The notes: generated by a model from the letters alone, not told the origin. Shown: positions 1-64,000, numbered from the stretch's first letter. The stretch is DNA of 64,000 nt from an uncultured Gammaproteobacteria bacterium (GCA_963849825.1 CAWKIK010000003.1:179700-243699); one strand, 5' to 3'. Made by a program: numbers and translations.

Positions 1-2066
1 GCAGACGCGAACTCCTTTTGCGAAACCAACAACTGGACGAGATTATTGAGAATCAGATAGGAATTCGGTGCCAGAGCATGCGCCTGTTGCAGCCACATTG
101 TCGCATGCGCAACATCGCCGTGGGCGGCCAGCAGCACCCCCGCGTCGTTCCTGGCGAGCGCGTGGGTCGGATCATCGCGAATGATCCTTTCCAATGCACT
201 GACAGCCGCAGCTACATCGCCGCGGTGAATGAGTTCTTCCACTGCCCCGTATTCATTGTTGCGTTCACGCTGGTCAACGTCGCCGTCCAGAAATTCGGCT
301 GCGTCCCGCGCCGCCTCTGCGGCTATGCGTTTCTCATGGGCCGAGACAAGCGAGCCAAATAGCCGTCTACACAACTGCCATACAAGCGTCTCAGGAGCGG
401 ACTCGTCGGAGTCATGATGATGCCGCATCGAAGGGCGAACGAATGCATCAACGGCCCCCGCGGCATCGCCAAGGTCCATTGCAATTGACAACGACTCGCC
501 CACTTTCGCAACCAGGTGACGCCAGTTCCGGAGCAAGCCATCGTAGGTCACGGTAACAACCGTTTCTCCGCAAGTCGCATTCTGGACATCGCTTACGTAG
601 CGCAGCCATAGCTGACCGCACAGCCCATCGGACAGTCCGTTGCGCGCCGACAACGACCGGCACACTTCATGGGGCGCGCGCAGGATATGCACGTAGCGCG
701 GCCTAACCCCAAGCTTGTTGAACACGCACTTCCAGATCGGCAACAAACGGCATAACCGGGGATCTTTAATGGCCCAGCGGTCGCATCCTGCGAACTCCCT
801 GCGCAGCAGGTCGCAGATTCCGTCGATGATTTGCAGGACCTCGTGACTGCGCTTCCAATGCTCCGGAAGCGGAGCCGTACTGTCCCAGCTCAGCCCAAGG
901 GCGGACAACAGACGGTCATTGAAGTCGACAATCTGCTGGTTTTCCCAGAAGCCCGCCGGATTATCTGGCTGCGGACGCATCAGGTTCTTGCCGAGTGCGA
1001 CACCACACAAGTTCAGCACCCGGGTAAGCGCGGACGTACCGCTACGATGCATGCCGAGAACTACCAATGGATCGGTAAGATCTGTGGTCGGCGCGCCACC
1101 CTGCAATCCAACTTCCGCAACGACGAGTGGATGCAACTCAGCCAATTTACTCTTGAACACCCCGTGAACGTCGCTGTCCGGACAGCGGGCGATAAAAGCA
1201 CCGACTGCATCCACGGTGGCGAAGTCGGCGCGCTTCTCCATATGTTCCGTACCGAGGTAATGGATTACGCGCACATCGGCCAGTTCGTGCGAAAAACGTT
1301 CTGCGAATCCAGAACGGTTCGGAAAGTTGTAACGCATTGGCAGCGCCATGATTTCCGCATTGGCACGATACAGACCCAGCGTAAGCGCAAGTTGACACCT
1401 AAAAAACGTTGGACCTACAGCCCGGACGACGTGCGCCATGTCCTGGTATACCGATGGGCCCATTTTTTCGAACAACGCCCGCGGGCCGGCGACGACGCCG
1501 AAGTTGAAGTAGGCCGGCCCATAACGATATTCGGGGTCCGTTTCCATGACCCCCCAACCCGTGTGTTCGTAGTGGAGATTTGGAAGCGGCAGAGCCGCGT
1601 GTCGGAATACGTCGTTCCAACATTCTGCATTTGAGCGTTTGTCGCGTTCGCAAACGAACGGCGATACGTGAGTAATCAGGCCAGCAAAGACGCCTTTGCT
1701 GTAAACAGCGTCAATCAAGTCGTCCAGCGGGGCGGTCACCAGAACATCGGCATCGAGCATAATGACAACGTCGGCGTCGTACCGGTAGCACAGGCGCTCA
1801 ATCGCGGTACCGTAATAGGAGTAGGCGCGAAAACGCTCGCGATCCATCCAACGCCACTCGATCGGATATTTTCTGGACCAAGGCAACTCGGCGTACAAAT
1901 CCCTCGGTTCGCAGTCGTCCCCTACCGTCACGACTAGGCGCGCGCTTGCAGCGCCGCCGCCGAAGTTGCGAAGCGAAGCCGCCAAGTAATGCACCATGGT
2001 GTAGAAATGCTCCGTAGGGCTGATCGGAACGTGGATTTCCACTGAAGGCCCGGCGTCGTTGGTCAT
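1..2066 (-). CDS. Large multidomain protein, partial (C-terminus beyond window start). N-terminal ~330 aa nucleotide-sugar transferase-like region with a DAD/DxD motif (VIMLDADVLV), central sulfotransferase domain, C-terminal TPR-like helical repeats. Candidate flagellin glycan transferase/sulfotransferase.
   Basis: My own translation of the minus strand from ATG 2066 (SD GGAAGGA 6 nt upstream) gives an uninterrupted protein-like frame to position 1. Motifs: LVVLGMHRSGTSALTRVLN (sulfotransferase P-loop-like 5'-PSB), IKDPRLCRLLPIW and ILRAPHEVCRSL (Sulfotransfer_3/Stf0-like KDPR and RDP motifs), C-terminal TPR-like repeats. The ORF track lists only antisense shadow ORFs here (18-362, 831-1634, 1668-1937, all in one register) because the true ORF has no in-window stop. 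Confidence 0.6.
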   Translation of the reverse strand, partial: MTNDAGPSVEIHVPISPTEHFYTMVHYLAASLRNFGGGAASARLVVTVGDDCEPRDLYAELPWSRKYPIEWRWMDRERFRAYSYYGTAIERLCYRYDADVVIMLDADVLVTAPLDDLIDAVYSKGVFAGLITHVSPFVCERDKRSNAECWNDVFRHAALPLPNLHYEHTGWGVMETDPEYRYGPAYFNFGVVAGPRALFEKMGPSVYQDMAHVVRAVGPTFFRCQLALTLGLYRANAEIMALPMRYNFPNRSGFAERFSHELADVRVIHYLGTEHMEKRADFATVDAVGAFIARCPDSDVHGVFKSKLAELHPLVVAEVGLQGGAPTTDLTDPLVVLGMHRSGTSALTRVLNLCGVALGKNLMRPQPDNPAGFWENQQIVDFNDRLLSALGLSWDSTAPLPEHWKRSHEVLQIIDGICDLLRREFAGCDRWAIKDPRLCRLLPIWKCVFNKLGVRPRYVHILRAPHEVCRSLSARNGLSDGLCGQLWLRYVSDVQNATCGETVVTVTYDGLLRNWRHLVAKVGESLSIAMDLGDAAGAVDAFVRPSMRHHHDSDESAPETLVWQLCRRLFGSLVSAHEKRIAAEAARDAAEFLDGDVDQRERNNEYGAVEELIHRGDVAAAVSALERIIRDDPTHALARNDAGVLLAAHGDVAHATMWLQQAHALAPNSYLILNNLVQLLVSQKEFAS

Positions 2067-2133
2067 AATCCTTCCCGTGTGCGCAGAGATGCCGCAAAAT
2101 CGTTCACAAGAACCTGGCGGCACCCCCAGAACA

Positions 2134-2148
2134 GCAAAATTGGTGCCA
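2134..2148 (-). promoter_or_regulatory. Sigma-54 (RpoN) promoter, perfect -24/-12 match (TGGCAC-N5-TTGC) reading toward the large sulfotransferase/TPR gene
   Basis: Minus-strand sequence TGGCACCAATTTTGC; GG and GC elements 12 nt apart. Located ~55-70 nt upstream of ATG 2066. Confidence 0.55.
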
Positions 2149-2283
2149 CGGTAGATAGCGGCCGAAAAACAACAACTTAAAACCGTACCGTGCTCGTTGC
2201 GCGTCAATTTACCGGCGCGACTTCGATGGCGGCGATCGGCGGTTCAGAGCGGGGATGATTCGAGCCGCCGCTTCCGCCCCGCG

Positions 2284-2298
2284 TGGCACGGAAGTTGC
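2284..2298 (+). promoter_or_regulatory. Sigma-54 (RpoN) promoter, perfect TGGCAC-N5-TTGC, reading into the wbqC-like/methyltransferase/aminotransferase operon
   Basis: Plus-strand sequence TGGCACGGAAGTTGC at 2284-2298, ~60 nt upstream of the GTG 2355 start. Confidence 0.55.
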
Positions 2299-2354
2299 TG
2301 CGTGAGCGGAAATGGTCCCGACGACATGATCTCGTCATCAAGCGGAGGCTCGCG

Positions 2355-3023
2355 GTGACAACCATTGCGGTAATGCAGCCCTATTTCGCCCCATACGCAG
2401 GCTATTTTCGTTTATTCGCCGCCGCAGACCTGTTCGTGGTCTACGACTGCGTCCAATTTCCCCGGCGCGGCTGGGTGCACCGCAACCGGTTGGCCGACGC
2501 GCAGCACAATTTACGCTGGCTGACGTTACCCGTTGCGTCGTGCCCTCGCGAGACCGCCATCTTCGAATTGCAGTTCAGAGTCGACGCGGCGCAACGGATG
2601 CGGCACCAGGAACGCCGCTTCCCCTGCCTTTCGCGCGGCCTTCCTGCGGCATTGCAGGCTTCTTTCGCCGATCTCAGCGGCAGTCCCGTCGACTATATCT
2701 GCAGGCTGCTGCGCGTCATTTCGCGTTTGTTGGGAGTCGAGCGCCCGATCATGCGTTCCAGCGAACTGGAGTTGCATCCCGCCCTGCGCGGCGAGGAACG
2801 CGTCCTCGAAATCGTCCGCCGTCTGGGCGCCACTCGTTATATCAACGCTCCCGGGGGCCGCGCGCTGTACTCGGCGCGCGCGTTTGCGCAGTCGGGCGTG
2901 GCATTGAGTTTTCTTTCCGACTACCACGGCGCCAAGACCAGCATCCTGGAACGTCTGGCTATGGAACCCAGCGCGGCCGTGGCCCGGGAAATCCAGCACA
3001 ACCTGGAGCTATGCGCAGCGTGA
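2355..3023 (+). CDS. WbqC-like family protein (sugar-modification cluster protein of unknown biochemical function)
   Basis: MQPYFAPYAGYFRLF...VVYDCVQFPRRGWVHRNRL matches the conserved WbqC N-terminal signature. GTG 2355 has a GGAGG SD; ORF track start 2283 is probably an over-extension. Confidence 0.65.
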   Translation: MTTIAVMQPYFAPYAGYFRLFAAADLFVVYDCVQFPRRGWVHRNRLADAQHNLRWLTLPVASCPRETAIFELQFRVDAAQRMRHQERRFPCLSRGLPAALQASFADLSGSPVDYICRLLRVISRLLGVERPIMRSSELELHPALRGEERVLEIVRRLGATRYINAPGGRALYSARAFAQSGVALSFLSDYHGAKTSILERLAMEPSAAVAREIQHNLELCAA

Positions 3024-3901
3024 AGGCACAAATTCGAACTGAAGCCGAGTCCAGCCCGCAGCAGATCCGAAGAGATCACTACGAACGCAACCGCGCCTAT
3101 TACGACCGCAACGCCGGGCGTTATGAGGCAGCGTCGTGGTATTACTTCAACCGCTACAAGCGAAACGCGGTCCGCGCCGAGCTGAAAAACTGTCTCCGCC
3201 GGGTAAGTTCGCTTTCGCCTCTGCGAATTTTGGAAATCGGTCCGGGAACCGGGTACTTGCTGGACCACCTGCTCGACCAAACCACACGATCTGTGGCTTA
3301 CACGGCACTGGAACATTCAAGCGCCATGGCCGAGACCCTGCGCCAGCGGTTCTCTCACCGTTGCCGCCACTTCGAGGTAATCACGTGCAGCGCCAGCGCC
3401 GAGAATGTACGCTTCGGCGACGGACCATATGACATCATCATGGGCAGCTCGATACTGCATCACCTACCTGATTACGCAGAAGTGATTCCCACACTGGCTG
3501 ACCAACTTTCGCCCGGCGGCGTATTGTATTTCGTTCGCGAACCCATTCATCGGGATGATTGTGCGCCGGCTTCGTTCTTGGCCGACTTTCTTGAACGCCG
3601 CTACGCGGCGATCAACCGCATACTCATGCGACCGGCGATGCAACGACGTTTTTGGCCGCGCAAGGTGAAAGCCGAGGACGCCCGGGACGTCGCGGTGCAT
3701 ATGTTCGGAGACGGCGTATCGATGCGGCCATTCCAGCAGCTCGCGCGCCGACCCGAATTCACGCTTATCGGCCAACGCAAATACAACCGTCGGCTTTCCG
3801 CGGCATTGTGCTATCTCGAAAATGCGTGGCTCAAACGCTTGCGCAAGGATGTGTTCGGCAACACGCTTTATAGCGTCATCGTGCAGCGGCGGCCGTCATG
3901 A
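3010..3901 (+). CDS. Class I SAM-dependent methyltransferase
   Basis: LEIGPGTGYL glycine-rich SAM motif, DIIMGSSILHHL motif II. ATG 3010 overlaps the upstream stop by 14 nt. The ORF-track N-terminal 470 nt (2540-3009) is an alternative frame of the WbqC gene. Confidence 0.7.
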
Positions 3902-5025
3902 ACCGACCGGACCCTACCCCCGCATCCGTCTGTGCCGTGCCCCTAGGTTATGCGCGGCCGTTGCTTCCGGAACCTAGCGCATGGCTTCCATATCTGCATG
4001 CCGCGTACAGTAGCCGTCATTTCACCAACTTTGGGCCTGTGAATGCGCGCTTCGAACGTGCTTTGACGCAGCGATTCGGTCAAGGCCGCGAAGCGGTAAC
4101 GATGTCAAGCGCTACGGCAGGGCTCACCGCGGTGCTACAGGCATTGGAAATCAACGGGCCGGTAGTAGTTCCCTCTTTCACTTTCGCCGCCACAGCCCAA
4201 GCGGTGCTGGCGGCAGGATGCACCCCCGTGTTGTCCGAGTGCAGCCAGGAAACCTGGGAGCTGGATGCCGAACATCTCGGTCGTACGATCCAGCGCAACC
4301 GTGCCGCCGCAGTGATTCATGTACGTACTTTCGGTTTTGGCCACGACCTTGACCCGATTGCGGCGCTTTGCGCGTTCCACGGTGTACCGCTGATCGTGGA
4401 CGCGGCGTCCGCCCTCGGCGGACAGATCGACGGCCCGGCTCATGTGTGCGGACAGGGAACGGTGGAAGTCTGTTCGCTCCATGCGACAAAGGTATTTGCA
4501 ATCGGCGAAGGAGGAGTCGTGTTCGCGCCGCCTTCACTAGCTGCCGCCATCCGCCGGGCGAGCAACTTCGGTCTTGATCGAGGCGACGTCATAAGCGCGG
4601 GCACAAATGGTAAACTGAGCGAATTTCACGCCGCGATTGGGCTCAGTGTGCTCGACCGAATCGACCACGATGTTCGGCATCGACGTCGAATCGCTGCACG
4701 CTTCCATGCGGAGTTGCGCCGCTTGCCCGGTGTCGAACACTGCTGGCCGGCCGCGATCGCACCGTGGCAGGGATATCCGTTGCTTTGCGCGCCGAGGGTG
4801 GATGTCGCGGCACTGATCGCAGAGGCGGGCGCACGGGGCGTGGAACTGCGACGTTATTATTACATGCCCTTGCACCGCACGCGCATGTTCGCTCGGTTCG
4901 CCGATGGAGAACTGCCCGTGACGGATCGGTTGTCGTTCGGCATGGTGTGCTTGCCGGTTTATTCGGATATGACAGAAGCCGAGCAACAGCGGGTACTTGA
5001 TACGCTGTGTCCACTGCTCGGCTGA
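3898..5025 (+). CDS. DegT/DnrJ/EryC1/StrS-family PLP-dependent sugar aminotransferase
   Basis: Family-typical length and motifs (VDAASALGG, SLHATKVFAIGEGGVV with catalytic Lys). ATGA start/stop overlap with the methyltransferase gene. Confidence 0.85.
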   Translation: MNRPDPTPASVCAVPLGYARPLLPEPSAWLPYLHAAYSSRHFTNFGPVNARFERALTQRFGQGREAVTMSSATAGLTAVLQALEINGPVVVPSFTFAATAQAVLAAGCTPVLSECSQETWELDAEHLGRTIQRNRAAAVIHVRTFGFGHDLDPIAALCAFHGVPLIVDAASALGGQIDGPAHVCGQGTVEVCSLHATKVFAIGEGGVVFAPPSLAAAIRRASNFGLDRGDVISAGTNGKLSEFHAAIGLSVLDRIDHDVRHRRRIAARFHAELRRLPGVEHCWPAAIAPWQGYPLLCAPRVDVAALIAEAGARGVELRRYYYMPLHRTRMFARFADGELPVTDRLSFGMVCLPVYSDMTEAEQQRVLDTLCPLLG

Positions 5026-5036
5026 ACCGGCATTGC

Positions 5037-5732
5037 CTACACCGTGATCGCCAATTCCCGCTGCGCCCGTTGCCAATCCTCCGGAACGCCGATATCGATG
5101 AAATAGGCATCCGACCGATGCACCAAGGGATGAATACTGGTTATATTCGGAGCCACCAGATCCTGCTCGAAGGAAAATGCCTGGTCATGCCCGTAATCGT
5201 CCAGTAGCCAACGCGCCGCACAGTAGCAGCCGCCATTTATCCAACCGGGCACCCCGGCCTGCTTTTCGGCGAAACCCTGCACCACCCCGAAACGATCGAA
5301 AAGCACCTGGCCATAACGAGCGCAATCCGGCACCCGTTTCACCGCCATGGACAAGCGTGCCGCGACACTGCGGTGGGCGGTGTACATGGCATCGACGTCC
5401 ACGGGAAACAACGTGTCGCCGTTGACCACCAACGCATGGTCGTCTTCCAGTAACTGGAATGCCTGGCGAATGGCGCCTCCGGTCCCCAGTGGGTGCTCTT
5501 CGACGGAATAGCGTAGCGTGATGCCGTGGGCGCGGTTTCCGAACCGCGCACGGATCATTTCCCACTGATAGGACACGGCCAGCACCGATTCTGTCACGTC
5601 TTGACTGCCAAGCCAGGCGAGTACGTGGTCCAAAAAAGGTCGCCCCGCGACGGGAGCGAGAGGCTTGGGAACATCAGGAACCGTTTGCCGCAGCCGGGTT
5701 CCCAATCCTCCGGCCAGTATGATCGCTTGCAT
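5037..5732 (-). CDS. Sugar-1-phosphate nucleotidyltransferase, D-glycero-D-manno-heptose-1-phosphate guanylyltransferase (HddC)-like
   Basis: N-terminal MQAIILAGGLGTRL nucleotidyltransferase signature, ~230 aa. In operon with gmhA, GHMP kinase and a GDP-sugar 4,6-dehydratase. Confidence 0.8.
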   Translation of the reverse strand: MQAIILAGGLGTRLRQTVPDVPKPLAPVAGRPFLDHVLAWLGSQDVTESVLAVSYQWEMIRARFGNRAHGITLRYSVEEHPLGTGGAIRQAFQLLEDDHALVVNGDTLFPVDVDAMYTAHRSVAARLSMAVKRVPDCARYGQVLFDRFGVVQGFAEKQAGVPGWINGGCYCAARWLLDDYGHDQAFSFEQDLVAPNITSIHPLVHRSDAYFIDIGVPEDWQRAQRELAITV

Positions 5733-6330
5733 GTCTGTTCTCCTTGCCGAACATTGCCTCTTCCATCAAGCCGCACAGCACATGGCCCAGCACGATATGA
5801 CATTCCTGGATACGCGCCGTCTCCTGCGCCGGAACGCGCACGCAAAAGTCACATAGAGCCCGCATGCGGCCGCCATCGGCGCCGGTCAAGCCCACGGTGC
5901 GAATATCGCGAAATCGGGCCGCTTCCAAGGCTTCGAGAATATTGGGTGAGTTGCCCGAGGTGCTCAGTGACAGCAGCACGTCGCCCGGCCGGCCATGGGC
6001 TTCGACCTGCCGGGCGAAAACCTTTTCGTAGCCGTAATCATTACCGACCGCCGTTAGAATGGACGTATCGGTAGTCAGCGCGATGCCGGCCAGTCCCGGC
6101 CGATCGAAAGCAAAACGGCTGACCAATTCCGCCGCCAGATGTTGGGCATCGGCGGCACTGCCGCCGTTACCGGCAAACAAGATCCGATTGCCCCGGCGCA
6201 AGGCTTCGATGCATTCTTGCGCAACCCGTTTGACCAAGCCGATCAAGGCGCCGTCATCCAGCATCCGCGTTTTTACCAATATGGAATCGGCGATCTGGGC
6301 CCGAATGCTGTCTTCCATCACACGTTCCAT
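5674..6330 (-). CDS. gmhA: SIS-domain sedoheptulose-7-phosphate isomerase (GmhA)
   Basis: IEALRRGNRILFAGNGGSAADAQHLAAEL, typical GmhA SIS motif. 3' end overlaps the hddC-like start by 59 nt. Confidence 0.8.
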   Translation of the reverse strand: MERVMEDSIRAQIADSILVKTRMLDDGALIGLVKRVAQECIEALRRGNRILFAGNGGSAADAQHLAAELVSRFAFDRPGLAGIALTTDTSILTAVGNDYGYEKVFARQVEAHGRPGDVLLSLSTSGNSPNILEALEAARFRDIRTVGLTGADGGRMRALCDFCVRVPAQETARIQECHIVLGHVLCGLMEEAMFGKENRHASDHTGRRIGNPAAANGS

Positions 6331-7433
6331 CCCTGCGCCCCCCCTTTGGTGAAATGGAACCGATAGGGACTGCCGCCGAAGGGTTTTAGCGCTTCGGTGA
6401 CTTCGAGCTTCCGGGTCGGCTCGACAAACAGCATCATGAATCCGCCACCCCCAGCACCCGATAATTTCGCCGCTAGCGCGCCGGCGCCCATTGCGGTTTC
6501 GTAAATGTATTCGACCAGCGGATTGGATACCGAGCTCGACGTATGCTTCTTTGCCTGCCAGGACTCGGCCAGAATGTCCGCCATGCGCCGCACGTCGGAC
6601 TTGAGCAGCGATTCTTTCATGGCCTGGGCCGCTTCCTTGACCGAATGCATGGCGGTTAGGAAATCGCTGTTGCCGGTGGATGCAATCTTCGACTGGTCAT
6701 CGATGATTTTCGCCGATTCCCTGGATAGACCGGTGAAGAACAGCATCATGTGGCACTCGAGTTCATTGACGATTTCGTCTCGGATGCGTAGCGGATTGAC
6801 GATCACGCGGTCATCGCTGTGAAACTCGATGAAATTGAAACCTCCGAAGGTGGCGGCGTATTGATCCTGCTTGCCCCCTGCAAGAGCGCAGTCGTGACGT
6901 TCGATGCGGTAGGCGAGTTGGGCCAGATCGTACTCCCCCAGCGGCAGCTGCAGCAGCTGCTGATAGGCGCGCAATATCGCTACCACCATGGTCGAGGAGC
7001 TGCCCAGACCGCTGCCCGGAGGCGCATCGGAGTAAGTGGTCACTTGCACCGGCAACGGCTCGCCATCGTTGAACATGGCCACCACGCTATTGTAGATCGC
7101 CTTGTGCAAACGCAACTCGCCTTCCACGGCAAGCTCGGGCACAGCTTCGCTTTGCCATTGCTTGCCGAGGTCTTTGGCGTCGAATCCGACCTGGGCGTCC
7201 GCGCGCAGCTCGATGGTGCAATATGCGTGCATGGAAATGGTGGCATTGAGCACGCAGCCGCCATAGGTTTCGCTGTACGGCGACACGTCGGTGCCGCCGC
7301 CTGCGAGTCCGAGACGCAGCGGCGCCCGGGCGCGCACTTTGAGCGCCGGTTCAGCGCGCTTTCGGATTTCTACGCCCGGCATATCGGCGTCACTCGCCAA
7401 AGCGGTTTTGGGAATGCGGACGATCGATGCCAT
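6318..7433 (-). CDS. GHMP-family sugar kinase, D-glycero-D-manno-heptose-7-phosphate kinase (HddA)-like
   Basis: PPGSGLGSSSTMVVA GHMP ATP-binding motif, ~370 aa; 13-nt overlap with gmhA. Confidence 0.8.
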   Translation of the reverse strand: MASIVRIPKTALASDADMPGVEIRKRAEPALKVRARAPLRLGLAGGGTDVSPYSETYGGCVLNATISMHAYCTIELRADAQVGFDAKDLGKQWQSEAVPELAVEGELRLHKAIYNSVVAMFNDGEPLPVQVTTYSDAPPGSGLGSSSTMVVAILRAYQQLLQLPLGEYDLAQLAYRIERHDCALAGGKQDQYAATFGGFNFIEFHSDDRVIVNPLRIRDEIVNELECHMMLFFTGLSRESAKIIDDQSKIASTGNSDFLTAMHSVKEAAQAMKESLLKSDVRRMADILAESWQAKKHTSSSVSNPLVEYIYETAMGAGALAAKLSGAGGGGFMMLFVEPTRKLEVTEALKPFGGSPYRFHFTKGGAQGWNV

Positions 7434-7464
7434 GGCGTCACCTTTTCGTTAACCAGCGGCAATA

Positions 7465-8478
7465 TCACCGGGACCAGAACCGGCTGCCTCTACCGACGCG
7501 GGCGCGCCAGTAGTCGAGCAAATCATTCATGGTGGTTTCGAAGCCGATCTCCGGCTGCCAGCCGGTATGTTGCGTGAATTTGCTCGTGTCGGGCACTTGC
7601 AGATCGGCATCGATGGGCCGCAAACGTTCGGGATCGGTCTCCACCCGAATGTCCTTGCGCGTCGAGCAGCTCAGCAAATAGTCCAGCATTTCGCGCACGC
7701 TGCAGGTATAGGCCCCGCCGATGTTGTAATACTGACCGGGTGTGGGATTCACGGTCACCAGCAGGTAATACGCGCGCACAGCATCGCGCACATCGGCCCA
7801 GGTGCGCAGGGAGTCGAGATTGCCGGTCTTGACCACCGGCGGAATCAGATCCGCTTCGATCATGGCGATCTGCTTTGCGAACGTGGACTCGGCGAACACG
7901 TCGCCGCGACGCGGTCCGGTGTGGGTAAACATGCGCGTAGTCATCACCTTCATGCCATAGGCTTCGCCATAGAAGCGGCCAATCAGGTCGGTGCCGACTT
8001 TGGAAATGGCATAAGGGGACGCCGGGTGAAAGGTGACCTCCTCGTGAATAGGCAGCTTTTCGCGCGGCACCCTGCCAAACACTTCCGAAGACGCACATAC
8101 GTGCACCACCGGGTCCAGTTCGCTCAAACGAATTGCTTCCAACAGATTGGACGTGCCGGTGACATTGGTCTGTAAGGTATCCGCCGGTGAATCGAAACTG
8201 GTTTTTGGGTAACTCTGGGCGGCGAGATGAAACACATAGTCCGGCCGTGACAGTTTGAGCACATTCAACAGCGAACCGAAATCGTTCAGATCGCCATAAT
8301 GAAAAAACACACGCTCGCGGGCGTTCACCCGCTCCAGTAAATGCTCGACGTTGTCCATGGGGCTGCGCCAGCGACACATGCCGTGCACTTCCCAATCGGT
8401 GTTGACCAGCAGATAGTCGCTCAAATGCGAACCCACCATGCCCGTGACACCTGTGATCAAGGCGCGTTTAGAAGTCAT
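7465..8478 (-). CDS. GDP-sugar 4,6-dehydratase (Gmd / GDP-manno-heptose 4,6-dehydratase DmhA family)
   Basis: N-terminus MTSKRALITGVTGMVGSHLSDYLL...EVHGMCRWRS is near-identical in pattern to Gmd (ALITGVTGQDGSYL...EVHGI.RR.S). Start taken at internal ATG 8478; ORF-track start 8568 over-extends. Confidence 0.85.
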   Translation of the reverse strand: MTSKRALITGVTGMVGSHLSDYLLVNTDWEVHGMCRWRSPMDNVEHLLERVNARERVFFHYGDLNDFGSLLNVLKLSRPDYVFHLAAQSYPKTSFDSPADTLQTNVTGTSNLLEAIRLSELDPVVHVCASSEVFGRVPREKLPIHEEVTFHPASPYAISKVGTDLIGRFYGEAYGMKVMTTRMFTHTGPRRGDVFAESTFAKQIAMIEADLIPPVVKTGNLDSLRTWADVRDAVRAYYLLVTVNPTPGQYYNIGGAYTCSVREMLDYLLSCSTRKDIRVETDPERLRPIDADLQVPDTSKFTQHTGWQPEIGFETTMNDLLDYWRARVGRGSRFWSR

Positions 8479-9346
8479 GGACCTGTTGGCCTCCGTTTGC
8501 ACCGATCCCGAATTCCAGGCGCATGGCTTCTTGCAAACTGCGTGGTCGACGTCCGAGCAGCGCAGCAAGGTAGCGCGAATCCATATCGATCACTCGGGGC
8601 CGGGCTCGGTAAAAGTCTTCTCCTGGATCGCGCACCGTAAACCGCAAGGCTGGCGCACATAGAGCTTGAAAGGACTTGGCGATGTCGGCGCGCGAGTAAA
8701 GATTTTCTCCGCCGACATTGACCCAAGGCGCGTCGATCGTGAGCCAGCGTTCGAAGACCGCAAACACGGCATCGACTACGTCATCGATATGCACCACGCG
8801 TCGGTCCAGTGGAACAAACACGTCGGCCTCTTCGCCCCGCTCGGCGCATTGCGCCAAAAGGGAGGTAAAGCGATCGTCCCGAGAAAACACGTAAGACAAG
8901 CGCAATGCCTTGAACCGCTCGCGACGTTGAAACTGCGCTTCAACCTCCCGTTTCATGTGCGCGTACTCGCCCACCGGCTGCGGCGATGTCCATTCGTCGC
9001 ACACCTCCGAGCGTTCGCCGTACACCGTATCGCTAGATGCGAACAACACCCGCGCGCCGCGTGCCAACGCCCCTTCGATGAACGCCATGGTGCCGTCCAC
9101 ATTCACCGAGCGGCAGTGCTGAGGGTCTTTACGACACTGATCCGGGGCCGAAATCGCGGCCAGCAACACGACGCGGGAATCATCGTCCAGTTGTGCATAA
9201 TCGAACGCCTCAGGGCGTGCCAGATCCAAAAGCAGGTCGCCGTCCCTGGGGTGGGAAGACGTAAATCTGACGGCGATTTGCCGGTGGGCGGCCGCGGCGG
9301 CAAGCCGGCGCGCAATGCAACCGTTCTTGCCGATGATCACCAACAT
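8468..9346 (-). CDS. NAD(P)-dependent sugar-nucleotide reductase/epimerase (extended SDR; Rmd/DmhB/RmlD-like)
   Basis: N-terminal MLVIIGKNGCIARRL Rossmann motif, ~290 aa. First gene of the heptose operon directly downstream of flgL. Confidence 0.7.
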   Translation of the reverse strand: MLVIIGKNGCIARRLAAAAAHRQIAVRFTSSHPRDGDLLLDLARPEAFDYAQLDDDSRVVLLAAISAPDQCRKDPQHCRSVNVDGTMAFIEGALARGARVLFASSDTVYGERSEVCDEWTSPQPVGEYAHMKREVEAQFQRRERFKALRLSYVFSRDDRFTSLLAQCAERGEEADVFVPLDRRVVHIDDVVDAVFAVFERWLTIDAPWVNVGGENLYSRADIAKSFQALCAPALRFTVRDPGEDFYRARPRVIDMDSRYLAALLGRRPRSLQEAMRLEFGIGANGGQQVHDF

Positions 9347-9515
9347 CTCTTGGAATCACTCATATGCTTTATTTTTCCGTCACTTAAAAGCGTTCCCGAA
9401 CGGTTGCCAGCGACCCGTGGAACAGAGCAGAGCCGCGCCGCCGTCCTTACCGACATGCGAAGCAATTGGCGTGCCATGGAATACATCACCGACGGCTAGG
9501 GCACCGCCGCCGCGC

Positions 9516-10409
9516 TTAGAGAAAGTTGAACAGCGACAAACCCTGCACTTTCACGTAACTCTGTTGCGCTGCCTGCAAGCCGGTCATCTGCAGATTCAAG
9601 TCGCTGATCGCCTTTGCGTAGTCCAAGTCCTGCAGAGACGAGCGTGTCTGTTCGAACTGCAGTATCGCGGAATCGTTGACGCCGCGCTGCGTGTCGATTG
9701 CGTTGAGCCGCGAGCCTATGCGCGATTGCGCATTGACGATATTGTTCATGGCGGCATCGATATCGTTCAGGCGTGTCGCGTCCGGCGCGTTGCTATCGAG
9801 TTCGCCGGCCATGTCGTAGAGCATCTTGAACACATCGTCGGCGGTGCCCGGAATGTTCATGAATACGCCGTCGCCGGCATCGCCCACTGCCACATGGCGG
9901 GTAGGTCCGACCTGCAGGGTGCGCTGCCCCTGGTCGCCGTTGTAGGCGTAGGTCCCGGCGCCGTTATCGGTAATCGGCTGCGTGCCGGTCTTGAAACCAG
10001 AGAACAAATACTCGCCGTTGGCGTCCTTGGTATTGGCCAAGCTCACCATCGTATCGAGCACTTGGTGCACTTCGGTGGCGGCGGCTTTGCGCGAATCGGC
10101 GCTTTGCGAACCGTTGGCCGCTTGCACCATTAGCTCCCGGGCCCGCTGCAGCAAATCGACCATGCTGCCCAAAGTGCCTTCCTCCACTTGCAGGCGGCTC
10201 TCGGCAGCGTCTGCGTTGCGTTGAAATTGCTTCGTGGTATCGATGACTTTGGCCAGATCGAGCACACTTGCGGCCGCGGCCGGATCGTCCGATGGCGATT
10301 GAATTCGACGCCCCGTGGAGAGCTGCATTTGCGTGCGCGCGGTGCGACTTTGCTGTTCGATGATGGCGTTGATGGCCTGCTGTTGCACGAGATTGGTGGA
10401 CACGCGCAT
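9516..10409 (-). CDS. flgL: Flagellar hook-associated protein 3 FlgL
   Basis: MRVSTNLVQQQAINAI N-terminus and flagellin-like N/C helical termini. Position after flgK. Confidence 0.9.
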   Translation of the reverse strand: MRVSTNLVQQQAINAIIEQQSRTARTQMQLSTGRRIQSPSDDPAAAASVLDLAKVIDTTKQFQRNADAAESRLQVEEGTLGSMVDLLQRARELMVQAANGSQSADSRKAAATEVHQVLDTMVSLANTKDANGEYLFSGFKTGTQPITDNGAGTYAYNGDQGQRTLQVGPTRHVAVGDAGDGVFMNIPGTADDVFKMLYDMAGELDSNAPDATRLNDIDAAMNNIVNAQSRIGSRLNAIDTQRGVNDSAILQFEQTRSSLQDLDYAKAISDLNLQMTGLQAAQQSYVKVQGLSLFNFL

Positions 10410-10412
10410 GAC

Positions 10413-12338
10413 TTACCTCCCCACCGCAGCGAGCACGGATTGGAACAATGTGTTGGCAACGCTGATGGCCTGGGCCGATGCTTGATAGGCTTGCTGGAAT
10501 CGCACCAGATTGGCGGCCTCTTCGTCCAGATTGACGCCCGACACCGCCTCCCGCGCCGCTACCGCCTGATCCAGCAACTGCGACTGCGCTTTGCCGGCAA
10601 GCTCCGCCTGACGAGTGCGGGAACCCACATCTCCGACCATGCCGCCATAGGCGTCCACCAGGGTCGTGCGCCCGCTGTCGAGCGCGCCTTGGTCCGGCAC
10701 TCCGGCAAGCAATACCGCATTGCGGTTATCACCGACGCCGCCCGTGTTGGCCGCCACGGTGAATACATCGCCGGCAGCCGGAGTGCCTTTGAGCTGCATG
10801 GTCCAACCGTTGTACGTGATGTCGGCACCCGAGGTGTAACTCACGCCGCTCGCCAACGTGCTGCCGGTGGTCACGTCGTACACATCGAATGTGGTCGCGG
10901 GACTGTTGAATGTGATGGTGACCGTATCCTTGAGGTTCGCATTGACCGGTGACGGCGGATTCACACTGCCCGCGCTGATCGAGCCGGTACCGGTGTTGGC
11001 GCCAGCTGCGCTGGTCGCAATCGGTGCCGCGGCGGCGATATCGTTGGTGTGACTGATGGCCATGCCGATGCTTTGCGCGCCGGCGCGGGTCGGGCGCACC
11101 AGGAAACGATCGCCATCGTTCATGGTGCCTGCAACGCTGAACTGAAGACCGTCCACGGTCACTGCGCTACCGGGAAACCCGGCGGCGCCGATATCGGTAG
11201 TGCTGCCGTCGGTGAGACGGGTGAGCGTGTAATTGCTGCCGCTACGCGAAATCTGATAATTGCTGGTAGTGAGCTTGCTGATATCGGTGATTGTCGCCGA
11301 CACCGCCCCACTGCCTGTATTGTTGCTGTTGGTCAATACTTCCGGAGTTGCGATTTTGAAGAAATCGCCGCCGATGTTGCCGTTGAGATCCTGCCCGAGT
11401 TTGTGTTGATCATTGAATGTGGCACCGAGGGCGATGGCCACCCGGCCCAGATCGTTCATCGCCGGATCGAGAATGTTGTCGCGAAAATCCAGCGTACCGC
11501 CCAGTTCGCCCCCGTTGAGTTGCGAAGTAATGTTGGTGCTGTTACCGCTGGAATCGATATACGCAACCTGCTTGCGGCTCGGATCGTAGGGATCATTGAC
11601 GGCTGCCAGCTTCTGGGCCGAGCTGCCGACCACCAGGCTTTGGCCGTTGCCGATGAAGACATTCACCGAACCGTCGTCCTGCTTGACGGTCGAAAGCGAT
11701 ACCTTTTCCGCCAATTCGTTGAGCAACTGGTCGCGGCGGTCGAGCAGATCGCCCGACACTTGACCGTTCGGCCCCTTGGGTGAGTTGATGATGTCACTAT
11801 TGACGTCGGCGATCGACTGGGCCAGGGAATTGATGTCGCGCACCTGGCCGTCGATGCGGGTGTTGACGCCGTTGCGCAAATCGTCGAGGCGACTGAACAA
11901 ATCATTGAACCGCGACGTCATGGACTGGCCTTCGCTCAGCACCACTTGGCGCGCCGCGGTCGAGGTCGGGTCCGAAGCCAGGTCCTGCACGGCGTTGAAG
12001 AAATTCTGCATCACGGGGGTGATGCCGGTTTCCGGATCGGCCAGCATATTGTCGATCTGCACCGCGAGATCATAGGTAGCGTTGCTCTGGCTCGACAGCG
12101 AAGTCGTGCTGCGCACCTGCGAACCCAGGAATTCGTCGTACACGCGGCGCACGCTTTGCACATCGACACCGCTGCCGACGTAATTGCCGCCCAGATACTG
12201 CGGCGAGGCGGCACTGAGTTCCACACGCTGGCGGCTGTAGCCAGGCGTATTGACGTTGGTGATGTTGTGGCTGGTGGTATTGAGCGCGCGCTGATAGGCG
12301 AGCAGTCCCGAGACCGCCGTGCCCAGCAAGTCAGCCAT
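10413..12338 (-). CDS. flgK: Flagellar hook-associated protein 1 FlgK
   Basis: MADLLGTAVSGLLAYQRALNTTSHNITNVNTPGYSRQ. Start at ATG 12338 with GGGAGG SD; ORF-track start 12374 over-extends. Confidence 0.9.
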   Translation of the reverse strand: MADLLGTAVSGLLAYQRALNTTSHNITNVNTPGYSRQRVELSAASPQYLGGNYVGSGVDVQSVRRVYDEFLGSQVRSTTSLSSQSNATYDLAVQIDNMLADPETGITPVMQNFFNAVQDLASDPTSTAARQVVLSEGQSMTSRFNDLFSRLDDLRNGVNTRIDGQVRDINSLAQSIADVNSDIINSPKGPNGQVSGDLLDRRDQLLNELAEKVSLSTVKQDDGSVNVFIGNGQSLVVGSSAQKLAAVNDPYDPSRKQVAYIDSSGNSTNITSQLNGGELGGTLDFRDNILDPAMNDLGRVAIALGATFNDQHKLGQDLNGNIGGDFFKIATPEVLTNSNNTGSGAVSATITDISKLTTSNYQISRSGSNYTLTRLTDGSTTDIGAAGFPGSAVTVDGLQFSVAGTMNDGDRFLVRPTRAGAQSIGMAISHTNDIAAAAPIATSAAGANTGTGSISAGSVNPPSPVNANLKDTVTITFNSPATTFDVYDVTTGSTLASGVSYTSGADITYNGWTMQLKGTPAAGDVFTVAANTGGVGDNRNAVLLAGVPDQGALDSGRTTLVDAYGGMVGDVGSRTRQAELAGKAQSQLLDQAVAAREAVSGVNLDEEAANLVRFQQAYQASAQAISVANTLFQSVLAAVGR

Positions 12339-12419
12339 GGCGCACCTCCCCTGCTCCGACAGCGTCGGACGCACCAGCGCCGCGCACAGCGCGGCTCAAC
12401 CCTTTAACGGCCGACGGCA

Positions 12420-13391
12420 TCATAGATTGAGCGCTCCGAGCGCGTCCCGAAGCGTATCGCCGTCGAGAATATTTTTGATTTTGCTGGCATAACCGGGGTC
12501 CGTCGCATAGCCTGCCCGCTGCAATCCGTCGACAAAGCCATGGGCGTCGCTGGCGCCGACGGCGTTCTGGTAACGCGGGTTGGTTTTCAGAAACCGCACA
12601 TAGTCGTCGAAGCTCTCTCCCAGCGATGGATAGGCGCGGAAAGCCGCGCGTTCCTGGGCCATGACGCCGCCGCGGAACTCCAAGGTCTGTGCCGCCACCT
12701 TGTCGCCATTCCAACTGTCGTCGGCTTTGATCCCGAACAGATTGTTGGAGCTGACGCCGTCGGCGCGCGGCAGAATGTGCTGTCCCCAGCCGGTCTCCAG
12801 CGCCGCCTGGGCAACCAAAACTTCCGGCGCGATCCCCAGCGCGGCCGCGGCGGTCTTGGCGTGATCCCAGATGGCTTGTACGAACTGCAGCGGCTGGTCG
12901 AACCACCGCTTCGCGTCGGCGTCGCTTGCGCTTGCCGCGTTGGCCTTCGGGTCTGCCAGCGCCACCAGCGGTTGCGTGCTGTCGACACCCAACAGCGACT
13001 TGGCGGCCGCGTCGGTCGTACGCAGCAAGGTCGCCGCCAAACTGCCGGTGACATTCTCTTTTGCAGATGCATCGGAGTTGCCTGCGTCGGGCAGATTGCT
13101 GCCCAGTTGCCGCACCATGGCGTCGGCGATGCCAAGGCCACCCTTCTCCGCCAGACTCAGCGATATCTGGCTGTCGAACATGTCGCGGTACATGCCGCTT
13201 TGTTCACTGTCGAACAAGCCGTCGCCCATGCTCGCTTCGCGCATGCTTTTGAGCACCATTTGCATGAAGATGGCTTCGAATTGCTTGGCTACCGCCTGCA
13301 GGCTGCCTTTCGGATCCTGTTTCGCGTCACGCCGCAGCGCGGCCAGACCGTTGAAGTCGGTGTAGACAGCAGTTTGTGGGTCGTTCGCCAT
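12420..13391 (-). CDS. flgJ: Flagellar rod assembly protein / peptidoglycan hydrolase FlgJ
   Basis: N-terminal rod-binding motif AVAKQFEAIFMQMVLKSMREA plus C-terminal glucosaminidase motif AQAALETGWGQ...NNLFGIKA. The ORF-track N-terminal 105 aa is read-through of a tandem repeat and is not FlgJ. Start placed at ATG 13391 (or 13409). Confidence 0.85.
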   Translation of the reverse strand: MANDPQTAVYTDFNGLAALRRDAKQDPKGSLQAVAKQFEAIFMQMVLKSMREASMGDGLFDSEQSGMYRDMFDSQISLSLAEKGGLGIADAMVRQLGSNLPDAGNSDASAKENVTGSLAATLLRTTDAAAKSLLGVDSTQPLVALADPKANAASASDADAKRWFDQPLQFVQAIWDHAKTAAAALGIAPEVLVAQAALETGWGQHILPRADGVSSNNLFGIKADDSWNGDKVAAQTLEFRGGVMAQERAAFRAYPSLGESFDDYVRFLKTNPRYQNAVGASDAHGFVDGLQRAGYATDPGYASKIKNILDGDTLRDALGALNL

Positions 13392-13427
13392 ATCGCTTCC
13401 CGTTATCATTGCGCCTTGTCGGTGCAG

Positions 13428-13700
13428 GCCGCGTCGGGTCCGCGCTGCGCGCTTGACCCGACCTACGTGTTTGATCCGGCTTGCGTGCCGATCCTTGGCT
13501 TCGCCGCGTCGGGTCCGCGTTGCGCGCTTGACCCGACCTACGTGTTTGATCCGGCTTGCGTGCCGGTCCTTGGCTTCGCCGCGTCGGGTCCGCGCTGCGC
13601 GCTTGATCCGACCTACGCGTTTGATCCGGCTTGCGTGCCGGTCCTTGGCTTCGCCGCGTCGGGTCCGCGCGGCGCGCTTGACCCGACCTACATGTTTGAC
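13428..13700. repeat. Tandem repeat, 75-bp unit x ~3.6 copies, each unit containing an 8-bp-stem hairpin (GTCGGGTC...GACCCGAC). Lies in the flgI-flgJ intercistronic spacer.
   Basis: Units start at 13428, 13503, 13578 and 13653 with >90% identity. The unit length (25 codons) keeps an open frame, which caused the spurious FlgJ N-terminal extension. Confidence 0.9.
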
Positions 13701-13734
13701 CCGCCTCCGGGCCTGCAGGGCTGGACGCAACCGT

Positions 13735-14880
13735 TCAAATCACAATCAGTTCCGCGCGCAACGCACCCGCTTCTTTCAGTGCTTCGAGAATCGCCACCAG
13801 ATCACCGGGAGCTGCGCCGACCCGATTCACCGCGCGTACGATTTCATCCAGTTCCACACCCGGGTTGAACAGGAACATGCGTTTGGCTTCCTGAGTGATC
13901 TGGACGTCCGATTGCGGCACTACAGCGGTTTGGCCGCCGGACAACGGCGCCGGTTGGCTGACCACAGGACGCTCGGTAATGGTGACAGTGAGACTGCCGT
14001 GGCTGACTGCGGCCGGTTGCACGCGCACGTGACTGCCGATCACCACAGTACCCGTTCGCGAATTGACCACGATGCGGGCCGGCGCGTCGCCCGGTTCGAC
14101 GTCGATATTTTCGAGCAGGGAAACAAATGCCACGCGCTGGCCGGGATCGCGGGGCGCGCTCACTTGCACCGATGTCGCATCCAAGGGTCGTGCACTGCCG
14201 GCGCCGACGGTGCGATTGATTGCAGTCGAGACGCGGTTGGCAGTGGTGAAATCCGAGTCGTTGAGATTGAGAACAATGTAATCCCCGCGATCGAACGGAT
14301 TTTCCACTGCACGTTCCACGGTAGCGCCGTTCGGGATCCGCCCGGCGCTGGGAATGTTGACCGTGACTTTCGAGCCGTCATTACCTGAAGCGCCGAAGCC
14401 GCCGACGATCAGGTTGCCCTGGGCGATGGCATAGATGCGGCCGTCGGCACCTTTGAGCGGCGACATCAACAAACTGCCGCCGCGCAGGCTCTTGGCGTTG
14501 CCCAACGAGGAAACCGTGACATCGATGGTCTGGCCCTGCTTGGCGAAGGGCGGCAATTCGGCGTGGATGGCGACCGCAGCGACGTTCTTCAACTGCGGTT
14601 TGACGTTGTCTGGCACCACAATGCCGTAGCGCGCCAACATGGCCTTCAAGCTCTGCACCGTGAACGGGGTCTGGGAAGTCTGGTCGCCGGAACCGTCCAA
14701 ACCGACCACCAAACCGTATCCCACCAGTTGATTGACCCGCACGCCGGCTACCGACGCCAGGTCTTTGACCCGCTCGCCGTAGGACAAGGTGCTGTAGAAC
14801 AACGAAGCGCACATCAGCACCGCGCTTATCAACGTAGCGCTCAGCAGTAGCAGACCCCGGCCTTCGACTCGTTCAGACAT
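13735..14880 (-). CDS. flgI: Flagellar P-ring protein FlgI
   Basis: Signal peptide then [31 protein letters not shown]. Start at ATG 14880 with GAGGGGG SD; ORF-track start 15045 is an over-extension into flgH. Confidence 0.9.
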
Positions 14881-14890
14881 GGCGACCCCC

Positions 14891-15601
14891 TCAGAAAGGC
14901 CAGATGGGACTATTGAAGAAGCGCGACAACCAGCCCTGAGCACCGGAATCGGCGACCGCCCCGCGCCCGCTGTAGGTGATACGCGCATCCGCCACGCGTG
15001 TGGACAGCACCGTATTGTCGGAACTGATGTCCACCGAACGCACAATGCCGCTCACGCGCACGTATTCCTCACCCTGATTCAGCAACACCCGCTTTTGTCC
15101 CCGCACCAGCAAATTCCCGTTGGGATAGACCTCGGCCACCGTGACCGTCACCGTACCGGTCAAGCTGTTGCTCTGGCTGCTGTCGCCGCTGCCGGCGAAA
15201 TCCCGGGTCATGCCGATTTCGTTATTGAAGATTCCTTTGCCTTTCATGGTGCCGAACACCGTGGGCACGTCGGCGGCGACGCTGCTCTCCTTGCTAGTAT
15301 TGGTGGTGGCGGACTTCGATGCGTTGGTCGATTCGGTCAACACGATGGTGATCAAATCGCCGACATTGTGGGCCTTGACGTCCTCGAACAGCAGTCGCGC
15401 CGAACCTTCCTGGAAGATCGAACCGCTGGCGGCCCGTTCCTTGTCATAAGAGCGGGGAATCACCGGCGCATACTCGGCGCTGTCCTTTTCCGGCAAGGCG
15501 GAACAACCGGACAGCAGCATGAACGCCAACAGCGCCAGCGCTGTGGTCAGCAGCATGCACAAACCCCGGTTGCTCATAATCTTTGGAACCTCGCGCGTCA
15601 T
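14891..15601 (-). CDS. flgH: Flagellar L-ring lipoprotein FlgH
   Basis: Lipobox LLSGCS and a conserved FlgH body. The start may be the internal ATG at 15577. Confidence 0.88.
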
Positions 15602-15656
15602 AAATCTGACTACTATCCCGTAGCTATGCCAGAACCGTGCCAGAGACTTGAAAACA

Positions 15657-16442
15657 TTACAGAGACTGAGACGCGTACTGGAGCATATTGTCGGTGGTGG
15701 AAATGGCCTTGGAATTCATTTCATAGGCGCGCTGGGTTTCGATCATGTTCACCAGCTCCTCGACCACGTTGACGTTGGAGCTCTCGAGAAAACCTTGGGA
15801 CAGCGTGCCCAGGCCGTTCAGACCCGGCGTGCCGGCTTGCGGCGAGCCACTGGCGGCGGTTTCCTGGAACAGGTTCTGACCCTCAGGCATCAAGCCGGCG
15901 GGATTGATGAAATCGACCAGTTGGATGTTGCCTACCTGGGTCGGCGTCGCGCTGCCGGCCACCGCGACACTCACCGTGCCGTCGGAACCCACCGTAACGG
16001 ACTGGGCGTTGGCCGGGATGGATACCGAAGGCTGCAAGGCATAGCCGTTAGCGGTCACCAACTGCCCCTGATCGTCGACCTTGAACGAACCGTCGCGGGT
16101 GTACGCGACATTGCCATCGGGCTTGAGAATTTGCAGGAAACCGCGGCCCTGGATGGCCACGTCGAGGGAATTGTCGGTCTGCACCACATTGCCCTGGGAA
16201 AACATTTTCTCGGTGGCTACCGTGCGCACGCCGGTACCGAGCGCCAAACCCGAGGGCAGACGTGTGTCTTGGGACGATTGGGCACCCACCTGACGGACGT
16301 TCTGATACAGCAAGTCCTCGAACACGGCGCGGCTGCGCTTGAAGCCGGTGGTATTGACGTTGGCCAGGTTATTGGAAATCACCGCCATGCGTTGTTGTTG
16401 GGCGTCGACACCGGTCTTGGCGATCCACAGAGCTGAGTTCAT
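15657..16442 (-). CDS. flgG: Flagellar distal rod protein FlgG
   Basis: [35 protein letters not shown], 261 aa, conserved C-terminus. Confidence 0.92.
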
Positions 16443-16495
16443 GGTCGTTGTCCTTTGGTTCTGATGTTCGGTTGCGTTGTGTGCGGCGTGCGCGC

Positions 16496-17236
16496 TTAGG
16501 CGACGCGCAGAATTTCCGATGCCTTTTCGGCGTTGTCGCGATCGGTGGACATCATCTTGATCTGCATTTCGTACTGCCTGGCCATGTCGATCATGGAAAC
16601 CATCTGCTCGACCGCGTTTACGTTGCTGGACTCGAGTTCACCCGAAACCACGGTGACCTGGGCATCCGCCGGCGGCGTGCTTCCGTCGCTGGTACGCAAT
16701 AAGCCCTGGGCATCCTTTGCAAGCAGCTTCGGATCCGGGTTGACGAGTTTGATGCGGTCCACCACCGCCAGGGTCGAAGCCTGCTGTCCCACCGGGAGGA
16801 TGGAGATGGTGCCATCGGCGCCGATGTCGATTTTCTCCGCCGGGGGAATGGCGATCGGACCGCCGTTGCCAAGCACCGGCAGGCCGTTGGCCGTGGTCAG
16901 CAAACCGGCAGAATTGATTTTCAAATTGCCGGCACGGGTATAACCTTCGCCGCCATCCGGCGCTTGCACAGCAACGAAGCCGCGATCACGAATCGCGACA
17001 TCCAGTTCGCGGCCGGTAGTCACGGTCTCGCCCTCGCTTTGATCTACGCCGGTGCCTTGTGCCTGGGCGTACACCCGCGACGGCAACCCTTGGCCATACA
17101 CCGGCAATGCGCGCATCGCTGCCAGGTCGGCGCGAAAGCCGGTGGTATTGATGTTGGCAAGGTTGTTGGCGGTCATGGCCTGGGAGTCCATGGTCTGGCG
17201 GGCTCCGGACATGGCGATATAGAGCAGACGGTCCAT
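16496..17236 (-). CDS. flgF: Flagellar proximal rod protein FlgF
   Basis: [35 protein letters not shown], 246 aa. Confidence 0.9.
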
Positions 17237-17255
17237 GATGCGGCCTCGTTATCCG

Positions 17256-18512
17256 TTAACGGATGTTGATGATGGTCTGGGTAACGGTGTCGGCAGTGGT
17301 GATCACCTGGGCATTGGCCTGGAAGTTGCGCTGCGCGGTGATCATGCCTACCAATTGTTCGGTCAGATCGACGTTGGAGCCTTCCAGCGCACCTGACTGC
17401 ACCAAGCCCAAACTACCGGTGCCGGGACCGCCCACCAAGGCAGCGCCCGACTCGTAGGTTTCGGCCCATGCGGTATCGCCGATCTGACGCAGACCCTGGG
17501 GATTGGAAAAATTCGCCAATGCCACCTGCGCCAAGGTCGAGGACTGGCCGTTGGTGTAACGGGCCGTCACGATGCCGGTCTCGCCGATGTCCACACCGGA
17601 CAAGCGGCCCGTGCTGAAGCCATCCTGGTTCAGGCTGTTGACCGAGAAGTTACTACCGAACTGCGCGGTATTGCCCAAGCCCACGTCGATGGTAAAAGCC
17701 GAAGCGCCGCCCGACGCCGCGATGGTGCCGCTGGCAACGCTCGCAGTACTGGTCAGGGAGCCGGAAGCGTCGAAGTTGACCGTACGAGCTGCACCGGAGC
17801 CGGTGGCGTTCACCTGGGTACCGTCCACCGACATGTACATGTTCCACTCCGAAGTGCTGCCCGCAGGAGCGCCGCCGGACACCGATGGCTGCTTGACGAA
17901 GTACATGGTGGTCAGGCGCGGATTGCCCAGGCTGTCGTAAGCGGTGAAAGTAGTCGAGTTGTGATAGGTGCTGGGATCGGTCATGTCGAACGGCACAGCA
18001 GTCGAGTCGATCGGCGTCACGCGCGAGTCCAGATTCGCCGACACATCGACACCTGTGGTTTGATTCGGCGGCAGATCGGCGGTAGACAACTGCAGATCGC
18101 CCAGCGCGCCGGTGATGTTGCCGCTGGCGTCGGCGGCATAGCCGGTCAGGCGCTGGGCCTGGCTGTTGACGATGTAACCGTCGCGATCGACGCCGAAGGC
18201 GCCGGCGCGGCTATAAACGTTGACGCCGTTGTCGCTCAAGCGGAAGAAACCGGAACCGCTGATGGCCAGATCCAGGTTGTTGTCGGTGAAGCTGACGTTG
18301 CCCTGGTTGAATTGCTGGCTCACGGAAGACACTTTAACGCCGCTACCGATGGCATTGGCGGTGACGCCGAGATTGGTGGTGGCGTAGATATCGGCGAATT
18401 CCGCACGCGACTTCTTGAAACCGGTGGTACTCGCGTTGGCGACATTGTTGCCGATCACGCGCAGTTCCGATGACGCTGCATTCAGACCGCTCAGTGCAAT
18501 ACGAAATGGCAT
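17256..18512 (-). CDS. flgE: Flagellar hook protein FlgE
   Basis: MPFRIALSGLNAASSELRVIGNNVANASTTGFK, 418 aa, hook-type central domain. Confidence 0.92.
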   Translation of the reverse strand: MPFRIALSGLNAASSELRVIGNNVANASTTGFKKSRAEFADIYATTNLGVTANAIGSGVKVSSVSQQFNQGNVSFTDNNLDLAISGSGFFRLSDNGVNVYSRAGAFGVDRDGYIVNSQAQRLTGYAADASGNITGALGDLQLSTADLPPNQTTGVDVSANLDSRVTPIDSTAVPFDMTDPSTYHNSTTFTAYDSLGNPRLTTMYFVKQPSVSGGAPAGSTSEWNMYMSVDGTQVNATGSGAARTVNFDASGSLTSTASVASGTIAASGGASAFTIDVGLGNTAQFGSNFSVNSLNQDGFSTGRLSGVDIGETGIVTARYTNGQSSTLAQVALANFSNPQGLRQIGDTAWAETYESGAALVGGPGTGSLGLVQSGALEGSNVDLTEQLVGMITAQRNFQANAQVITTADTVTQTIINIR

Positions 18513-18536
18513 GGCTGTGTTCTCCTAAAAGGACTC

Positions 18537-19211
18537 TTAACGAATCTCGCGCAAACTCGAGAGGGCTAAAGACCCGAGGCCGGCGAGATTGACCTGAGGT
18601 TCCTGACCGACGCCGCCGAAGGTCACGCTTTCCACAGGCGCTTGCGCGAAGCGATCGAGGTCCACGTTGTCACCACCGATCACGGCTTGAGCCTGCACTT
18701 TGTAAAGACCGGGCTGCAGCGCGGAACCGTCGTCCGCGGTGCCATCCCAGCGATAATCCTTCAGTCCTTTCTCCTGGGCACCCAACGACATGTGTTTGAT
18801 CACCTGTCCGGCGCCGTCCAGGATGCTGAGGACGACATCGGACGCGTTGTCCGGCACATCCACTGCACCGGACAGACCGTTGCTGTCCAAGAGCCCGTAC
18901 TGAGTCGGCGCGAGCACGTTGCGACCCACCAGGGATGCACTCTGCAGGCTCTGGTTGGAAACCATGGAGCTGGCGAAGGTGTCGAAGGACTTCTGCAAGT
19001 CCTGAATACCCTGCACCGAACTGAACTGAGCGATCTGCGTCATGAACTCGCCGCTTTGCATGGGTTTGAAGGGATCCTGGTTGGCAAGTTGAGTGGTCAT
19101 CAGCTTCAGAAAATCCTGCTGTCCCAGTTGATCCTTGGCTTTCGCTGTCGGCGCCGCAGCCAAGCCTGCATTCAAATACGAACTATCGATTGGACTCGTC
19201 ATCACTGTCAC
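18537..19211 (-). CDS. flgD: Flagellar hook capping/assembly protein FlgD
   Basis: FlgD N-terminal pattern (LGQQDFLKLMTTQLANQDPFKPM), 224 aa, position between flgC and flgE. Confidence 0.88.
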   Translation of the reverse strand: MTVMTSPIDSSYLNAGLAAAPTAKAKDQLGQQDFLKLMTTQLANQDPFKPMQSGEFMTQIAQFSSVQGIQDLQKSFDTFASSMVSNQSLQSASLVGRNVLAPTQYGLLDSNGLSGAVDVPDNASDVVLSILDGAGQVIKHMSLGAQEKGLKDYRWDGTADDGSALQPGLYKVQAQAVIGGDNVDLDRFAQAPVESVTFGGVGQEPQVNLAGLGSLALSSLREIR

Positions 19212-19219
19212 CTTCGGGC

Positions 19220-19636
19220 TTATTCGCCCATCCTGATCGTGGCCATCATCAACTGCTTGGTGGTGTTCAGCACTTGGACGTTGTTCTGGAAACTGCGCGA
19301 GGCCGACATCATGTTGGCCATTTCTTCCACAGGATTGACGTTCGAGTGGTACACGTAGCCGTCGGCATCGGCGAGCGGATTGCCGGGTTCATGCACTTTT
19401 TCGGGCTCGCCGGTCTTCTCGACGATGCCGAGCGTGCGCACGCCGACATCCGAGCCGTCGCTGTTGCGAGCGCGATCGAGAACGGCGGCGAACACCGGTT
19501 CGCGCGCGCGGTACACATCTTTGGGATCGCCGCTCATGCTGTTGACGTTGGCCATATTGCTGGCGACGGTATTGAGGCGCACCGATTGGGCACTCATGCC
19601 CGAACCTGCGATGTTGAATACGGAAAACAGTGACAT
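19220..19636 (-). CDS. flgC: Flagellar proximal rod protein FlgC
   Basis: MSLFSVFNIAGSGMSAQSVRLNTVASNMANVNS, 138 aa. Confidence 0.92.
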   Translation of the reverse strand: MSLFSVFNIAGSGMSAQSVRLNTVASNMANVNSMSGDPKDVYRAREPVFAAVLDRARNSDGSDVGVRTLGIVEKTGEPEKVHEPGNPLADADGYVYHSNVNPVEEMANMMSASRSFQNNVQVLNTTKQLMMATIRMGE

Positions 19637-19639
19637 GGC

Positions 19640-20032
19640 TTATTGATCCTTCATTGCGTTGACCATGCCGCGAAAGCGGCCGCTGAGAAATTTCAACGTC
19701 GCCTGATAGCGCAACGCGTTTTCGGCGAATGCCGCTTGTTCGGCATCGATATCGACCGTGTTGCCGTCGAGGGAGGACTGACTCGGAACGCGATACAGCA
19801 ATTCGCCGCCGGGAAGATCAGCGCCGCGGGCTTGGATGTGATTGGGATTGGTGGCGACCAGGCGCACACTGTGACCGGCCTGCTGCAAAGCGCTGCGAAA
19901 GTCGATGTCCCGCGCCTTGTAGTCCGGGGTATCGGCATTGGCCAGATTCGAAGCCAATACACCGGCACGACGCGACTGCAGATACAATGCTTGCTCGTGG
20001 CTGCCCAGGGCCTTGTCGAAATTGATTGCCAT
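19640..20032 (-). CDS. flgB: Flagellar proximal rod protein FlgB
   Basis: MAINFDKALGSHEQALYLQSRRAGVLASNLANADTPDYKARDIDF. Start ATG 20032 with GGAG SD; ORF-track start 20044 adds 4 aa. Confidence 0.9.
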   Translation of the reverse strand: MAINFDKALGSHEQALYLQSRRAGVLASNLANADTPDYKARDIDFRSALQQAGHSVRLVATNPNHIQARGADLPGGELLYRVPSQSSLDGNTVDIDAEQAAFAENALRYQATLKFLSGRFRGMVNAMKDQ

Positions 20033-20071
20033 CTTGCGCTCCATAGCTGATTGCCATTGCGAGCGAATAAA

Positions 20072-20086
20072 GCAACTGCCGTGCCA
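20072..20086 (-). promoter_or_regulatory. Sigma-54 promoter (perfect TGGCAC-N5-TTGC) upstream of flgB
   Basis: Minus-strand TGGCACGGCAGTTGC, ~40 nt upstream of the flgB ATG. Confidence 0.6.
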
Positions 20087-20357
20087 AATCTTATTTTATC
20101 GATTTTTCAGGCGGTTGAGTGCCGTCATGAGCGGCATGCCGGCCTCGGATCGGCGAGTGTTTGCCATCCTGGCGGCAATTGCGGCAATTGCGGCAAGCCG
20201 GGCGGGGCGTGCGTGGCCGAACGCCACGGCGGGAACCTGAGCGCGGAAACGCGGCTCGCGCGAATCGACGGTATTCGTCGGAAATCGGGATTCAGCGCTG
20301 CGGGAGATCGAATAACACGACCGGCAAGGTTGCCGAGCGCGAACAAGGCCGGGGCCG

Positions 20358-21236
20358 TCAGCCTTTCAGGCGATACACAACACCACCGCCGTGACGCACC
20401 ATCTCGAATGCGTCGCTAAGACCGGTAATGGACTCGGAGCCACCGAGGAACAGGTAGCCACCAGGGTTGAGCGCGCGGCCTAACCGCTCCAGGATGTCGC
20501 GCTTGGAATCGCCTGAAAAGTAGATCAACACATTGCGGCAAAAGATCACGTCGAAGCGCCCCAGCAAGGCATAGCTTTGCAGTAGGTTCAGCTCGCGGAA
20601 CTGCACCCGCTTGCGAACCGCGGGAATGATTTCCATCATATCGCCTTCGAGTCTGAAGTAACGCTGTTTACGCTCGAGGGACAGACCCCGCGCCATGGAA
20701 AGCGAATCGTAGCGCCCTGAGCGGGCTTGATTCACGATCGCCGGAGAAATATCCGTGGCAACGATGGCGACTTCACCGCTCATTACCCCCGGATTGGACA
20801 TCTGGAACTCGTGCACGATCATGCTGATCGAATAGGGTTCCTGGCCCGAGGAACAGGCCGCGGACCATACCCGGATCGGGTTTCGCCGCAATTTGCCGAG
20901 TTCGGGGAAGATCAGCTCCTTCAACGTCGCAAACGGATGGTTGTCGCGGAACCAGGATGTTTCGTTGGTGGTCATCGCTTCGACGATACGGCTGCGCAAC
21001 GGGGTTTGCGCATCGCGCTTGATTGCGGCGACCAAGTCTGCGAACGATTTCAGATCGAACTCGTGCATGACGCGGCTGAGACGGCTGGACACGAGGTATT
21101 GCTTGTTTTCGCCCAGGACGATGCCGCACGCTTTCTCAAGAAAAGTGCGAAAATCCCGATATTCTTCCGGGCTGATCACGGTCGCGGACAAAGTCGTGTT
21201 CCGTTGCTGAAGGTTAGAAATCACGCGCATGCACAA
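20358..21236 (-). CDS. cheR: Chemotaxis protein methyltransferase CheR
   Basis: CheR N-terminal helical domain plus SAM-MTase core (IWSAACSSGQEPYSI), 292 aa. Confidence 0.88.
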   Translation of the reverse strand: MCMRVISNLQQRNTTLSATVISPEEYRDFRTFLEKACGIVLGENKQYLVSSRLSRVMHEFDLKSFADLVAAIKRDAQTPLRSRIVEAMTTNETSWFRDNHPFATLKELIFPELGKLRRNPIRVWSAACSSGQEPYSISMIVHEFQMSNPGVMSGEVAIVATDISPAIVNQARSGRYDSLSMARGLSLERKQRYFRLEGDMMEIIPAVRKRVQFRELNLLQSYALLGRFDVIFCRNVLIYFSGDSKRDILERLGRALNPGGYLFLGGSESITGLSDAFEMVRHGGGVVYRLKG

Positions 21237-21352
21237 CCGTTCACAACGGCACGCCGCGCGACAAATTCATTTAGCACGCACACGCGCGCCGCCGCAAGAA
21301 AAAGTCGGACCATGTTGCTGGGGCAGGTTGGGAAAGGCGCGTCAGCGTGTAA

Positions 21353-22306
21353 TCAGACCGCTATCGCCGCCGCGCCGCTCAATTCGTCCAACGCCGCGGT
21401 GACGCCGGTCGCCAGCTCGTCGGGATCGAACTTGGCGATGAACTTGTTAGCACCCACTTTTTCCACCATCGCATTATTGAACACACCGCTGAGCGACGTG
21501 TGTAAAAGCACGTACAACTGATTTAAGCGGGGATCCTTGCGCAATTCGGTGGTCAACGTATAGCCATCCATCTCCGGCATTTCGACGTCGGAAATCACCA
21601 TTGAAACGTTGTCGAAAATCGCCCCTTCGCTGGCCCAATTCTGGAGCATGTCCAGCGCTTCACGACCGTTGCGGGCGAGGACACAGTCGAAGCCCAATTG
21701 CTGCAGGGTGCGTTTGACCTGATTGCGCGCAACACTGGAATCGTCGACCACTAAAATGCGACGGACGTTTTCGCGGCTACCCAGGCCCGCACGCACATCT
21801 TCGGAAATGTCGCCCTGGGTACCGATCACCTCGGACAGCACTTTCTCCACGTCGATGATTTCGACCAGTTTGTTATCCACGCGGGTGACCGCCGTTAGAT
21901 AGCTGCGCATGGCGGAGCCTTTCGGCGGCGGCAGGATTTCTTCCCAATTCATATTGACGATGCGATCCACGGCCCCGACGAGGAAACCTTGGATGCGACG
22001 GTTGTACTCGGTCACGATCACGTAGCAGGTTTGCAAATCCGCGACCGGGGCCCGTCCGATCGCCATGGCCAAATCGATTACCGGAATGGTTTTACCGCGC
22101 ATGTGGGCGACGCCGCGCACCACCGGGTTGGCATTGGGCAGGCGCGTGAGCGGCGGACACTGGACGACCTCCTGCACCTTGAACACATTGATACCGAATA
22201 ACTGCGAACCGCCGACGCGAAACAAAAGCAGTTCCAGGCGATTGTGCCCCGCCAGGCGAGTCCGTTGATCGACACTGTCCAAGAGCCCTGCCATCTTCAT
22301 CTCCAA
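21353..22306 (-). CDS. cheV: Chemotaxis coupling protein CheV (CheW-like domain + receiver domain)
   Basis: N-terminal CheW-like domain and C-terminal receiver (RILVVDDSSVARNQVKRTLQQLGF...DVEMPEMDGY). Confidence 0.85.
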   Translation of the reverse strand: MEMKMAGLLDSVDQRTRLAGHNRLELLLFRVGGSQLFGINVFKVQEVVQCPPLTRLPNANPVVRGVAHMRGKTIPVIDLAMAIGRAPVADLQTCYVIVTEYNRRIQGFLVGAVDRIVNMNWEEILPPPKGSAMRSYLTAVTRVDNKLVEIIDVEKVLSEVIGTQGDISEDVRAGLGSRENVRRILVVDDSSVARNQVKRTLQQLGFDCVLARNGREALDMLQNWASEGAIFDNVSMVISDVEMPEMDGYTLTTELRKDPRLNQLYVLLHTSLSGVFNNAMVEKVGANKFIAKFDPDELATGVTAALDELSGAAAIAV

Positions 22307-22366
22307 ATGTATCGTGGCTTTGGTGGTTTATCGGCCGCGATCCGCCGAAGCTTAAGGCCGCGCTTT

Positions 22367-22382
22367 TCGGCACGGGATTTGC
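22367..22382 (+). promoter_or_regulatory. Sigma-54-type promoter (CGGCAC-N5-TTGC, one mismatch at -26) upstream of flgA
   Basis: Plus-strand TCGGCACGGGATTTGC. GG/GC spacing is correct; ~60-90 nt upstream of the flgA start. Confidence 0.4.
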
Positions 22383-22443
22383 TGGTAGAACTCCGGAGCG
22401 GGCTACGCGTCGCATCTCTGACGCTTGCCCACCGGATTGGGAA

Positions 22444-23175
22444 TTGGGTGTTATATTGTTGATCATCGAAAAAAAATGGTTGCACGCTCTATTCTTGGCG
22501 GCCGCGTTCTGCAGCTTCGGGGCGCACGGCGAACGCGCAGCGATACAGTCCACGGATAGTATCCGCGCCCGCGCCAAGGAGTTCTTGGCGGCGCGGCTCG
22601 AACCGTCGCAGCGAAACGATGCACAAATCGAGGTCGGAAGGCTCGATCCGCGTTTGCGCCTGCGGCAATGCGACGCCCCCCTGCAGGCCTTTGCCGTGGG
22701 TCATCGGCCGAGCATCGGCGCCACCAGCGTTGGCATTCGCTGTGACGACCACAAACCGTGGACGTTGTATGTCACCGCTCAAGTAGTGGTATACGGCGAC
22801 GTCGTCGTCGCAGCCCGCGCCGTCAACCGCGGCGATGAAGTACGTCCGGGCGATCTGCGCCTGCAACGCAAAGATTTATCCAAACTAGCCTACGGTTATC
22901 TGACCCAGCTGCAGTCAGCCACGGGGAAAGTCCTGAAACGGAACTACATCAGCGGCGACGTCGTACAACCCGATCAACTGCAGGCGCCGAAACTGGTCAA
23001 GCGCGGGCAGCAGGTCACCCTGCACGCTGAAACTGGGGGCATCGAAGTGCGGATGGCCGGAACGGCCTTGAGCGACGGTGCGGCCGGCGACCGGATCCGA
23101 GTCCGCAACAGCCGCTCCAATCGCATCGTCGAAGGCGAAGTCGAGGCGGAGGGCGTGGTCAAAATTCGAATTTGA
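22444..23175 (+). CDS. flgA: Flagellar P-ring formation chaperone FlgA
   Basis: Signal peptide (ALFLAAAFCSFGAHG) followed by FlgA/SAF-like body; C-terminal GDRIRVRN...VVKI motif. Start uncertain (the ORF-track start is a TTG). Confidence 0.8.
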   Translation: MGVILLIIEKKWLHALFLAAAFCSFGAHGERAAIQSTDSIRARAKEFLAARLEPSQRNDAQIEVGRLDPRLRLRQCDAPLQAFAVGHRPSIGATSVGIRCDDHKPWTLYVTAQVVVYGDVVVAARAVNRGDEVRPGDLRLQRKDLSKLAYGYLTQLQSATGKVLKRNYISGDVVQPDQLQAPKLVKRGQQVTLHAETGGIEVRMAGTALSDGAAGDRIRVRNSRSNRIVEGEVEAEGVVKIRI

Positions 23176-23250
23176 GCATCAGGCGCATCCCGCCGGGACC
23201 GCGCATGGCGACGATGTTAAACTTGGGTGAACTACTCCACATCTATACGT

Positions 23251-23278
23251 TAAAGTTCTAATGCGAGTAGCCGTTACA
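23251..23278 (+). promoter_or_regulatory. Sigma-28 (FliA) class III promoter upstream of flgM
   Basis: TAAAG-N15-CCGTTACA vs consensus TAAAG-N15-GCCGATAA; ~40 nt upstream of the flgM ATG. Confidence 0.45.
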
Positions 23279-23318
23279 GAGTGCGGAAAGGTACATTAGT
23301 TACCGAGGAGCATTTGCA

Positions 23319-23636
23319 ATGGCTATAGAAATCAATAGGTTAAACGGGCCCAGCAGTCAGGGGACGGAAACCGGACAGGTTTCGTCGGCGAGCAACAATA
23401 CTCATCATTCTCAAACCGCGTCTTCCCAGGACCCGGCGCGTGTCGATTCCGTCAACCTCACGGATACCGGCCGCCAGTTGTCCCGCTTGGAAAGCGAAAT
23501 TCGCAACGTCCCGGTCGTGGACACGAAACGAGTGGATTCGGTGCGCGAGAGCGTCAACGACGGCACCTATACCGTCGACAACCGGGCCGTGGCCCACAAA
23601 TTGATGCAATTCGAAGCCTATCTACCCAATAACTGA
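23319..23636 (+). CDS. flgM: Anti-sigma-28 factor FlgM
   Basis: 105 aa with a disordered N-terminal half; C-terminal KRVDSVRESVNDGTYTVDNRAVAHKLMQFE FlgM motif. Confidence 0.88.
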   Translation: MAIEINRLNGPSSQGTETGQVSSASNNTHHSQTASSQDPARVDSVNLTDTGRQLSRLESEIRNVPVVDTKRVDSVRESVNDGTYTVDNRAVAHKLMQFEAYLPNN

Positions 23637-23650
23637 GAACGGCTACGCTC

Positions 23651-24127
23651 ATGAGCACGCACCCGGGACCGCAGTTGGCGAAATTGATGGACCAGGAGAT
23701 CGAGACGGCACGAACGCTGCTCGACACGCTGCAGGACGAGACCCGAGCGCTCGGGCGGGACCCGGACGCACTGGAACAGGCGGCGCAACGTAAGCAAGGC
23801 TTGGTCAGTCGCATGGAAAGCCTGCACAACCAGCGCTGTGCGTTGTTGCAAAGCAGCGGCTGCCCCGCATCGCGCGGCGGCTTGGAGACATTCATCAACC
23901 GGTTCGACCACGGCGGGCGGTTACGCAACCGTTGGGCGAGTCTGCTGGAGATCACCGGACAATGTCGCGACGCCAACCTGAGCAACGGCGCGGCGGTGGA
24001 GTTGAGCAGACAACACTTGCGCCAGGCGTTGGCGGCACTCCACGGACAATCGTCGCAAACGGTCACCTACAGTGCCAGCGGTGAAAGCCAAGCCGCCGCA
24101 TTCAGCCGCGTGTTGGCAAAGGCCTGA
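23651..24127 (+). CDS. flgN: Flagellar export chaperone FlgN
   Basis: 158 aa helical protein immediately after flgM with FlgN-like N-terminus (LAKLMDQEIETARTLLDTLQDE). Confidence 0.8.
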   Translation: MSTHPGPQLAKLMDQEIETARTLLDTLQDETRALGRDPDALEQAAQRKQGLVSRMESLHNQRCALLQSSGCPASRGGLETFINRFDHGGRLRNRWASLLEITGQCRDANLSNGAAVELSRQHLRQALAALHGQSSQTVTYSASGESQAAAFSRVLAKA

Positions 24128-24235
24128 CCGGGCTACCGCGCAATCCGGGGGCACGGCCGCAACGCCGGCCAGCGCCCGACCGACTCCGGATCGACCTCCA
24201 ATCCCCTTCGGTACGGCGCCGCGCGCTGCGCCAGC

Positions 24236-25057
24236 GTGCCATATGCGCTCAACCATTTTCCTGCTGCTGCCGACAACCCCAATCAGGAGCTGACCGCGCC
24301 GGTAAGCGTAGTGGCTAGGCCGGCCACGAGCCGTTCGTCTGTGAGGAAAATTCCGTTGGCCCAAGGCGATCCCATCCGCGATCCGCAAATCATTGCCAGC
24401 CTGCTGCGCCGGATCGCGGACCAGCGCGTGCTGTTGCGCGTGACCGTGCCGGGCTTTCGCAGTAGCTACAACAGCGCCATATTGCGCATTGACCCGCAAC
24501 AGGATTTTTTGATCCTGGATGAGCTCAATCCGCGCCAGGGCCACGAACGTTTGATCGAGGTTCGACGCCTGAATGCCAGCGCCGCGGTCCAAGGTGTTGA
24601 AACCCGCTTCAGCGCTGACCTGGCGGAAATCGGCGACTCGGCCGGTATCGCCTATTATCGCCTGCCTTTCCCGAAACAAGTGCTGTATGTTCAGCGGCGC
24701 ACCAGCTTCCGGGTGAAAGTCAGCATGACCGCACCCATTGCCGCGATCTTCGAACACGGCGAGGGCCCTTCCCTGCGCGGCCGCATCCTCGATTTGTCCG
24801 AGGGCGGCATCGGCGTCGAGTTCAGCCAATTCGTCACCTTGCGCCCGGGCGAGATCGTACCCTGCCAAATGCGGCTGCCGGACGGCCGCCAAGTGGGATG
24901 CAAACTGGAAGTGCGGCATTGCAGCGCCACCCAGGATCCAGCACGTGTGCGCATCGGCGGCCGGTTCGTGGAGCTGCAGCCGCAGCGGCGCAAAGCGTTG
25001 TCGCGCCTGGTCGCCGACTTGCAAAGGGAGCTGATCCGCAAGCAGCCGCGCGGTTAG
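24236..25057 (+). CDS. flgZ: YcgR/FlgZ-type flagellar brake protein (PilZN + PilZ c-di-GMP-binding domains)
   Basis: PilZ motifs RRTSFR (RxxxR) and DLSEGGIGVEF (DxSxxG). Position directly downstream of flgMN as in Pseudomonas. The true start may lie ~35 codons downstream of the GTG given in the ORF track. Confidence 0.75.
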   Translation: MPYALNHFPAAADNPNQELTAPVSVVARPATSRSSVRKIPLAQGDPIRDPQIIASLLRRIADQRVLLRVTVPGFRSSYNSAILRIDPQQDFLILDELNPRQGHERLIEVRRLNASAAVQGVETRFSADLAEIGDSAGIAYYRLPFPKQVLYVQRRTSFRVKVSMTAPIAAIFEHGEGPSLRGRILDLSEGGIGVEFSQFVTLRPGEIVPCQMRLPDGRQVGCKLEVRHCSATQDPARVRIGGRFVELQPQRRKALSRLVADLQRELIRKQPRG

Positions 25058-25128
25058 CGACAGTAGATGGCGACGCCGGGGATCGGAGTGTTAGAATACG
25101 GCGCTGCTGACGCGTTCGGCAGACTTAC

Positions 25129-25204
<76 letters not shown>

Positions 25205-25216
25205 AATTTCCCCGCC

Positions 25217-25242
25217 GCGGGCGTCCGCGCCCGCTTTTCTTT
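25217..25242 (+). terminator. Rho-independent terminator between the two tRNAs (GCGGGCG-tccg-CGCCCGC followed by TTTTCTTT)
   Basis: 7-bp GC stem, 4-nt loop, U-rich tail. Confidence 0.55.
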
Positions 25243-25258
25243 CGAAATTGATCACCCG

Positions 25259-25335
25259 GCCCTTGTAGCTCAGCTGGATAGAGCAATCGCCTCCTAAGCG
25301 GTAGGTCGCAGGTTCGAATCCTGCCAAGGGCACCA
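25259..25335 (+). tRNA. tRNA-Arg (anticodon CCT)
   Basis: GCCCTTG-TA-GCTC-AGCTGGATA-GAGC-A-ATCGC-CTCCTAA-GCGGT-AGGTC-GCAGG-TTCGAAT-CCTGC-CAAGGGC-A-CCA. Confidence 0.9.
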
Positions 25336-25346
25336 CGTCTTGGGGC

Positions 25347-27548
25347 TCAACCGTCGCGCCGGGCCTCGATCACGTTGGGCAACTGTCCGATCTTGTCCAG
25401 CAACCGGCTCAGCTGGCGCAGATCGCTGATTTCCATCGACAAGCGCATATGCGCCAGATGCGCCTTGTCGGTGACGGTGTTGAGCGCGATGACGTTGATC
25501 TTTTCATTTGACAATACCGAGGTCACGTCGCGCAGCAGCCCCTGCCGATCATAGGCGATGATCTGCACATCAACGGTGTAGACCGACTCCGGCGTCCCAC
25601 CCCAGGACACCTCGATCAAACGTTCACGCGCCTGGTTTTGCATGCGCAGGACGTTTGGGCAGTCGCTGCGATGAATGGTGACGCCGTGGCCGCGGGTGAT
25701 GTAGCCCAGAATCGAATCCTGCGGCACGGGCTTGCAACAGCGGGCAATGTGGGTCAGCAGGTTGCCGACGCCTTCGATCTTGATATCGCCCGGCAGCCCC
25801 TCGCGCCCGCGTACCCGGGCGGGCCGCACCTTGTCCTTGGCCGGCGCCGGAGCTTGCTCCTGGGCTTCGGCGGCGATCTGATTGGATGTGATTTCACCGC
25901 GGCCGATGGCGGCGAGGAAATCATCCAGACGCTCGAAGCGGAAACGCCGCGCCAAGCGTTCGAAATTCAAATCGACCACGCCCAAGCGGTGCAACTCGCG
26001 CTCCAGGGTGGTGCGGCCCGCGGCGGTGTTCTTTTCGAGATCCTGCTGTTTGAACCAGCTGCGCGCCTTGGCGCGGGCGCGGGAACTTTTCAGATAACCC
26101 AGATGCGGGTTGAGCCAATCGCGGCTGGGAGTGCCGGTGCGGGTGGTCAGAATCTCCACCTGCTCGCCGCTTTTCAGTTCATAGGTCAGCGGCACGATGC
26201 TGCCGTTGACTTTGGCGCCCCGGCAGCGGTGACCGACATCCGTATGGATGTGGTAGGCAAAATCCAACGGCGTCGCCCCGGCGGGCAGGTCGATGACATT
26301 GCCCATGGGCGTCAGCACGTAGACGCGATCTTCGAACACTTCGCCTTTGAAGCGGTCGAGAAACTCGCCTGCACTGGCCTCCTCGTCCTTCCATTCCAGA
26401 ATCTGACGCAGCCACGCGATCTTCTGCTCGAACCCGGCATCGAAACGCGCGCCTTCCTTGTAGCGCCAATGAGCCGCGACGCCGAGTTCCGCATGTGCGT
26501 GCATTTCGTGGGTACGGATCTGCACCTCCAGGTTACGGCCTTCGGGTCCCACCACGGCCGTGTGCAGGGACTGATACTGGTTTTCCTTGGGCGTGGCGAT
26601 GTAATCGTCGAATTCCCTGGGAATGTGCTGCCACAAGGTGTGTACCACGCCGAGGGCGCCGTAGCAGTCGGCAAGGTTGTAGACAAACACGCGCACTGCG
26701 CGAACATCGAAGATGTCTTCGAAGTCGACGCCTTTGCGCTGCATTTTTTTCCAGATGCTGTAGATGTGCTTGGGTCGTCCGGTAACTTCGGCGCGAATAC
26801 CCGCTTCGGCGAGTTCCCTCTGAAGTACCGCTACCACATCGTCGATATAACGGGACCGATCGACCCGCCGTTCGTCCAATAACCGGGCGATACGCTTGTA
26901 GGACTCCGGCTCCAGGTAACGCAGCGCGAGGTCCTCCAATTCCCATTTCAACTGCCAAATGCCGAGCCGATTGGCCAGGGGGGCGAATATGTCCAGCGTC
27001 TCCCGTGCAATCCGGCGCTGGCGTTCCTCGCTCAGGTGAGACAGCGTGCGCATATTGTGCAGACGATCCGCGAGCTTGATCAGTACCACGCGTACGTCGT
27101 CGACCATTGCCAGCAGCATCTTGCGCAAACTCTCGGCGTTCGACCATTCCCTGCGCGAAGCGGTACTCTGCTCGGGATATTGTTGGATGAGCGCCATTTT
27201 GGTGACGCCGTCCACCAACCGCGCCACCGCATCCCCAAACAGGCTCTGCAATTGTTCCAGGGTTACATTGGTGTCTTCGACGACATCGTGGAGCAACGCA
27301 GCCGCAATGGTCTCGTGGTCCAGGGCGAGGTCCGCGAGGATCTCCGCGACCGAGTACACGTGCCGGACGTAAGGTTCGCCGGAGGCGCGGGTCTGCCCTT
27401 GATGAGCTTCCGACGCCACCCGGGCCGCTTCCCGGATCAAAGCGCACTCGGCCTCGGGCCGGCCCGCGCAAATGTCCCGCAGCCAGGCTTCGGTATCGAA
27501 TTGGTTGACGCCGAGCTGACCGGCGTCCTTTTCCTTCACGCGCACCAT
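25347..27548 (-). CDS. spoT: Bifunctional (p)ppGpp synthetase/hydrolase, SpoT-like (RelA/SpoT family)
   Basis: HQGQTRASGEPYVRHV and LLHDVVEDT HD-hydrolase motifs (present in SpoT, degenerate in RelA), synthetase domain, TGS and ACT C-terminus. Start taken at ATG 27548 (MVRVKE). Confidence 0.85.
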   Translation of the reverse strand: MVRVKEKDAGQLGVNQFDTEAWLRDICAGRPEAECALIREAARVASEAHQGQTRASGEPYVRHVYSVAEILADLALDHETIAAALLHDVVEDTNVTLEQLQSLFGDAVARLVDGVTKMALIQQYPEQSTASRREWSNAESLRKMLLAMVDDVRVVLIKLADRLHNMRTLSHLSEERQRRIARETLDIFAPLANRLGIWQLKWELEDLALRYLEPESYKRIARLLDERRVDRSRYIDDVVAVLQRELAEAGIRAEVTGRPKHIYSIWKKMQRKGVDFEDIFDVRAVRVFVYNLADCYGALGVVHTLWQHIPREFDDYIATPKENQYQSLHTAVVGPEGRNLEVQIRTHEMHAHAELGVAAHWRYKEGARFDAGFEQKIAWLRQILEWKDEEASAGEFLDRFKGEVFEDRVYVLTPMGNVIDLPAGATPLDFAYHIHTDVGHRCRGAKVNGSIVPLTYELKSGEQVEILTTRTGTPSRDWLNPHLGYLKSSRARAKARSWFKQQDLEKNTAAGRTTLERELHRLGVVDLNFERLARRFRFERLDDFLAAIGRGEITSNQIAAEAQEQAPAPAKDKVRPARVRGREGLPGDIKIEGVGNLLTHIARCCKPVPQDSILGYITRGHGVTIHRSDCPNVLRMQNQARERLIEVSWGGTPESVYTVDVQIIAYDRQGLLRDVTSVLSNEKINVIALNTVTDKAHLAHMRLSMEISDLRQLSRLLDKIGQLPNVIEARRDG

Positions 27549-27646
27549 GATTGAGCAACCGCTTGGACCCGGGGCGCATCGCGTAGTCCACGCGCGGCAC
27601 CCCACAAGTCATATATGGTGGAACTGCCGATGGTTTGCAAGCGGTC

Positions 27647-28720
27647 TTACGAGGCGGCGGCACCCGAGGGGCTATGTTCCCGCCAGTCCTGATAGTTTTT
27701 GTACTTCAGATAGCCCTTTTCCAGGATGTAGCGAAGTACTCCACGCAGGCGGTGGAAGTGCACCACCGATGACACGCGAATGATCTCCTTCCCGCGCATG
27801 TCGTAGAAAACCAGGGTCGGCGCATAGTAGAGACCCAGCGCTTTGGCCCATTTCCGTGCCGTAGTGTGCTCCCCACCTGGGGTTATCACCGGCGACGGTG
27901 CCAGTCGGTTGAGTTGTACCACGTCGAACTTACGCAACAGTTCGCGAGTTTGGTCGCTGTTGAACGGCCCGGCGTGCAATACATCGCAAGCATGACATTC
28001 GGGCTGCTCGAATACGACCAGCAATGGCTGCTGGGCGGCAACTTTCGAACGGTCCAAGGCATAGGGAGGCGGGGAAAAAAATGACTCGTGGTTGAGTTCA
28101 CCCTCGCCGTGCAGCGACGGTTCGCCGCGGGCGAGATAGTGAGGAAAACTCTCTTGCCGATAATGCGCGTCAGCTACGAACTCCAGGGCGGCTCGCAGGT
28201 CATACGGCGGATGGTAGCCGACCAGCCGCAACACCTGCTTGCCCTCTGGATCGAAAAACACCAGAGTCGGCGTCAGTTGGGCTTCGTATTTGGCCGCATA
28301 ATCGCGTTCCGGCAACACCTTGCCATCCAGGCCGGTGACCAAGCGACTGCCCCGGGTATCGATGGCAATGATGTCGAAATGACGCTGGGTGTAGGTTTTG
28401 ATGTCTGTCTGGCCGAAATCCCGTTCCAGCAGTGCCTTGCAATAGGGGCAGTACTCCTGGCCGAAATAAATGATGAGGCCGCGCTTGCCTTCGTCGGCGG
28501 CATCTTTGACGTCGTCGCGAATATCGAGAAAGCTCACCTTGAACCAAGCAGGGATCTTTACCGGTTTCTTCAATGGGCTGTCATCGAAACCCGGTTGCAG
28601 GATATCGTCCGCGCTGTGGCCGGGCAGGGGAAGTAACACGCCGGACAGCAGAAAAAAACCGAGAATCACCTCGAACACTTTCGACCGGCGCGGGTCCCGG
28701 CTCCTTGTTGCCTGCATCAT
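27647..28720 (-). CDS. Periplasmic thioredoxin-fold protein with two thioredoxin-like modules (CPYC and CHAC motifs)
   Basis: Signal peptide; FGQEYCPYCKAL and FEQPECHACDVL Cxx(x)C motifs. Confidence 0.7.
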   Translation of the reverse strand: MMQATRSRDPRRSKVFEVILGFFLLSGVLLPLPGHSADDILQPGFDDSPLKKPVKIPAWFKVSFLDIRDDVKDAADEGKRGLIIYFGQEYCPYCKALLERDFGQTDIKTYTQRHFDIIAIDTRGSRLVTGLDGKVLPERDYAAKYEAQLTPTLVFFDPEGKQVLRLVGYHPPYDLRAALEFVADAHYRQESFPHYLARGEPSLHGEGELNHESFFSPPPYALDRSKVAAQQPLLVVFEQPECHACDVLHAGPFNSDQTRELLRKFDVVQLNRLAPSPVITPGGEHTTARKWAKALGLYYAPTLVFYDMRGKEIIRVSSVVHFHRLRGVLRYILEKGYLKYKNYQDWREHSPSGAAAS

Positions 28721-28722
28721 GA

Positions 28723-29115
28723 TTACATCACTCGCGCGACGGGTTCATCGGTGAGCATCAGCGTTTTACGCACGATATCGAGCGCCTCATCGGCGAACGC
28801 TTCTTCGTCACGCCAGCGATCGGATATACCCAAATCCTTCTCTGCGTTGCCGGTCAACACCCGCAGCTTGTGGGAGCCCTGGTCGCGCTGCGCTCGCGAT
28901 GCGCGCTCACAGATCACGTACATCAGCGGCGCTGTGTCGCCTTCCCTTACAGCCGCAAACACATACTGGTAACGGTTCGGGTCAGTTGATTCAATCTCCG
29001 CCAATAACACGCTATTGAATTCGCCGATCACATAACGCCGCTTGGGTATAGCGGTGGTGATATTGGGTGCATTCACGATTTCGTTTACCTCCGCGCCTGC
29101 GCCGCCATCAGGCAT
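28723..29115 (-). CDS. Hypothetical protein (130 aa)
   Basis: ORF with high GC3, tightly packed between the thioredoxin-like and DUF2835 genes; no recognised motif. Confidence 0.45.
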   Translation of the reverse strand: MPDGGAGAEVNEIVNAPNITTAIPKRRYVIGEFNSVLLAEIESTDPNRYQYVFAAVREGDTAPLMYVICERASRAQRDQGSHKLRVLTGNAEKDLGISDRWRDEEAFADEALDIVRKTLMLTDEPVARVM

Positions 29116-29344
29116 CGAGGCGCCGCAAGTCTAATATTCGATTGTTGCCATCGATTCGCAGCGCAAACAACCCATGGACGCCGTCCGGCCGCACGTGTGG
29201 ACGCAAAATGCTGGCCGGAAAACGCACACGCCGGCCTTCGAGGCTAATCGCCTGTATCGAACCCGCCTGCCCGGAGTAGTACGCCAAATATTGCCGACTG
29301 GACAAGTCGAGCCGGAAGCACAGTTCAGTGTAGGACTGATTCAT
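29108..29344 (-). CDS. DUF2835-family small protein
   Basis: 78 aa: FRLDLSSRQYLAYYSGQAGSIQAISLEGRRVRFPASILRPHVRPDGVHGLFALRID matches the DUF2835 pattern (YL.YY.G.A....DGR.V.FPA..LRPFV..DG..G.F). Confidence 0.6.
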   Translation of the reverse strand: MNQSYTELCFRLDLSSRQYLAYYSGQAGSIQAISLEGRRVRFPASILRPHVRPDGVHGLFALRIDGNNRILDLRRLDA

Positions 29345-29451
29345 GCTGCTCGGAGCGCGGGACGTCGTTTATACTGCAGGCGTGCATACACCGCTTCCTA
29401 CATTACTGTTGCAGGGCGTGAGTCCGCAAGCGACCGCGCGTAGCGAACCAC

Positions 29452-29796
29452 ATGTCCGGCTCGCCTAGCGAACAACGCTGCCGAGACTTCAGTTACCGAC
29501 TGCACCCGCAATCGGATACCCGCCAGGCGACGGTAGAGTTCGAAGGTGTGTTCGAGCAGCGACCAGTGCGCTGGTTGGCGACCATCATCAGCCTCGCCGA
29601 TGAACGCACCGAGGCGGCCTCGCAGCCAGAGCGTCCGTTCATCGAAGTCAATTCCCAGGGCGCGAGTGAAGAAGGCGTCGTAATGGTAAAGGTTGGGCTG
29701 CGTGTCGCACAGATCGACCCCCCGACCATCTGCAAAACCATTATTATGTTGCGCAAATACAAACGCCTGCGGCGCGGTCGGATGGAGTTCGGGTGA
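29452..29796 (+). CDS. Hypothetical protein (114 aa), divergent from the DUF2835 gene
   Basis: High GC3 codon usage and an ATG start; no homology signal recognised. Low confidence. Confidence 0.3.
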   Translation: MSGSPSEQRCRDFSYRLHPQSDTRQATVEFEGVFEQRPVRWLATIISLADERTEAASQPERPFIEVNSQGASEEGVVMVKVGLRVAQIDPPTICKTIIMLRKYKRLRRGRMEFG

Positions 29797-29838
29797 GCAC
29801 CCGTTTGCGGTGCGAGCTCGCGTGTGCCGGGTCGAATG

Positions 29839-30429
29839 CTAGGCGGATCGCATAACGCGCTGCTCAAGACGATCCCAACTGGCCTGCAAATTGGGCGGTA
29901 CCGCAACATCGCTCGCCGCCAGTTCCTTCGCTAATTCTGCCAGCATGAATACGCCTGCAGGAAGCTGTCTCGGGAATCGGCCAGCGTCCGTAAACACCAC
30001 TACGCCCTGCACATCCGCCTCAGGCACCAAAGCGCGCACCGCCGCTTCGCGGGCTCGATTGCGATACAGCGGATTATCGAATTTATAACTACGGCCATCG
30101 ACGACCTGCGTCCAGACGTCCGTGTTTTGGCCGCCGAACAGCATGCCACGGTAGTCCTTGACGTCGACGACCAGGATACGCCTGCCACTGAGCACCAGAA
30201 AATCCGCGTGGATTCGACCCTCGACTGAATCCGGCACCAATACATCGGCCATCACCTTGGTGCCCAGAGCCCGTATCGCGCGTCGCAGCGTGCGGGCTTG
30301 CCGGGTACGCCGGTAACGCAACGCGACCGCCAACAACACGAGCACCAGCACACCGCCCCAAGCCCAGAGCCATGGCATTTCGTGCAGCGATGTGAGCAAC
30401 ATTTGCGGGGTTCGAGCAATCGATTCCAT
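29839..30429 (-). CDS. NERD (nuclease-related domain) protein, membrane-anchored
   Basis: N-terminal TM helix then GRIHADFLVLSGRRILVVDVKDYRGMLFGGQNTDVWTQ...NPLYRNRAREAAVRAL, a NERD-like pattern. The upstream part of the ORF-track ORF (to 30522) is probably not translated. Confidence 0.55.
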   Translation of the reverse strand: MESIARTPQMLLTSLHEMPWLWAWGGVLVLVLLAVALRYRRTRQARTLRRAIRALGTKVMADVLVPDSVEGRIHADFLVLSGRRILVVDVKDYRGMLFGGQNTDVWTQVVDGRSYKFDNPLYRNRAREAAVRALVPEADVQGVVVFTDAGRFPRQLPAGVFMLAELAKELAASDVAVPPNLQASWDRLEQRVMRSA

Positions 30430-30559
30430 GAACGATGATCGGCCTGGATGATGACTTGGCAGCGGGCAATCATAACGGAAGCAAACACCCCGACAAAGTG
30501 CCGGTTGAACCCCTTCCGTCAAGTGCGCATACTGGCGCGTACACCAACAATCACTGGAT

Positions 30560-32554
30560 GTGACCTCTCATATGCCTGCGGTCCTCGAGTCCCTCGAACT
30601 TTGCCGCAAGTGGATCCCTCGTCTGATCGTCTTGTGGCTGGCGCTGCCGGCGTTACCGGTCCAAGCCGACGACCAGCTGGCCGGTGCGCGCTATCAATTC
30701 ATCGCCGCGGAACAGGCACTGGATCACGGCGACCGCGCGGTCTACGAATCCTTGCTACGCTCGCTGCGAAATTATCCGCTCTACCCTTATTTGGTCTACG
30801 ACGACCTGCGCAAGCGGCTCGCCACAAACCCAGCCACCGACATCAAACGATTCCTGCACGATTATGCCGACACCCCTCTGGCCCCGCGGCTGGAGCAGGC
30901 CTGGTTGTCCTATTTGTATCAAAACGGAAAATGGCAAGCGTACGTCGATCATGCACAGGGCAGCGGCTCGCTCGACGACGACTGCATGCGCCGTCATGCA
31001 TTGCTCGAACTCCATCATCGCAAGCAAGCGTTGCAGGGCATCGAGGATCTGTGGTTGCACGGGTTTTCACTTCCCGACAGTTGCGACCATGCCCTGAACG
31101 CATGGGCCGACAGCGGTGGGATCAGTAGTGATTTGGCGTGGCAGCGAATCGGGCTGGCGATGGCCGAAGGCAACGTCGGTCTTGCGCGGTATCTGCGCCG
31201 TTACCTCCCTCAGGCACAACGACCTCTGCTGGAAACATGGTACGAGCTGTACCGTAACCCGGAGAACATCGCCGATGCTGATTTGCACGATGCCGCTGGG
31301 CGGGCGCGCGAAATCGCCTTTAACGTAACGGCCCGACTGGCACGCCAGGACCCGGACCAGGCAGCGGCGTTGTGGCCCCAGCTGGTGCAACGCTTCGCGT
31401 TCGACGCCGATCAACAACATCGCTTGCAGCGAAGGATTGCCCTTTCGTTCGCCTACGCCGGCAACGCCGCGGCTCTGGACTGGTTCGCTAGAATTCCCGC
31501 CGACAGCAGCGATCGATACGTGCGCTATTGGCGCGTACGCGCAGCCTTGGCGCAGCAGGATTGGGCCGCCGTGCTGCATTGGATCGGTCAGCTCACGCCG
31601 GCAGAGCAAATCGAGGAGCGTTGGAAGTATTGGCGAGCACGCGCCCTGGAGGCGAGCGGCAAGAAATCGGAAGCCGACCGATTGTATAAGGAGATCGCCC
31701 AGTCGCGGAGCTATGAAGGGTTTCTGGCCGCGGACCGCATGCGGATCCCCTACTCTCTCGACAATAAACCGCTGCAGTTTTCCCAGTCCGAACTGCGTCG
31801 ATTCGCGGCGCGCCCGGCGTTGCAACGTGCGCACGAGTTATTGATACTGGATCGCAAGCTGGACGCTCGGCGCGAATGGTACGCGGCGATGCAGCACTTC
31901 AACGACCGTGAATTGGAGCTTGCCGCGACCTTGGCGCACGATTGGGGCTGGCATGACCGGGCAATATTGACGGTCAGCCGCGCCGGCTACTGGGACGATC
32001 TGGACCTGCGTTTCCCGTTACCCTATTTGCAGACGGTGAAAATGCGCTCGGAGGCCGCGGGTATCAACGATGCCTGGACCTATGCCGTTATCCGCCGCGA
32101 AAGTGCGTTCAATACGGACGCTCATTCCCATCGAGGCGCCGTCGGGCTGATGCAGCTGCTGCCCAGCACGGCTCGGCACGTTGCGCGCGCCGTCAATCAT
32201 CGGCTGCATGCAGTAGCGGACTTGTATAAGGCGGATGTCAACATCCGCTACGGGACCGAGTACCTGCGCATGATCCTGCAACGGTTCGGTGATCACCCCG
32301 TCCTGGCCACCGCCGCCTACAACGCGGGGCCGTATCGCGTCGAGACCTGGCTGCCCGCCCACGACACCGTGCCCGCGGATATCTGGGTGGAAACCGTCCC
32401 GTACAACGAAACCCGCGAGTATCTGCGCAATGTCCTCGCATATACCGCGATTTACGAAAAGCGAATGGGGCGGGAAGCCACGCCGTTGACCCAACGCATG
32501 CCACCGGTAACGCCGCAGGCGCAGAATGAACGGAACGACGACGGCGCGGAATGA
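30560..32554 (+). CDS. slt: Soluble lytic murein transglycosylase (Slt70 family)
   Basis: Signal peptide, long superhelical domain, and C-terminal lysozyme-like domain with ESAFNTDAHSHRGAVGLMQLLPSTA plus AYNAGP motifs. Confidence 0.88.
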   Translation: MTSHMPAVLESLELCRKWIPRLIVLWLALPALPVQADDQLAGARYQFIAAEQALDHGDRAVYESLLRSLRNYPLYPYLVYDDLRKRLATNPATDIKRFLHDYADTPLAPRLEQAWLSYLYQNGKWQAYVDHAQGSGSLDDDCMRRHALLELHHRKQALQGIEDLWLHGFSLPDSCDHALNAWADSGGISSDLAWQRIGLAMAEGNVGLARYLRRYLPQAQRPLLETWYELYRNPENIADADLHDAAGRAREIAFNVTARLARQDPDQAAALWPQLVQRFAFDADQQHRLQRRIALSFAYAGNAAALDWFARIPADSSDRYVRYWRVRAALAQQDWAAVLHWIGQLTPAEQIEERWKYWRARALEASGKKSEADRLYKEIAQSRSYEGFLAADRMRIPYSLDNKPLQFSQSELRRFAARPALQRAHELLILDRKLDARREWYAAMQHFNDRELELAATLAHDWGWHDRAILTVSRAGYWDDLDLRFPLPYLQTVKMRSEAAGINDAWTYAVIRRESAFNTDAHSHRGAVGLMQLLPSTARHVARAVNHRLHAVADLYKADVNIRYGTEYLRMILQRFGDHPVLATAAYNAGPYRVETWLPAHDTVPADIWVETVPYNETREYLRNVLAYTAIYEKRMGREATPLTQRMPPVTPQAQNERNDDGAE

Positions 32555-33344
32555 GGGCTATCGCGGCCGTCTGTTATACCGCAGCGAGACCACAGATACG
32601 ATCGTCGAAGTCGTCGAGACGGACACCACCAGAGCGATGCACTTCGGCACGCCGGCGCGCCAGAGCTGCATGTGGCTGCACGACCCGCTGCAACTGCAAT
32701 TGCCCTACACCCGGTCCATGATGAGTTTTCTGCTGCTGCTGCCCGACGTGCCCCGAAGGGTGCTCTTACTCGGACTTGGCGGCGGCTCCATCGCCAAATT
32801 TTTATTGCACCAGTTTCCGCAATGCGAGATCCACGCCGTGGAACGCAGCAGCGAAGTAATCGCCGTCGCACGGCGCTATTTCGCGTTGCCGGAGTCCGAA
32901 CGATTACAAGTGCATGCCGTCTGCGCCGAGGATTTTGTTGCCCATGGCGCGATTGCCGGACAATACGACGCGGTACTGGTGGATACCTTCGACAGCGCCG
33001 GCGCCGCGCACTGCATGGGCCAGCAAGCCTTCATAGATCAATGCAAATCTGCGTTGAACGAGCAAGGAGCGTTGGCGATCAATCTGTGGCGGGGACGCGC
33101 CACCGGCTATCGCGACACGCTGACGGCAATGACGCGAGCGTTCGCAAAAACCCCCTTCCAACTGACGGTGCCGAAACGAGGCAACATGATTGCGCTTGCC
33201 AGCCGGAAATGGGAAAGCTGCAAGTTGGAACGACTGCACGCCCGCGCTCAGAGCTATGAACGAAGTCTGCAACTCGACTTCACAGACTATTTGCGCAACC
33301 TGCGCCGCGGCCGCAGCGGTTGGATTCGCTGGCTGCGGCGTTAA
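32526..33344 (+). CDS. Spermidine-synthase-like SAM-dependent transferase
   Basis: VLLLGLGGGSIAKFL glycine-rich motif, DAVLVDTFDS acidic motif, polyamine-aminopropyltransferase-like length. Confidence 0.6.
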   Translation: MNGTTTARNEGYRGRLLYRSETTDTIVEVVETDTTRAMHFGTPARQSCMWLHDPLQLQLPYTRSMMSFLLLLPDVPRRVLLLGLGGGSIAKFLLHQFPQCEIHAVERSSEVIAVARRYFALPESERLQVHAVCAEDFVAHGAIAGQYDAVLVDTFDSAGAAHCMGQQAFIDQCKSALNEQGALAINLWRGRATGYRDTLTAMTRAFAKTPFQLTVPKRGNMIALASRKWESCKLERLHARAQSYERSLQLDFTDYLRNLRRGRSGWIRWLRR

Positions 33345-33357
33345 CCGAAGCCTTTCG

Positions 33358-34362
33358 CTACATCCAATGCTTGCGGCGTAACAACCAAAGCTGCATCGCC
33401 GCCAAACCTCCGAGCAGGAAACACACCGCCAAAAAACCATAATGGTATTCGGCTCCCGGGATGCCGCCGACATTGATCCCCAGCAGGCCGGTCACGAAAC
33501 CCAGGGGCAAGAACAAGGCGGCAACCATCGAGAGCACGTACATCCGCCGATCCATTTGTTCGGATAAACGACTGCTGAGTTCCTCCTGGGTTACCGCGGC
33601 ACGCTCGCGCGCGGCGTCCAAATCCTCCACGTATCGGGTTACCCGGTCACCCACTTCCCGCAGCCGCATGCGGTCCTGCGCGTGCAGCCATTCCGCCTGC
33701 TCCTGTATCAGGCGCGCCATGGCCTCGCGCTGCGGCGCCAGATAGCGGCGAAGGCTGATGATTTGACGCCGCACATCGGCTAGCAGCGGCCTCAGGCGAT
33801 AACTTTCCGAGACCAGAATCTGATCTTCGAGTTCGGCCACGCGCTCGTCGATGCCGTCGATGACATCGGCCATGCGCGCCACCATCCGATCCGAGATCTG
33901 CACCAGAAACTCGCCCGCGCTGCGGGGCCCGCGGCCGGCCGCGATCGCCGCGCGCAGGTCTTCAACCGACAACAGGTGCCGATGCCGCGCCGTAACGATC
34001 CGATGACGGTTCGCCCAAATACGGATCGACACCATGTCTTCAGGCTCTGCGTTGGGATTGAGATTCACTCCGCGCAGCAGCACCAGCAGACCATCGCCCG
34101 CCGGCACGCTGCGCGGACGGGTTTCTTCCTGCAGTAGATTGTCTACCGCCACGGGATCGAGACCACTGTGTTCGCGCACCCAGCGACGGGCATTGTCACT
34201 GGTGTAGTCCAGGTGCACCCACAACACGCCCCGCTCGGGTTGCCAGGCCTCGATCTGCGGCCAGTCGCAAGCCGCGGCGCCCCCCTGGCCATCCAACAAA
34301 TAGGCAGCAATCAGTCCGTCATTGGTGAACATACGAGCCCCGTTAGTTGCCGATTTGCCCAA
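33358..34362 (-). CDS. zntB: CorA-family divalent metal transporter, ZntB-like (GIN motif variant)
   Basis: Two C-terminal TM helices with LGFVTGLLGINVGGIPG (GxN motif with Ile, as in ZntB rather than the CorA GMN). Confidence 0.7.
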   Translation of the reverse strand: MGKSATNGARMFTNDGLIAAYLLDGQGGAAACDWPQIEAWQPERGVLWVHLDYTSDNARRWVREHSGLDPVAVDNLLQEETRPRSVPAGDGLLVLLRGVNLNPNAEPEDMVSIRIWANRHRIVTARHRHLLSVEDLRAAIAAGRGPRSAGEFLVQISDRMVARMADVIDGIDERVAELEDQILVSESYRLRPLLADVRRQIISLRRYLAPQREAMARLIQEQAEWLHAQDRMRLREVGDRVTRYVEDLDAARERAAVTQEELSSRLSEQMDRRMYVLSMVAALFLPLGFVTGLLGINVGGIPGAEYHYGFLAVCFLLGGLAAMQLWLLRRKHWM

Positions 34363-34468
34363 GAAAAGATTCGCCGCACGAGTTTACACAATTTCCATGC
34401 GTATTTTTGGCCTCGGAGCCCATAGGCATTATCATGGCAATATCCAACTCATATTTTCGAGGGATTTT

Positions 34469-35497
34469 ATGTCGAGCGTTACCTCTAGAGCGCTAGCCAC
34501 GATGCTGGCTGGCGCCATGTCCTGTTCCGTGCTTGCCGACACGGTTACGCTTCGCAATGGCGATCGCATTTCCGGCAAAGTAATACGCAAAGAAGACCAG
34601 AATCTGGTGTTCAAAACGCCGTATGCCGGCGAAATCAAAATCCACTGGATCGACATCAGTGGCATTACGACCGACAAGCCGGTACAAGTCATGCTCAAGG
34701 ACGATACCGGCCTCAACGCCACTTTTCGAAACGCGGATGAGCCAGGAAAGGTAACATTGAAAGCGGGTGAGATCATCGAAACCGCGCCAATCGCTCTGGA
34801 CAAAGTTGCCTACATCAATCCGTCACCGGCGGTAAGCGGCAAGGGCGTAGAGTTCACCGGACACGTCAAACTCGGTGTGAATGCCACCTCCGGCAACAGC
34901 GAAACCAAGAATCTGTACCTGGATACCGAAATGGTGGCAAGGACCAAGGAGAATCGCTACACCGTAGGCGCCACCGCCCAACGCAGCAGCGAAGACGGCA
35001 ACAAGACCGCAGACCGATCAACGATTTACAGCAAATACGATCACTTCCTCAGCGAAAAACGCTATCTCTATACCAACGCCTCCTTCATTCGGGATCACTT
35101 CAAGGACCTCAATTTGCGCAGCGTGCTCGGCGGTGGTCTGGGACATCAGTTCGTCGAATCGAAGCGCAAGAATCTATCACTCGAGGGAGGTCTGACCTAC
35201 GTCAACGAGGATTTCACGTCGGCCGCGGATGATTCATTCATCGCGGCACGCTGGGCGCTGAATTACGACCAGTTTTTCTTCAACGACCGCCTGCAGTTTT
35301 TCCACAAGCATGAAGGCATTCAAAGCCTCGAGAATTCGGAAGATCTGATCATACGCAGCGAGACGGGGGTGCGTGTACCATTGATGCACAACCTCGACAC
35401 TTCAGTACAAGTGAACGTGGATTGGGATCGCAGCCCGCCCCCCGGCACCGAGCAGACCGATCTGACTTACCTGCTTACCGTCGGCTACAATTGGTAG
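34469..35497 (+). CDS. DUF481-family outer-membrane beta-barrel protein (YdiY-like)
   Basis: Signal peptide MSSVTSRALATMLAGAMSCSVLA (start at ATG 34469 with a GAGGGA SD; the ORF-track start 34322 over-extends), then alternating beta-strand pattern ending in aromatic ...TVGYNW. Confidence 0.65.
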   Translation: MSSVTSRALATMLAGAMSCSVLADTVTLRNGDRISGKVIRKEDQNLVFKTPYAGEIKIHWIDISGITTDKPVQVMLKDDTGLNATFRNADEPGKVTLKAGEIIETAPIALDKVAYINPSPAVSGKGVEFTGHVKLGVNATSGNSETKNLYLDTEMVARTKENRYTVGATAQRSSEDGNKTADRSTIYSKYDHFLSEKRYLYTNASFIRDHFKDLNLRSVLGGGLGHQFVESKRKNLSLEGGLTYVNEDFTSAADDSFIAARWALNYDQFFFNDRLQFFHKHEGIQSLENSEDLIIRSETGVRVPLMHNLDTSVQVNVDWDRSPPPGTEQTDLTYLLTVGYNW

Positions 35498-35621
35498 GGG
35501 ATCAAGCGCTCACGAGCGATAATATCGACCGGAATTCTGCACGGGACGGAGCACAACACCCTGTGTGCTCCGATGGGGGATGCAACTCATCCGCTGTTCA
35601 TTGCCAAAAAGCTAAGTATCC

Positions 35622-38123
35622 ATGCGCGAGCCGGCGTCTTCGCAGACCATAGAGTCTCGCTCGATGTTCCGCAGCGCGTGGCTGTGGTCGTTTATATTCC
35701 TTTTGCTATTGGTAGCCATAGCCTTGGTGGGTATGCCTTATGCACTGCGCTACGGGATCGAACAGTGGTTTTATGCGCACAACGCCACCGATGTCACCAT
35801 CGGCGAGATGGAGAGCAACCCGTTCAAAGGCACGGTCCACATCCGTCAGCTGGAGGTCGAGGGTGACGATGGCGACATCCTGAGCGCTGATGATCTTCGG
35901 CTGCGATTTCTCTGGCAAAGCCTGTGGCGCCATCGCCTGAAGTTCGACACGGTTACCCTGCACGGCGCCAACCTGCGTTTTGACAAGCCCGCGATCGCAT
36001 CGCTGCGTCGCAGCCGCGATCGAGACTGGCCAGTCGAAATCGGGAATTTGCGGCTCTCCGACGTCGAACTCCTGCTGCCCGTCGGTGCGCAGCGCATCCC
36101 ATGGCGCATTCGAGAAGGTACGCTGTCGCCCTGGTCGAGCAATGCACAAGACCGCAGCAGCGTGATGCTGGAGGGTGATTTCGCAGGCGCTCCGCTACGC
36201 CTGCACGGGACATTCAAGCTGGCGGCCGATGTTCCCGAAGGCGAAGGAGAAATCGAGCTCGACAATCTCGATTTGGCTCGCATCGCGCAGGTCGCTCCGG
36301 CGCTGCGCGAACTACACGGCCTAGCTGTTGCCAGACTGCGCTTGCGATTACTGCGCGATGTCCAAGACCACGTGCAGTTGGCCAATGAGGGCACGATACG
36401 CGTTCATGACCTGCGCGTCGCCGGCGAAGACGCAAAACTGGAGAGTGGCGAATCCGTCTGGGCCGGAGAAGGGGAACTGCAACTGACAGGTAGCGGCGCC
36501 GGTTTCCACCAGCAAGGGCAATGGAAATCGACACAACTTCAGCTGACGATTCCCGGCGGGACAGTGCGGACCGACTCGACGGAATGGCACGGCCGCTTGG
36601 ACGCCAAGGTGCATCTTGGTCGGCCGCCGACGGTCTCCGCCGACGGCGCACTGGAAATGCAGTCCGTTGCCTTGCATCGCACGCGAACGGATCTGTCGGT
36701 ACAGACCCGGCGCGTCCAATGGCAAGGCGTACTCAGTGAAGGCGCACTCGACGTTCCGGGCGGCGTTTCCGCGGCAGGGCAGCTACAGCTATTCGATCTG
36801 CATGTGCAACGTCCAAAGCGCCAAATCGCATTGCTGGACGCCACTCAAGCGTCGCTGCGCGATCTGGACATGAAAGGCACGTACAGCGTCACCGCAAGGT
36901 CGCTCGAACTGATGCATTATCGTGTCGACGTTCCGACACCCCACACCCGCGCGCCACTCGCACACGGTGAGTCTGCACTGTTCGAGCAACTCGCACTCAC
37001 CGGTCCTCAGCGCTTCTCCGCCGAGCGCCTCGAACTCGGTGATTTTCATCTTCTGCTACGCAAACAAGCCGACGGACAATGGTTGGGGGTGGGCCTGCCG
37101 GCGCAATCGAGCGCGGCGACATCCGGTTCCGATACCTATTGGCGAATCGACCGTGTCGTCGTCGAAAACGGCAACAATACCTTGCAATTCGAGGATCAGA
37201 GCGTCCAGCCTTCCTTCGCGAGGACCATAAAACTACAGCATTTCTCCCTGGCTGAACTCGACAGCGCCGAACCGCTTCGACTGAGCCCGATGGCACTGCA
37301 GGGTGCCATCGGGGATGGCACGCGCATCGTAGCAGTCGGCAAACTGCGTCCGTTCGCGGAGCACCTGAACCTCGCGCTGAAGACCAAAATCTATAGCCTG
37401 CCGCTAGCGCCCCTGAGCCCCTACAGCAGAAAGCATCTAGGAATCGAGATCAATGCCGGAAAGCTGGACGTCGAATCGACCCTTCATGTAATTGACGGGG
37501 CCCTGCGCAGCGACAACCAGCTTGTCTCGCGCGGAATGCGCATGCGGGCGTCGGGCGAACCGTCGTCCGCGGTGCGCGAACAGCTGGGCATGCCAGTGCC
37601 GGTCGCACTCGCACTGCTACGGGCCCCCGATCAGGTACAGCGAGTCGAGATGCCCTTACGCGGCGACCTCGAGGCACCGGACTTCGATCTCGGCCTAGCC
37701 TTCGAGCAAGCGCTCAGCAGCACCCTGCGTGACGCCGCGCTGAGCACCGTGCGCAATACGCTGCAGCCATTCGGCATCGCTGAAGCCGGCAATAGCGTTC
37801 TGAACGGCACAGGACTGCTCCTGGAGCCGCTTCTGTTTCGCGCTGGTTCGACGGAGCTTAATCCGGTGACCGAAACCTATCTGAGGCGTCTGGCGGCATT
37901 GTTGCAGCAGCGACCTGCGGTGCGCTTGCAAATATGCGCCATAACGACCGAAAACGACCGCGCGGCTGCGAACGCAGCATCGACCCTGACGCAGAACCGT
38001 ACTACGGCGGTGATGAACGTTTTGACCCGAAACTACGGCATCGGCCAGGAGCGTTTACAATCCTGTGCGCGCAACGCGACCACCGACACCGGGCGACCGC
38101 GCGCAGAACTGAGGCTACAGTGA
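35622..38123 (+). CDS. AsmA-like / DUF748 inner-membrane-anchored envelope protein with C-terminal OmpA-like region
   Basis: N-terminal TM anchor (probable start ATG 35664, MFRSAWLWSFIFLLLLVAIALVG), long beta-rich repetitive body typical of the AsmA/DUF748 family. Confidence 0.6.
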   Translation: MREPASSQTIESRSMFRSAWLWSFIFLLLLVAIALVGMPYALRYGIEQWFYAHNATDVTIGEMESNPFKGTVHIRQLEVEGDDGDILSADDLRLRFLWQSLWRHRLKFDTVTLHGANLRFDKPAIASLRRSRDRDWPVEIGNLRLSDVELLLPVGAQRIPWRIREGTLSPWSSNAQDRSSVMLEGDFAGAPLRLHGTFKLAADVPEGEGEIELDNLDLARIAQVAPALRELHGLAVARLRLRLLRDVQDHVQLANEGTIRVHDLRVAGEDAKLESGESVWAGEGELQLTGSGAGFHQQGQWKSTQLQLTIPGGTVRTDSTEWHGRLDAKVHLGRPPTVSADGALEMQSVALHRTRTDLSVQTRRVQWQGVLSEGALDVPGGVSAAGQLQLFDLHVQRPKRQIALLDATQASLRDLDMKGTYSVTARSLELMHYRVDVPTPHTRAPLAHGESALFEQLALTGPQRFSAERLELGDFHLLLRKQADGQWLGVGLPAQSSAATSGSDTYWRIDRVVVENGNNTLQFEDQSVQPSFARTIKLQHFSLAELDSAEPLRLSPMALQGAIGDGTRIVAVGKLRPFAEHLNLALKTKIYSLPLAPLSPYSRKHLGIEINAGKLDVESTLHVIDGALRSDNQLVSRGMRMRASGEPSSAVREQLGMPVPVALALLRAPDQVQRVEMPLRGDLEAPDFDLGLAFEQALSSTLRDAALSTVRNTLQPFGIAEAGNSVLNGTGLLLEPLLFRAGSTELNPVTETYLRRLAALLQQRPAVRLQICAITTENDRAAANAASTLTQNRTTAVMNVLTRNYGIGQERLQSCARNATTDTGRPRAELRLQ

Positions 38124-38171
38124 AGCGCGGCGGTTGGCCGACCAGAGTCAAACCCGAACGGCGGCATCGAT

Positions 38172-39629
38172 ATGAACGATAGCAATCCGAATGCAGCGGC
38201 GTTGACCGAGCTTCGGCCCCGCTCCCTGAAGTATCTTTCCAACACGCTGCAACAGTTGGTCCGCGGCCGTCTGTGGTTGCAGGTCCTGATCGGCATGTTC
38301 GCGGGGTTGGTAACCGGCTTTCTGATCGGACCTTCGGTGGATTGGGTTGCACCGGATACGGCGCGTCTGCTCAGCGACTGGCTAGCGTTGCCGGGACAAT
38401 TGTTCCTGGCGTTGATCCAGATGATCGTGATACCCCTGGTTTTTGCGTCCATCATACGCGGGCTGGCCGCAAGCGAAGACCTGGATCAGCTTCGTCGGGT
38501 CGGGTTACGCGTCGCCCTGTATTTTGTCGCGACCACTGCGATAGCGATTGTGATCGGCATCGCGTTCGCACTATGGATTCGGCCCGGACAGTTCATCGAC
38601 CCGCAGCTACTACAGATCCCGGCATCCGCACCGGTAACAGTGCCCGCCAACGCCGCACCGCCGACCCTCAACGATCTCCCCGGGCGCATCGTGACCCTGG
38701 TCCCCGAGAATCCGCTCACGTCCATGGTCGAAAGCAACATGCTGGAAGTGGTCATCTTCGCCATCATCGTCGGCATTGCACTGGTGATCATGGCCCCGAA
38801 GCAAGCCAAGCCCCTGTTGGACTTGCTCGGCTCACTGCAGGAAGTATGCATGACCGTTGTGCGCTGGGCGATGTGGCTGGCGCCCGTGGCCGTGTTCGGG
38901 CTGCTGGCTGCCCTCACCGCTCGACTCGGGCTGAACGCACTGCTCGGCATGGCGGTGTACGTCGCCACCGTGTTGCTAGCGCTGTTGAGCTTGTTCGGAC
39001 TCTATCTGGTACTGATTTATTTCGCTGCCGGCATGACGCCGAAAACATTTTTACGGGCTGTAGGCGACGTACTGCTGTTGGCGTTTTCCACTTCCAGTTC
39101 GGCCGCCGTCATGCCGCTCTCCATCAAGACGGCAGAAGAGATGCTCGGCGTCAGGCCATCTATTTCGCAATTCGTGATCCCTTTGGGCGCCACCATCAAC
39201 ATGAACGGTACAGCGCTCTATCAAGGCGTGGCGGCGATCTTCCTGGCGCAAGTGTTCGGCATCGAGGTGGGGCTCGGCGGCATGCTTTTGATTGTCATAA
39301 CATCAGTCGGGGCTTCGGTCGGTGCGCCGGCAACTCCGGGAGTCGGCATCGTGGTTCTGGCCATGATCCTGACCACCGTCGGCATACCGGCATCCGGCAT
39401 TGCGCTGATCATGGGCGTCGATCGCATCCTCGACATGAGCCGGACAGCCATCAACGTCAGCGGTGACCTGGTTGCGGCAAGATTGATGGACCGCTGGATC
39501 GGCGGCGCATCATCGCTGCAACAACAGCACGCACAGGAACGCCATGACGAGGAGGTGCGCGCGCGAACCGGCGAGGACGTTCTTACCGGCCCCGGCCAGC
39601 ACACCACGGGTCAACGTTCGATGGTGTAG
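38172..39629 (+). CDS. Dicarboxylate/amino acid:cation symporter (DAACS family; GltP/DctA-like)
   Basis: 8-10 TM topology with LIQMIVIPLVFASIIRGLA and AAVMPLS..., typical DAACS re-entrant loop motifs. Confidence 0.85.
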   Translation: MNDSNPNAAALTELRPRSLKYLSNTLQQLVRGRLWLQVLIGMFAGLVTGFLIGPSVDWVAPDTARLLSDWLALPGQLFLALIQMIVIPLVFASIIRGLAASEDLDQLRRVGLRVALYFVATTAIAIVIGIAFALWIRPGQFIDPQLLQIPASAPVTVPANAAPPTLNDLPGRIVTLVPENPLTSMVESNMLEVVIFAIIVGIALVIMAPKQAKPLLDLLGSLQEVCMTVVRWAMWLAPVAVFGLLAALTARLGLNALLGMAVYVATVLLALLSLFGLYLVLIYFAAGMTPKTFLRAVGDVLLLAFSTSSSAAVMPLSIKTAEEMLGVRPSISQFVIPLGATINMNGTALYQGVAAIFLAQVFGIEVGLGGMLLIVITSVGASVGAPATPGVGIVVLAMILTTVGIPASGIALIMGVDRILDMSRTAINVSGDLVAARLMDRWIGGASSLQQQHAQERHDEEVRARTGEDVLTGPGQHTTGQRSMV

Positions 39630-42600
39630 AGTAGGTCGGCGCCGCTGGTCGAGCCCGTTTCACCTTGCACTTTCCAGTGCTTGGTCAATTCATAGCGCAA
39701 GCGCACCACATTGCCCGGCTCGAACAGGCCGACGCCGTAACTGACATACAACTTCGGTGACAAATAGCGACCTACCGTCAACCAAGGTTTGTCGGAGTCG
39801 CCTTCCTGGCCAACGCTGACATCCTGAAATCCAAGCTGGTGACCGATTTTTTCCGCCAACGCGGCGCCTTTCGCGAGGCCGGCGCTCGTGGCCGCCGCCA
39901 TCAACGCTTTACTGTCTCCTTGACCCGCGCCGCTGAGCGGCTTACCGGTGATTAGATATGACAGGATATCGCCATCGCTCATGGTTGGATCGGAGAATAA
40001 TTCAAGTCGTGGATTCGACGCCGTACCGCTCACTTGAACGCCGACTTTGATTTCCTGAATGGTACGCGTCGCGGTGAAGCTCAATCCCGGATTCGTCACT
40101 GGATTACCCGAGTAACTCAGGCTGCCGCTGTCCACAGTCAAAGTCTTGCCATACGCGGTGTAGCTGGCGTCGTGAATGTCGAGAGTTCCGGTTGCGGTCG
40201 TGATTTTGTTGGGCACATCATCAAGGGCGAGCGTGCCGCTAATACGGCCATCAAACCCATAGCCCGTGAAGTGCACCTTGTCACCCAGCTTCAAACGAAT
40301 TTTGGCGTAAACCACCCACCCGCTCTGCTGCTTGACTTGCTCTTCGTCATTGCGGATGACCTCGACATCACTGGAAGGCTTGACTGCCGAGCGTCCATCG
40401 CTGGGCGTGAGTTCGGCTTCCGGTACGGTCAGTTCGCCGCTGACATCGATTCGCTTCGGTTGTGCTCTGATGTCGAGATTCGGAGAAATATAGGCCTTGG
40501 CCTCGGTGGTGTTCACAACCAGGAAACGATCGCCGCTGATATGCAATTGTGTGCGCCAGGGATCTGCGCTCGGCATTTTGAAATCGCCTTGGATGCGCAC
40601 GACGCCGCCACCCGAATGGGCACTGCCTTGCAATTGCAAAGTACCGCGACCGGCATCCGCGATCCGCAAATCAACGTCCTTTAATACTGTGCCGGCCTGC
40701 GGCAACTCGACTTGGCTGGCGCGCAAACGCGCCTCGCCTGAAATCTGCGGTTCGCCAACCGTTCCAGCAAGCGTCAGACTCCCCTGGAGGTTGCCGTCGA
40801 CGCCGCTGACCTGGGGCACGAAGACCTCCACGATGTCCCAGCGGGCCATCTGCAGGTTCAGGTGACCATCGACCCGGCTCGCTGTCCAGGTGCCCCCGCT
40901 CGGCATGGCAACTCGCACCTCGCCCGCCACGCGATCCTTACCGGCCAGGTCGATCTGCAGTTCTCCCACTAACTGCTGACCCTTTTGGCCGATCTTCAGC
41001 ACACCGCCGCCGAAGGATTCGTCAACCACGTGCTCGGCGTCGGCCTTGTAGCGCACAGCCCCGGAACTCAGGCGCAACTGACCGTCCACCTTCGACAGCG
41101 AACCGTTGGCGGATGCAACTGCAACATTGCCGTCGACTGTGCCGGTGATGTGAATATCCTCCGGCATCAACTGCGCCAACGCCGCCAGCGGCAACTCGTT
41201 CAGTTCGAGCTTGCCGGACCAGGGGCCGGCACTACGCCATTGGCCTGCCATACAAACTCCACCCTGCTGGCGTTGTAGGCAAACACGATCGAGTGCGGCG
41301 TGATCGGCCGCCAGGGTCAATGCTGCAGGCTGTTGCAGCTGCCAAGTGCCCAGCCTGTCGGTCGACAACCGCAGCGTGCGCAGCTCGCCGTGCCAGACCG
41401 ACTGTGACTGCACCCCCCCGGCCAGCACCAGCTTCACGGCAGCATCTGCCTGTTTGATCTGCAATTCCATTTGGTGCTGCGCCGTGGTGCCGGAACCGGT
41501 GAGCGTCAAGCGTTCGGCGTCGTTACCGGCGGCACTGAGTTGCGTCGCTTGCAAGTCGATTTTAAGCGGTTGCTGGGGCCCGATTCCGGCAGCCACGGAG
41601 CCTTTCAGGGACGCCGTACTGTAGTCCTGGTACCGCAACTGCTGGCCGTCGAGCTTGGCCTGCATGCGCGGGGCTTGGCTGGTACCCTGCACTGCGCCCG
41701 ATGCATGCAGCGAACCGGAGGCGTGCGGCAGCAAGTCCGCCAGCTGACTGGCATCGAGTTTCCAAGCCAGATCGAGCCGTTCGCCATAGTCGCCGTGAAC
41801 ATCGAGCTTGGCGTCGCCGGAACGGATCTGTAACTGCTCGACGCGCCAGCGCTGTTCAGCCAACGCCACTTTTGCCTCGGCTTCGAATCTGCGCTGGCGC
41901 AAAGTGCCCCTGACTTGCTGGAGCGTCAACTGCAGCGAAGGTCCGTCCTGGGGCGCGGCTCCCGAAACCTGCACCCTACCATCAAGCTTTCCGGGCCAAG
42001 CCGAATCGATGGTACCGGGATTGAGGTTCTGCAACTGCAGGGCAAACTGCCACCGCAACGATTCTTTCCAGGCGACGGAGCCGCTCCCGGTCATGGAACC
42101 ATCCAAAAGCTGGGCGTCGATCGACTGGAACTGCACCCGCCCGAGATTGCCATCACCTTTGATCTGCCATTGGCTTGACGGCAGCTGCGGTGCGGCCAGC
42201 TCGAGCTTGGTCTGGAAACGATAGTCGTCCAGCCCACCTTGCACGCTGAAATTACCTTGGTTGCTGGATGCCTGTGGCGTTCCCTGCAGTGGCCATTGGA
42301 ATTGCTGCCAGCTTCCGTCGATATCCAGCTGCGGCGACGTACTGTGCCATTGACCGATCTGGCCGTGCATCTGGATGCGGGCACTGCCGCCGGTCTCGCG
42401 TGCCACTATTTGCTCCAGACGCAGATCCTGACCGCCATTTCGCAGAGCACCGTTGACTTGCAGCTGCGCCGGAGCATTGGCCACGCCCGGCAGAGACAGC
42501 GCAGCATCCAGGCGCAGCAGAAAATCGTCCATTCCACCGCGCAGACGGGCGCTACCCGTGGCACTAGCAACCTGCGGGCTTTGCCGCAACGGCCACTGCA

Positions 42601-43615
42601 AATTGCGCCACTGCAACGTCAAGTCCGCTGTACGGCTGTCGTCAAGCCAATCGTTGACGCTACCTTCGAGCCGCGCATCTCGATCGCCGTCTGGCAGGTG
42701 GACCAGCACCGGGTCGAGAACCGCCTTGGTCCGGTCGCCGTGAAGGTTTGCGTGCACTTCCACTTGACCCAATCCCACCGGCTCCGATGGTGGCGCTTGA
42801 TTCCCGGCCGGCGCCTGCAATTGCCGCAGCAAGGCGTCGGCATCGAAAGGCCGCACGTCCAACTTCGCCTGCCAGCGGGTTTTGTCGAACACGTCTTCCA
42901 GTTGCGCCTGCAACTGCGCTTGCAGCGGAGCATCCAGCTGATGGTGTATCCGCAAGTCGGTGCGATCGCCTTTGATGGTGCCGGCGCCGCGCCAATGCTC
43001 TCCATCGGTCTGCAACGCCCACTTCACAGTCAGGTCCGTGCTGTAATCGTCGCCGAGTTGCGCCGTGCCCATACCGGAAAGCTGCATGCTAGGGCCTGTC
43101 ACGGCGAGATGGTCGAGGTGCAATCGATTGCCCTGAAGCGTGGCGCCCAGTTCGATGCGCTCGATCTTGAGGGGATCCTGATCGGCCTGGCTGATGCTCA
43201 GATCTTCAACCACGGCTTGGGCCAACGAAATACCCATCGGCGTGCTGAATTGCGGCGGAAATTCACCGGCTTGCTGTTGATCGCCGGGCTCGGTATGCAC
43301 GCGAACACCCTGGGCATGGAGGGACTGCACTTTGAGCAGTCCGCGCAACATGGACGACGCTTGCCAACGGGCTTGGAATTGATCGATTTGCAGGGTCAAA
43401 GTGGCGCTGTGAAAGCGCAGATTCTGCAAATGCACGCCGCGCAACAGGGAGCCATCGATCTGGCCGATCTGCAGTGTATCGCCCGTGCGGTTTTCAGCCT
43501 GGCCCAGCGCCCAGCGCAGCCCGGAACCGGTACCGGCCACGTAACCAATGCCGATCAACAGCAACAACAGCAAGGCCGCAAACAGCCATCCGAGCCCGCG
43601 CAGTACAGGCTTCAT
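39611..43615 (-). CDS. tamB: Translocation and assembly module subunit TamB (DUF490)
   Basis: 1334 aa, N-terminal signal-anchor, long beta-helical repeats, C-terminal DUF490 (…LSPKLYVSYGVGLFEPGNVVRLRYELTKHWKVQGETG). Directly downstream of tamA with a 4-nt overlap. Confidence 0.88.
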   Translation of the reverse strand: MKPVLRGLGWLFAALLLLLLIGIGYVAGTGSGLRWALGQAENRTGDTLQIGQIDGSLLRGVHLQNLRFHSATLTLQIDQFQARWQASSMLRGLLKVQSLHAQGVRVHTEPGDQQQAGEFPPQFSTPMGISLAQAVVEDLSISQADQDPLKIERIELGATLQGNRLHLDHLAVTGPSMQLSGMGTAQLGDDYSTDLTVKWALQTDGEHWRGAGTIKGDRTDLRIHHQLDAPLQAQLQAQLEDVFDKTRWQAKLDVRPFDADALLRQLQAPAGNQAPPSEPVGLGQVEVHANLHGDRTKAVLDPVLVHLPDGDRDARLEGSVNDWLDDSRTADLTLQWRNLQWPLRQSPQVASATGSARLRGGMDDFLLRLDAALSLPGVANAPAQLQVNGALRNGGQDLRLEQIVARETGGSARIQMHGQIGQWHSTSPQLDIDGSWQQFQWPLQGTPQASSNQGNFSVQGGLDDYRFQTKLELAAPQLPSSQWQIKGDGNLGRVQFQSIDAQLLDGSMTGSGSVAWKESLRWQFALQLQNLNPGTIDSAWPGKLDGRVQVSGAAPQDGPSLQLTLQQVRGTLRQRRFEAEAKVALAEQRWRVEQLQIRSGDAKLDVHGDYGERLDLAWKLDASQLADLLPHASGSLHASGAVQGTSQAPRMQAKLDGQQLRYQDYSTASLKGSVAAGIGPQQPLKIDLQATQLSAAGNDAERLTLTGSGTTAQHQMELQIKQADAAVKLVLAGGVQSQSVWHGELRTLRLSTDRLGTWQLQQPAALTLAADHAALDRVCLQRQQGGVCMAGQWRSAGPWSGKLELNELPLAALAQLMPEDIHITGTVDGNVAVASANGSLSKVDGQLRLSSGAVRYKADAEHVVDESFGGGVLKIGQKGQQLVGELQIDLAGKDRVAGEVRVAMPSGGTWTASRVDGHLNLQMARWDIVEVFVPQVSGVDGNLQGSLTLAGTVGEPQISGEARLRASQVELPQAGTVLKDVDLRIADAGRGTLQLQGSAHSGGGVVRIQGDFKMPSADPWRTQLHISGDRFLVVNTTEAKAYISPNLDIRAQPKRIDVSGELTVPEAELTPSDGRSAVKPSSDVEVIRNDEEQVKQQSGWVVYAKIRLKLGDKVHFTGYGFDGRISGTLALDDVPNKITTATGTLDIHDASYTAYGKTLTVDSGSLSYSGNPVTNPGLSFTATRTIQEIKVGVQVSGTASNPRLELFSDPTMSDGDILSYLITGKPLSGAGQGDSKALMAAATSAGLAKGAALAEKIGHQLGFQDVSVGQEGDSDKPWLTVGRYLSPKLYVSYGVGLFEPGNVVRLRYELTKHWKVQGETGSTSGADLLYTIER

Positions 43616-45372
43616 AGATCAGGTCCGATGGTCAGGTGCAAGCGGATGCCGGCGCCCGGTTCACTCAATGGCTTGGCCAGGTCGACCCGCACCCAGCCTA
43701 CAGGCGAGCGCCAGTGCACTCCGACGCCCACGCTGTGTTCCAATTCGTCGCCGAAATGATTGATGGCGTTTCCGGCATCGTAGAATACTGCAGCCGCCCA
43801 TTTTTCCTTGATGCGGTGCTCGTACTCGATACTGCCTACCAGCAGGTGGCGGCCGCCGATCACGTTTCCCGCGCTGTCCTTCGGACCAAGGGCTTGATAG
43901 GCAAAGCCGCGCACGCTCTGATCACCGCCGGCGAAGAAACGCACCGAGGGCGGTAAAAGATCGAAATCCTGGACCCAGGTCGTACCCGCCTCGGCCCGCG
44001 CAATGATGCGATCGTCACCGATGGAACGAATCCACTTCCCGTGTACGCGTGCCTGGACGAATGAAGTGTCCGACAAAATTCCTTCATAGGCGCCGCGAAG
44101 ATCCAGGCCAATCCGGGAACCGTTGCGGGTATATAACGGGTCGTTGGTCTTTACCCGCGTCCAACTGGCACCAGGCATGAGTAATGATGTATGCCCTTGC
44201 TGTGCGCCGACCGTGAAATCACTGTCGAGATAGGTCAGCGAAAACACCTGCCGCCACAGCCCGAGCTTCTGCTCCAGTCCAGCTCCCAACTCAAACGATT
44301 TACTGGTGCTGGTCTTGGTATCCTCATCAGTGTATTGGGTACGGAAGAATACTTGGTCGGTACGCGGGTCCCGCACTGGTATTTCATAGCGTGCTTCTAT
44401 CTGATTACGAATCTGGGAAACCTGCAGCTGGCTTTTGAAACGATGGCCTTTTCGATTGACATAACGACGGTCGAAACCAACGCTGCCGCGCGGACCGGTA
44501 TCAGTGCCGTAGCCCACGCCGAAGCTGTAACGGCTGCGCGGCCGCGCTTTCAGCGTCACATGTACCGGCACCGCCAGCCCGGAACTCTCGCCCGGCTGAG
44601 GACTGACTTCCACACGCTCGAAGTAATCGCTGTCGATCAGCGCACTCTGCAACTCGAGTAATTTTTGCGACAGGTAAGGCTCGCCCTCCTGAAATGAAAC
44701 GAAACGGCGCAGCAATTTCTCATCGACCACCGTCGGTTCGAACTGGATGGGACCGAAATGGTAGCGCGGACCGCTGTCGAGCTCGAGTTCGACCCGCGCC
44801 GTATAGGCTTGCATGTCGACCTCGACCTTGTGCTTGGACAACTTGGCGTCGAAGTAGCCGCGTTCTGCGGCCAGGGTCAACAATGCGGTCTTGGCCTTTT
44901 CATATTGCTGATGGAGCAGCGGCGCCCCTTTGCGGATGGGAAAATCCTGCAGTAATTTCTTGAACGCCGGGTCGTCGTGGGCATCACCCTTGATTTCAGC
45001 GTCCAACCTGCCGATTCGCACCTGCGGCCCGGGCTTGATGACATAACGCGCCAACCAGCCGTTGTCGGTCTGTTGCAGCTGATCGTTCACCTGGACCTGG
45101 TAATACCCGAACGGCTCCAGGGCCTGTTTGATCTCCTCCTTCGCTTGCCCGTGCAAACGCCGGATACGCGCGGGGGTGAGATCGGCGTCATTTTTGTGTT
45201 GCTCAAGGCTGAGCAGCTGACGCACGTTATCGAGCGCGTCGTCTTTGACGCCTTCGATTTGCACTTGCAGTGCGGTGGCCGCCCACGCCGACGGAACGAC
45301 GAGCAGCAGCAATACGCCCCAACAGCAAGCGACGCGCCAAGTGCCGGGGTCGCAGATTTTAGTTAAGCCCAT
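43612..45372 (-). CDS. tamA: Translocation and assembly module subunit TamA (Omp85 family, POTRA domains)
   Basis: 586 aa with signal peptide, three POTRA-like segments and an Omp85 barrel ending in aromatic-rich strands. Confidence 0.88.
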   Translation of the reverse strand: MGLTKICDPGTWRVACCWGVLLLLVVPSAWAATALQVQIEGVKDDALDNVRQLLSLEQHKNDADLTPARIRRLHGQAKEEIKQALEPFGYYQVQVNDQLQQTDNGWLARYVIKPGPQVRIGRLDAEIKGDAHDDPAFKKLLQDFPIRKGAPLLHQQYEKAKTALLTLAAERGYFDAKLSKHKVEVDMQAYTARVELELDSGPRYHFGPIQFEPTVVDEKLLRRFVSFQEGEPYLSQKLLELQSALIDSDYFERVEVSPQPGESSGLAVPVHVTLKARPRSRYSFGVGYGTDTGPRGSVGFDRRYVNRKGHRFKSQLQVSQIRNQIEARYEIPVRDPRTDQVFFRTQYTDEDTKTSTSKSFELGAGLEQKLGLWRQVFSLTYLDSDFTVGAQQGHTSLLMPGASWTRVKTNDPLYTRNGSRIGLDLRGAYEGILSDTSFVQARVHGKWIRSIGDDRIIARAEAGTTWVQDFDLLPPSVRFFAGGDQSVRGFAYQALGPKDSAGNVIGGRHLLVGSIEYEHRIKEKWAAAVFYDAGNAINHFGDELEHSVGVGVHWRSPVGWVRVDLAKPLSEPGAGIRLHLTIGPDL

Positions 45373-45570
45373 GATTTATATACGTGGCGATAGCTAGGAC
45401 GGGCGCGCCGAAAGCAATTTCGAGCGTGCGTCATTGCTACAGCATAAGACGCTGGAGCGGCAGTCCCAACCACAGACACGCCGGGTTCTTTGATCGACCC
45501 GCTGCTGAAGTCCGGAAAATCACCCGCCAGAACGGCAATCGCGGTTAAATTTTACGCATTGCGGGGGACG

Positions 45571-45599
45571 AAAAAATCAGCGATTTGAATTCGTCGCTG
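45571..45599 (-). terminator. Putative rho-independent terminator overlapping the 3' end of the PP2C phosphatase gene
   Basis: Minus-strand hairpin CAGCGA-(10 nt)-TCGCTG followed by ATTTTTT. Confidence 0.3.
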
Positions 45600-46389
45600 A
45601 CGGATCCTCAAGATCCAGGGTCAAGGTTGGCTCACCCGAGGCTTGCGCCGCGGCTTGGCCATGCGCCGGCGCCCCGGCAGGGGCAGGCACCAGCAATACG
45701 GTAATATTGTCGGACCCGCCGTGCTCTAGCGCCGAGTCCACCAGCGCTTGGGCCGCGGCCTGGAGATTGCCCGCGCCACGCAACAAGGTGCCGATCTCTT
45801 CTTCGGAGACTTCGCCGGTCAACCCGTCGCTGCATAATAGTATCAATTCGCCCTGGCATAGCGTCCCCGACACGGACTCCACCTCGACCCGATCCAGATC
45901 GGCCACACCCAACGCCTGAGTAATGACGTTGCGGTAGGGATGATTGACCGCTTCGGCGCTGCTGATCTGGCCTTCGTCGAGCATTTTTTGGACAAACGAG
46001 TGGTCGCGGGTCAATTGGCGCAAGCCACCGTTCTGCCACAAATAGGCCCGGCTGTCGCCCACCCAAACCACCTCGTAACGGGCGCCGCGAAGCTGCAAGG
46101 CCACCAGGGTCGAACCCATGCCCGGCTGGCCCAGACCTTCCTGCGCCGCCAGTGTCACCACATCATGGGCACGTGCCGCGGCCGCCTGGAGTCCGGCGCC
46201 AAGACTGAGCTGTTCGTGGATGAAATCCGCGGCAATGCGGCTGGCGACCTCGCCACTCTCGTGACCGCCCATACCGTCGGCGACGATCCACAGACCCAGC
46301 TGCGGGTCGGCGACGTAACTGTCTTCGTTCAGGTCGCGAACCCGGCCTTTGTGCGTGGCTTCGCCATGTCCGTCTGCCTGCTCCGTCAT
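45577..46389 (-). CDS. PP2C-family Ser/Thr protein phosphatase
   Basis: RVRDLNEDSYV...LWIVADGMGGHESGEVAS, classic PPM metal-binding motifs. 270 aa. Confidence 0.88.
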   Translation of the reverse strand: MTEQADGHGEATHKGRVRDLNEDSYVADPQLGLWIVADGMGGHESGEVASRIAADFIHEQLSLGAGLQAAAARAHDVVTLAAQEGLGQPGMGSTLVALQLRGARYEVVWVGDSRAYLWQNGGLRQLTRDHSFVQKMLDEGQISSAEAVNHPYRNVITQALGVADLDRVEVESVSGTLCQGELILLCSDGLTGEVSEEEIGTLLRGAGNLQAAAQALVDSALEHGGSDNITVLLVPAPAGAPAHGQAAAQASGEPTLTLDLEDPSATNSNR

Positions 46390-46632
46390 TCCCTACATCC
46401 AGCTCTTTGGTTCGATTCTCTCCAGTATAGCGAGGAATTGTGCGGGAAACGCCATATAACGCCGTGCAGTGACGCGCAATTCTGTGCCTTACAGAACAAG
46501 TTAGCGAACTGTTGCGGCGAAGCTTGAGGTTCGGTTTCCATAAAACGGGCGGCCTAATTATGATAGATATACAGGTCGAGACGGCGGCAGCAGGAGCCGC
46601 CGGGGCACGGTTCACGGCAGGGGCGCGATCCT

Positions 46633-47115
46633 ATGAGCAGCGAATTCCTCAAAGTACCTAAGACAATCCGGCCCGTGGTGCTGTGGGTGCACCCGGAAGG
46701 CCAGGTTCGCGGCTCCCTTTTCGTCCATACGCAGAGCCGCAGCCACGCCGGTGAGCAGGACCCGGCGGAATTGTTGAACGAAACAGCGCCGTTTCTGATC
46801 GTGCAGCGCCACGATCCCGACGAATTGCGTTTCTATCAGCGCTCCGCAATCGTCCGGGCGGAATACGATGAACCGGCGGGAGCCCCGATGGAGGAAGTCC
46901 ATCCGTTTGAGTGCCGGCTGTATCTGATGGATGGTTCGGTGATCTCCGGCCTGGTGAACGAATCGCTGGCTCCGGACCATGCGCGATTGATCGATTATCT
47001 CAACCTACCAGAAACGCGGTTTGTGCGTCTTTGGCTGGAAGACGAAAGAGTATGCTTGGTCAATAAGGCGTACATCATCCATGCCACCGATCTCGGATCC
47101 GAAGGGGTCGAGTGA
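46633..47115 (+). CDS. Hypothetical protein (160 aa), first gene of the kinase/pilT operon
   Basis: High GC3 ORF immediately upstream (36-nt gap) of the HEAT-repeat kinase; no motif recognised. Possible accessory component or substrate of the kinase module. Confidence 0.5.
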   Translation: MSSEFLKVPKTIRPVVLWVHPEGQVRGSLFVHTQSRSHAGEQDPAELLNETAPFLIVQRHDPDELRFYQRSAIVRAEYDEPAGAPMEEVHPFECRLYLMDGSVISGLVNESLAPDHARLIDYLNLPETRFVRLWLEDERVCLVNKAYIIHATDLGSEGVE

Positions 47116-47151
47116 TCCGCTGACCACAGTTGGATCGTCGAGCAGCACGCC

Positions 47152-49518
47152 ATGGGTCTACTGGACAGCTATAAAGCCAACAAGGCGATCGCGGCGATTC
47201 TCGGTTCGGCCGGCCCGAACTCACCCGAGGCGCGTCAGGCGCTGCTGAAGCTCCGCCAAGTCGGACCTTCCGTGGTACCACGCCTATTGGACGCTATGGC
47301 AGTCTCCGCCCCCAACCCGGCGATCGAAAACCTATTGATCAGTTTCGTCGACGAACGCAGCCTGCCGCATTACGTGAACGCACTGCGAAGTGACGATGCG
47401 CGCCTCGTGGACAGCGTCGTCGGCGTCCTCAGCCACGCGGAGCGTCTGAACCCGGCGGCGTTGATCCCGTTGTATGAAGACCCCGACGTTTCAAAAAAAG
47501 CGCTTACCAGCATCCTGCTGGCCCACCGCAAGCATCTGCACCCGCGCCCCGTCCTGGGACTCCTGAACACGGTGCCCGCGAATTTGCGTCCGTTCCTGTA
47601 TCAGCTGCTGGACCAGACCGTTTCGCTGCAGGACATTCCGGATGTAGCGCTCAGGGCGAAAAGCGACGACCCGGGGATTCGAGCGCGAATGGCCAAGATT
47701 CTCGGCCGCTTCAGCACCGAGGCCAGCCGCGACACCTTGTTCGAGATGCTGCAGGACCCGGCGAAGCAAGTCCGGCTGACGGCACTGGAGTCGTTGATGG
47801 AATTGCAACTGCCGGTGTCTGCGAAACCGGTCTTTGCGCTGCTGCGTGATTCCGATCTGACCGTGCAAACCAAAGCAATCGAGGCGCTGATCAAGATTCG
47901 CGACGCCAAGACCGTGCAATATTTGATCGAAAGCCTGCAGGACGAGTCCGAATATATCCGCCGCGCCGCGGTCGAAGTCCTCAACGAAGTCGGCGATCAG
48001 CGCGCGGTCAAGGATCTACTCAACGCTTTGCGGGACAAGGATTGGTGGGTGAAAGTCCGGGCCGCGGATGCATTGGGCAGCATCGGCGGCCCCAAGGTAC
48101 TGGACGCCGTATTGCAATTGATCCGCGATGAAGACGAGTTTCTGCGCCGCACAGCTGTGGAGATCCTGAATTCCTCCCGACACGAAAAGGCCTTCGATTA
48201 CCTCGTCGAAGCGCTTCAGGACGAGGATTGGTGGGTACGTGAACGGGCCGCCGACGCCTTGGCGGCATTGGGCAAGGAACGCGCCGTGCCACACCTGGAG
48301 CGCTTGCTGTCCGGCGACCCGCGCACGGCTCGGGTCGCGATCCGGGCCCTCGCGAGCCTGGGCGATCATCATGCGGTGGCGCCATTGCTGGCGGAATTGA
48401 AAAACAACGCCGACCCCGACGTGCGCAAGGAAGCAATACGCGCCCTGGGACAGCTGACCGATGCCAAACAAGCGCACACCGTGCGCGAGGCGCTGACGCA
48501 GGTCATCGATGCTTCGGACCCTCGCATCCAACAACTCGCGCACGAAACCATGGCGACCATCGCAATGCGCTTGGACGATGGCACCACCAGCAGCAGCGGC
48601 ATTACCCAGGCAACGCCGGGGGCCATGCTCGACCTTGCCTCGCGTGAGGCCAAGCGCGACCTGTACATCGATGCACCCTCGTTACGAGACGGCGATTTGC
48701 TTGCGGACCGTTACCGGGTGGTGCGCCAGGTCGGAAGCGGCGGCTTCGGGGTCGTAGTCCTGGTCGAAGACACTGTGGTCAGTGACCAGTTCATACTCAA
48801 ATTTCTGCATCCCCACGTTTATTCCGACGCCAACGTGATTCGCCGCTTCACCCAGGAACTGCGCTACGCTCGCAAAATCACACATCCCAACGTGATCCGC
48901 ATTTATGATCTGATCACCGTCGGACAATCGTATGCCATTTCCATGGAATACTTTCCGAGCCATTCCCTGGCAGACGAAATGGCGCCGAAGAAAGCGATGG
49001 ATTTGCGCCGTGGGCTGACTGTAGCGGCCGCGGTAGCCGACGGCATGGCGGCAGCGCAGCACGCGGGCGTCGTGCATCGCGATCTGAAGCCCGCCAACAT
49101 TTTGATCGACGACCGCGACCTGGTCAAAGTGGTGGACTTCGGCTTGGCCTCAGCCACCAGCCAGAATGACGCGCGTCTGACGCGCACGGGCTTGTTGGTC
49201 GGCACACCCACTTACATGGCGCCGGAACAAGCGCGCGGTCACGGCATCGACTCCCGCACCGACGTTTACAGCCTTGGCGTGATGATGTACGAAATGTTTT
49301 CCGGCCGCCCGCCGTACACCGGCGATGATCCGATGGCGATTTTGTTTCAACACGTGGAGGGCAACGCGGCCCCGCTGCAGGAACGAAATCCGGATGTTCC
49401 AGATCGGCTCGCGCGCGTGATTGCCAAAGCCATGGCTGCAGATCCCGAGCGCCGCTACCAGGACTTCGACGAACTCACGGCAGAATTGGCGATGTGCCGG
49501 CGGGAGATGCAGGTTTGA
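47152..49518 (+). CDS. Ser/Thr protein kinase with N-terminal array of HEAT (PBS-lyase-type) repeats and C-terminal Hanks-type kinase domain
   Basis: ~12-15 HEAT-like repeats (e.g. DEDWWVRERAADALAALG, DKDWWVKVRAADALGSIG). Kinase subdomains VAVK-like (FILKFL), HRDLKPANILID, DFGLA, GTPTYMAPEQ. The domain order is inverted relative to most bacterial STPKs. Confidence 0.85.
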   Translation: MGLLDSYKANKAIAAILGSAGPNSPEARQALLKLRQVGPSVVPRLLDAMAVSAPNPAIENLLISFVDERSLPHYVNALRSDDARLVDSVVGVLSHAERLNPAALIPLYEDPDVSKKALTSILLAHRKHLHPRPVLGLLNTVPANLRPFLYQLLDQTVSLQDIPDVALRAKSDDPGIRARMAKILGRFSTEASRDTLFEMLQDPAKQVRLTALESLMELQLPVSAKPVFALLRDSDLTVQTKAIEALIKIRDAKTVQYLIESLQDESEYIRRAAVEVLNEVGDQRAVKDLLNALRDKDWWVKVRAADALGSIGGPKVLDAVLQLIRDEDEFLRRTAVEILNSSRHEKAFDYLVEALQDEDWWVRERAADALAALGKERAVPHLERLLSGDPRTARVAIRALASLGDHHAVAPLLAELKNNADPDVRKEAIRALGQLTDAKQAHTVREALTQVIDASDPRIQQLAHETMATIAMRLDDGTTSSSGITQATPGAMLDLASREAKRDLYIDAPSLRDGDLLADRYRVVRQVGSGGFGVVVLVEDTVVSDQFILKFLHPHVYSDANVIRRFTQELRYARKITHPNVIRIYDLITVGQSYAISMEYFPSHSLADEMAPKKAMDLRRGLTVAAAVADGMAAAQHAGVVHRDLKPANILIDDRDLVKVVDFGLASATSQNDARLTRTGLLVGTPTYMAPEQARGHGIDSRTDVYSLGVMMYEMFSGRPPYTGDDPMAILFQHVEGNAAPLQERNPDVPDRLARVIAKAMAADPERRYQDFDELTAELAMCRREMQV

Positions 49519-50612
49519 GTCGCATCAACGCATTCTTGAAACTTGGACGCGAGCAAGGCTGCTCCGATATCCATTTCGCCGTCGGCATGCCGCCGATGCT
49601 GCGACTGATGGGCGAATTGGCGCCCATCCGCTACCGCAACTTGTCCGCCGACGAACTCGAGTCGCTGATCAAGGAGCTTCTCACGCCGGCGCTCACGCAG
49701 ATGCTGGCAGCGGGTCACGACCTGGATTTTTCCTATCAAGACGAAGAAATCGGCCGCTTCCGGGTCAACGTTTACCGCAAAGTGAGCGGCCTGGGCGCGA
49801 CATTGCGCGCCATACCGGCGACGATCCCAGGCCTGGACCAACTCGGGCTGCCGAGCGCCGTCACCAGCCGCCTGCACCAGGCGCACCAGGGTTTGATTCT
49901 GGTCACGGGGGCTACGGGCACTGGCAAATCGACAACCCTGGCATCGATGATCGACCTGCTCAACCATTTCCGCCGCCTCAACATCATCACCCTGGAAGAT
50001 CCGATCGAATTCGTGCACAAGAGCAATCTGTCCCTGGTTGTGCAACGGGAAGTGGGCACACATGTCAAAAGTTTTGCCGACGGCCTTCGCGCGGCGCTGC
50101 GCGAGGACCCGGACGTGATCCTGGTGGGGGAATTGCGGGATCCGGAAACCATTTCCATGGCCATGACAGCGGCCGAAACGGGCCACCTGGTGCTCGGTAC
50201 GCTCCACACCTCCTCCGCTGCTAAGACTTTGGACCGCATCATCGACGCCATGCCGACCGAACAGAAATCCCAGGCCGCCGTATTTCTCGGCCAACATCTG
50301 CAAATGGTCCTGAGTCAGAAACTGGTACGCACCGCGGACGGCAAAGGCCGCAAAGCCATGGTCGAACTCATGTTCAATACGCCTGCAATCGCCAACCTGA
50401 TCCACAGCGGCAAGGTGCATCAGATCCCATCGGTTATCCAAACCGGGCGTCAAGCGGGCATGCAGCTCATGGATCAGGCCTTGCTGGAGGCGTTACGCAA
50501 GCGCGAACTGGACCCGGATGACGCCTATTTGCATTCCACGGACAAGAAACAGTTTCAGCGTTTCGTCACCAACCCCGAGCTGTTGCCGCCGGTCGACCTC
50601 ACGGTCGGCTGA
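49494..50612 (+). CDS. pilT: PilT-family type IV pilus retraction ATPase (paralog 1)
   Basis: Walker A GATGTGKSTTL, ASP box, Walker B DVILVGELRD, His box, PilT-specific TLHTSSA and AIANLIHSGK motifs. Start is either ATG 49494 (25-nt overlap) or TTG 49515, forming a TTGA start/stop overlap with the kinase gene. Confidence 0.85.
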   Translation: MPAGDAGLSRINAFLKLGREQGCSDIHFAVGMPPMLRLMGELAPIRYRNLSADELESLIKELLTPALTQMLAAGHDLDFSYQDEEIGRFRVNVYRKVSGLGATLRAIPATIPGLDQLGLPSAVTSRLHQAHQGLILVTGATGTGKSTTLASMIDLLNHFRRLNIITLEDPIEFVHKSNLSLVVQREVGTHVKSFADGLRAALREDPDVILVGELRDPETISMAMTAAETGHLVLGTLHTSSAAKTLDRIIDAMPTEQKSQAAVFLGQHLQMVLSQKLVRTADGKGRKAMVELMFNTPAIANLIHSGKVHQIPSVIQTGRQAGMQLMDQALLEALRKRELDPDDAYLHSTDKKQFQRFVTNPELLPPVDLTVG

Positions 50613-50632
50613 GTCCTGACCCTGCGCCCATC

Positions 50633-51709
50633 ATGAGCCGAATCGACACTTTTCTGGAACTGGTAGTCAAGCAAGGGGGCTCGGACCTGCATTTGGTTTC
50701 CGGCAATCCGCCGCGGATGCGCTTGTTCGGCGACATCTATCCGGTTCGCTTCCGCACGCTGAGCGCCGAAGATACCAAGGACCTGCTGTACGAAATCATG
50801 CCGCCGCGGGCACGGGAACTGCTCGAAGCCGACGGCAATATCGATTTCGCGTACATGGTGCCGGACCTGGCCCGGTTCCGTGTAAACGTATTCCATCATA
50901 TCGACGGTATCGGCGCCGTTTTCCGCGTCATCCAGGGCGACGTGCGCACCCTCGAGCAACTCGGATTGCCGCCGGTGCTGGCAAACCTGGCGCGCCAACG
51001 CAAAGGGCTGCTGCTGGTGACGGGGCCTACCGGTTCCGGTAAGACGACCACCCTGGCCGCGCTCATCGATCGGATCAACCGGGAGCGCAGGGGACATATC
51101 CTGACCATCGAGGACCCGATCGAGTACGTCCACCTCAATCAGGGGTGCCTCGTAAGTCAGCGCGAAGTAGGCGCGCATACGGAAAGCTTCGCAGACGCCC
51201 TGCGCTCGGCACTGCGCGAGGATCCGGATGTCATTCTGGTGGGCGAAATGCGCGATCTCGAAACCATTCATCTGGCGGTTACCGCAGCGGAAATGGGTAT
51301 CCTGGTGTTGGGCACCCTGCACACCAACAATGCGGTGAGCACCGTCGACCGGATCATCAACGCGTTCCCGCCCGGAGAAGCGCCCTATATCCGCTCGGCG
51401 CTGTCCACGTCCCTGTGCGGGGTCGTTTCGCAACAACTCCTGCGCACCGCGGACGGCAAGTCCCGGGTGGCCGCCGTGGAAATCCTGATCAATAACGCAG
51501 CGGTGGCGAATATCATCCGCGAAGGCACGCCGGATCAGCTGGAGAACGTAATCCAAAGCGGCGCCATGCAGGGAATGCAGAGCCTCGACACGGCCCTGCG
51601 GCGCCTGCTGGACAACAAGCTGATCAACGGAATCGACGCCTTCCGACTGGCCCGGCAGAAATCCCATTTCGAGCAGTACCGTGAGCACGGCGGTGTAAAC
51701 CCCGTCTGA
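50633..51709 (+). CDS. PilT/PilU-family type IV pilus retraction ATPase (paralog 2)
   Basis: Walker A GPTGSGKTTTL, Walker B DVILVGEMRD, TLHTNNAVSTVDRI and AVANIIREG motifs. 358 aa. Confidence 0.85.
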   Translation: MSRIDTFLELVVKQGGSDLHLVSGNPPRMRLFGDIYPVRFRTLSAEDTKDLLYEIMPPRARELLEADGNIDFAYMVPDLARFRVNVFHHIDGIGAVFRVIQGDVRTLEQLGLPPVLANLARQRKGLLLVTGPTGSGKTTTLAALIDRINRERRGHILTIEDPIEYVHLNQGCLVSQREVGAHTESFADALRSALREDPDVILVGEMRDLETIHLAVTAAEMGILVLGTLHTNNAVSTVDRIINAFPPGEAPYIRSALSTSLCGVVSQQLLRTADGKSRVAAVEILINNAAVANIIREGTPDQLENVIQSGAMQGMQSLDTALRRLLDNKLINGIDAFRLARQKSHFEQYREHGGVNPV

Positions 51710-51828
51710 ACTGCCGGTGGCTGCGTCGGCCGTGACAAGACGGTCGCGGCGCAGTATAAGATACTTATTTTCGTATGGCTTTTGACGCGGACCGAACCAA
51801 ACCCGCGGCGGCGTGAACGGGGGAGGCG

Positions 51829-52500
51829 ATGGCGGCAAAATTGATCATGACGTTGGACGGCGCAATCGTGCGCGAGGTTCCGGTGGCCACAGACAGCATC
51901 AGTGTCGGGCGCAAGCACGGCAATGATGTCCAAATCAACGACATGACGGTCAGTGGCCGCCATGCCCTGGTAACCACCTTGGTCGGCAATACGTACGTCG
52001 AAGATCTGGGCAGCACCAACGGCACTCTGGTCAACGGCCGCAAGGTGCGCAAGCTGCTGCTGAATCACGGTGACGTGATTCAAGTGGGCACCCATCAATT
52101 GACCTACTTCCTCGAGGAAAAGGCGGCCTATGAACCGACCATGTTTCTGCGGGCGGAGGTAGCGGAAACCCAGGTTTTCGCCACAGACGGTGACTTCGGC
52201 GCGGATATCAAAGGGATGCCGTTGGCGGGTGTGCGCATCTTGAACGGGCCGCTGGCGAAGAAAGTGCTCGAGCTGCGCAAGCCGTTCACTACCCTGGGCT
52301 ACAAAGGCATCAAAATGGCCATGATCACCCGCAGCAACATGGGCTACGTGATCATCACGGTCAAAAGCAGCAAGGGAAAGCGCGCCAGCGACGTACCGTT
52401 GGTAAACGGCAAGCCGCTGGATCAGGACGCGCGCCAGTTACAGGAACACGATATTATCGAAGTGGCTGGCTTTCAGATGGAATTCTTCTACATCCATTGA
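51829..52500 (+). CDS. FHA-domain protein (phospho-threonine-binding) with ~100-aa C-terminal domain of unknown function
   Basis: N-terminal FHA: SISVGRKHGNDVQINDMTVSGRHALV...TNGTLVNGRKV (GR...SxxH...NGT signature). Confidence 0.8.
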   Translation: MAAKLIMTLDGAIVREVPVATDSISVGRKHGNDVQINDMTVSGRHALVTTLVGNTYVEDLGSTNGTLVNGRKVRKLLLNHGDVIQVGTHQLTYFLEEKAAYEPTMFLRAEVAETQVFATDGDFGADIKGMPLAGVRILNGPLAKKVLELRKPFTTLGYKGIKMAMITRSNMGYVIITVKSSKGKRASDVPLVNGKPLDQDARQLQEHDIIEVAGFQMEFFYIH

Positions 52501-52709
52501 TTCGCGGCATGGCCGGTGCGCGTCCGGCTCACAATCCGCGGGCGCACCATGGCCGCCAATTCGCGCCGCGCATGATCCCGGGACGAGTAAGGACCGCGCA
52601 CACCTTCGCGGCACTCCACGTACCAACCCGGCTGGCTCACGCCCGGCCCGCCGACCCAGAAAAACCGACTTCTGCGGAACGCATCGCCGCTCCAACTCTG
52701 CCTGTTCAT
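52488..52709 (-). CDS. Small conserved-looking hypothetical protein (~73 aa), not in the ORF track at this start
   Basis: ATG 52709 preceded by a GGAG SD. High GC3. Sequence MNRQSWSGDAFRRSRFFWVGGPGVSQPGWYVECREGVRGPYSSRDHARREL resembles short Pseudomonas-type proteins with an RSERFF...GWY...REG..GPF.SR.EAE pattern (DUF6316-like, from memory). 3' end overlaps the convergent FHA gene by 13 nt. Confidence 0.35.
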   Translation of the reverse strand: MNRQSWSGDAFRRSRFFWVGGPGVSQPGWYVECREGVRGPYSSRDHARRELAAMVRPRIVSRTRTGHAANQWM

Positions 52710-52812
52710 TCGCCGCTCCCGGTTACCGTTACTGAAAGATAAGCCCAGCCTAGTAAACCGCGAACGCGCCGCCAGTCGCGCCGTGCGCGCGAGCCCAGGG
52801 TATGTCGGAGTT

Positions 52813-54900
52813 TCACTGGGGCACTTGCGAGCCAAACCCGGCCTTGGACATCAACGGCGTGCGTTCGGGCAGTTCCAGGGTAGCGGCGCCCCCGGTCACG
52901 AGCCGGCGCCGCAAGGGCGAATCGGTTACCGGCCATTCGCCCTTGCTCACATTGACTGTGCCCGGTCCGGCGAAGGCCAGGTAGCCGAAGCGGCTGTAGT
53001 GCGGCAGCTTGCGGGCCAGCGCCGCGACGGCATCCGCCGAGGTGGCGTCGATCCAACCGTAGGTCGCCGAACCCGCCGCCGCGGGTGTAGCCAAGACCAC
53101 GCTGTGATCGCCATGGGTCAGAATCCGCCCGTCGATGCGCACCGTGTCGCCATCCACCTGCAACGGTAAATGACCCGCGTTTGCAAATACGCGCGAGCGC
53201 AGCCGGTTGTCGCGTCCAAGTACCCAGATCGCATCGGCGCCATCCAACGCGCCGACTCGATCATCGTCGACGACAATGCGGTCTTCGGGGCGCGCCCAAG
53301 TCTGCGCCAGGCGGCGGTAAGCCGTGCGCATCTGCGCCGATGCCGCGCTTGGAAGCACAAAGACTGATCGTGTCGCGCCCATCAGACGCCCCAGGGATGG
53401 CGGCAATTCACCTCGATCCAGCCGCCGGAATACGTCGAAGTCGGGATCAACCGCCAATTGCTGCGGTCTGCTATTGAAGCGAAGCTCGAAGGTCTGCTCG
53501 CGACGATCCATGGAAACAGTGCGCAACTGCGCCACCTGGCGTCCTTCCACTTGCACTGCGACCGGGATCTTCAAGCCGTACACGGCGCCGGATTGACGCT
53601 GTCGTAATGTCAGGCGCAGCCCATAACCGACGTCGCGGCGCCGGACCTCCACCTCTCCCAGCGCCAACGCAGGCGCGCCGCTGCGTTGCAGCCACTGCCC
53701 GAAGAAAGCGCCCAGTTTCTGGCCGCTGGTGCGCTCGAATACGGTTTCCAGAGCGTCGAAGCCGGCCCGCTGAAACCGATACTGCCGATAGAAGTCCCGC
53801 AATCCGGCGACGAATTGCGCATCGCCAAGCCGGCGCCGCAACATGTGGAACAACATCATACCTTTGCTGTAACCAATGGCCTGGCTTGCTTCACCGTGCC
53901 GGGCGCGGAATCGCCGTAGCGGAAAATCATCGTTGTCGGCGACGAAATCCGCGAATTTCTGCAACGCGGCGCGCCGTTGCGCCGCGCCGCGACCGTCCTG
54001 CTCGGCAAGCAGATAGTCGGACAGATAGGTGGTCAACGCTTCCGCCCAATTACCGGCGTCGTAATCCACCCACACGCCATTGCCCCACCAATTGTGCAAA
54101 ATTTCGTGGGGATAAGAGGTATGCACGATAAACGGCAGGCGAATTACCCGTGACCCGAGCAACGTGAACGACGGCATGCCGTAGCCGGTTTGTTGCGCAT
54201 TCTCGACCAGCGCAAATTTCGGATACGGATAGGGGCCGATCAAATCGCTGTACATGGCCACGTAACGCGCCGTGGCGTCGAGATAGCGCTGCGCCATGGC
54301 ATCGTCCGCGGTACGCAGAAACACTTCGCTGCGCCCCCACGGGTTATCACGCCGGTAGCGCACGAAAGCCGCGGCGATCAGATAAATGCCTTGTTGAGGC
54401 GTATCGGCGGTCCACGTCTCCTCGCCCGGTCGATCGCCGGCCCGTCCCTGGCTGACACAGTGCCAGCGCGCGGGAAGCCGCATATGAAGCGAGAAACGCA
54501 CTGGCATACCGGAGAAATCCGCATACCACGACGACTCTGGTCCCAATACGACGTTGTCGGCCGACAGATCGGCCCCCCGGCCCTGGGAGAGCCGACCACC
54601 ATAGGACAAAGTGAAGCTTCGCACCCCTTCCGGCAATGCCACGCGGTAGGTCCGTACGCCGCTGGCCGGATCGCTGTCAGCGGTTTCGCGCAGCTCATAT
54701 TCCGCAACCCGCGCCTGCAAGCCTGCGTCGAGCGTAAACTGCGGGCCGTTGCCGGCCGGTAGCGTCACTTGGTCCTGGACCGACAAGCTGCCCGCAGCGG
54801 GGTCGAACTCCACCGCCATAACATGGTGAACCACTTGCGCGGTGGCGACGTTTGCCAAGGCGCACAGCACGGCGAGCAAAGCAATCCGCATCGAGTCCAT
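52813..54900 (-). CDS. Secreted M1-family zinc metallopeptidase (aminopeptidase N-like)
   Basis: Signal peptide; HEILHNWWGN HExxH-x18-E zinc motif (NWAEALTTY) analogous to the M1 HEIAHQWFGN...WLNEG. Confidence 0.75.
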   Translation of the reverse strand: MDSMRIALLAVLCALANVATAQVVHHVMAVEFDPAAGSLSVQDQVTLPAGNGPQFTLDAGLQARVAEYELRETADSDPASGVRTYRVALPEGVRSFTLSYGGRLSQGRGADLSADNVVLGPESSWYADFSGMPVRFSLHMRLPARWHCVSQGRAGDRPGEETWTADTPQQGIYLIAAAFVRYRRDNPWGRSEVFLRTADDAMAQRYLDATARYVAMYSDLIGPYPYPKFALVENAQQTGYGMPSFTLLGSRVIRLPFIVHTSYPHEILHNWWGNGVWVDYDAGNWAEALTTYLSDYLLAEQDGRGAAQRRAALQKFADFVADNDDFPLRRFRARHGEASQAIGYSKGMMLFHMLRRRLGDAQFVAGLRDFYRQYRFQRAGFDALETVFERTSGQKLGAFFGQWLQRSGAPALALGEVEVRRRDVGYGLRLTLRQRQSGAVYGLKIPVAVQVEGRQVAQLRTVSMDRREQTFELRFNSRPQQLAVDPDFDVFRRLDRGELPPSLGRLMGATRSVFVLPSAASAQMRTAYRRLAQTWARPEDRIVVDDDRVGALDGADAIWVLGRDNRLRSRVFANAGHLPLQVDGDTVRIDGRILTHGDHSVVLATPAAAGSATYGWIDATSADAVAALARKLPHYSRFGYLAFAGPGTVNVSKGEWPVTDSPLRRRLVTGGAATLELPERTPLMSKAGFGSQVPQ

Positions 54901-54961
54901 ATGGGTGCGCTCCCCTGTTCAGTGTCGATTCCGCTGCCTGCTATCGACTAACCTTGAGGTC

Positions 54962-56119
54962 ATGAATCTTCCCAACCGAAGCTGTGCACGACTGGTTTTC
55001 GCCGTGTTGCTCGGTGTCAGTCGGGTCTCGACTGCTGCTCCGACAGGTGCGGAGGCGGCAGCTGCGATGGGCGCCACTCCGGCGCTGAATCTCGACGACA
55101 CTGGCTCGGTCGACAGTATCATCGATCGGTTAGCTGAAAAACGGGTCGTGTACGTGGGCGAAATCCACACTCGCTACGATCACCATCTCATCCAACTTCA
55201 CATCATCCAGGCGCTGGCCGCGCGCGGCGGACCGTTCGCGATAGGTGTCGAGTGGTTCCAGCAGCCGTTCCAGAATGTTGTCGACCAATACATTGCCGGC
55301 GATATCGGCGAGCAGGAACTGCTGAGAAAAAGCGAATACTTCAATCGCTGGAAGTATGATTTCCGTCTCTACGCTCCAATCCTGCGGTATGCCCGGGCGC
55401 ATCGAATCCCGGTAATCGCCTTGAACCTGCCCACAGAGATCACGCGCGCGGTCAGTGAACGAGGCTTGGATGCGCTGCCACCAAAGCTCCGAAAATGGCT
55501 GCCGCGCACGTTGGATCGATCCAATGCCCGCTACGAAGCGCGTCTACGGGAAATTTATGCAGCTCACCCGCAATCCGAAAGCGGCGACTTCGCGCGCTTT
55601 TATAGTGTTCAGTTACTCTGGGACGAAGGTATGGCGCAGCGGGCTGCAGAATATCTTCGCGCACACCCCGGCACCCGGATGGTGATTTTGGCCGGCAGCG
55701 GCCACCTTGCCTACGGGGACGGCATTCCCGCGCGTTTGCACCGGGAGACAGGCGCCACGTCGGCCATCATACTGAGCCAGTGGCAGGCGCAATTGAGCCC
55801 CGATGCTGCAGATTACCTGTTGCTACCGCAGCCGCAACAGTTGCCACCCGCCGGAATGCTCGGCGTGACCCTAGAAATGATGCGCGGCGGCGGCGTCCGG
55901 TTGCGCGACGTGGGCGAGGCCGGCGCCGCGGCCCGGGCTGGGGCCCGGGACGGAGACCGCTTGCTCGCCATCGATGGCGAACCGGTCGCGGATTTGGCCG
56001 ATGTTCGAACCGTCATGTGGGAAAAAATGCCGGGCGACCATGTCACCGTGACCGTGCGGCGGGCCTCGGGCGATGCCGGGCGTCGCACGCGGAAAACGCT
56101 ACACGCCACCTTGCAATAG
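54962..56119 (+). CDS. ChaN-family (Tiki/TraB superfamily, haem-binding-uptake-like) protein with C-terminal PDZ domain
   Basis: Start at ATG 54962 (signal peptide MNLPNRSCARLVFAVLLGV). VVYVGEIHTRYDHHLIQLHIIQAL ChaN motif; C-terminal PDZ-like GVTLEMMRGGGVRLRDV...GDRLLAIDGEPV. Confidence 0.65.
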   Translation: MNLPNRSCARLVFAVLLGVSRVSTAAPTGAEAAAAMGATPALNLDDTGSVDSIIDRLAEKRVVYVGEIHTRYDHHLIQLHIIQALAARGGPFAIGVEWFQQPFQNVVDQYIAGDIGEQELLRKSEYFNRWKYDFRLYAPILRYARAHRIPVIALNLPTEITRAVSERGLDALPPKLRKWLPRTLDRSNARYEARLREIYAAHPQSESGDFARFYSVQLLWDEGMAQRAAEYLRAHPGTRMVILAGSGHLAYGDGIPARLHRETGATSAIILSQWQAQLSPDAADYLLLPQPQQLPPAGMLGVTLEMMRGGGVRLRDVGEAGAAARAGARDGDRLLAIDGEPVADLADVRTVMWEKMPGDHVTVTVRRASGDAGRRTRKTLHATLQ

Positions 56120-56163
56120 ATCTCTTCTACCCACAACGAACCCCCCTGGGTTCGCTTGTCAGG

Positions 56164-56739
56164 TCAGGGTGCGACCACCGCTTGCACCAATTGTCGCGCG
56201 ACGTCGTGGTAGGTTGCCGCCAACACCGGCATCTCGCGCTCGGTACCGTAGCGCGCTTCGGCCAGTGCGACTCCATCTGGAAAGCGGGTGAATTGCAATG
56301 CGGCGCGTTTCACCTTGAAACCGGGTACGCCGCGGGCCTGGTCGACAAGGGTTTCGCCGTCGTCCAACAGCGCAACCGAACCGGTAACCAGCACCTCGGC
56401 GCCCATGGCCTTGGCCAATTCCGCGAGTTTCGCGCGGTCGCGCATTGGATCGAAAGTTTGCTGCGACAGGTCGTGCGCCTTGAGTACCGAATCGATCTTT
56501 TTGCGAGTCACCACCGCTGCGCCACGATCCAGCAATTCGAAGCTCACCCGATCGGCCATCACAGCACCGTGCGGGCCATCGAAAGGTAGTACTGCGACGC
56601 CATTCAACTCGCTGGCACGGATAGCACCGCTGCTTTCGACTTTGCCGATCATTTCCTTGACGTTGGTGCATGCGCCAATCTGCAGTGCCAACACTACTAA
56701 GCCTGAAATCAAACTCAGGTGAACATGTTTGCGCTTCAT
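56164..56739 (-). CDS. Lipoprotein with CsgG/LpoB/FlgP-like fold
   Basis: Lipobox LQIGAC; VAVLPFDGPHG...DRVSFELLDRGAAVVTRKKIDSVLKAHDLSQ...LAKAMGAEVLVTGSV pattern typical of the CsgG/LpoB-type periplasmic lipoproteins. Confidence 0.5.
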   Translation of the reverse strand: MKRKHVHLSLISGLVVLALQIGACTNVKEMIGKVESSGAIRASELNGVAVLPFDGPHGAVMADRVSFELLDRGAAVVTRKKIDSVLKAHDLSQQTFDPMRDRAKLAELAKAMGAEVLVTGSVALLDDGETLVDQARGVPGFKVKRAALQFTRFPDGVALAEARYGTEREMPVLAATYHDVARQLVQAVVAP

Positions 56740-56793
56740 GGGGTCCTTTCTCGTTGCTTTGCTTATGCGTCTGAGTCAACCAACCGGTCAATA

Positions 56794-57330
56794 TCAATTG
56801 AGTTGCACGGAGAAATTCAATGCCACAGCCGGATCATCGATCAAATCGGGAATCTTCGGCAGTACCGAAACGTTCGCCTCGAAAGGTCCCGCACCGAGGG
56901 TCAACAGCGGCAGTATCCCACCTGTCAGGTCGCGGTCGCTTTCTCCAAACTGCAATCGCCGATAAGTGACCCCCGCCACTAGGCCTGCTGCCACATAGAC
57001 CCCGCCGTTGGCACTGTGCCACCACGGCCAGCGCTTGCCGACACCGGCCAACCAGGCGTCGCCATCGTAGCTGTCGATATAGCTGGACGCGACGGCGAAC
57101 ATTCCGGCCGGCCAGCGAGCCTCCAATCCGATGCCGCCATTGGTCTCGCGCAGGTCCTGGCGCGGCGTCTCGGTGTCATAGTGAAAAGACAATCCGTTCA
57201 GCACCAACCGATAGCGGGTGTGACTGAAATCCGGCGCCGCAATGGCCGCGGCACTGAACGACGTCATCGCTGCACAAGCGGCGATGAGTGCTGCCTTGTG
57301 GACGTGAAATAGTGCTTTGTCGCGGTACAT
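56794..57330 (-). CDS. Small outer-membrane beta-barrel protein (PagL-like lipid A deacylase / OmpW-like family)
   Basis: Signal peptide, ~150-aa body with alternating hydrophobic pattern, HYD and NGG motifs, C-terminal FSVQLN. Confidence 0.45.
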   Translation of the reverse strand: MYRDKALFHVHKAALIAACAAMTSFSAAAIAAPDFSHTRYRLVLNGLSFHYDTETPRQDLRETNGGIGLEARWPAGMFAVASSYIDSYDGDAWLAGVGKRWPWWHSANGGVYVAAGLVAGVTYRRLQFGESDRDLTGGILPLLTLGAGPFEANVSVLPKIPDLIDDPAVALNFSVQLN

Positions 57331-57573
57331 TGGGCCACCCGAACACGATCAATTTGGCTGTTGAAGAGGGTAGCTCAGATCGCGCCCGTTGCATAACCTG
57401 CCCTTGCCGCTGGGGCCGAGCCTGCGGATCCGATACACTGCGTGGCCAGTGACCCCGGGGCCGACGGCCCCTAATCCGTGTAGGCCGCGCCCTTGATATC
57501 GGCCGCGTTTTGGCAGTCGTGCGCTGAAATGTGAATGAGTAATGTGCGCAGCGGCGTTCACAGCGAGGAAGCG

Positions 57574-58194
57574 ATGGCAACTGAAGAGCAATTCGTTTTG
57601 GGCGTCGATCTGGACGGTGTGGTGGCGGATTTCATCCGTGGATTGAGACCGATTGCCGCGGAATGGCTCGGCGTGCCGGAACCGAGCCTGACGCAAGAGT
57701 TGAGCTACGGATTCCGCGAATGGAATCTGTCTTCCTGCGGCGGCTATGAAGCGCTGCATCGTTTTGCCGTCAAGGAACGCGATCTGTTCCGGACTCTGCC
57801 GACCATTGACGGTGCGCCCGCCGTCTTGAGACGCCTTGCGACCCGTGACATCCGCATCCGCATCATAACCCATCGTTTGTATATCCCATGGTTCCATCGC
57901 GAGGCGGTCCAACAGACCGTGGAATGGCTCGAACAACACGGCATCCCATATTGGGATCTATGCTTCATGCGCGACAAGGCTGCCGTCGGCGCAAACCTAT
58001 ATCTCGAAGACAACCCTGCCAATATCGAGTCTTTGCGCGCCGACGGCCACCGCACCATCGTGGTACTCAATTCCACCAATCGCCATTTGGCCGGCCCGCG
58101 GGCTGAGAACTGGGAGCAGATCGAGCAATTGGTCGTGACGGATCTCGACCGATGGCGGAAGTGCAATCCGACGAAAGGAATTGCCGGCAATTGA
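57574..58194 (+). CDS. HAD-superfamily 5'(3')-deoxyribonucleotidase-like phosphatase (NT5C family)
   Basis: VLGVDLDGVVADF (DxDx[TV] HAD motif I). Start at ATG 57574 with a GAGGAAG SD. Confidence 0.65.
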   Translation: MATEEQFVLGVDLDGVVADFIRGLRPIAAEWLGVPEPSLTQELSYGFREWNLSSCGGYEALHRFAVKERDLFRTLPTIDGAPAVLRRLATRDIRIRIITHRLYIPWFHREAVQQTVEWLEQHGIPYWDLCFMRDKAAVGANLYLEDNPANIESLRADGHRTIVVLNSTNRHLAGPRAENWEQIEQLVVTDLDRWRKCNPTKGIAGN

Positions 58195-58280
58195 GCTGCG
58201 CCGCCGGTCACAGATCAGCCAGAAACTGCTGGCGGATGCTGGCCCACGTGGCATTCGGACGCCGCGCCTCCCCCGCGCGG

Positions 58281-59360
58281 CTAGAACCAACCTTTGCGTT
58301 TGAAGTACATCAACATGGCGCCGGCCACCACAATCATGAGCAGCCACACCAACGGGTAGCCATAGTACCAATGCAATTCCGGCATCGCCCACGGGCTCGC
58401 GTCGTTACGAAAGTTCATACCGTACACTCCGACCACGAACGTCAGTGGTATAAAGATCGTCGCGATCATGGTTAACACGCGCATGATGTCATTGAGCCGG
58501 TTGCTGACACTGGAAAGATAAATATCCAACATCGACGTTGTCATGTCGCGGTAGGTTTCCAGCAGGTCCATGATCTGAATCGTATGATCGTAACAATCAC
58601 GGAAATAAATCTTGCTTTCATCGCTGATCACGCCAGTGTCATCACGGATCAGCGCGTTGACCACTTCTCTTTGCGGCCAGAGCATACGCCGCAGCTGCAA
58701 TAAATTTCGCTTCAGACGCTGAAGTCGATAAAGCGTGTCTCGATCGGGATTTTCCAGCAAATCGTCTTCCAGGCTTTCGACATCGTCACCCAGTTGCTCC
58801 AAAGGCGGGAAGCTTTCATCGATCACCAAGTCCACCAACGCATATAGCAGATGGTCGATGGCCCGGCCGCGGATCTTACCGGCTTGCTCCCTGAGTCGCT
58901 TGCGCACCGGCTCGAACGGATCCTGCACGCCCTGGTGAAAGCTGATCAGGAATCGCTCGCCCATGAACAGGCTGACTTGCTCCGTACTGGCCGTGCGAGT
59001 TGCCTGATCGAATCGCGCCAGGCTCAACACCGCGAACAGGTGCTTGCCATAGGTTTCGAATTTCGGCCGCTGGCCGGTATTGGCGATGTCTTCGAGTGCC
59101 AGGGGATGCAGCTCGAATACGGCGCCCAACGCGCGCAGGGTCTCGGCGTCGGGATGTCCTTGCACGTGGATCCAGGTATTGGAATCGCGGTGTGCAAACT
59201 CTCGGCAATCCTCCACATGAAGCAACCGGCGTTCCTCGAGGTTTTCACTCCCGTAATCCAGCAGCGACAACGTCAAGGGAAGCTGCTGTTCGTGCGCAGG
59301 ACGTTCCAGAGTACCGGGCGCAGTGCCGGGAGGGTGATAACGCTTGATGAAATAGGCCAT
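58281..59360 (-). CDS. corA: Magnesium/cobalt transporter CorA
   Basis: C-terminal TM pair with the YGMNF (GMN) signature and KRKGWF end. Confidence 0.88.
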   Translation of the reverse strand: MAYFIKRYHPPGTAPGTLERPAHEQQLPLTLSLLDYGSENLEERRLLHVEDCREFAHRDSNTWIHVQGHPDAETLRALGAVFELHPLALEDIANTGQRPKFETYGKHLFAVLSLARFDQATRTASTEQVSLFMGERFLISFHQGVQDPFEPVRKRLREQAGKIRGRAIDHLLYALVDLVIDESFPPLEQLGDDVESLEDDLLENPDRDTLYRLQRLKRNLLQLRRMLWPQREVVNALIRDDTGVISDESKIYFRDCYDHTIQIMDLLETYRDMTTSMLDIYLSSVSNRLNDIMRVLTMIATIFIPLTFVVGVYGMNFRNDASPWAMPELHWYYGYPLVWLLMIVVAGAMLMYFKRKGWF

Positions 59361-59652
59361 GGCGAAATATCGTGTGGCAAGGGAAAGTCGGCTATGCCCA
59401 GCATTACATCGGGCTGGGTAATTCTGTGCCGGAAGCGGTCTGCAAGCGAGTCCACGACCGCAGGCCGCCCGCCGGCAATGGATCAGATCACATTTGGGCC
59501 GTGACCGGCGTCGACATTTTTTACATGGGTCTGCCCTATATTCGCGCAGCTGTTTGCAAGCTCATGAAAGCAATGTATAAATGCTAGTGGCACTGATATT
59601 GCTCTGACGTTAATCAGCGGCTCAAACCATTTGATTATTGGAAAGGTAATAC

Positions 59653-59958
59653 ATGAATACGGTTTTGCTGATATTGGCGGCGCTGGGACTGGCGTTTATC
59701 GTCCTGGCAATGGCCGTGTTTCTATCGGCCGCGCGGCGCAACGTATCGGACGCAGAACTGGAATTCGAACAAAGCGGACTGAACGGCGTGGCGGGCAAAA
59801 CCTTTCGCCTGCGCTCGGGTGTCGATCGCCGTCGAGCTGACCGTCGGAGCCCTGAGAATGTCGTTCGCTTTCCGCTGACCGACAGCGAAGGCCGAAAGGT
59901 AGAACACGATCGACGGCGCGGTCAGCGCCGCGGACAACAGGAACGGCGGCGGGCGTAA
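59653..59958 (+). CDS. Small membrane-anchored protein with Arg-rich C-terminal tail (101 aa), hypothetical
   Basis: Strong SD GGAAAGG 7 nt before the ATG, N-terminal TM helix (VLLILAALGLAFIVLAMAVFL), basic tail. Confidence 0.5.
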   Translation: MNTVLLILAALGLAFIVLAMAVFLSAARRNVSDAELEFEQSGLNGVAGKTFRLRSGVDRRRADRRSPENVVRFPLTDSEGRKVEHDRRRGQRRGQQERRRA

Positions 59959-60016
59959 GGCAAGACCGAGCGCCGAGCCGGAACTGATGCCGGCGCTCGA
60001 ATCGAAGTGGACTGCA

Positions 60017-60358
60017 TCAACGATTGTAATAGAGGAAGAAGAACCGATCGCGTACCTGCTTGAATTTGAGATCCTCATCCAACTTGCCGTCCTGACTGCG
60101 AACGTGGACTCGGTTCTCCTCTTCGAACACTTGGAAGCTCAGATCGGAAACGCTCCGATTGGCATAATTCCTACCTAAGGTATTGATTAGATAACGAGAC
60201 GGGAATCCAGTTGCCGCACCGCGACTGACAAGATCCAGAGCGGCTGCGTCGGCATGTATCATCGCGTGGACGAATGCCCGCGCCGCTTCGCCGAGGGTCC
60301 TGTTGCCGTCTGCGGTAAATGCGGAACCCGCGGACGCATACTCAGGCGACCAAACCAT
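60017..60358 (-). CDS. Hypothetical protein (113 aa) in a locally lower-GC segment
   Basis: ORF with moderate GC3; the C-terminal half is encoded by AT-richer DNA than the surrounding genome. No homology recognised. Confidence 0.3.
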   Translation of the reverse strand: MVWSPEYASAGSAFTADGNRTLGEAARAFVHAMIHADAAALDLVSRGAATGFPSRYLINTLGRNYANRSVSDLSFQVFEEENRVHVRSQDGKLDEDLKFKQVRDRFFFLYYNR

Positions 60359-60757
60359 TTGTCTTACCCTCCCTGTAGTTACCCCCCGTGCGGGGATAGT
60401 AAATTAAGCAGCGAAACTGCCGACTGTCAAAGAAACTTGCCCATTTGGTTGGCGACGTGCTCCAGTAGTCCGTGACCGTCGCGCCACAGTAACGCACGTG
60501 CGTGACAAGATGGTGACTGATGTTCGGTGGCAGGCTCAGGAGTTTACACGTCGGACTGCGCAAAAGAGTTCCATATTTCTCTAACTGACCGCGGATAGCG
60601 ATTTTTTATTTATGACCCGCCATGCCACCTTAGTTGCAACCGGCGCTTTTTCAATGTATTCCGTCGGTTTGCTACATGCAGTTCCGAAATAGTACCGCGT
60701 GACGCGCTGCAGCGAAGCCGCTACCATCGGTCGCGTTGCGCCGCGCAAAGCCGTTCC

Positions 60758-62608
60758 ATGCAAACAAGCCTGATTATTTCGCTAGCCGGGATCGGATTCC
60801 TCGCCATTGCCTGCCAGTGGTTCGCCTGGTGGGTGAAACTGCCGGCGATTTTATTCTTGCTGATCGCCGGCATCGTAGCCGGGCCGTTGACCGGCTGGCT
60901 GAACCCGGAAGCGCTGTTCGGCCATTTGCTGTTCCCATTCGTATCGCTCGCCGTCGCGGTAATCCTGTTCGAAGGCGCCCTGACGCTTCGTATTCATGAA
61001 ATCAAAGGCTTGGAAAGGATCGTCCGGCGCATGGTAACGACCGGCTTGGCGGCCACCTGGGCGGTCACATCGATCGCCACCCATTTGTTGCTGCATCTGC
61101 CGTGGGAATTGTCATTTCTGTTCGGCGCCGTGACGGTCGTCACCGGACCTACCGTAATCGTACCCATGCTGCGCACCGTGCGCCCCACCGCGCGCATCTC
61201 CAATATCTTGCGCTGGGAAGGCATCGTCATCGACCCGATCGGCGCGCTGCTGGCAGTGCTGGTATTCGAATTCATCGCTTCCGGCCACCGCGGAGGCGCG
61301 TTCGGCCACACCTTGCTCACGTTCGCCCAGATCCTATCCATCGGCATTGTCGTGGGTGTGGGCTGCGGCTATTTACTCGGCACCATATTGCGGCGCCACT
61401 GGCTACCGGAATACCTGCACAACGTCGGCACACTGTCCCTGGTCTTCGTCGCCTTCGCTGTCTCCGATTCCATACAACCGGAATCGGGCCTGCTCACGGT
61501 CACCGTGATGGGTGTCTGGCTGGCCAATATGCGCAATGTCTCGGTCGACAACATCCTGGATTTCAAGGAAAGTCTGAGCGTGCTGTTGATATCGGGCCTG
61601 TTCATCATTTTGGCCGCGCGACTGAATCTGGCGGACGTCCGGGAACTGGGCTGGGCCGCCGCCGGTGTCTTCCTGGCGATGCAATTCATCGCCCGGCCGC
61701 TCAAAATCCTGATTTCCACTTGGGGCTCGTCTCTTTCGTGGCGCGAACGCGCCCTACTCGCCTGGATCGCGCCGAGGGGCATCGTTGCCGCGGCCATTGC
61801 GGCACTATTCGCCATCCGGCTGGGGACTCAGGGCTACGAACAGGCGCCGCAACTGGTACCGCTGACATTCCTGGTCATCATCGGCACCGTGGTACTGCAA
61901 AGCGCAACAGCGCGACCCATTGCACGACTGCTAAAAGTCGCCGAGCCGGAACCGAAGGGTTTCCTGATCATCGGCGCCAGTCCCGTGGCGCGCGCCATTG
62001 CGATCGCACTGTGTGAAAAAGGATTCCGCACCCTGTTGGCCGATACCTATTGGGACAACATTCGCGCCGCCCGCATGGCAGGCTTGGCAACCTACTACGG
62101 CAACGCGGTCTCGGAACATGCAGACCGCAACCTGGACCTGGTCGGCATTGGCCGGGTGCTGGCGCTATCGCCGCAAAAAGAACTCAATGCGCTGGCGTGT
62201 GTGCGCTATCGCAGTGAACTGGGCAACGAAAGCGTGTTTGCGCTGCCTGCAACTGCAGAAAAGGACAAGGAGGAGGAACGAATCGGCACGCCACGCTGCG
62301 GGCGGCTTGCGTTCGGCTATGATGTCACCTACTCCAAACTCGCCAGCTTGCTGTCCCAGGGCGCCGAAATCCACGACACGCAGTTGACCGACGATTTCGG
62401 CTTCGACGACTACAACGACCAATATCAGAAAAAAGCCATCCCGCTGTTCGCCATCGACGGTCGGGGTCGGCTGAGACCATTCACGGCCGAAGACAGTCCG
62501 AAACCAAGTGCAGGGTGGACGATCGTTGCCTTGGTACAAGCCAGTGAAGCGGATGACAGCGCTCGGGAGCCTGGCCAGGATGGCGAGGAACGGCGGCCGG
62601 GACCCTAA
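60758..62608 (+). CDS. CPA1-family Na+(K+)/H+ antiporter (NhaP-type) with C-terminal RCK/TrkA-like cytoplasmic domain
   Basis: 12-13 TM helices, conserved antiporter motifs (FLFGAVTVVTGPTVIVPML, ALLAWIAPRGIVAAAIA), cytoplasmic tail with GFLIIGASPVARAIAIAL Rossmann-like motif. Confidence 0.85.
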   Translation: MQTSLIISLAGIGFLAIACQWFAWWVKLPAILFLLIAGIVAGPLTGWLNPEALFGHLLFPFVSLAVAVILFEGALTLRIHEIKGLERIVRRMVTTGLAATWAVTSIATHLLLHLPWELSFLFGAVTVVTGPTVIVPMLRTVRPTARISNILRWEGIVIDPIGALLAVLVFEFIASGHRGGAFGHTLLTFAQILSIGIVVGVGCGYLLGTILRRHWLPEYLHNVGTLSLVFVAFAVSDSIQPESGLLTVTVMGVWLANMRNVSVDNILDFKESLSVLLISGLFIILAARLNLADVRELGWAAAGVFLAMQFIARPLKILISTWGSSLSWRERALLAWIAPRGIVAAAIAALFAIRLGTQGYEQAPQLVPLTFLVIIGTVVLQSATARPIARLLKVAEPEPKGFLIIGASPVARAIAIALCEKGFRTLLADTYWDNIRAARMAGLATYYGNAVSEHADRNLDLVGIGRVLALSPQKELNALACVRYRSELGNESVFALPATAEKDKEEERIGTPRCGRLAFGYDVTYSKLASLLSQGAEIHDTQLTDDFGFDDYNDQYQKKAIPLFAIDGRGRLRPFTAEDSPKPSAGWTIVALVQASEADDSAREPGQDGEERRPGP

Positions 62609-62648
62609 GCGTAGGCACCGGGTTGAAGAACGGATGGGAAACGGCGTT

Positions 62649-62822
62649 TCAGGTAGCAGGCTGGTCCGGCGCATCGGCGAGCATATTCCGATGCAACAGT
62701 ATGGCGGTTGCCAACAAGGCTTGCTCGCATTGATCGATCCACTCTTCCGAACTGGCCAATTGCGCAGCCTGACGCTGCATGTCGGCGATTGCTCGTTCAA
62801 CGGTTTCACGCCGCACATCCAT
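62649..62822 (-). CDS. Small hypothetical protein (~57 aa)
   Basis: ATG 62822 with AGGAG SD; MDVRRETVERAIADMQRQAAQLASSEEWIDQCEQALLATAILLH... The ORF-track version (to 62984) over-extends. Confidence 0.35.
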   Translation of the reverse strand: MDVRRETVERAIADMQRQAAQLASSEEWIDQCEQALLATAILLHRNMLADAPDQPAT

Positions 62823-63058
62823 TTTCACGCTCCTAGCCAAGCCATGAGAATACGACCTTGCTGGTTTCGAGGCTTGCGATCCATTACGCCCCTCGATGCC
62901 TGATTTATACCGAGGCCGCTGCCGGCGAATTGTGAGCTCCATCACACTTCCCTGGTCGCCGAAGTCAGCGCTCAGCTGCAACAAGATCGCGCTCCGTCAA
63001 TGCGGGCCGCGGCGCAAAGCGTCAAAATCGGGCCAGTCATCACGGGGGCCGGCATAGC

Positions 63059-63420
63059 GTGCAGACCTTGGACCCATCCACGAACCGCGGCGAACTGGTG
63101 TTTGAAATGCGGGCGGTCACGAAGACGTATGTAATGGGCGAAGTTCGCGTACAGGCCTTACGGGGTGTCGACTTGGACCTGTACACCGGCGAGCTGGTGG
63201 TGTTGCTGGGACCCTCCTGGAGCGGGAAATCAACATTGCTCAACATCCTGGGGGACTGGATCGTGCGACGTCCGGCTCCCTACGCTATCGAGGCCGGCAA
63301 TTGAGCGGCGCCGACGATAAGCAACTAACGGAGTTTCGGCGCTTTCACGTGGGCTTTGTGTTTCAATTCTGCGACCTGGTTCTCCGCAGGCGGCCCGGTT
63401 GATAGCCCACCCCGCCGAAC
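63059..63420 (+). pseudogene. Decayed ABC-transporter ATP-binding protein (LolD/MacB-type), N-terminal fragment with frameshift and mutated Walker A
   Basis: [52 protein letters not shown]. Walker A reads GPSWSGKST instead of GPSGSGKST. After LNILG the canonical continuation ([39 protein letters not shown]) is in the +1 frame and then degenerates; no Q-loop, signature motif or Walker B follows. Confidence 0.65.
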
Positions 63421-63511
63421 GCATCGAGGATGACGTCCAGATCACCGCAAAACGTATCGCGCACTGAAATGCGACCCGCGCACTCCGCGCGGATCGCATT
63501 CTCTCTGGAAG

Positions 63512-63817
63512 TTAGTGTGTATTGCGATGACGGCGGCTATGCCAACCCATGGCGCCGAACCCGAGCGCCAGGAGCAAGCCGGTCCCGGGTTCCGGGACAC
63601 TCGCATCGGCCAGCGGGGCAACGGGCTGCATCCAATTGCGCGCAGTCGTTTCCAACAGTCGATCGTCCGCGCCCTCGAGATAGTTACCGCGTAACTTATG
63701 GCAATCGTTTACCGAATACGTGGGCGAAATCGCCGGACAGTCGAACGCTGTCTGCAAATTATCTGTCGGTGCTCCGCCGTACGCTGCCACGCGCGCTGCA
63801 GCCGTGTTCGCTTGCAT
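63512..63817 (-). CDS. Small ORF with PEP-CTERM-type sorting tail (possible exosortase substrate remnant)
   Basis: C-terminus VPEPGTGLLLALGFGAMGWHSRRHR = PEP motif + TM helix + Arg cluster. No recognisable N-terminal signal peptide and an in-frame stop just upstream, so possibly truncated. Confidence 0.35.
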   Translation of the reverse strand: MQANTAAARVAAYGGAPTDNLQTAFDCPAISPTYSVNDCHKLRGNYLEGADDRLLETTARNWMQPVAPLADASVPEPGTGLLLALGFGAMGWHSRRHRNTH

Positions 63818-64000
63818 ACCGGCACAACTATGACTTTCGCGATACGGTGGCTACCAGTGGGACGCTTCCTGCAATTCGCGCATCACTTCTGAAAGTGAGG
63901 CACTATCGTTCTGAAGCATGCATACCAGATTGCCGACGCTGCATACCGACATTTCTTCGCTGCGCACAATCCAGCCGCCAGGAGGGGTCCAGCCTCGCAA

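What the first reader, a model, noticed from the sequence alone, without database searches (positions are those of the whole stretch)
45577..52709. Ser/Thr kinase - PP2C - FHA phospho-signalling module translationally coupled to two PilT-family retraction ATPases
Gene order: PP2C phosphatase (minus), divergent from a 160-aa hypothetical, a kinase with an N-terminal HEAT-repeat array and C-terminal Hanks kinase, PilT paralog 1, PilT/PilU paralog 2, and an FHA protein carrying an unknown C-terminal domain. The kinase stop overlaps the first pilT start (TTGA, or a 25-nt overlap), implying co-translation. STPK + PP2C + FHA is the logic of the T6SS threonine-phosphorylation pathway (PpkA/PppA/Fha). 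Here the output appears to be type IV pilus retraction motors rather than a T6SS. Canonical pilT-pilU loci carry no kinase. The sensor-first, kinase-last domain order is also atypical. I am not aware of a described system with this architecture. It would be a post-translational switch for twitching, pilus retraction or a PilT-powered secretion or competence process. A small hidden ORF (52488-52709) overlaps the 3' end of the FHA gene convergently.
Basis: partly seen in the sequence, partly recalled or inferred. Interest (0 to 1): 0.8.

Follow-up and report, generated by a model that had tools for sequence, protein, structure and literature searches.

The report
Kinase–FHA switch operon with PilT ATPases
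A gammaproteobacterial chromosome carries a tightly conserved, apparently undescribed operon in which a soluble Ser/Thr kinase and a phosphothreonine-binding adaptor are co-encoded with two diverged PilT-type motor ATPases, which suggests that these motors are switched by protein phosphorylation.

Summary

Relatives show a five-gene core: tandem Sm-like protein, HEAT-repeat Hanks kinase, PilT-like ATPase 1, PilT-like ATPase 2, and an FHA adaptor. This order and strand recur in every sufficiently long locus from about 80 species-level genomes, all uncultured sulfur-cycle-type Gammaproteobacteria. The kinase/T1 junction overlaps or abuts in 62 of 70 loci.

The PP2C phosphatase is accessory, present in about 40% of loci. 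About half carry a divergent FHA-GAF-HD-GYP gene, which the window lacks.

Both ATPases pass the PilT/PilU family model and keep their catalytic boxes. They are only 47-50% identical to each other and to Pseudomonas PilT. The AIRNLIRE motif is degraded in T1.

The adaptor's "unknown" C-terminal domain is probably a degenerate FHA fold. It follows a conserved [YF]E[KP]T[MV] threonine motif shared with a wider adaptor family that normally sits in CHASE2-kinase/PP2C operons without PilT.

I found no paper on this cassette. Pilus retraction as the output is plausible but unproven. I could not check whether canonical pilT/pilU exist in the same genome.

Verdict: a new variant of a known signalling logic; interest moderate to high.

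The parts
45577..46389 (-). PP2C-type Ser/Thr phosphatase (270 aa), transcribed divergently from the operon. It is an accessory member of the module.
   Evidence: PP2C_2 1.8e-12, PP2C 2e-11; Stp1/IreP model 221.7 bits against a cutoff of 230. Metal-binding motifs are present. Orthologs of 47-59% identity lie upstream on the opposite strand in about 25 loci, about 10 of them adjacent; the rest have none.
46390..46632 (.). 243-nt divergent intergenic region between PP2C and the operon. Presumed promoter region.
   Evidence: One sigma-70-like site at 46535-46564(+), but the number of sites in the scanned region is at chance level. No Rfam match.
46633..47115 (+). First operon gene: 160-aa soluble protein built from two small Sm/Hfq-like beta-barrels. 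The C-terminal half is weakly DUF6812-like.
47152..49518 (+). Soluble Hanks-type Ser/Thr kinase (788 aa) with an N-terminal HEAT-repeat array and a C-terminal kinase domain.
   Evidence: HEAT_2 6e-58; Pkinase 1.8e-48 at residues 521-770. All catalytic motifs are present and there is no hydrophobic segment. The most conserved part is the HEAT core with repeated DWWV(K/R)(V/E)RAADAL motifs. Activation-loop Thr residues T677, T685 and T687 are invariant in the 18 aligned sequences.
49515..50612 (+). PilT-family hexameric ATPase paralog T1 (365 aa from the TTG start). Its start overlaps the kinase stop (TTGA).
   Evidence: TIGR01420 at 426 bits (cutoff 319). 299.5 bits to P. aeruginosa PilT 3JVU. 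Walker A/B, Asp box and His box are intact. AIRNLIRE is replaced by AIANLIHS, and the RE is not conserved in orthologs. The junction overlaps or abuts in 62 of 70 loci.
50633..51709 (+). PilT-family hexameric ATPase paralog T2 (358 aa), 20 nt downstream of T1.
   Evidence: TIGR01420 at 444 bits. 328-332 bits to Pseudomonas and Geobacter PilT, 273 bits to PilU. 49% identical to T1. The motif A-[VIT]-[SA]-N-[ILV]-I-R-E is conserved.
51829..52500 (+). Two-domain adaptor (223 aa): a canonical FHA domain, a disordered linker carrying the YEPTMF threonine motif, and a degenerate FHA-like beta-sandwich.
   Evidence: FHA 1.7e-20 at residues 24-87. The pThr-binding residues GR, SxxH and NGT are invariant. 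The YEPTMF[ILV] motif is conserved, and a [YF]E[KP]T[MV] equivalent is present in 11 of 14 members of the wider family. The C-domain is all-beta with pLDDT 80-90. hhalign of the N-domain against the C-domain gives local probability 72%, E 3.5e-5.

Best explanation
This is a cytoplasmic phospho-threonine switch dedicated to a pair of PilT-type motor ATPases.

Shown:
- Five genes form one conserved operon: tandem Sm-like protein, HEAT-repeat Hanks kinase, PilT-like T1, PilT-like T2, and an FHA/FHA-like adaptor.
- The kinase and T1 are linked by a stop/start overlap.
- The kinase, both ATPases and the FHA pThr pocket keep their catalytic or binding residues.
- None of the proteins has a membrane segment.

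Inferred:
1. The HEAT array acts as a protein-binding scaffold or sensor, and the kinase autophosphorylates its activation loop.
2. The kinase phosphorylates the conserved threonine of the adaptor linker (T104 in YEPTMF-L, a pT-x-x-I/L/V site of the kind FHA domains prefer), and possibly the ATPases as well.
3. The adaptor's FHA domain then binds phospho-threonine in cis or trans. This controls the assembly, localisation or activity of T1/T2 hexamers.
4. PP2C, where present, resets the switch.
5. In about half of the relatives, a divergent FHA-GAF-HD-GYP phosphodiesterase would be recruited to the same phospho-marks and couple the switch to c-di-GMP.
6. The Sm-like protein is a ring-binding or adaptor partner of the ATPases.

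The most likely cellular output is retraction or remodelling of a type IV pilus-class fibre. This last step rests only on family membership.
For: - Strict synteny: every locus with sufficient flank, out of 80 from distinct species-level genomes, has the five genes in the same order and strand, while the outer flanks differ.
- Tight packing over about 60-80 scorable loci per junction: kinase->T1 median -1 nt (62 of 70 overlap or abut), T1->T2 median 10 nt, T2->FHA median 41 nt, Sm-like gene->kinase median 43 nt.
- Both ATPases exceed the curated PilT/PilU cutoff and keep the Walker and Asp/His boxes. They are the most conserved members, at 63-76% identity across the clade.
- The kinase is catalytically complete, with invariant activation-loop threonines.
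- The FHA pThr-binding residues are invariant.
- The linker threonine motif, with a hydrophobic residue at +3, is conserved well beyond this clade.
- The wider adaptor family is encoded in kinase->PP2C->adaptor->short-FHA operons. The adaptor is therefore a dedicated kinase partner.
- PP2C and FHA-GAF-HD-GYP (HD and HHEKLDGSGYP motifs intact) recur divergently upstream.
- Precedents: the T6SS threonine phosphorylation pathway (established knowledge; PMC5995506 listed); an FHA-activated diguanylate cyclase in Bdellovibrio among the structural hits; and Hfq binding to the pilus ATPase PilB1 in Synechocystis (PMC7690835).
Against: - No phosphorylation, interaction or phenotype data exist. All carriers found are metagenome-assembled genomes.
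T1 has lost the RE of AIRNLIRE.
- No pilus, secretin or pilin gene lies in the 64-kb window or in any 10-kb flank.
- PP2C is absent from most loci, so the reset step is not universally co-encoded.
- The invariance of YEPTMF within the fetched loci is partly circular, because that peptide was one of the two search patterns.
Confidence: 0.5

Rival explanations
1. The switch is real, but T1/T2 are not pilus retraction motors. They would be a PilT-derived ATPase pair recruited to a different substrate, such as another envelope machine, a DNA or RNA-protein complex, or a secretion process. The Sm-like protein would act as the substrate adaptor.
For: T1 and T2 are about equally distant from each other and from canonical PilT (47-50% identity; ~300-330 bits). 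T1 lacks the RE of AIRNLIRE. A dedicated Sm/Hfq-like tandem protein is always co-encoded. No pilus gene lies near any locus. Other PilT-clade ATPases, such as DotB and TraJ, serve non-pilus machines and score 1e-40 to 1e-53 here.
Against: Both proteins score well above the PilT/PilU cutoff and far better than against the DotB or TraJ models. Canonical pilT-pilU loci are also normally unlinked to other pil genes (established knowledge), so missing neighbours say little. T2 keeps AIxNLIRE.
Confidence: 0.25
2. The genes are co-transcribed without direct regulation. The kinase/FHA module would control other cellular targets, and its linkage to the ATPases would reflect only shared expression or ancestry.
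For: Hanks kinases are often pleiotropic (established knowledge). The adaptor family works in operons that have no ATPase at all.
Against: The order is invariant across genomes in which the FHA adaptor diverges to about 50% identity and the outer flanks have been reshuffled. The kinase/T1 stop-start overlap is conserved. The ATPase genes sit between the kinase and its adaptor. This kinase subfamily (HEAT plus kinase, ~790-840 aa) was present in every scorable locus of this cassette.
Confidence: 0.12
3. The cassette is an anti-phage or conflict system, with a kinase sensor and ATPase effectors.
For: The kinase domain hits PADLOC kinase models (PD-T4-6, mad6) and the PP2C hits one candidate defence model.
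Against: Those hits cover only the generic kinase or phosphatase domain. The ATPases match only mad8, weakly and over the P-loop region (about 25 residues in T1, about 100 in T2). The Sm-like protein and the adaptor have no hit. The locus is a single-copy chromosomal operon that recurs across a whole clade among housekeeping genes (TamAB, RelA/SpoT, CorA), with no mobile-element signs. Composition is uniform.
Confidence: 0.04

Closest known systems
Type VI secretion threonine phosphorylation pathway (PpkA kinase, PppA PP2C phosphatase, Fha1 adaptor) of Pseudomonas aeruginosa and Agrobacterium
   Same: A Hanks kinase, a PP2C phosphatase and an FHA adaptor are co-encoded with a nanomachine ATPase. 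The logic is post-translational, with phospho-threonine read by an FHA domain.
   Different: There are no T6SS genes here. The kinase is soluble with N-terminal HEAT repeats, not membrane-spanning with a periplasmic domain. The adaptor scores 37.5 bits against the TagH/Fha model (cutoff 120). The co-encoded ATPases are PilT-type, not ClpV. PP2C is optional.
Canonical pilT-pilU retraction ATPase pair of type IVa pili
   Same: Two tandem PilT/PilU-family genes, both above the TIGR01420 cutoff, with intact ATPase boxes.
   Different: Both are PilT-like rather than one PilT and one PilU. They share only 47-50% identity with P. aeruginosa PilT. The AIRNLIRE motif is altered. They are embedded between a kinase and an FHA adaptor, which canonical loci lack.
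CHASE2-kinase -> PP2C -> two-domain FHA adaptor -> short FHA operons of Proteobacteria (uncharacterised, seen)
   Same: Same adaptor family: FHA domain, linker with a conserved threonine motif, and a degenerate FHA-like C-domain. Same kinase-phosphatase-adaptor trio.
   Different: Those operons have a membrane CHASE2 sensor kinase, an in-line PP2C, no ATPases and no Sm-like protein.
Archaellum regulatory network of Sulfolobus (ArnA FHA protein, ArnC/ArnD kinases, PP2A)
   Same: Hanks-type kinases, a phosphatase and an FHA protein control a type IV pilus-related machine (PMC5300886, listed). The ArnA FHA domain is a structural hit.
   Different: It is archaeal and acts mainly on expression of the archaellum genes. 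It is not encoded in one operon with the motor ATPase.
Hfq-PilB1 interaction in Synechocystis
   Same: An Sm-fold protein is functionally attached to a type IV pilus ATPase (PMC7690835).
   Different: That case involves true Hfq and the extension ATPase. Here the partner is a tandem Sm-like protein of a different family with no detectable sequence relation to Hfq, and no interaction has been shown.

Membership tests
PilT/PilU family type IVa pilus ATPase (TIGR01420) | Score above the curated family cutoff | tested here: met
   T1 scores 426.1 bits and T2 444.5 bits against a cutoff of 319.1.
PilT/PilU family type IVa pilus ATPase (TIGR01420) | Walker A, Walker B, Asp box and His box intact | tested here: met
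   GATGTGKST / GPTGSGKTT, DVILVGE, EDPIE and GTLHT are present in the alignment with PilT.
PilT/PilU family type IVa pilus ATPase (TIGR01420) | AIRNLIRE motif of retraction ATPases | tested here: inconclusive
   T2 orthologs keep A-[VIT]-[SA]-N-[ILV]-I-R-E; the first R is lost. T1 orthologs have A-I-[AGS]-N-L-I-[LMV]-x and lack RE.
PilT/PilU family type IVa pilus ATPase (TIGR01420) | Orthology to the canonical gammaproteobacterial PilT or PilU | tested here: not met
   47% (T1) and 50% (T2) identity to P. aeruginosa PilT (sequence from memory). 299-328 bits to 3JVU and 251-273 bits to PilU 9N32, similar to the scores against Aquifex and Geobacter PilT. No phylogeny was built.
PilT/PilU family type IVa pilus ATPase (TIGR01420) | Acts on a type IV pilus (pilus genes in the same genome, retraction phenotype) | not testable with these tools
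The window and the flanks hold no pilus genes.
T6SS threonine phosphorylation pathway | Hanks kinase, PP2C and FHA protein co-encoded | tested here: met
   All three are present in the window. PP2C is missing from most related loci.
T6SS threonine phosphorylation pathway | Location in a T6SS gene cluster, with a TagH/Fha-type adaptor | tested here: not met
   No T6SS families were found among the 21 window proteins scanned or in the gene table of the near-identical locus L001; smaller ORFs in the first 25 kb of the window were not scanned. The VI_FHA model scores 37.5 bits against a cutoff of 120.
T6SS threonine phosphorylation pathway | PpkA architecture (N-terminal kinase, membrane span, periplasmic domain) | tested here: not met
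   HEAT repeats are N-terminal and the kinase is C-terminal. The maximum 19-residue hydropathy is 1.44, so no membrane segment.
Two-domain FHA adaptor family of kinase/PP2C operons | N-terminal FHA domain, linker with [YF]E[KP]T[MV], and a C-terminal FHA-like domain, ~200-245 aa | tested here: met
   Full-length single-stretch profile matches to many 200-245-aa proteins. Alignment A4 shows the shared domains, and the threonine motif is present in 11 of 14 sequences.
Known anti-phage defence systems (PADLOC) | Specific match of several components to one system | tested here: not met
   Hits are generic only: kinase-domain models, one weak PP2C match, and weak mad8 matches to the P-loop region of both ATPases. 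The Sm-like protein and the adaptor have no hit.
Sm/Hfq-like fold (the 160-aa protein) | Small five-stranded bent beta-barrel, seen twice | tested here: inconclusive

The most novel reading that the evidence does not exclude
T1 and T2 form a phospho-regulated PilT-derived motor that has left the pilus altogether. With the tandem Sm-like protein as substrate adaptor and the HEAT-kinase as scaffold, it would act on a non-pilus target such as a nucleic acid-protein complex or another envelope machine. That would define a new class of Ser/Thr-kinase-gated secretion-ATPase machines, so far found only in uncultured sulfur-cycle-type Gammaproteobacteria.
Probability: 0.2. Interest if true: 0.85.

Novelty: new variant of a known kind. 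Interest (0 to 1): 0.6.

Why it matters
PilT-family motors are known to be regulated by partner proteins and cyclic nucleotides. Control by Hanks-type Ser/Thr phosphorylation with a dedicated FHA adaptor has not, to my knowledge or in the literature I searched, been described.

The cassette is compact and entirely soluble. It has five genes plus an optional phosphatase and a c-di-GMP phosphodiesterase. It offers a clear candidate phospho-site (T104) and a clear reader (the FHA domain). The hypothesis can therefore be tested with purified proteins or by heterologous expression, even though all carriers found so far are uncultured.

The cassette also shows how a widespread but uncharacterised kinase/PP2C/FHA adaptor module has been rewired onto a motor ATPase. 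This parallels the wiring seen for type VI secretion.

Tried and rejected
- Exact-sequence look-ups of the window kinase and of the identical 160-aa protein found no contig on record. The source genome could not be browsed.
- PADLOC gave only generic domain hits, so the defence reading was rejected.
- Rfam found nothing credible in 45300-53000, including no riboswitch in the divergent intergenic region.
- The promoter/terminator scan was at chance level.
- Pfam found nothing in the adaptor's C-terminal domain, even at E=10.
- The afdb50 fold library was unavailable.
- Clustering all flanking ORFs across loci found no pilus, secretin or pilin neighbour. It found only NlpC/P60, FHA-GAF-HD-GYP, PP2C and subclade-specific synteny (RND efflux, PBP1, TPR).
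- Three kinase homologs are labelled as the cyanobacterium Kaarinaea lacus. I read these as co-assembled heterotroph contigs, not a cyanobacterial occurrence, because three distinct copies with gammaproteobacterium-like identity occur on short contigs.
- Literature searches on PilT plus FHA/kinase/HEAT, on DUF6812 and on CHASE2/FHA/PP2C found no description of the cassette.

Full report
**What is in the window**

- 45577-46389(-) is a PP2C phosphatase. It scores 221.7 bits on the Stp1-type model (cutoff 230), and its metal-binding motifs are visible.
- 46633-47115(+) is a 160-aa protein with only a sub-threshold DUF6812 hit.
- 47152-49518(+) is a 788-aa protein with a HEAT-repeat array (HEAT_2 6e-58) followed by a complete Hanks kinase domain at residues 521-770. 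GSGGFG, the beta-3 lysine, HRDLKPAN, DFG and APE are all present.
- 49515-50612(+) (T1) and 50633-51709(+) (T2) both exceed the curated PilT/PilU cutoff: 426 and 444 bits against 319.
- 51829-52500(+) has an FHA domain at residues 24-87.
- None of the six proteins has a hydrophobic segment.

The kinase TGA at 49516-49518 overlaps a TTG at 49515. This TTG is the start that matches position 2 of the PilT model. The upstream GTG at 49494 is the alternative. T1->T2 is 20 nt and T2->FHA is 119 nt, so only the first ATPase gene overlaps the kinase gene.

The surrounding 64 kb is ordinary chromosome: RelA/SpoT, a lytic transglycosylase, two CorA genes, a YhdP-like protein, TamA/TamB and an M1 peptidase. 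It has uniform ~60% G+C. It holds no pilus gene, no secretion gene, and no second kinase, FHA or PilT-family gene.

**Is it more than chance?**

The adaptor belongs to a very tight ~222-aa family. A scan of one genome per species with its alignment found 103 matching stretches and returned the best 80 as loci. All 80 are metagenome-assembled Gammaproteobacteria, labelled Thiohalophilus, Thioalkalispiraceae, Ectothiorhodospiraceae, Chromatiales or Thiohalomonadales.

I mapped the window proteins onto those loci. Every locus with enough flank has 160-aa protein -> HEAT-kinase -> T1 -> T2 -> adaptor in the same order and strand. About 20 loci add a second tandem adaptor paralog.

The outer flanks differ between subclades: TamAB and an M1 peptidase here, NlpC/P60 and RND efflux or PBP1 elsewhere.

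Junction statistics over the scorable loci:
- kinase->T1: median -1 nt, with 62 of 70 overlapping or abutting
- T1->T2: median 10 nt
- T2->adaptor: median 41 nt
- 160-aa gene->kinase: median 43 nt

The five genes are therefore a conserved operon, and the kinase/T1 coupling is a conserved feature.

**Accessory members**

A syntenic PP2C (47-59% identity) lies upstream on the opposite strand in about 25 loci. It is directly adjacent, as in the window, in about 10. Many loci, including the Thiohalophilus ones, have none within 5 kb.

In 31 loci the gene immediately upstream and divergent is an FHA-GAF-HD-GYP protein with intact HD and HHEKLDGSGYP motifs. Where both are present, PP2C lies beyond it. 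The window lineage lacks this gene.

The DUF6316 small ORF, the M1 peptidase and TamA are syntenic only in the three closest relatives.

**The ATPases**

T1 and T2 are 49% identical to each other. They are 47% and 50% identical to P. aeruginosa PilT. Scores against Geobacter and Aquifex PilT are similar, and scores against PilU are lower at 251 and 273 bits.

Both are thus diverged PilT-like paralogs, not a PilT/PilU pair. The Walker A/B, Asp and His boxes are intact. Across ~73 orthologs each, T2 keeps A-x-x-N-x-I-R-E, while T1 has lost the RE. They are the best-conserved proteins of the cassette, at 63-76% identity.

**The adaptor**

The N-terminal FHA domain keeps the phospho-threonine-binding residues GR, SxxH and NGT without exception.

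The linker carries YEPTMF followed by I/L/V. This gives a threonine with a hydrophobic residue at +3, a typical FHA ligand. Its invariance within the fetched loci is partly circular, because that peptide was one of the two search patterns. It is also invariant in the independently retrieved homologs.

A profile search of 1.84 billion cluster representatives collapsed the tight family to one representative. It also revealed many full-length 200-245-aa relatives. Eleven of the 14 aligned sequences carry the equivalent [YF]E[KP]T[MV] motif.

Two of these relatives had enough surrounding DNA to read the operon. Both lie in CHASE2-kinase -> PP2C -> adaptor -> short-FHA operons with no ATPase. A third, on a short contig, has a PP2C/SpoIIE-family gene directly upstream.

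**The 160-aa protein**

**The kinase**

Its top 120 homologs are all 782-843 aa with HEAT plus kinase. The most conserved stretch is the HEAT core with repeated DWWV(K/R)(V/E)RAADAL motifs. The HEAT-kinase linker is variable. The activation loop keeps invariant threonines.

**Mechanism**

The operon combines a kinase/adaptor pair whose family normally works with a PP2C, and a pair of PilT-type motors inserted between kinase and adaptor. The best-supported reading is a phospho-threonine switch for those motors:
1. The kinase is activated through its HEAT scaffold.
2. It phosphorylates the adaptor linker threonine and possibly the ATPases.
3. The FHA domain reads the mark.
4. ATPase assembly, placement or activity changes as a result.
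5. PP2C reverses the mark.
6. HD-GYP links the switch to c-di-GMP in relatives.

All steps after "co-encoded and catalytically intact" are inferred. Pilus retraction is the likeliest output because of the family scores.

**Comparison and novelty**

The logic parallels the T6SS threonine phosphorylation pathway, but this cassette fails every membership criterion except the domain trio. It resembles canonical pilT-pilU only in holding two tandem family members.

Full-text searches for the combination, for DUF6812 and for the CHASE2-type module found no description. The defence-system models gave only generic hits.

I classify it as a new variant of a known kind: a Hanks kinase/FHA module wired to PilT-type ATPases. 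It is conserved across 80 fetched species-level genomes, out of 103 matching stretches.

Interest is 0.6. It would surprise pilus specialists moderately and offers a clean biochemical test. Against that, all carriers found are uncultured and the output is unproven.

Noticed in passing
window 52488-52709 (-): A small 73-aa ORF converges on the FHA gene and overlaps it by 13 nt. It matches DUF6316 at 27.7 bits (cutoff 28.5) and is also called as a gene in the closest relative. It is syntenic only in the three nearest genomes, so it is probably a real but unrelated small gene.
   Followed up: partly
L056:2439-4430 (-), L073:1652-3733 (-), and 29 other loci: An FHA-GAF-HD-GYP protein with intact HD and GYP motifs is encoded divergently, right next to the cassette, in 31 related loci, often with PP2C behind it. 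The window lineage lacks it. This suggests a phospho-threonine to c-di-GMP link.
   Followed up: partly
L052, L053, L061, L063, L064, L066, L068, L070, L072-L079, L082 (about 700-1400 nt after the first adaptor gene): About 20 loci carry a second, tandem paralog of the two-domain FHA adaptor (47-54% identity to the window protein).
   Followed up: no
L087:4748-9047, L088:2165-6481: A widespread operon, CHASE2-Ser/Thr kinase -> PP2C -> two-domain FHA adaptor -> short FHA protein, uses the same adaptor family and the same linker threonine motif but has no ATPase. I found no paper on it.
   Followed up: partly
L002:4272-4772 (+), L036:1962-2429 (+), and 30 other loci: An NlpC/P60 peptidoglycan hydrolase gene lies just upstream of the cassette (or of the HD-GYP gene) in 32 loci. 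It is absent from the window. It may be plain synteny.
   Followed up: no
L086 (GCA_975902315.1, labelled Kaarinaea lacus): An assembly labelled as a Nostocales cyanobacterium holds three distinct copies of the HEAT-kinase. One contig carries the whole cassette plus a CHASE2-kinase/FHA pair. These are most likely contigs of co-cultured Gammaproteobacteria.
   Followed up: partly
window 25129-25335 (+) and 25347-27605 (-): tRNA-Ala(CGC) and tRNA-Arg(CCT) sit next to a full-length RelA/SpoT gene. Two CorA paralogs lie at 33358-34362(-) and 58281-59360(-). This is ordinary chromosomal context.
   Followed up: no
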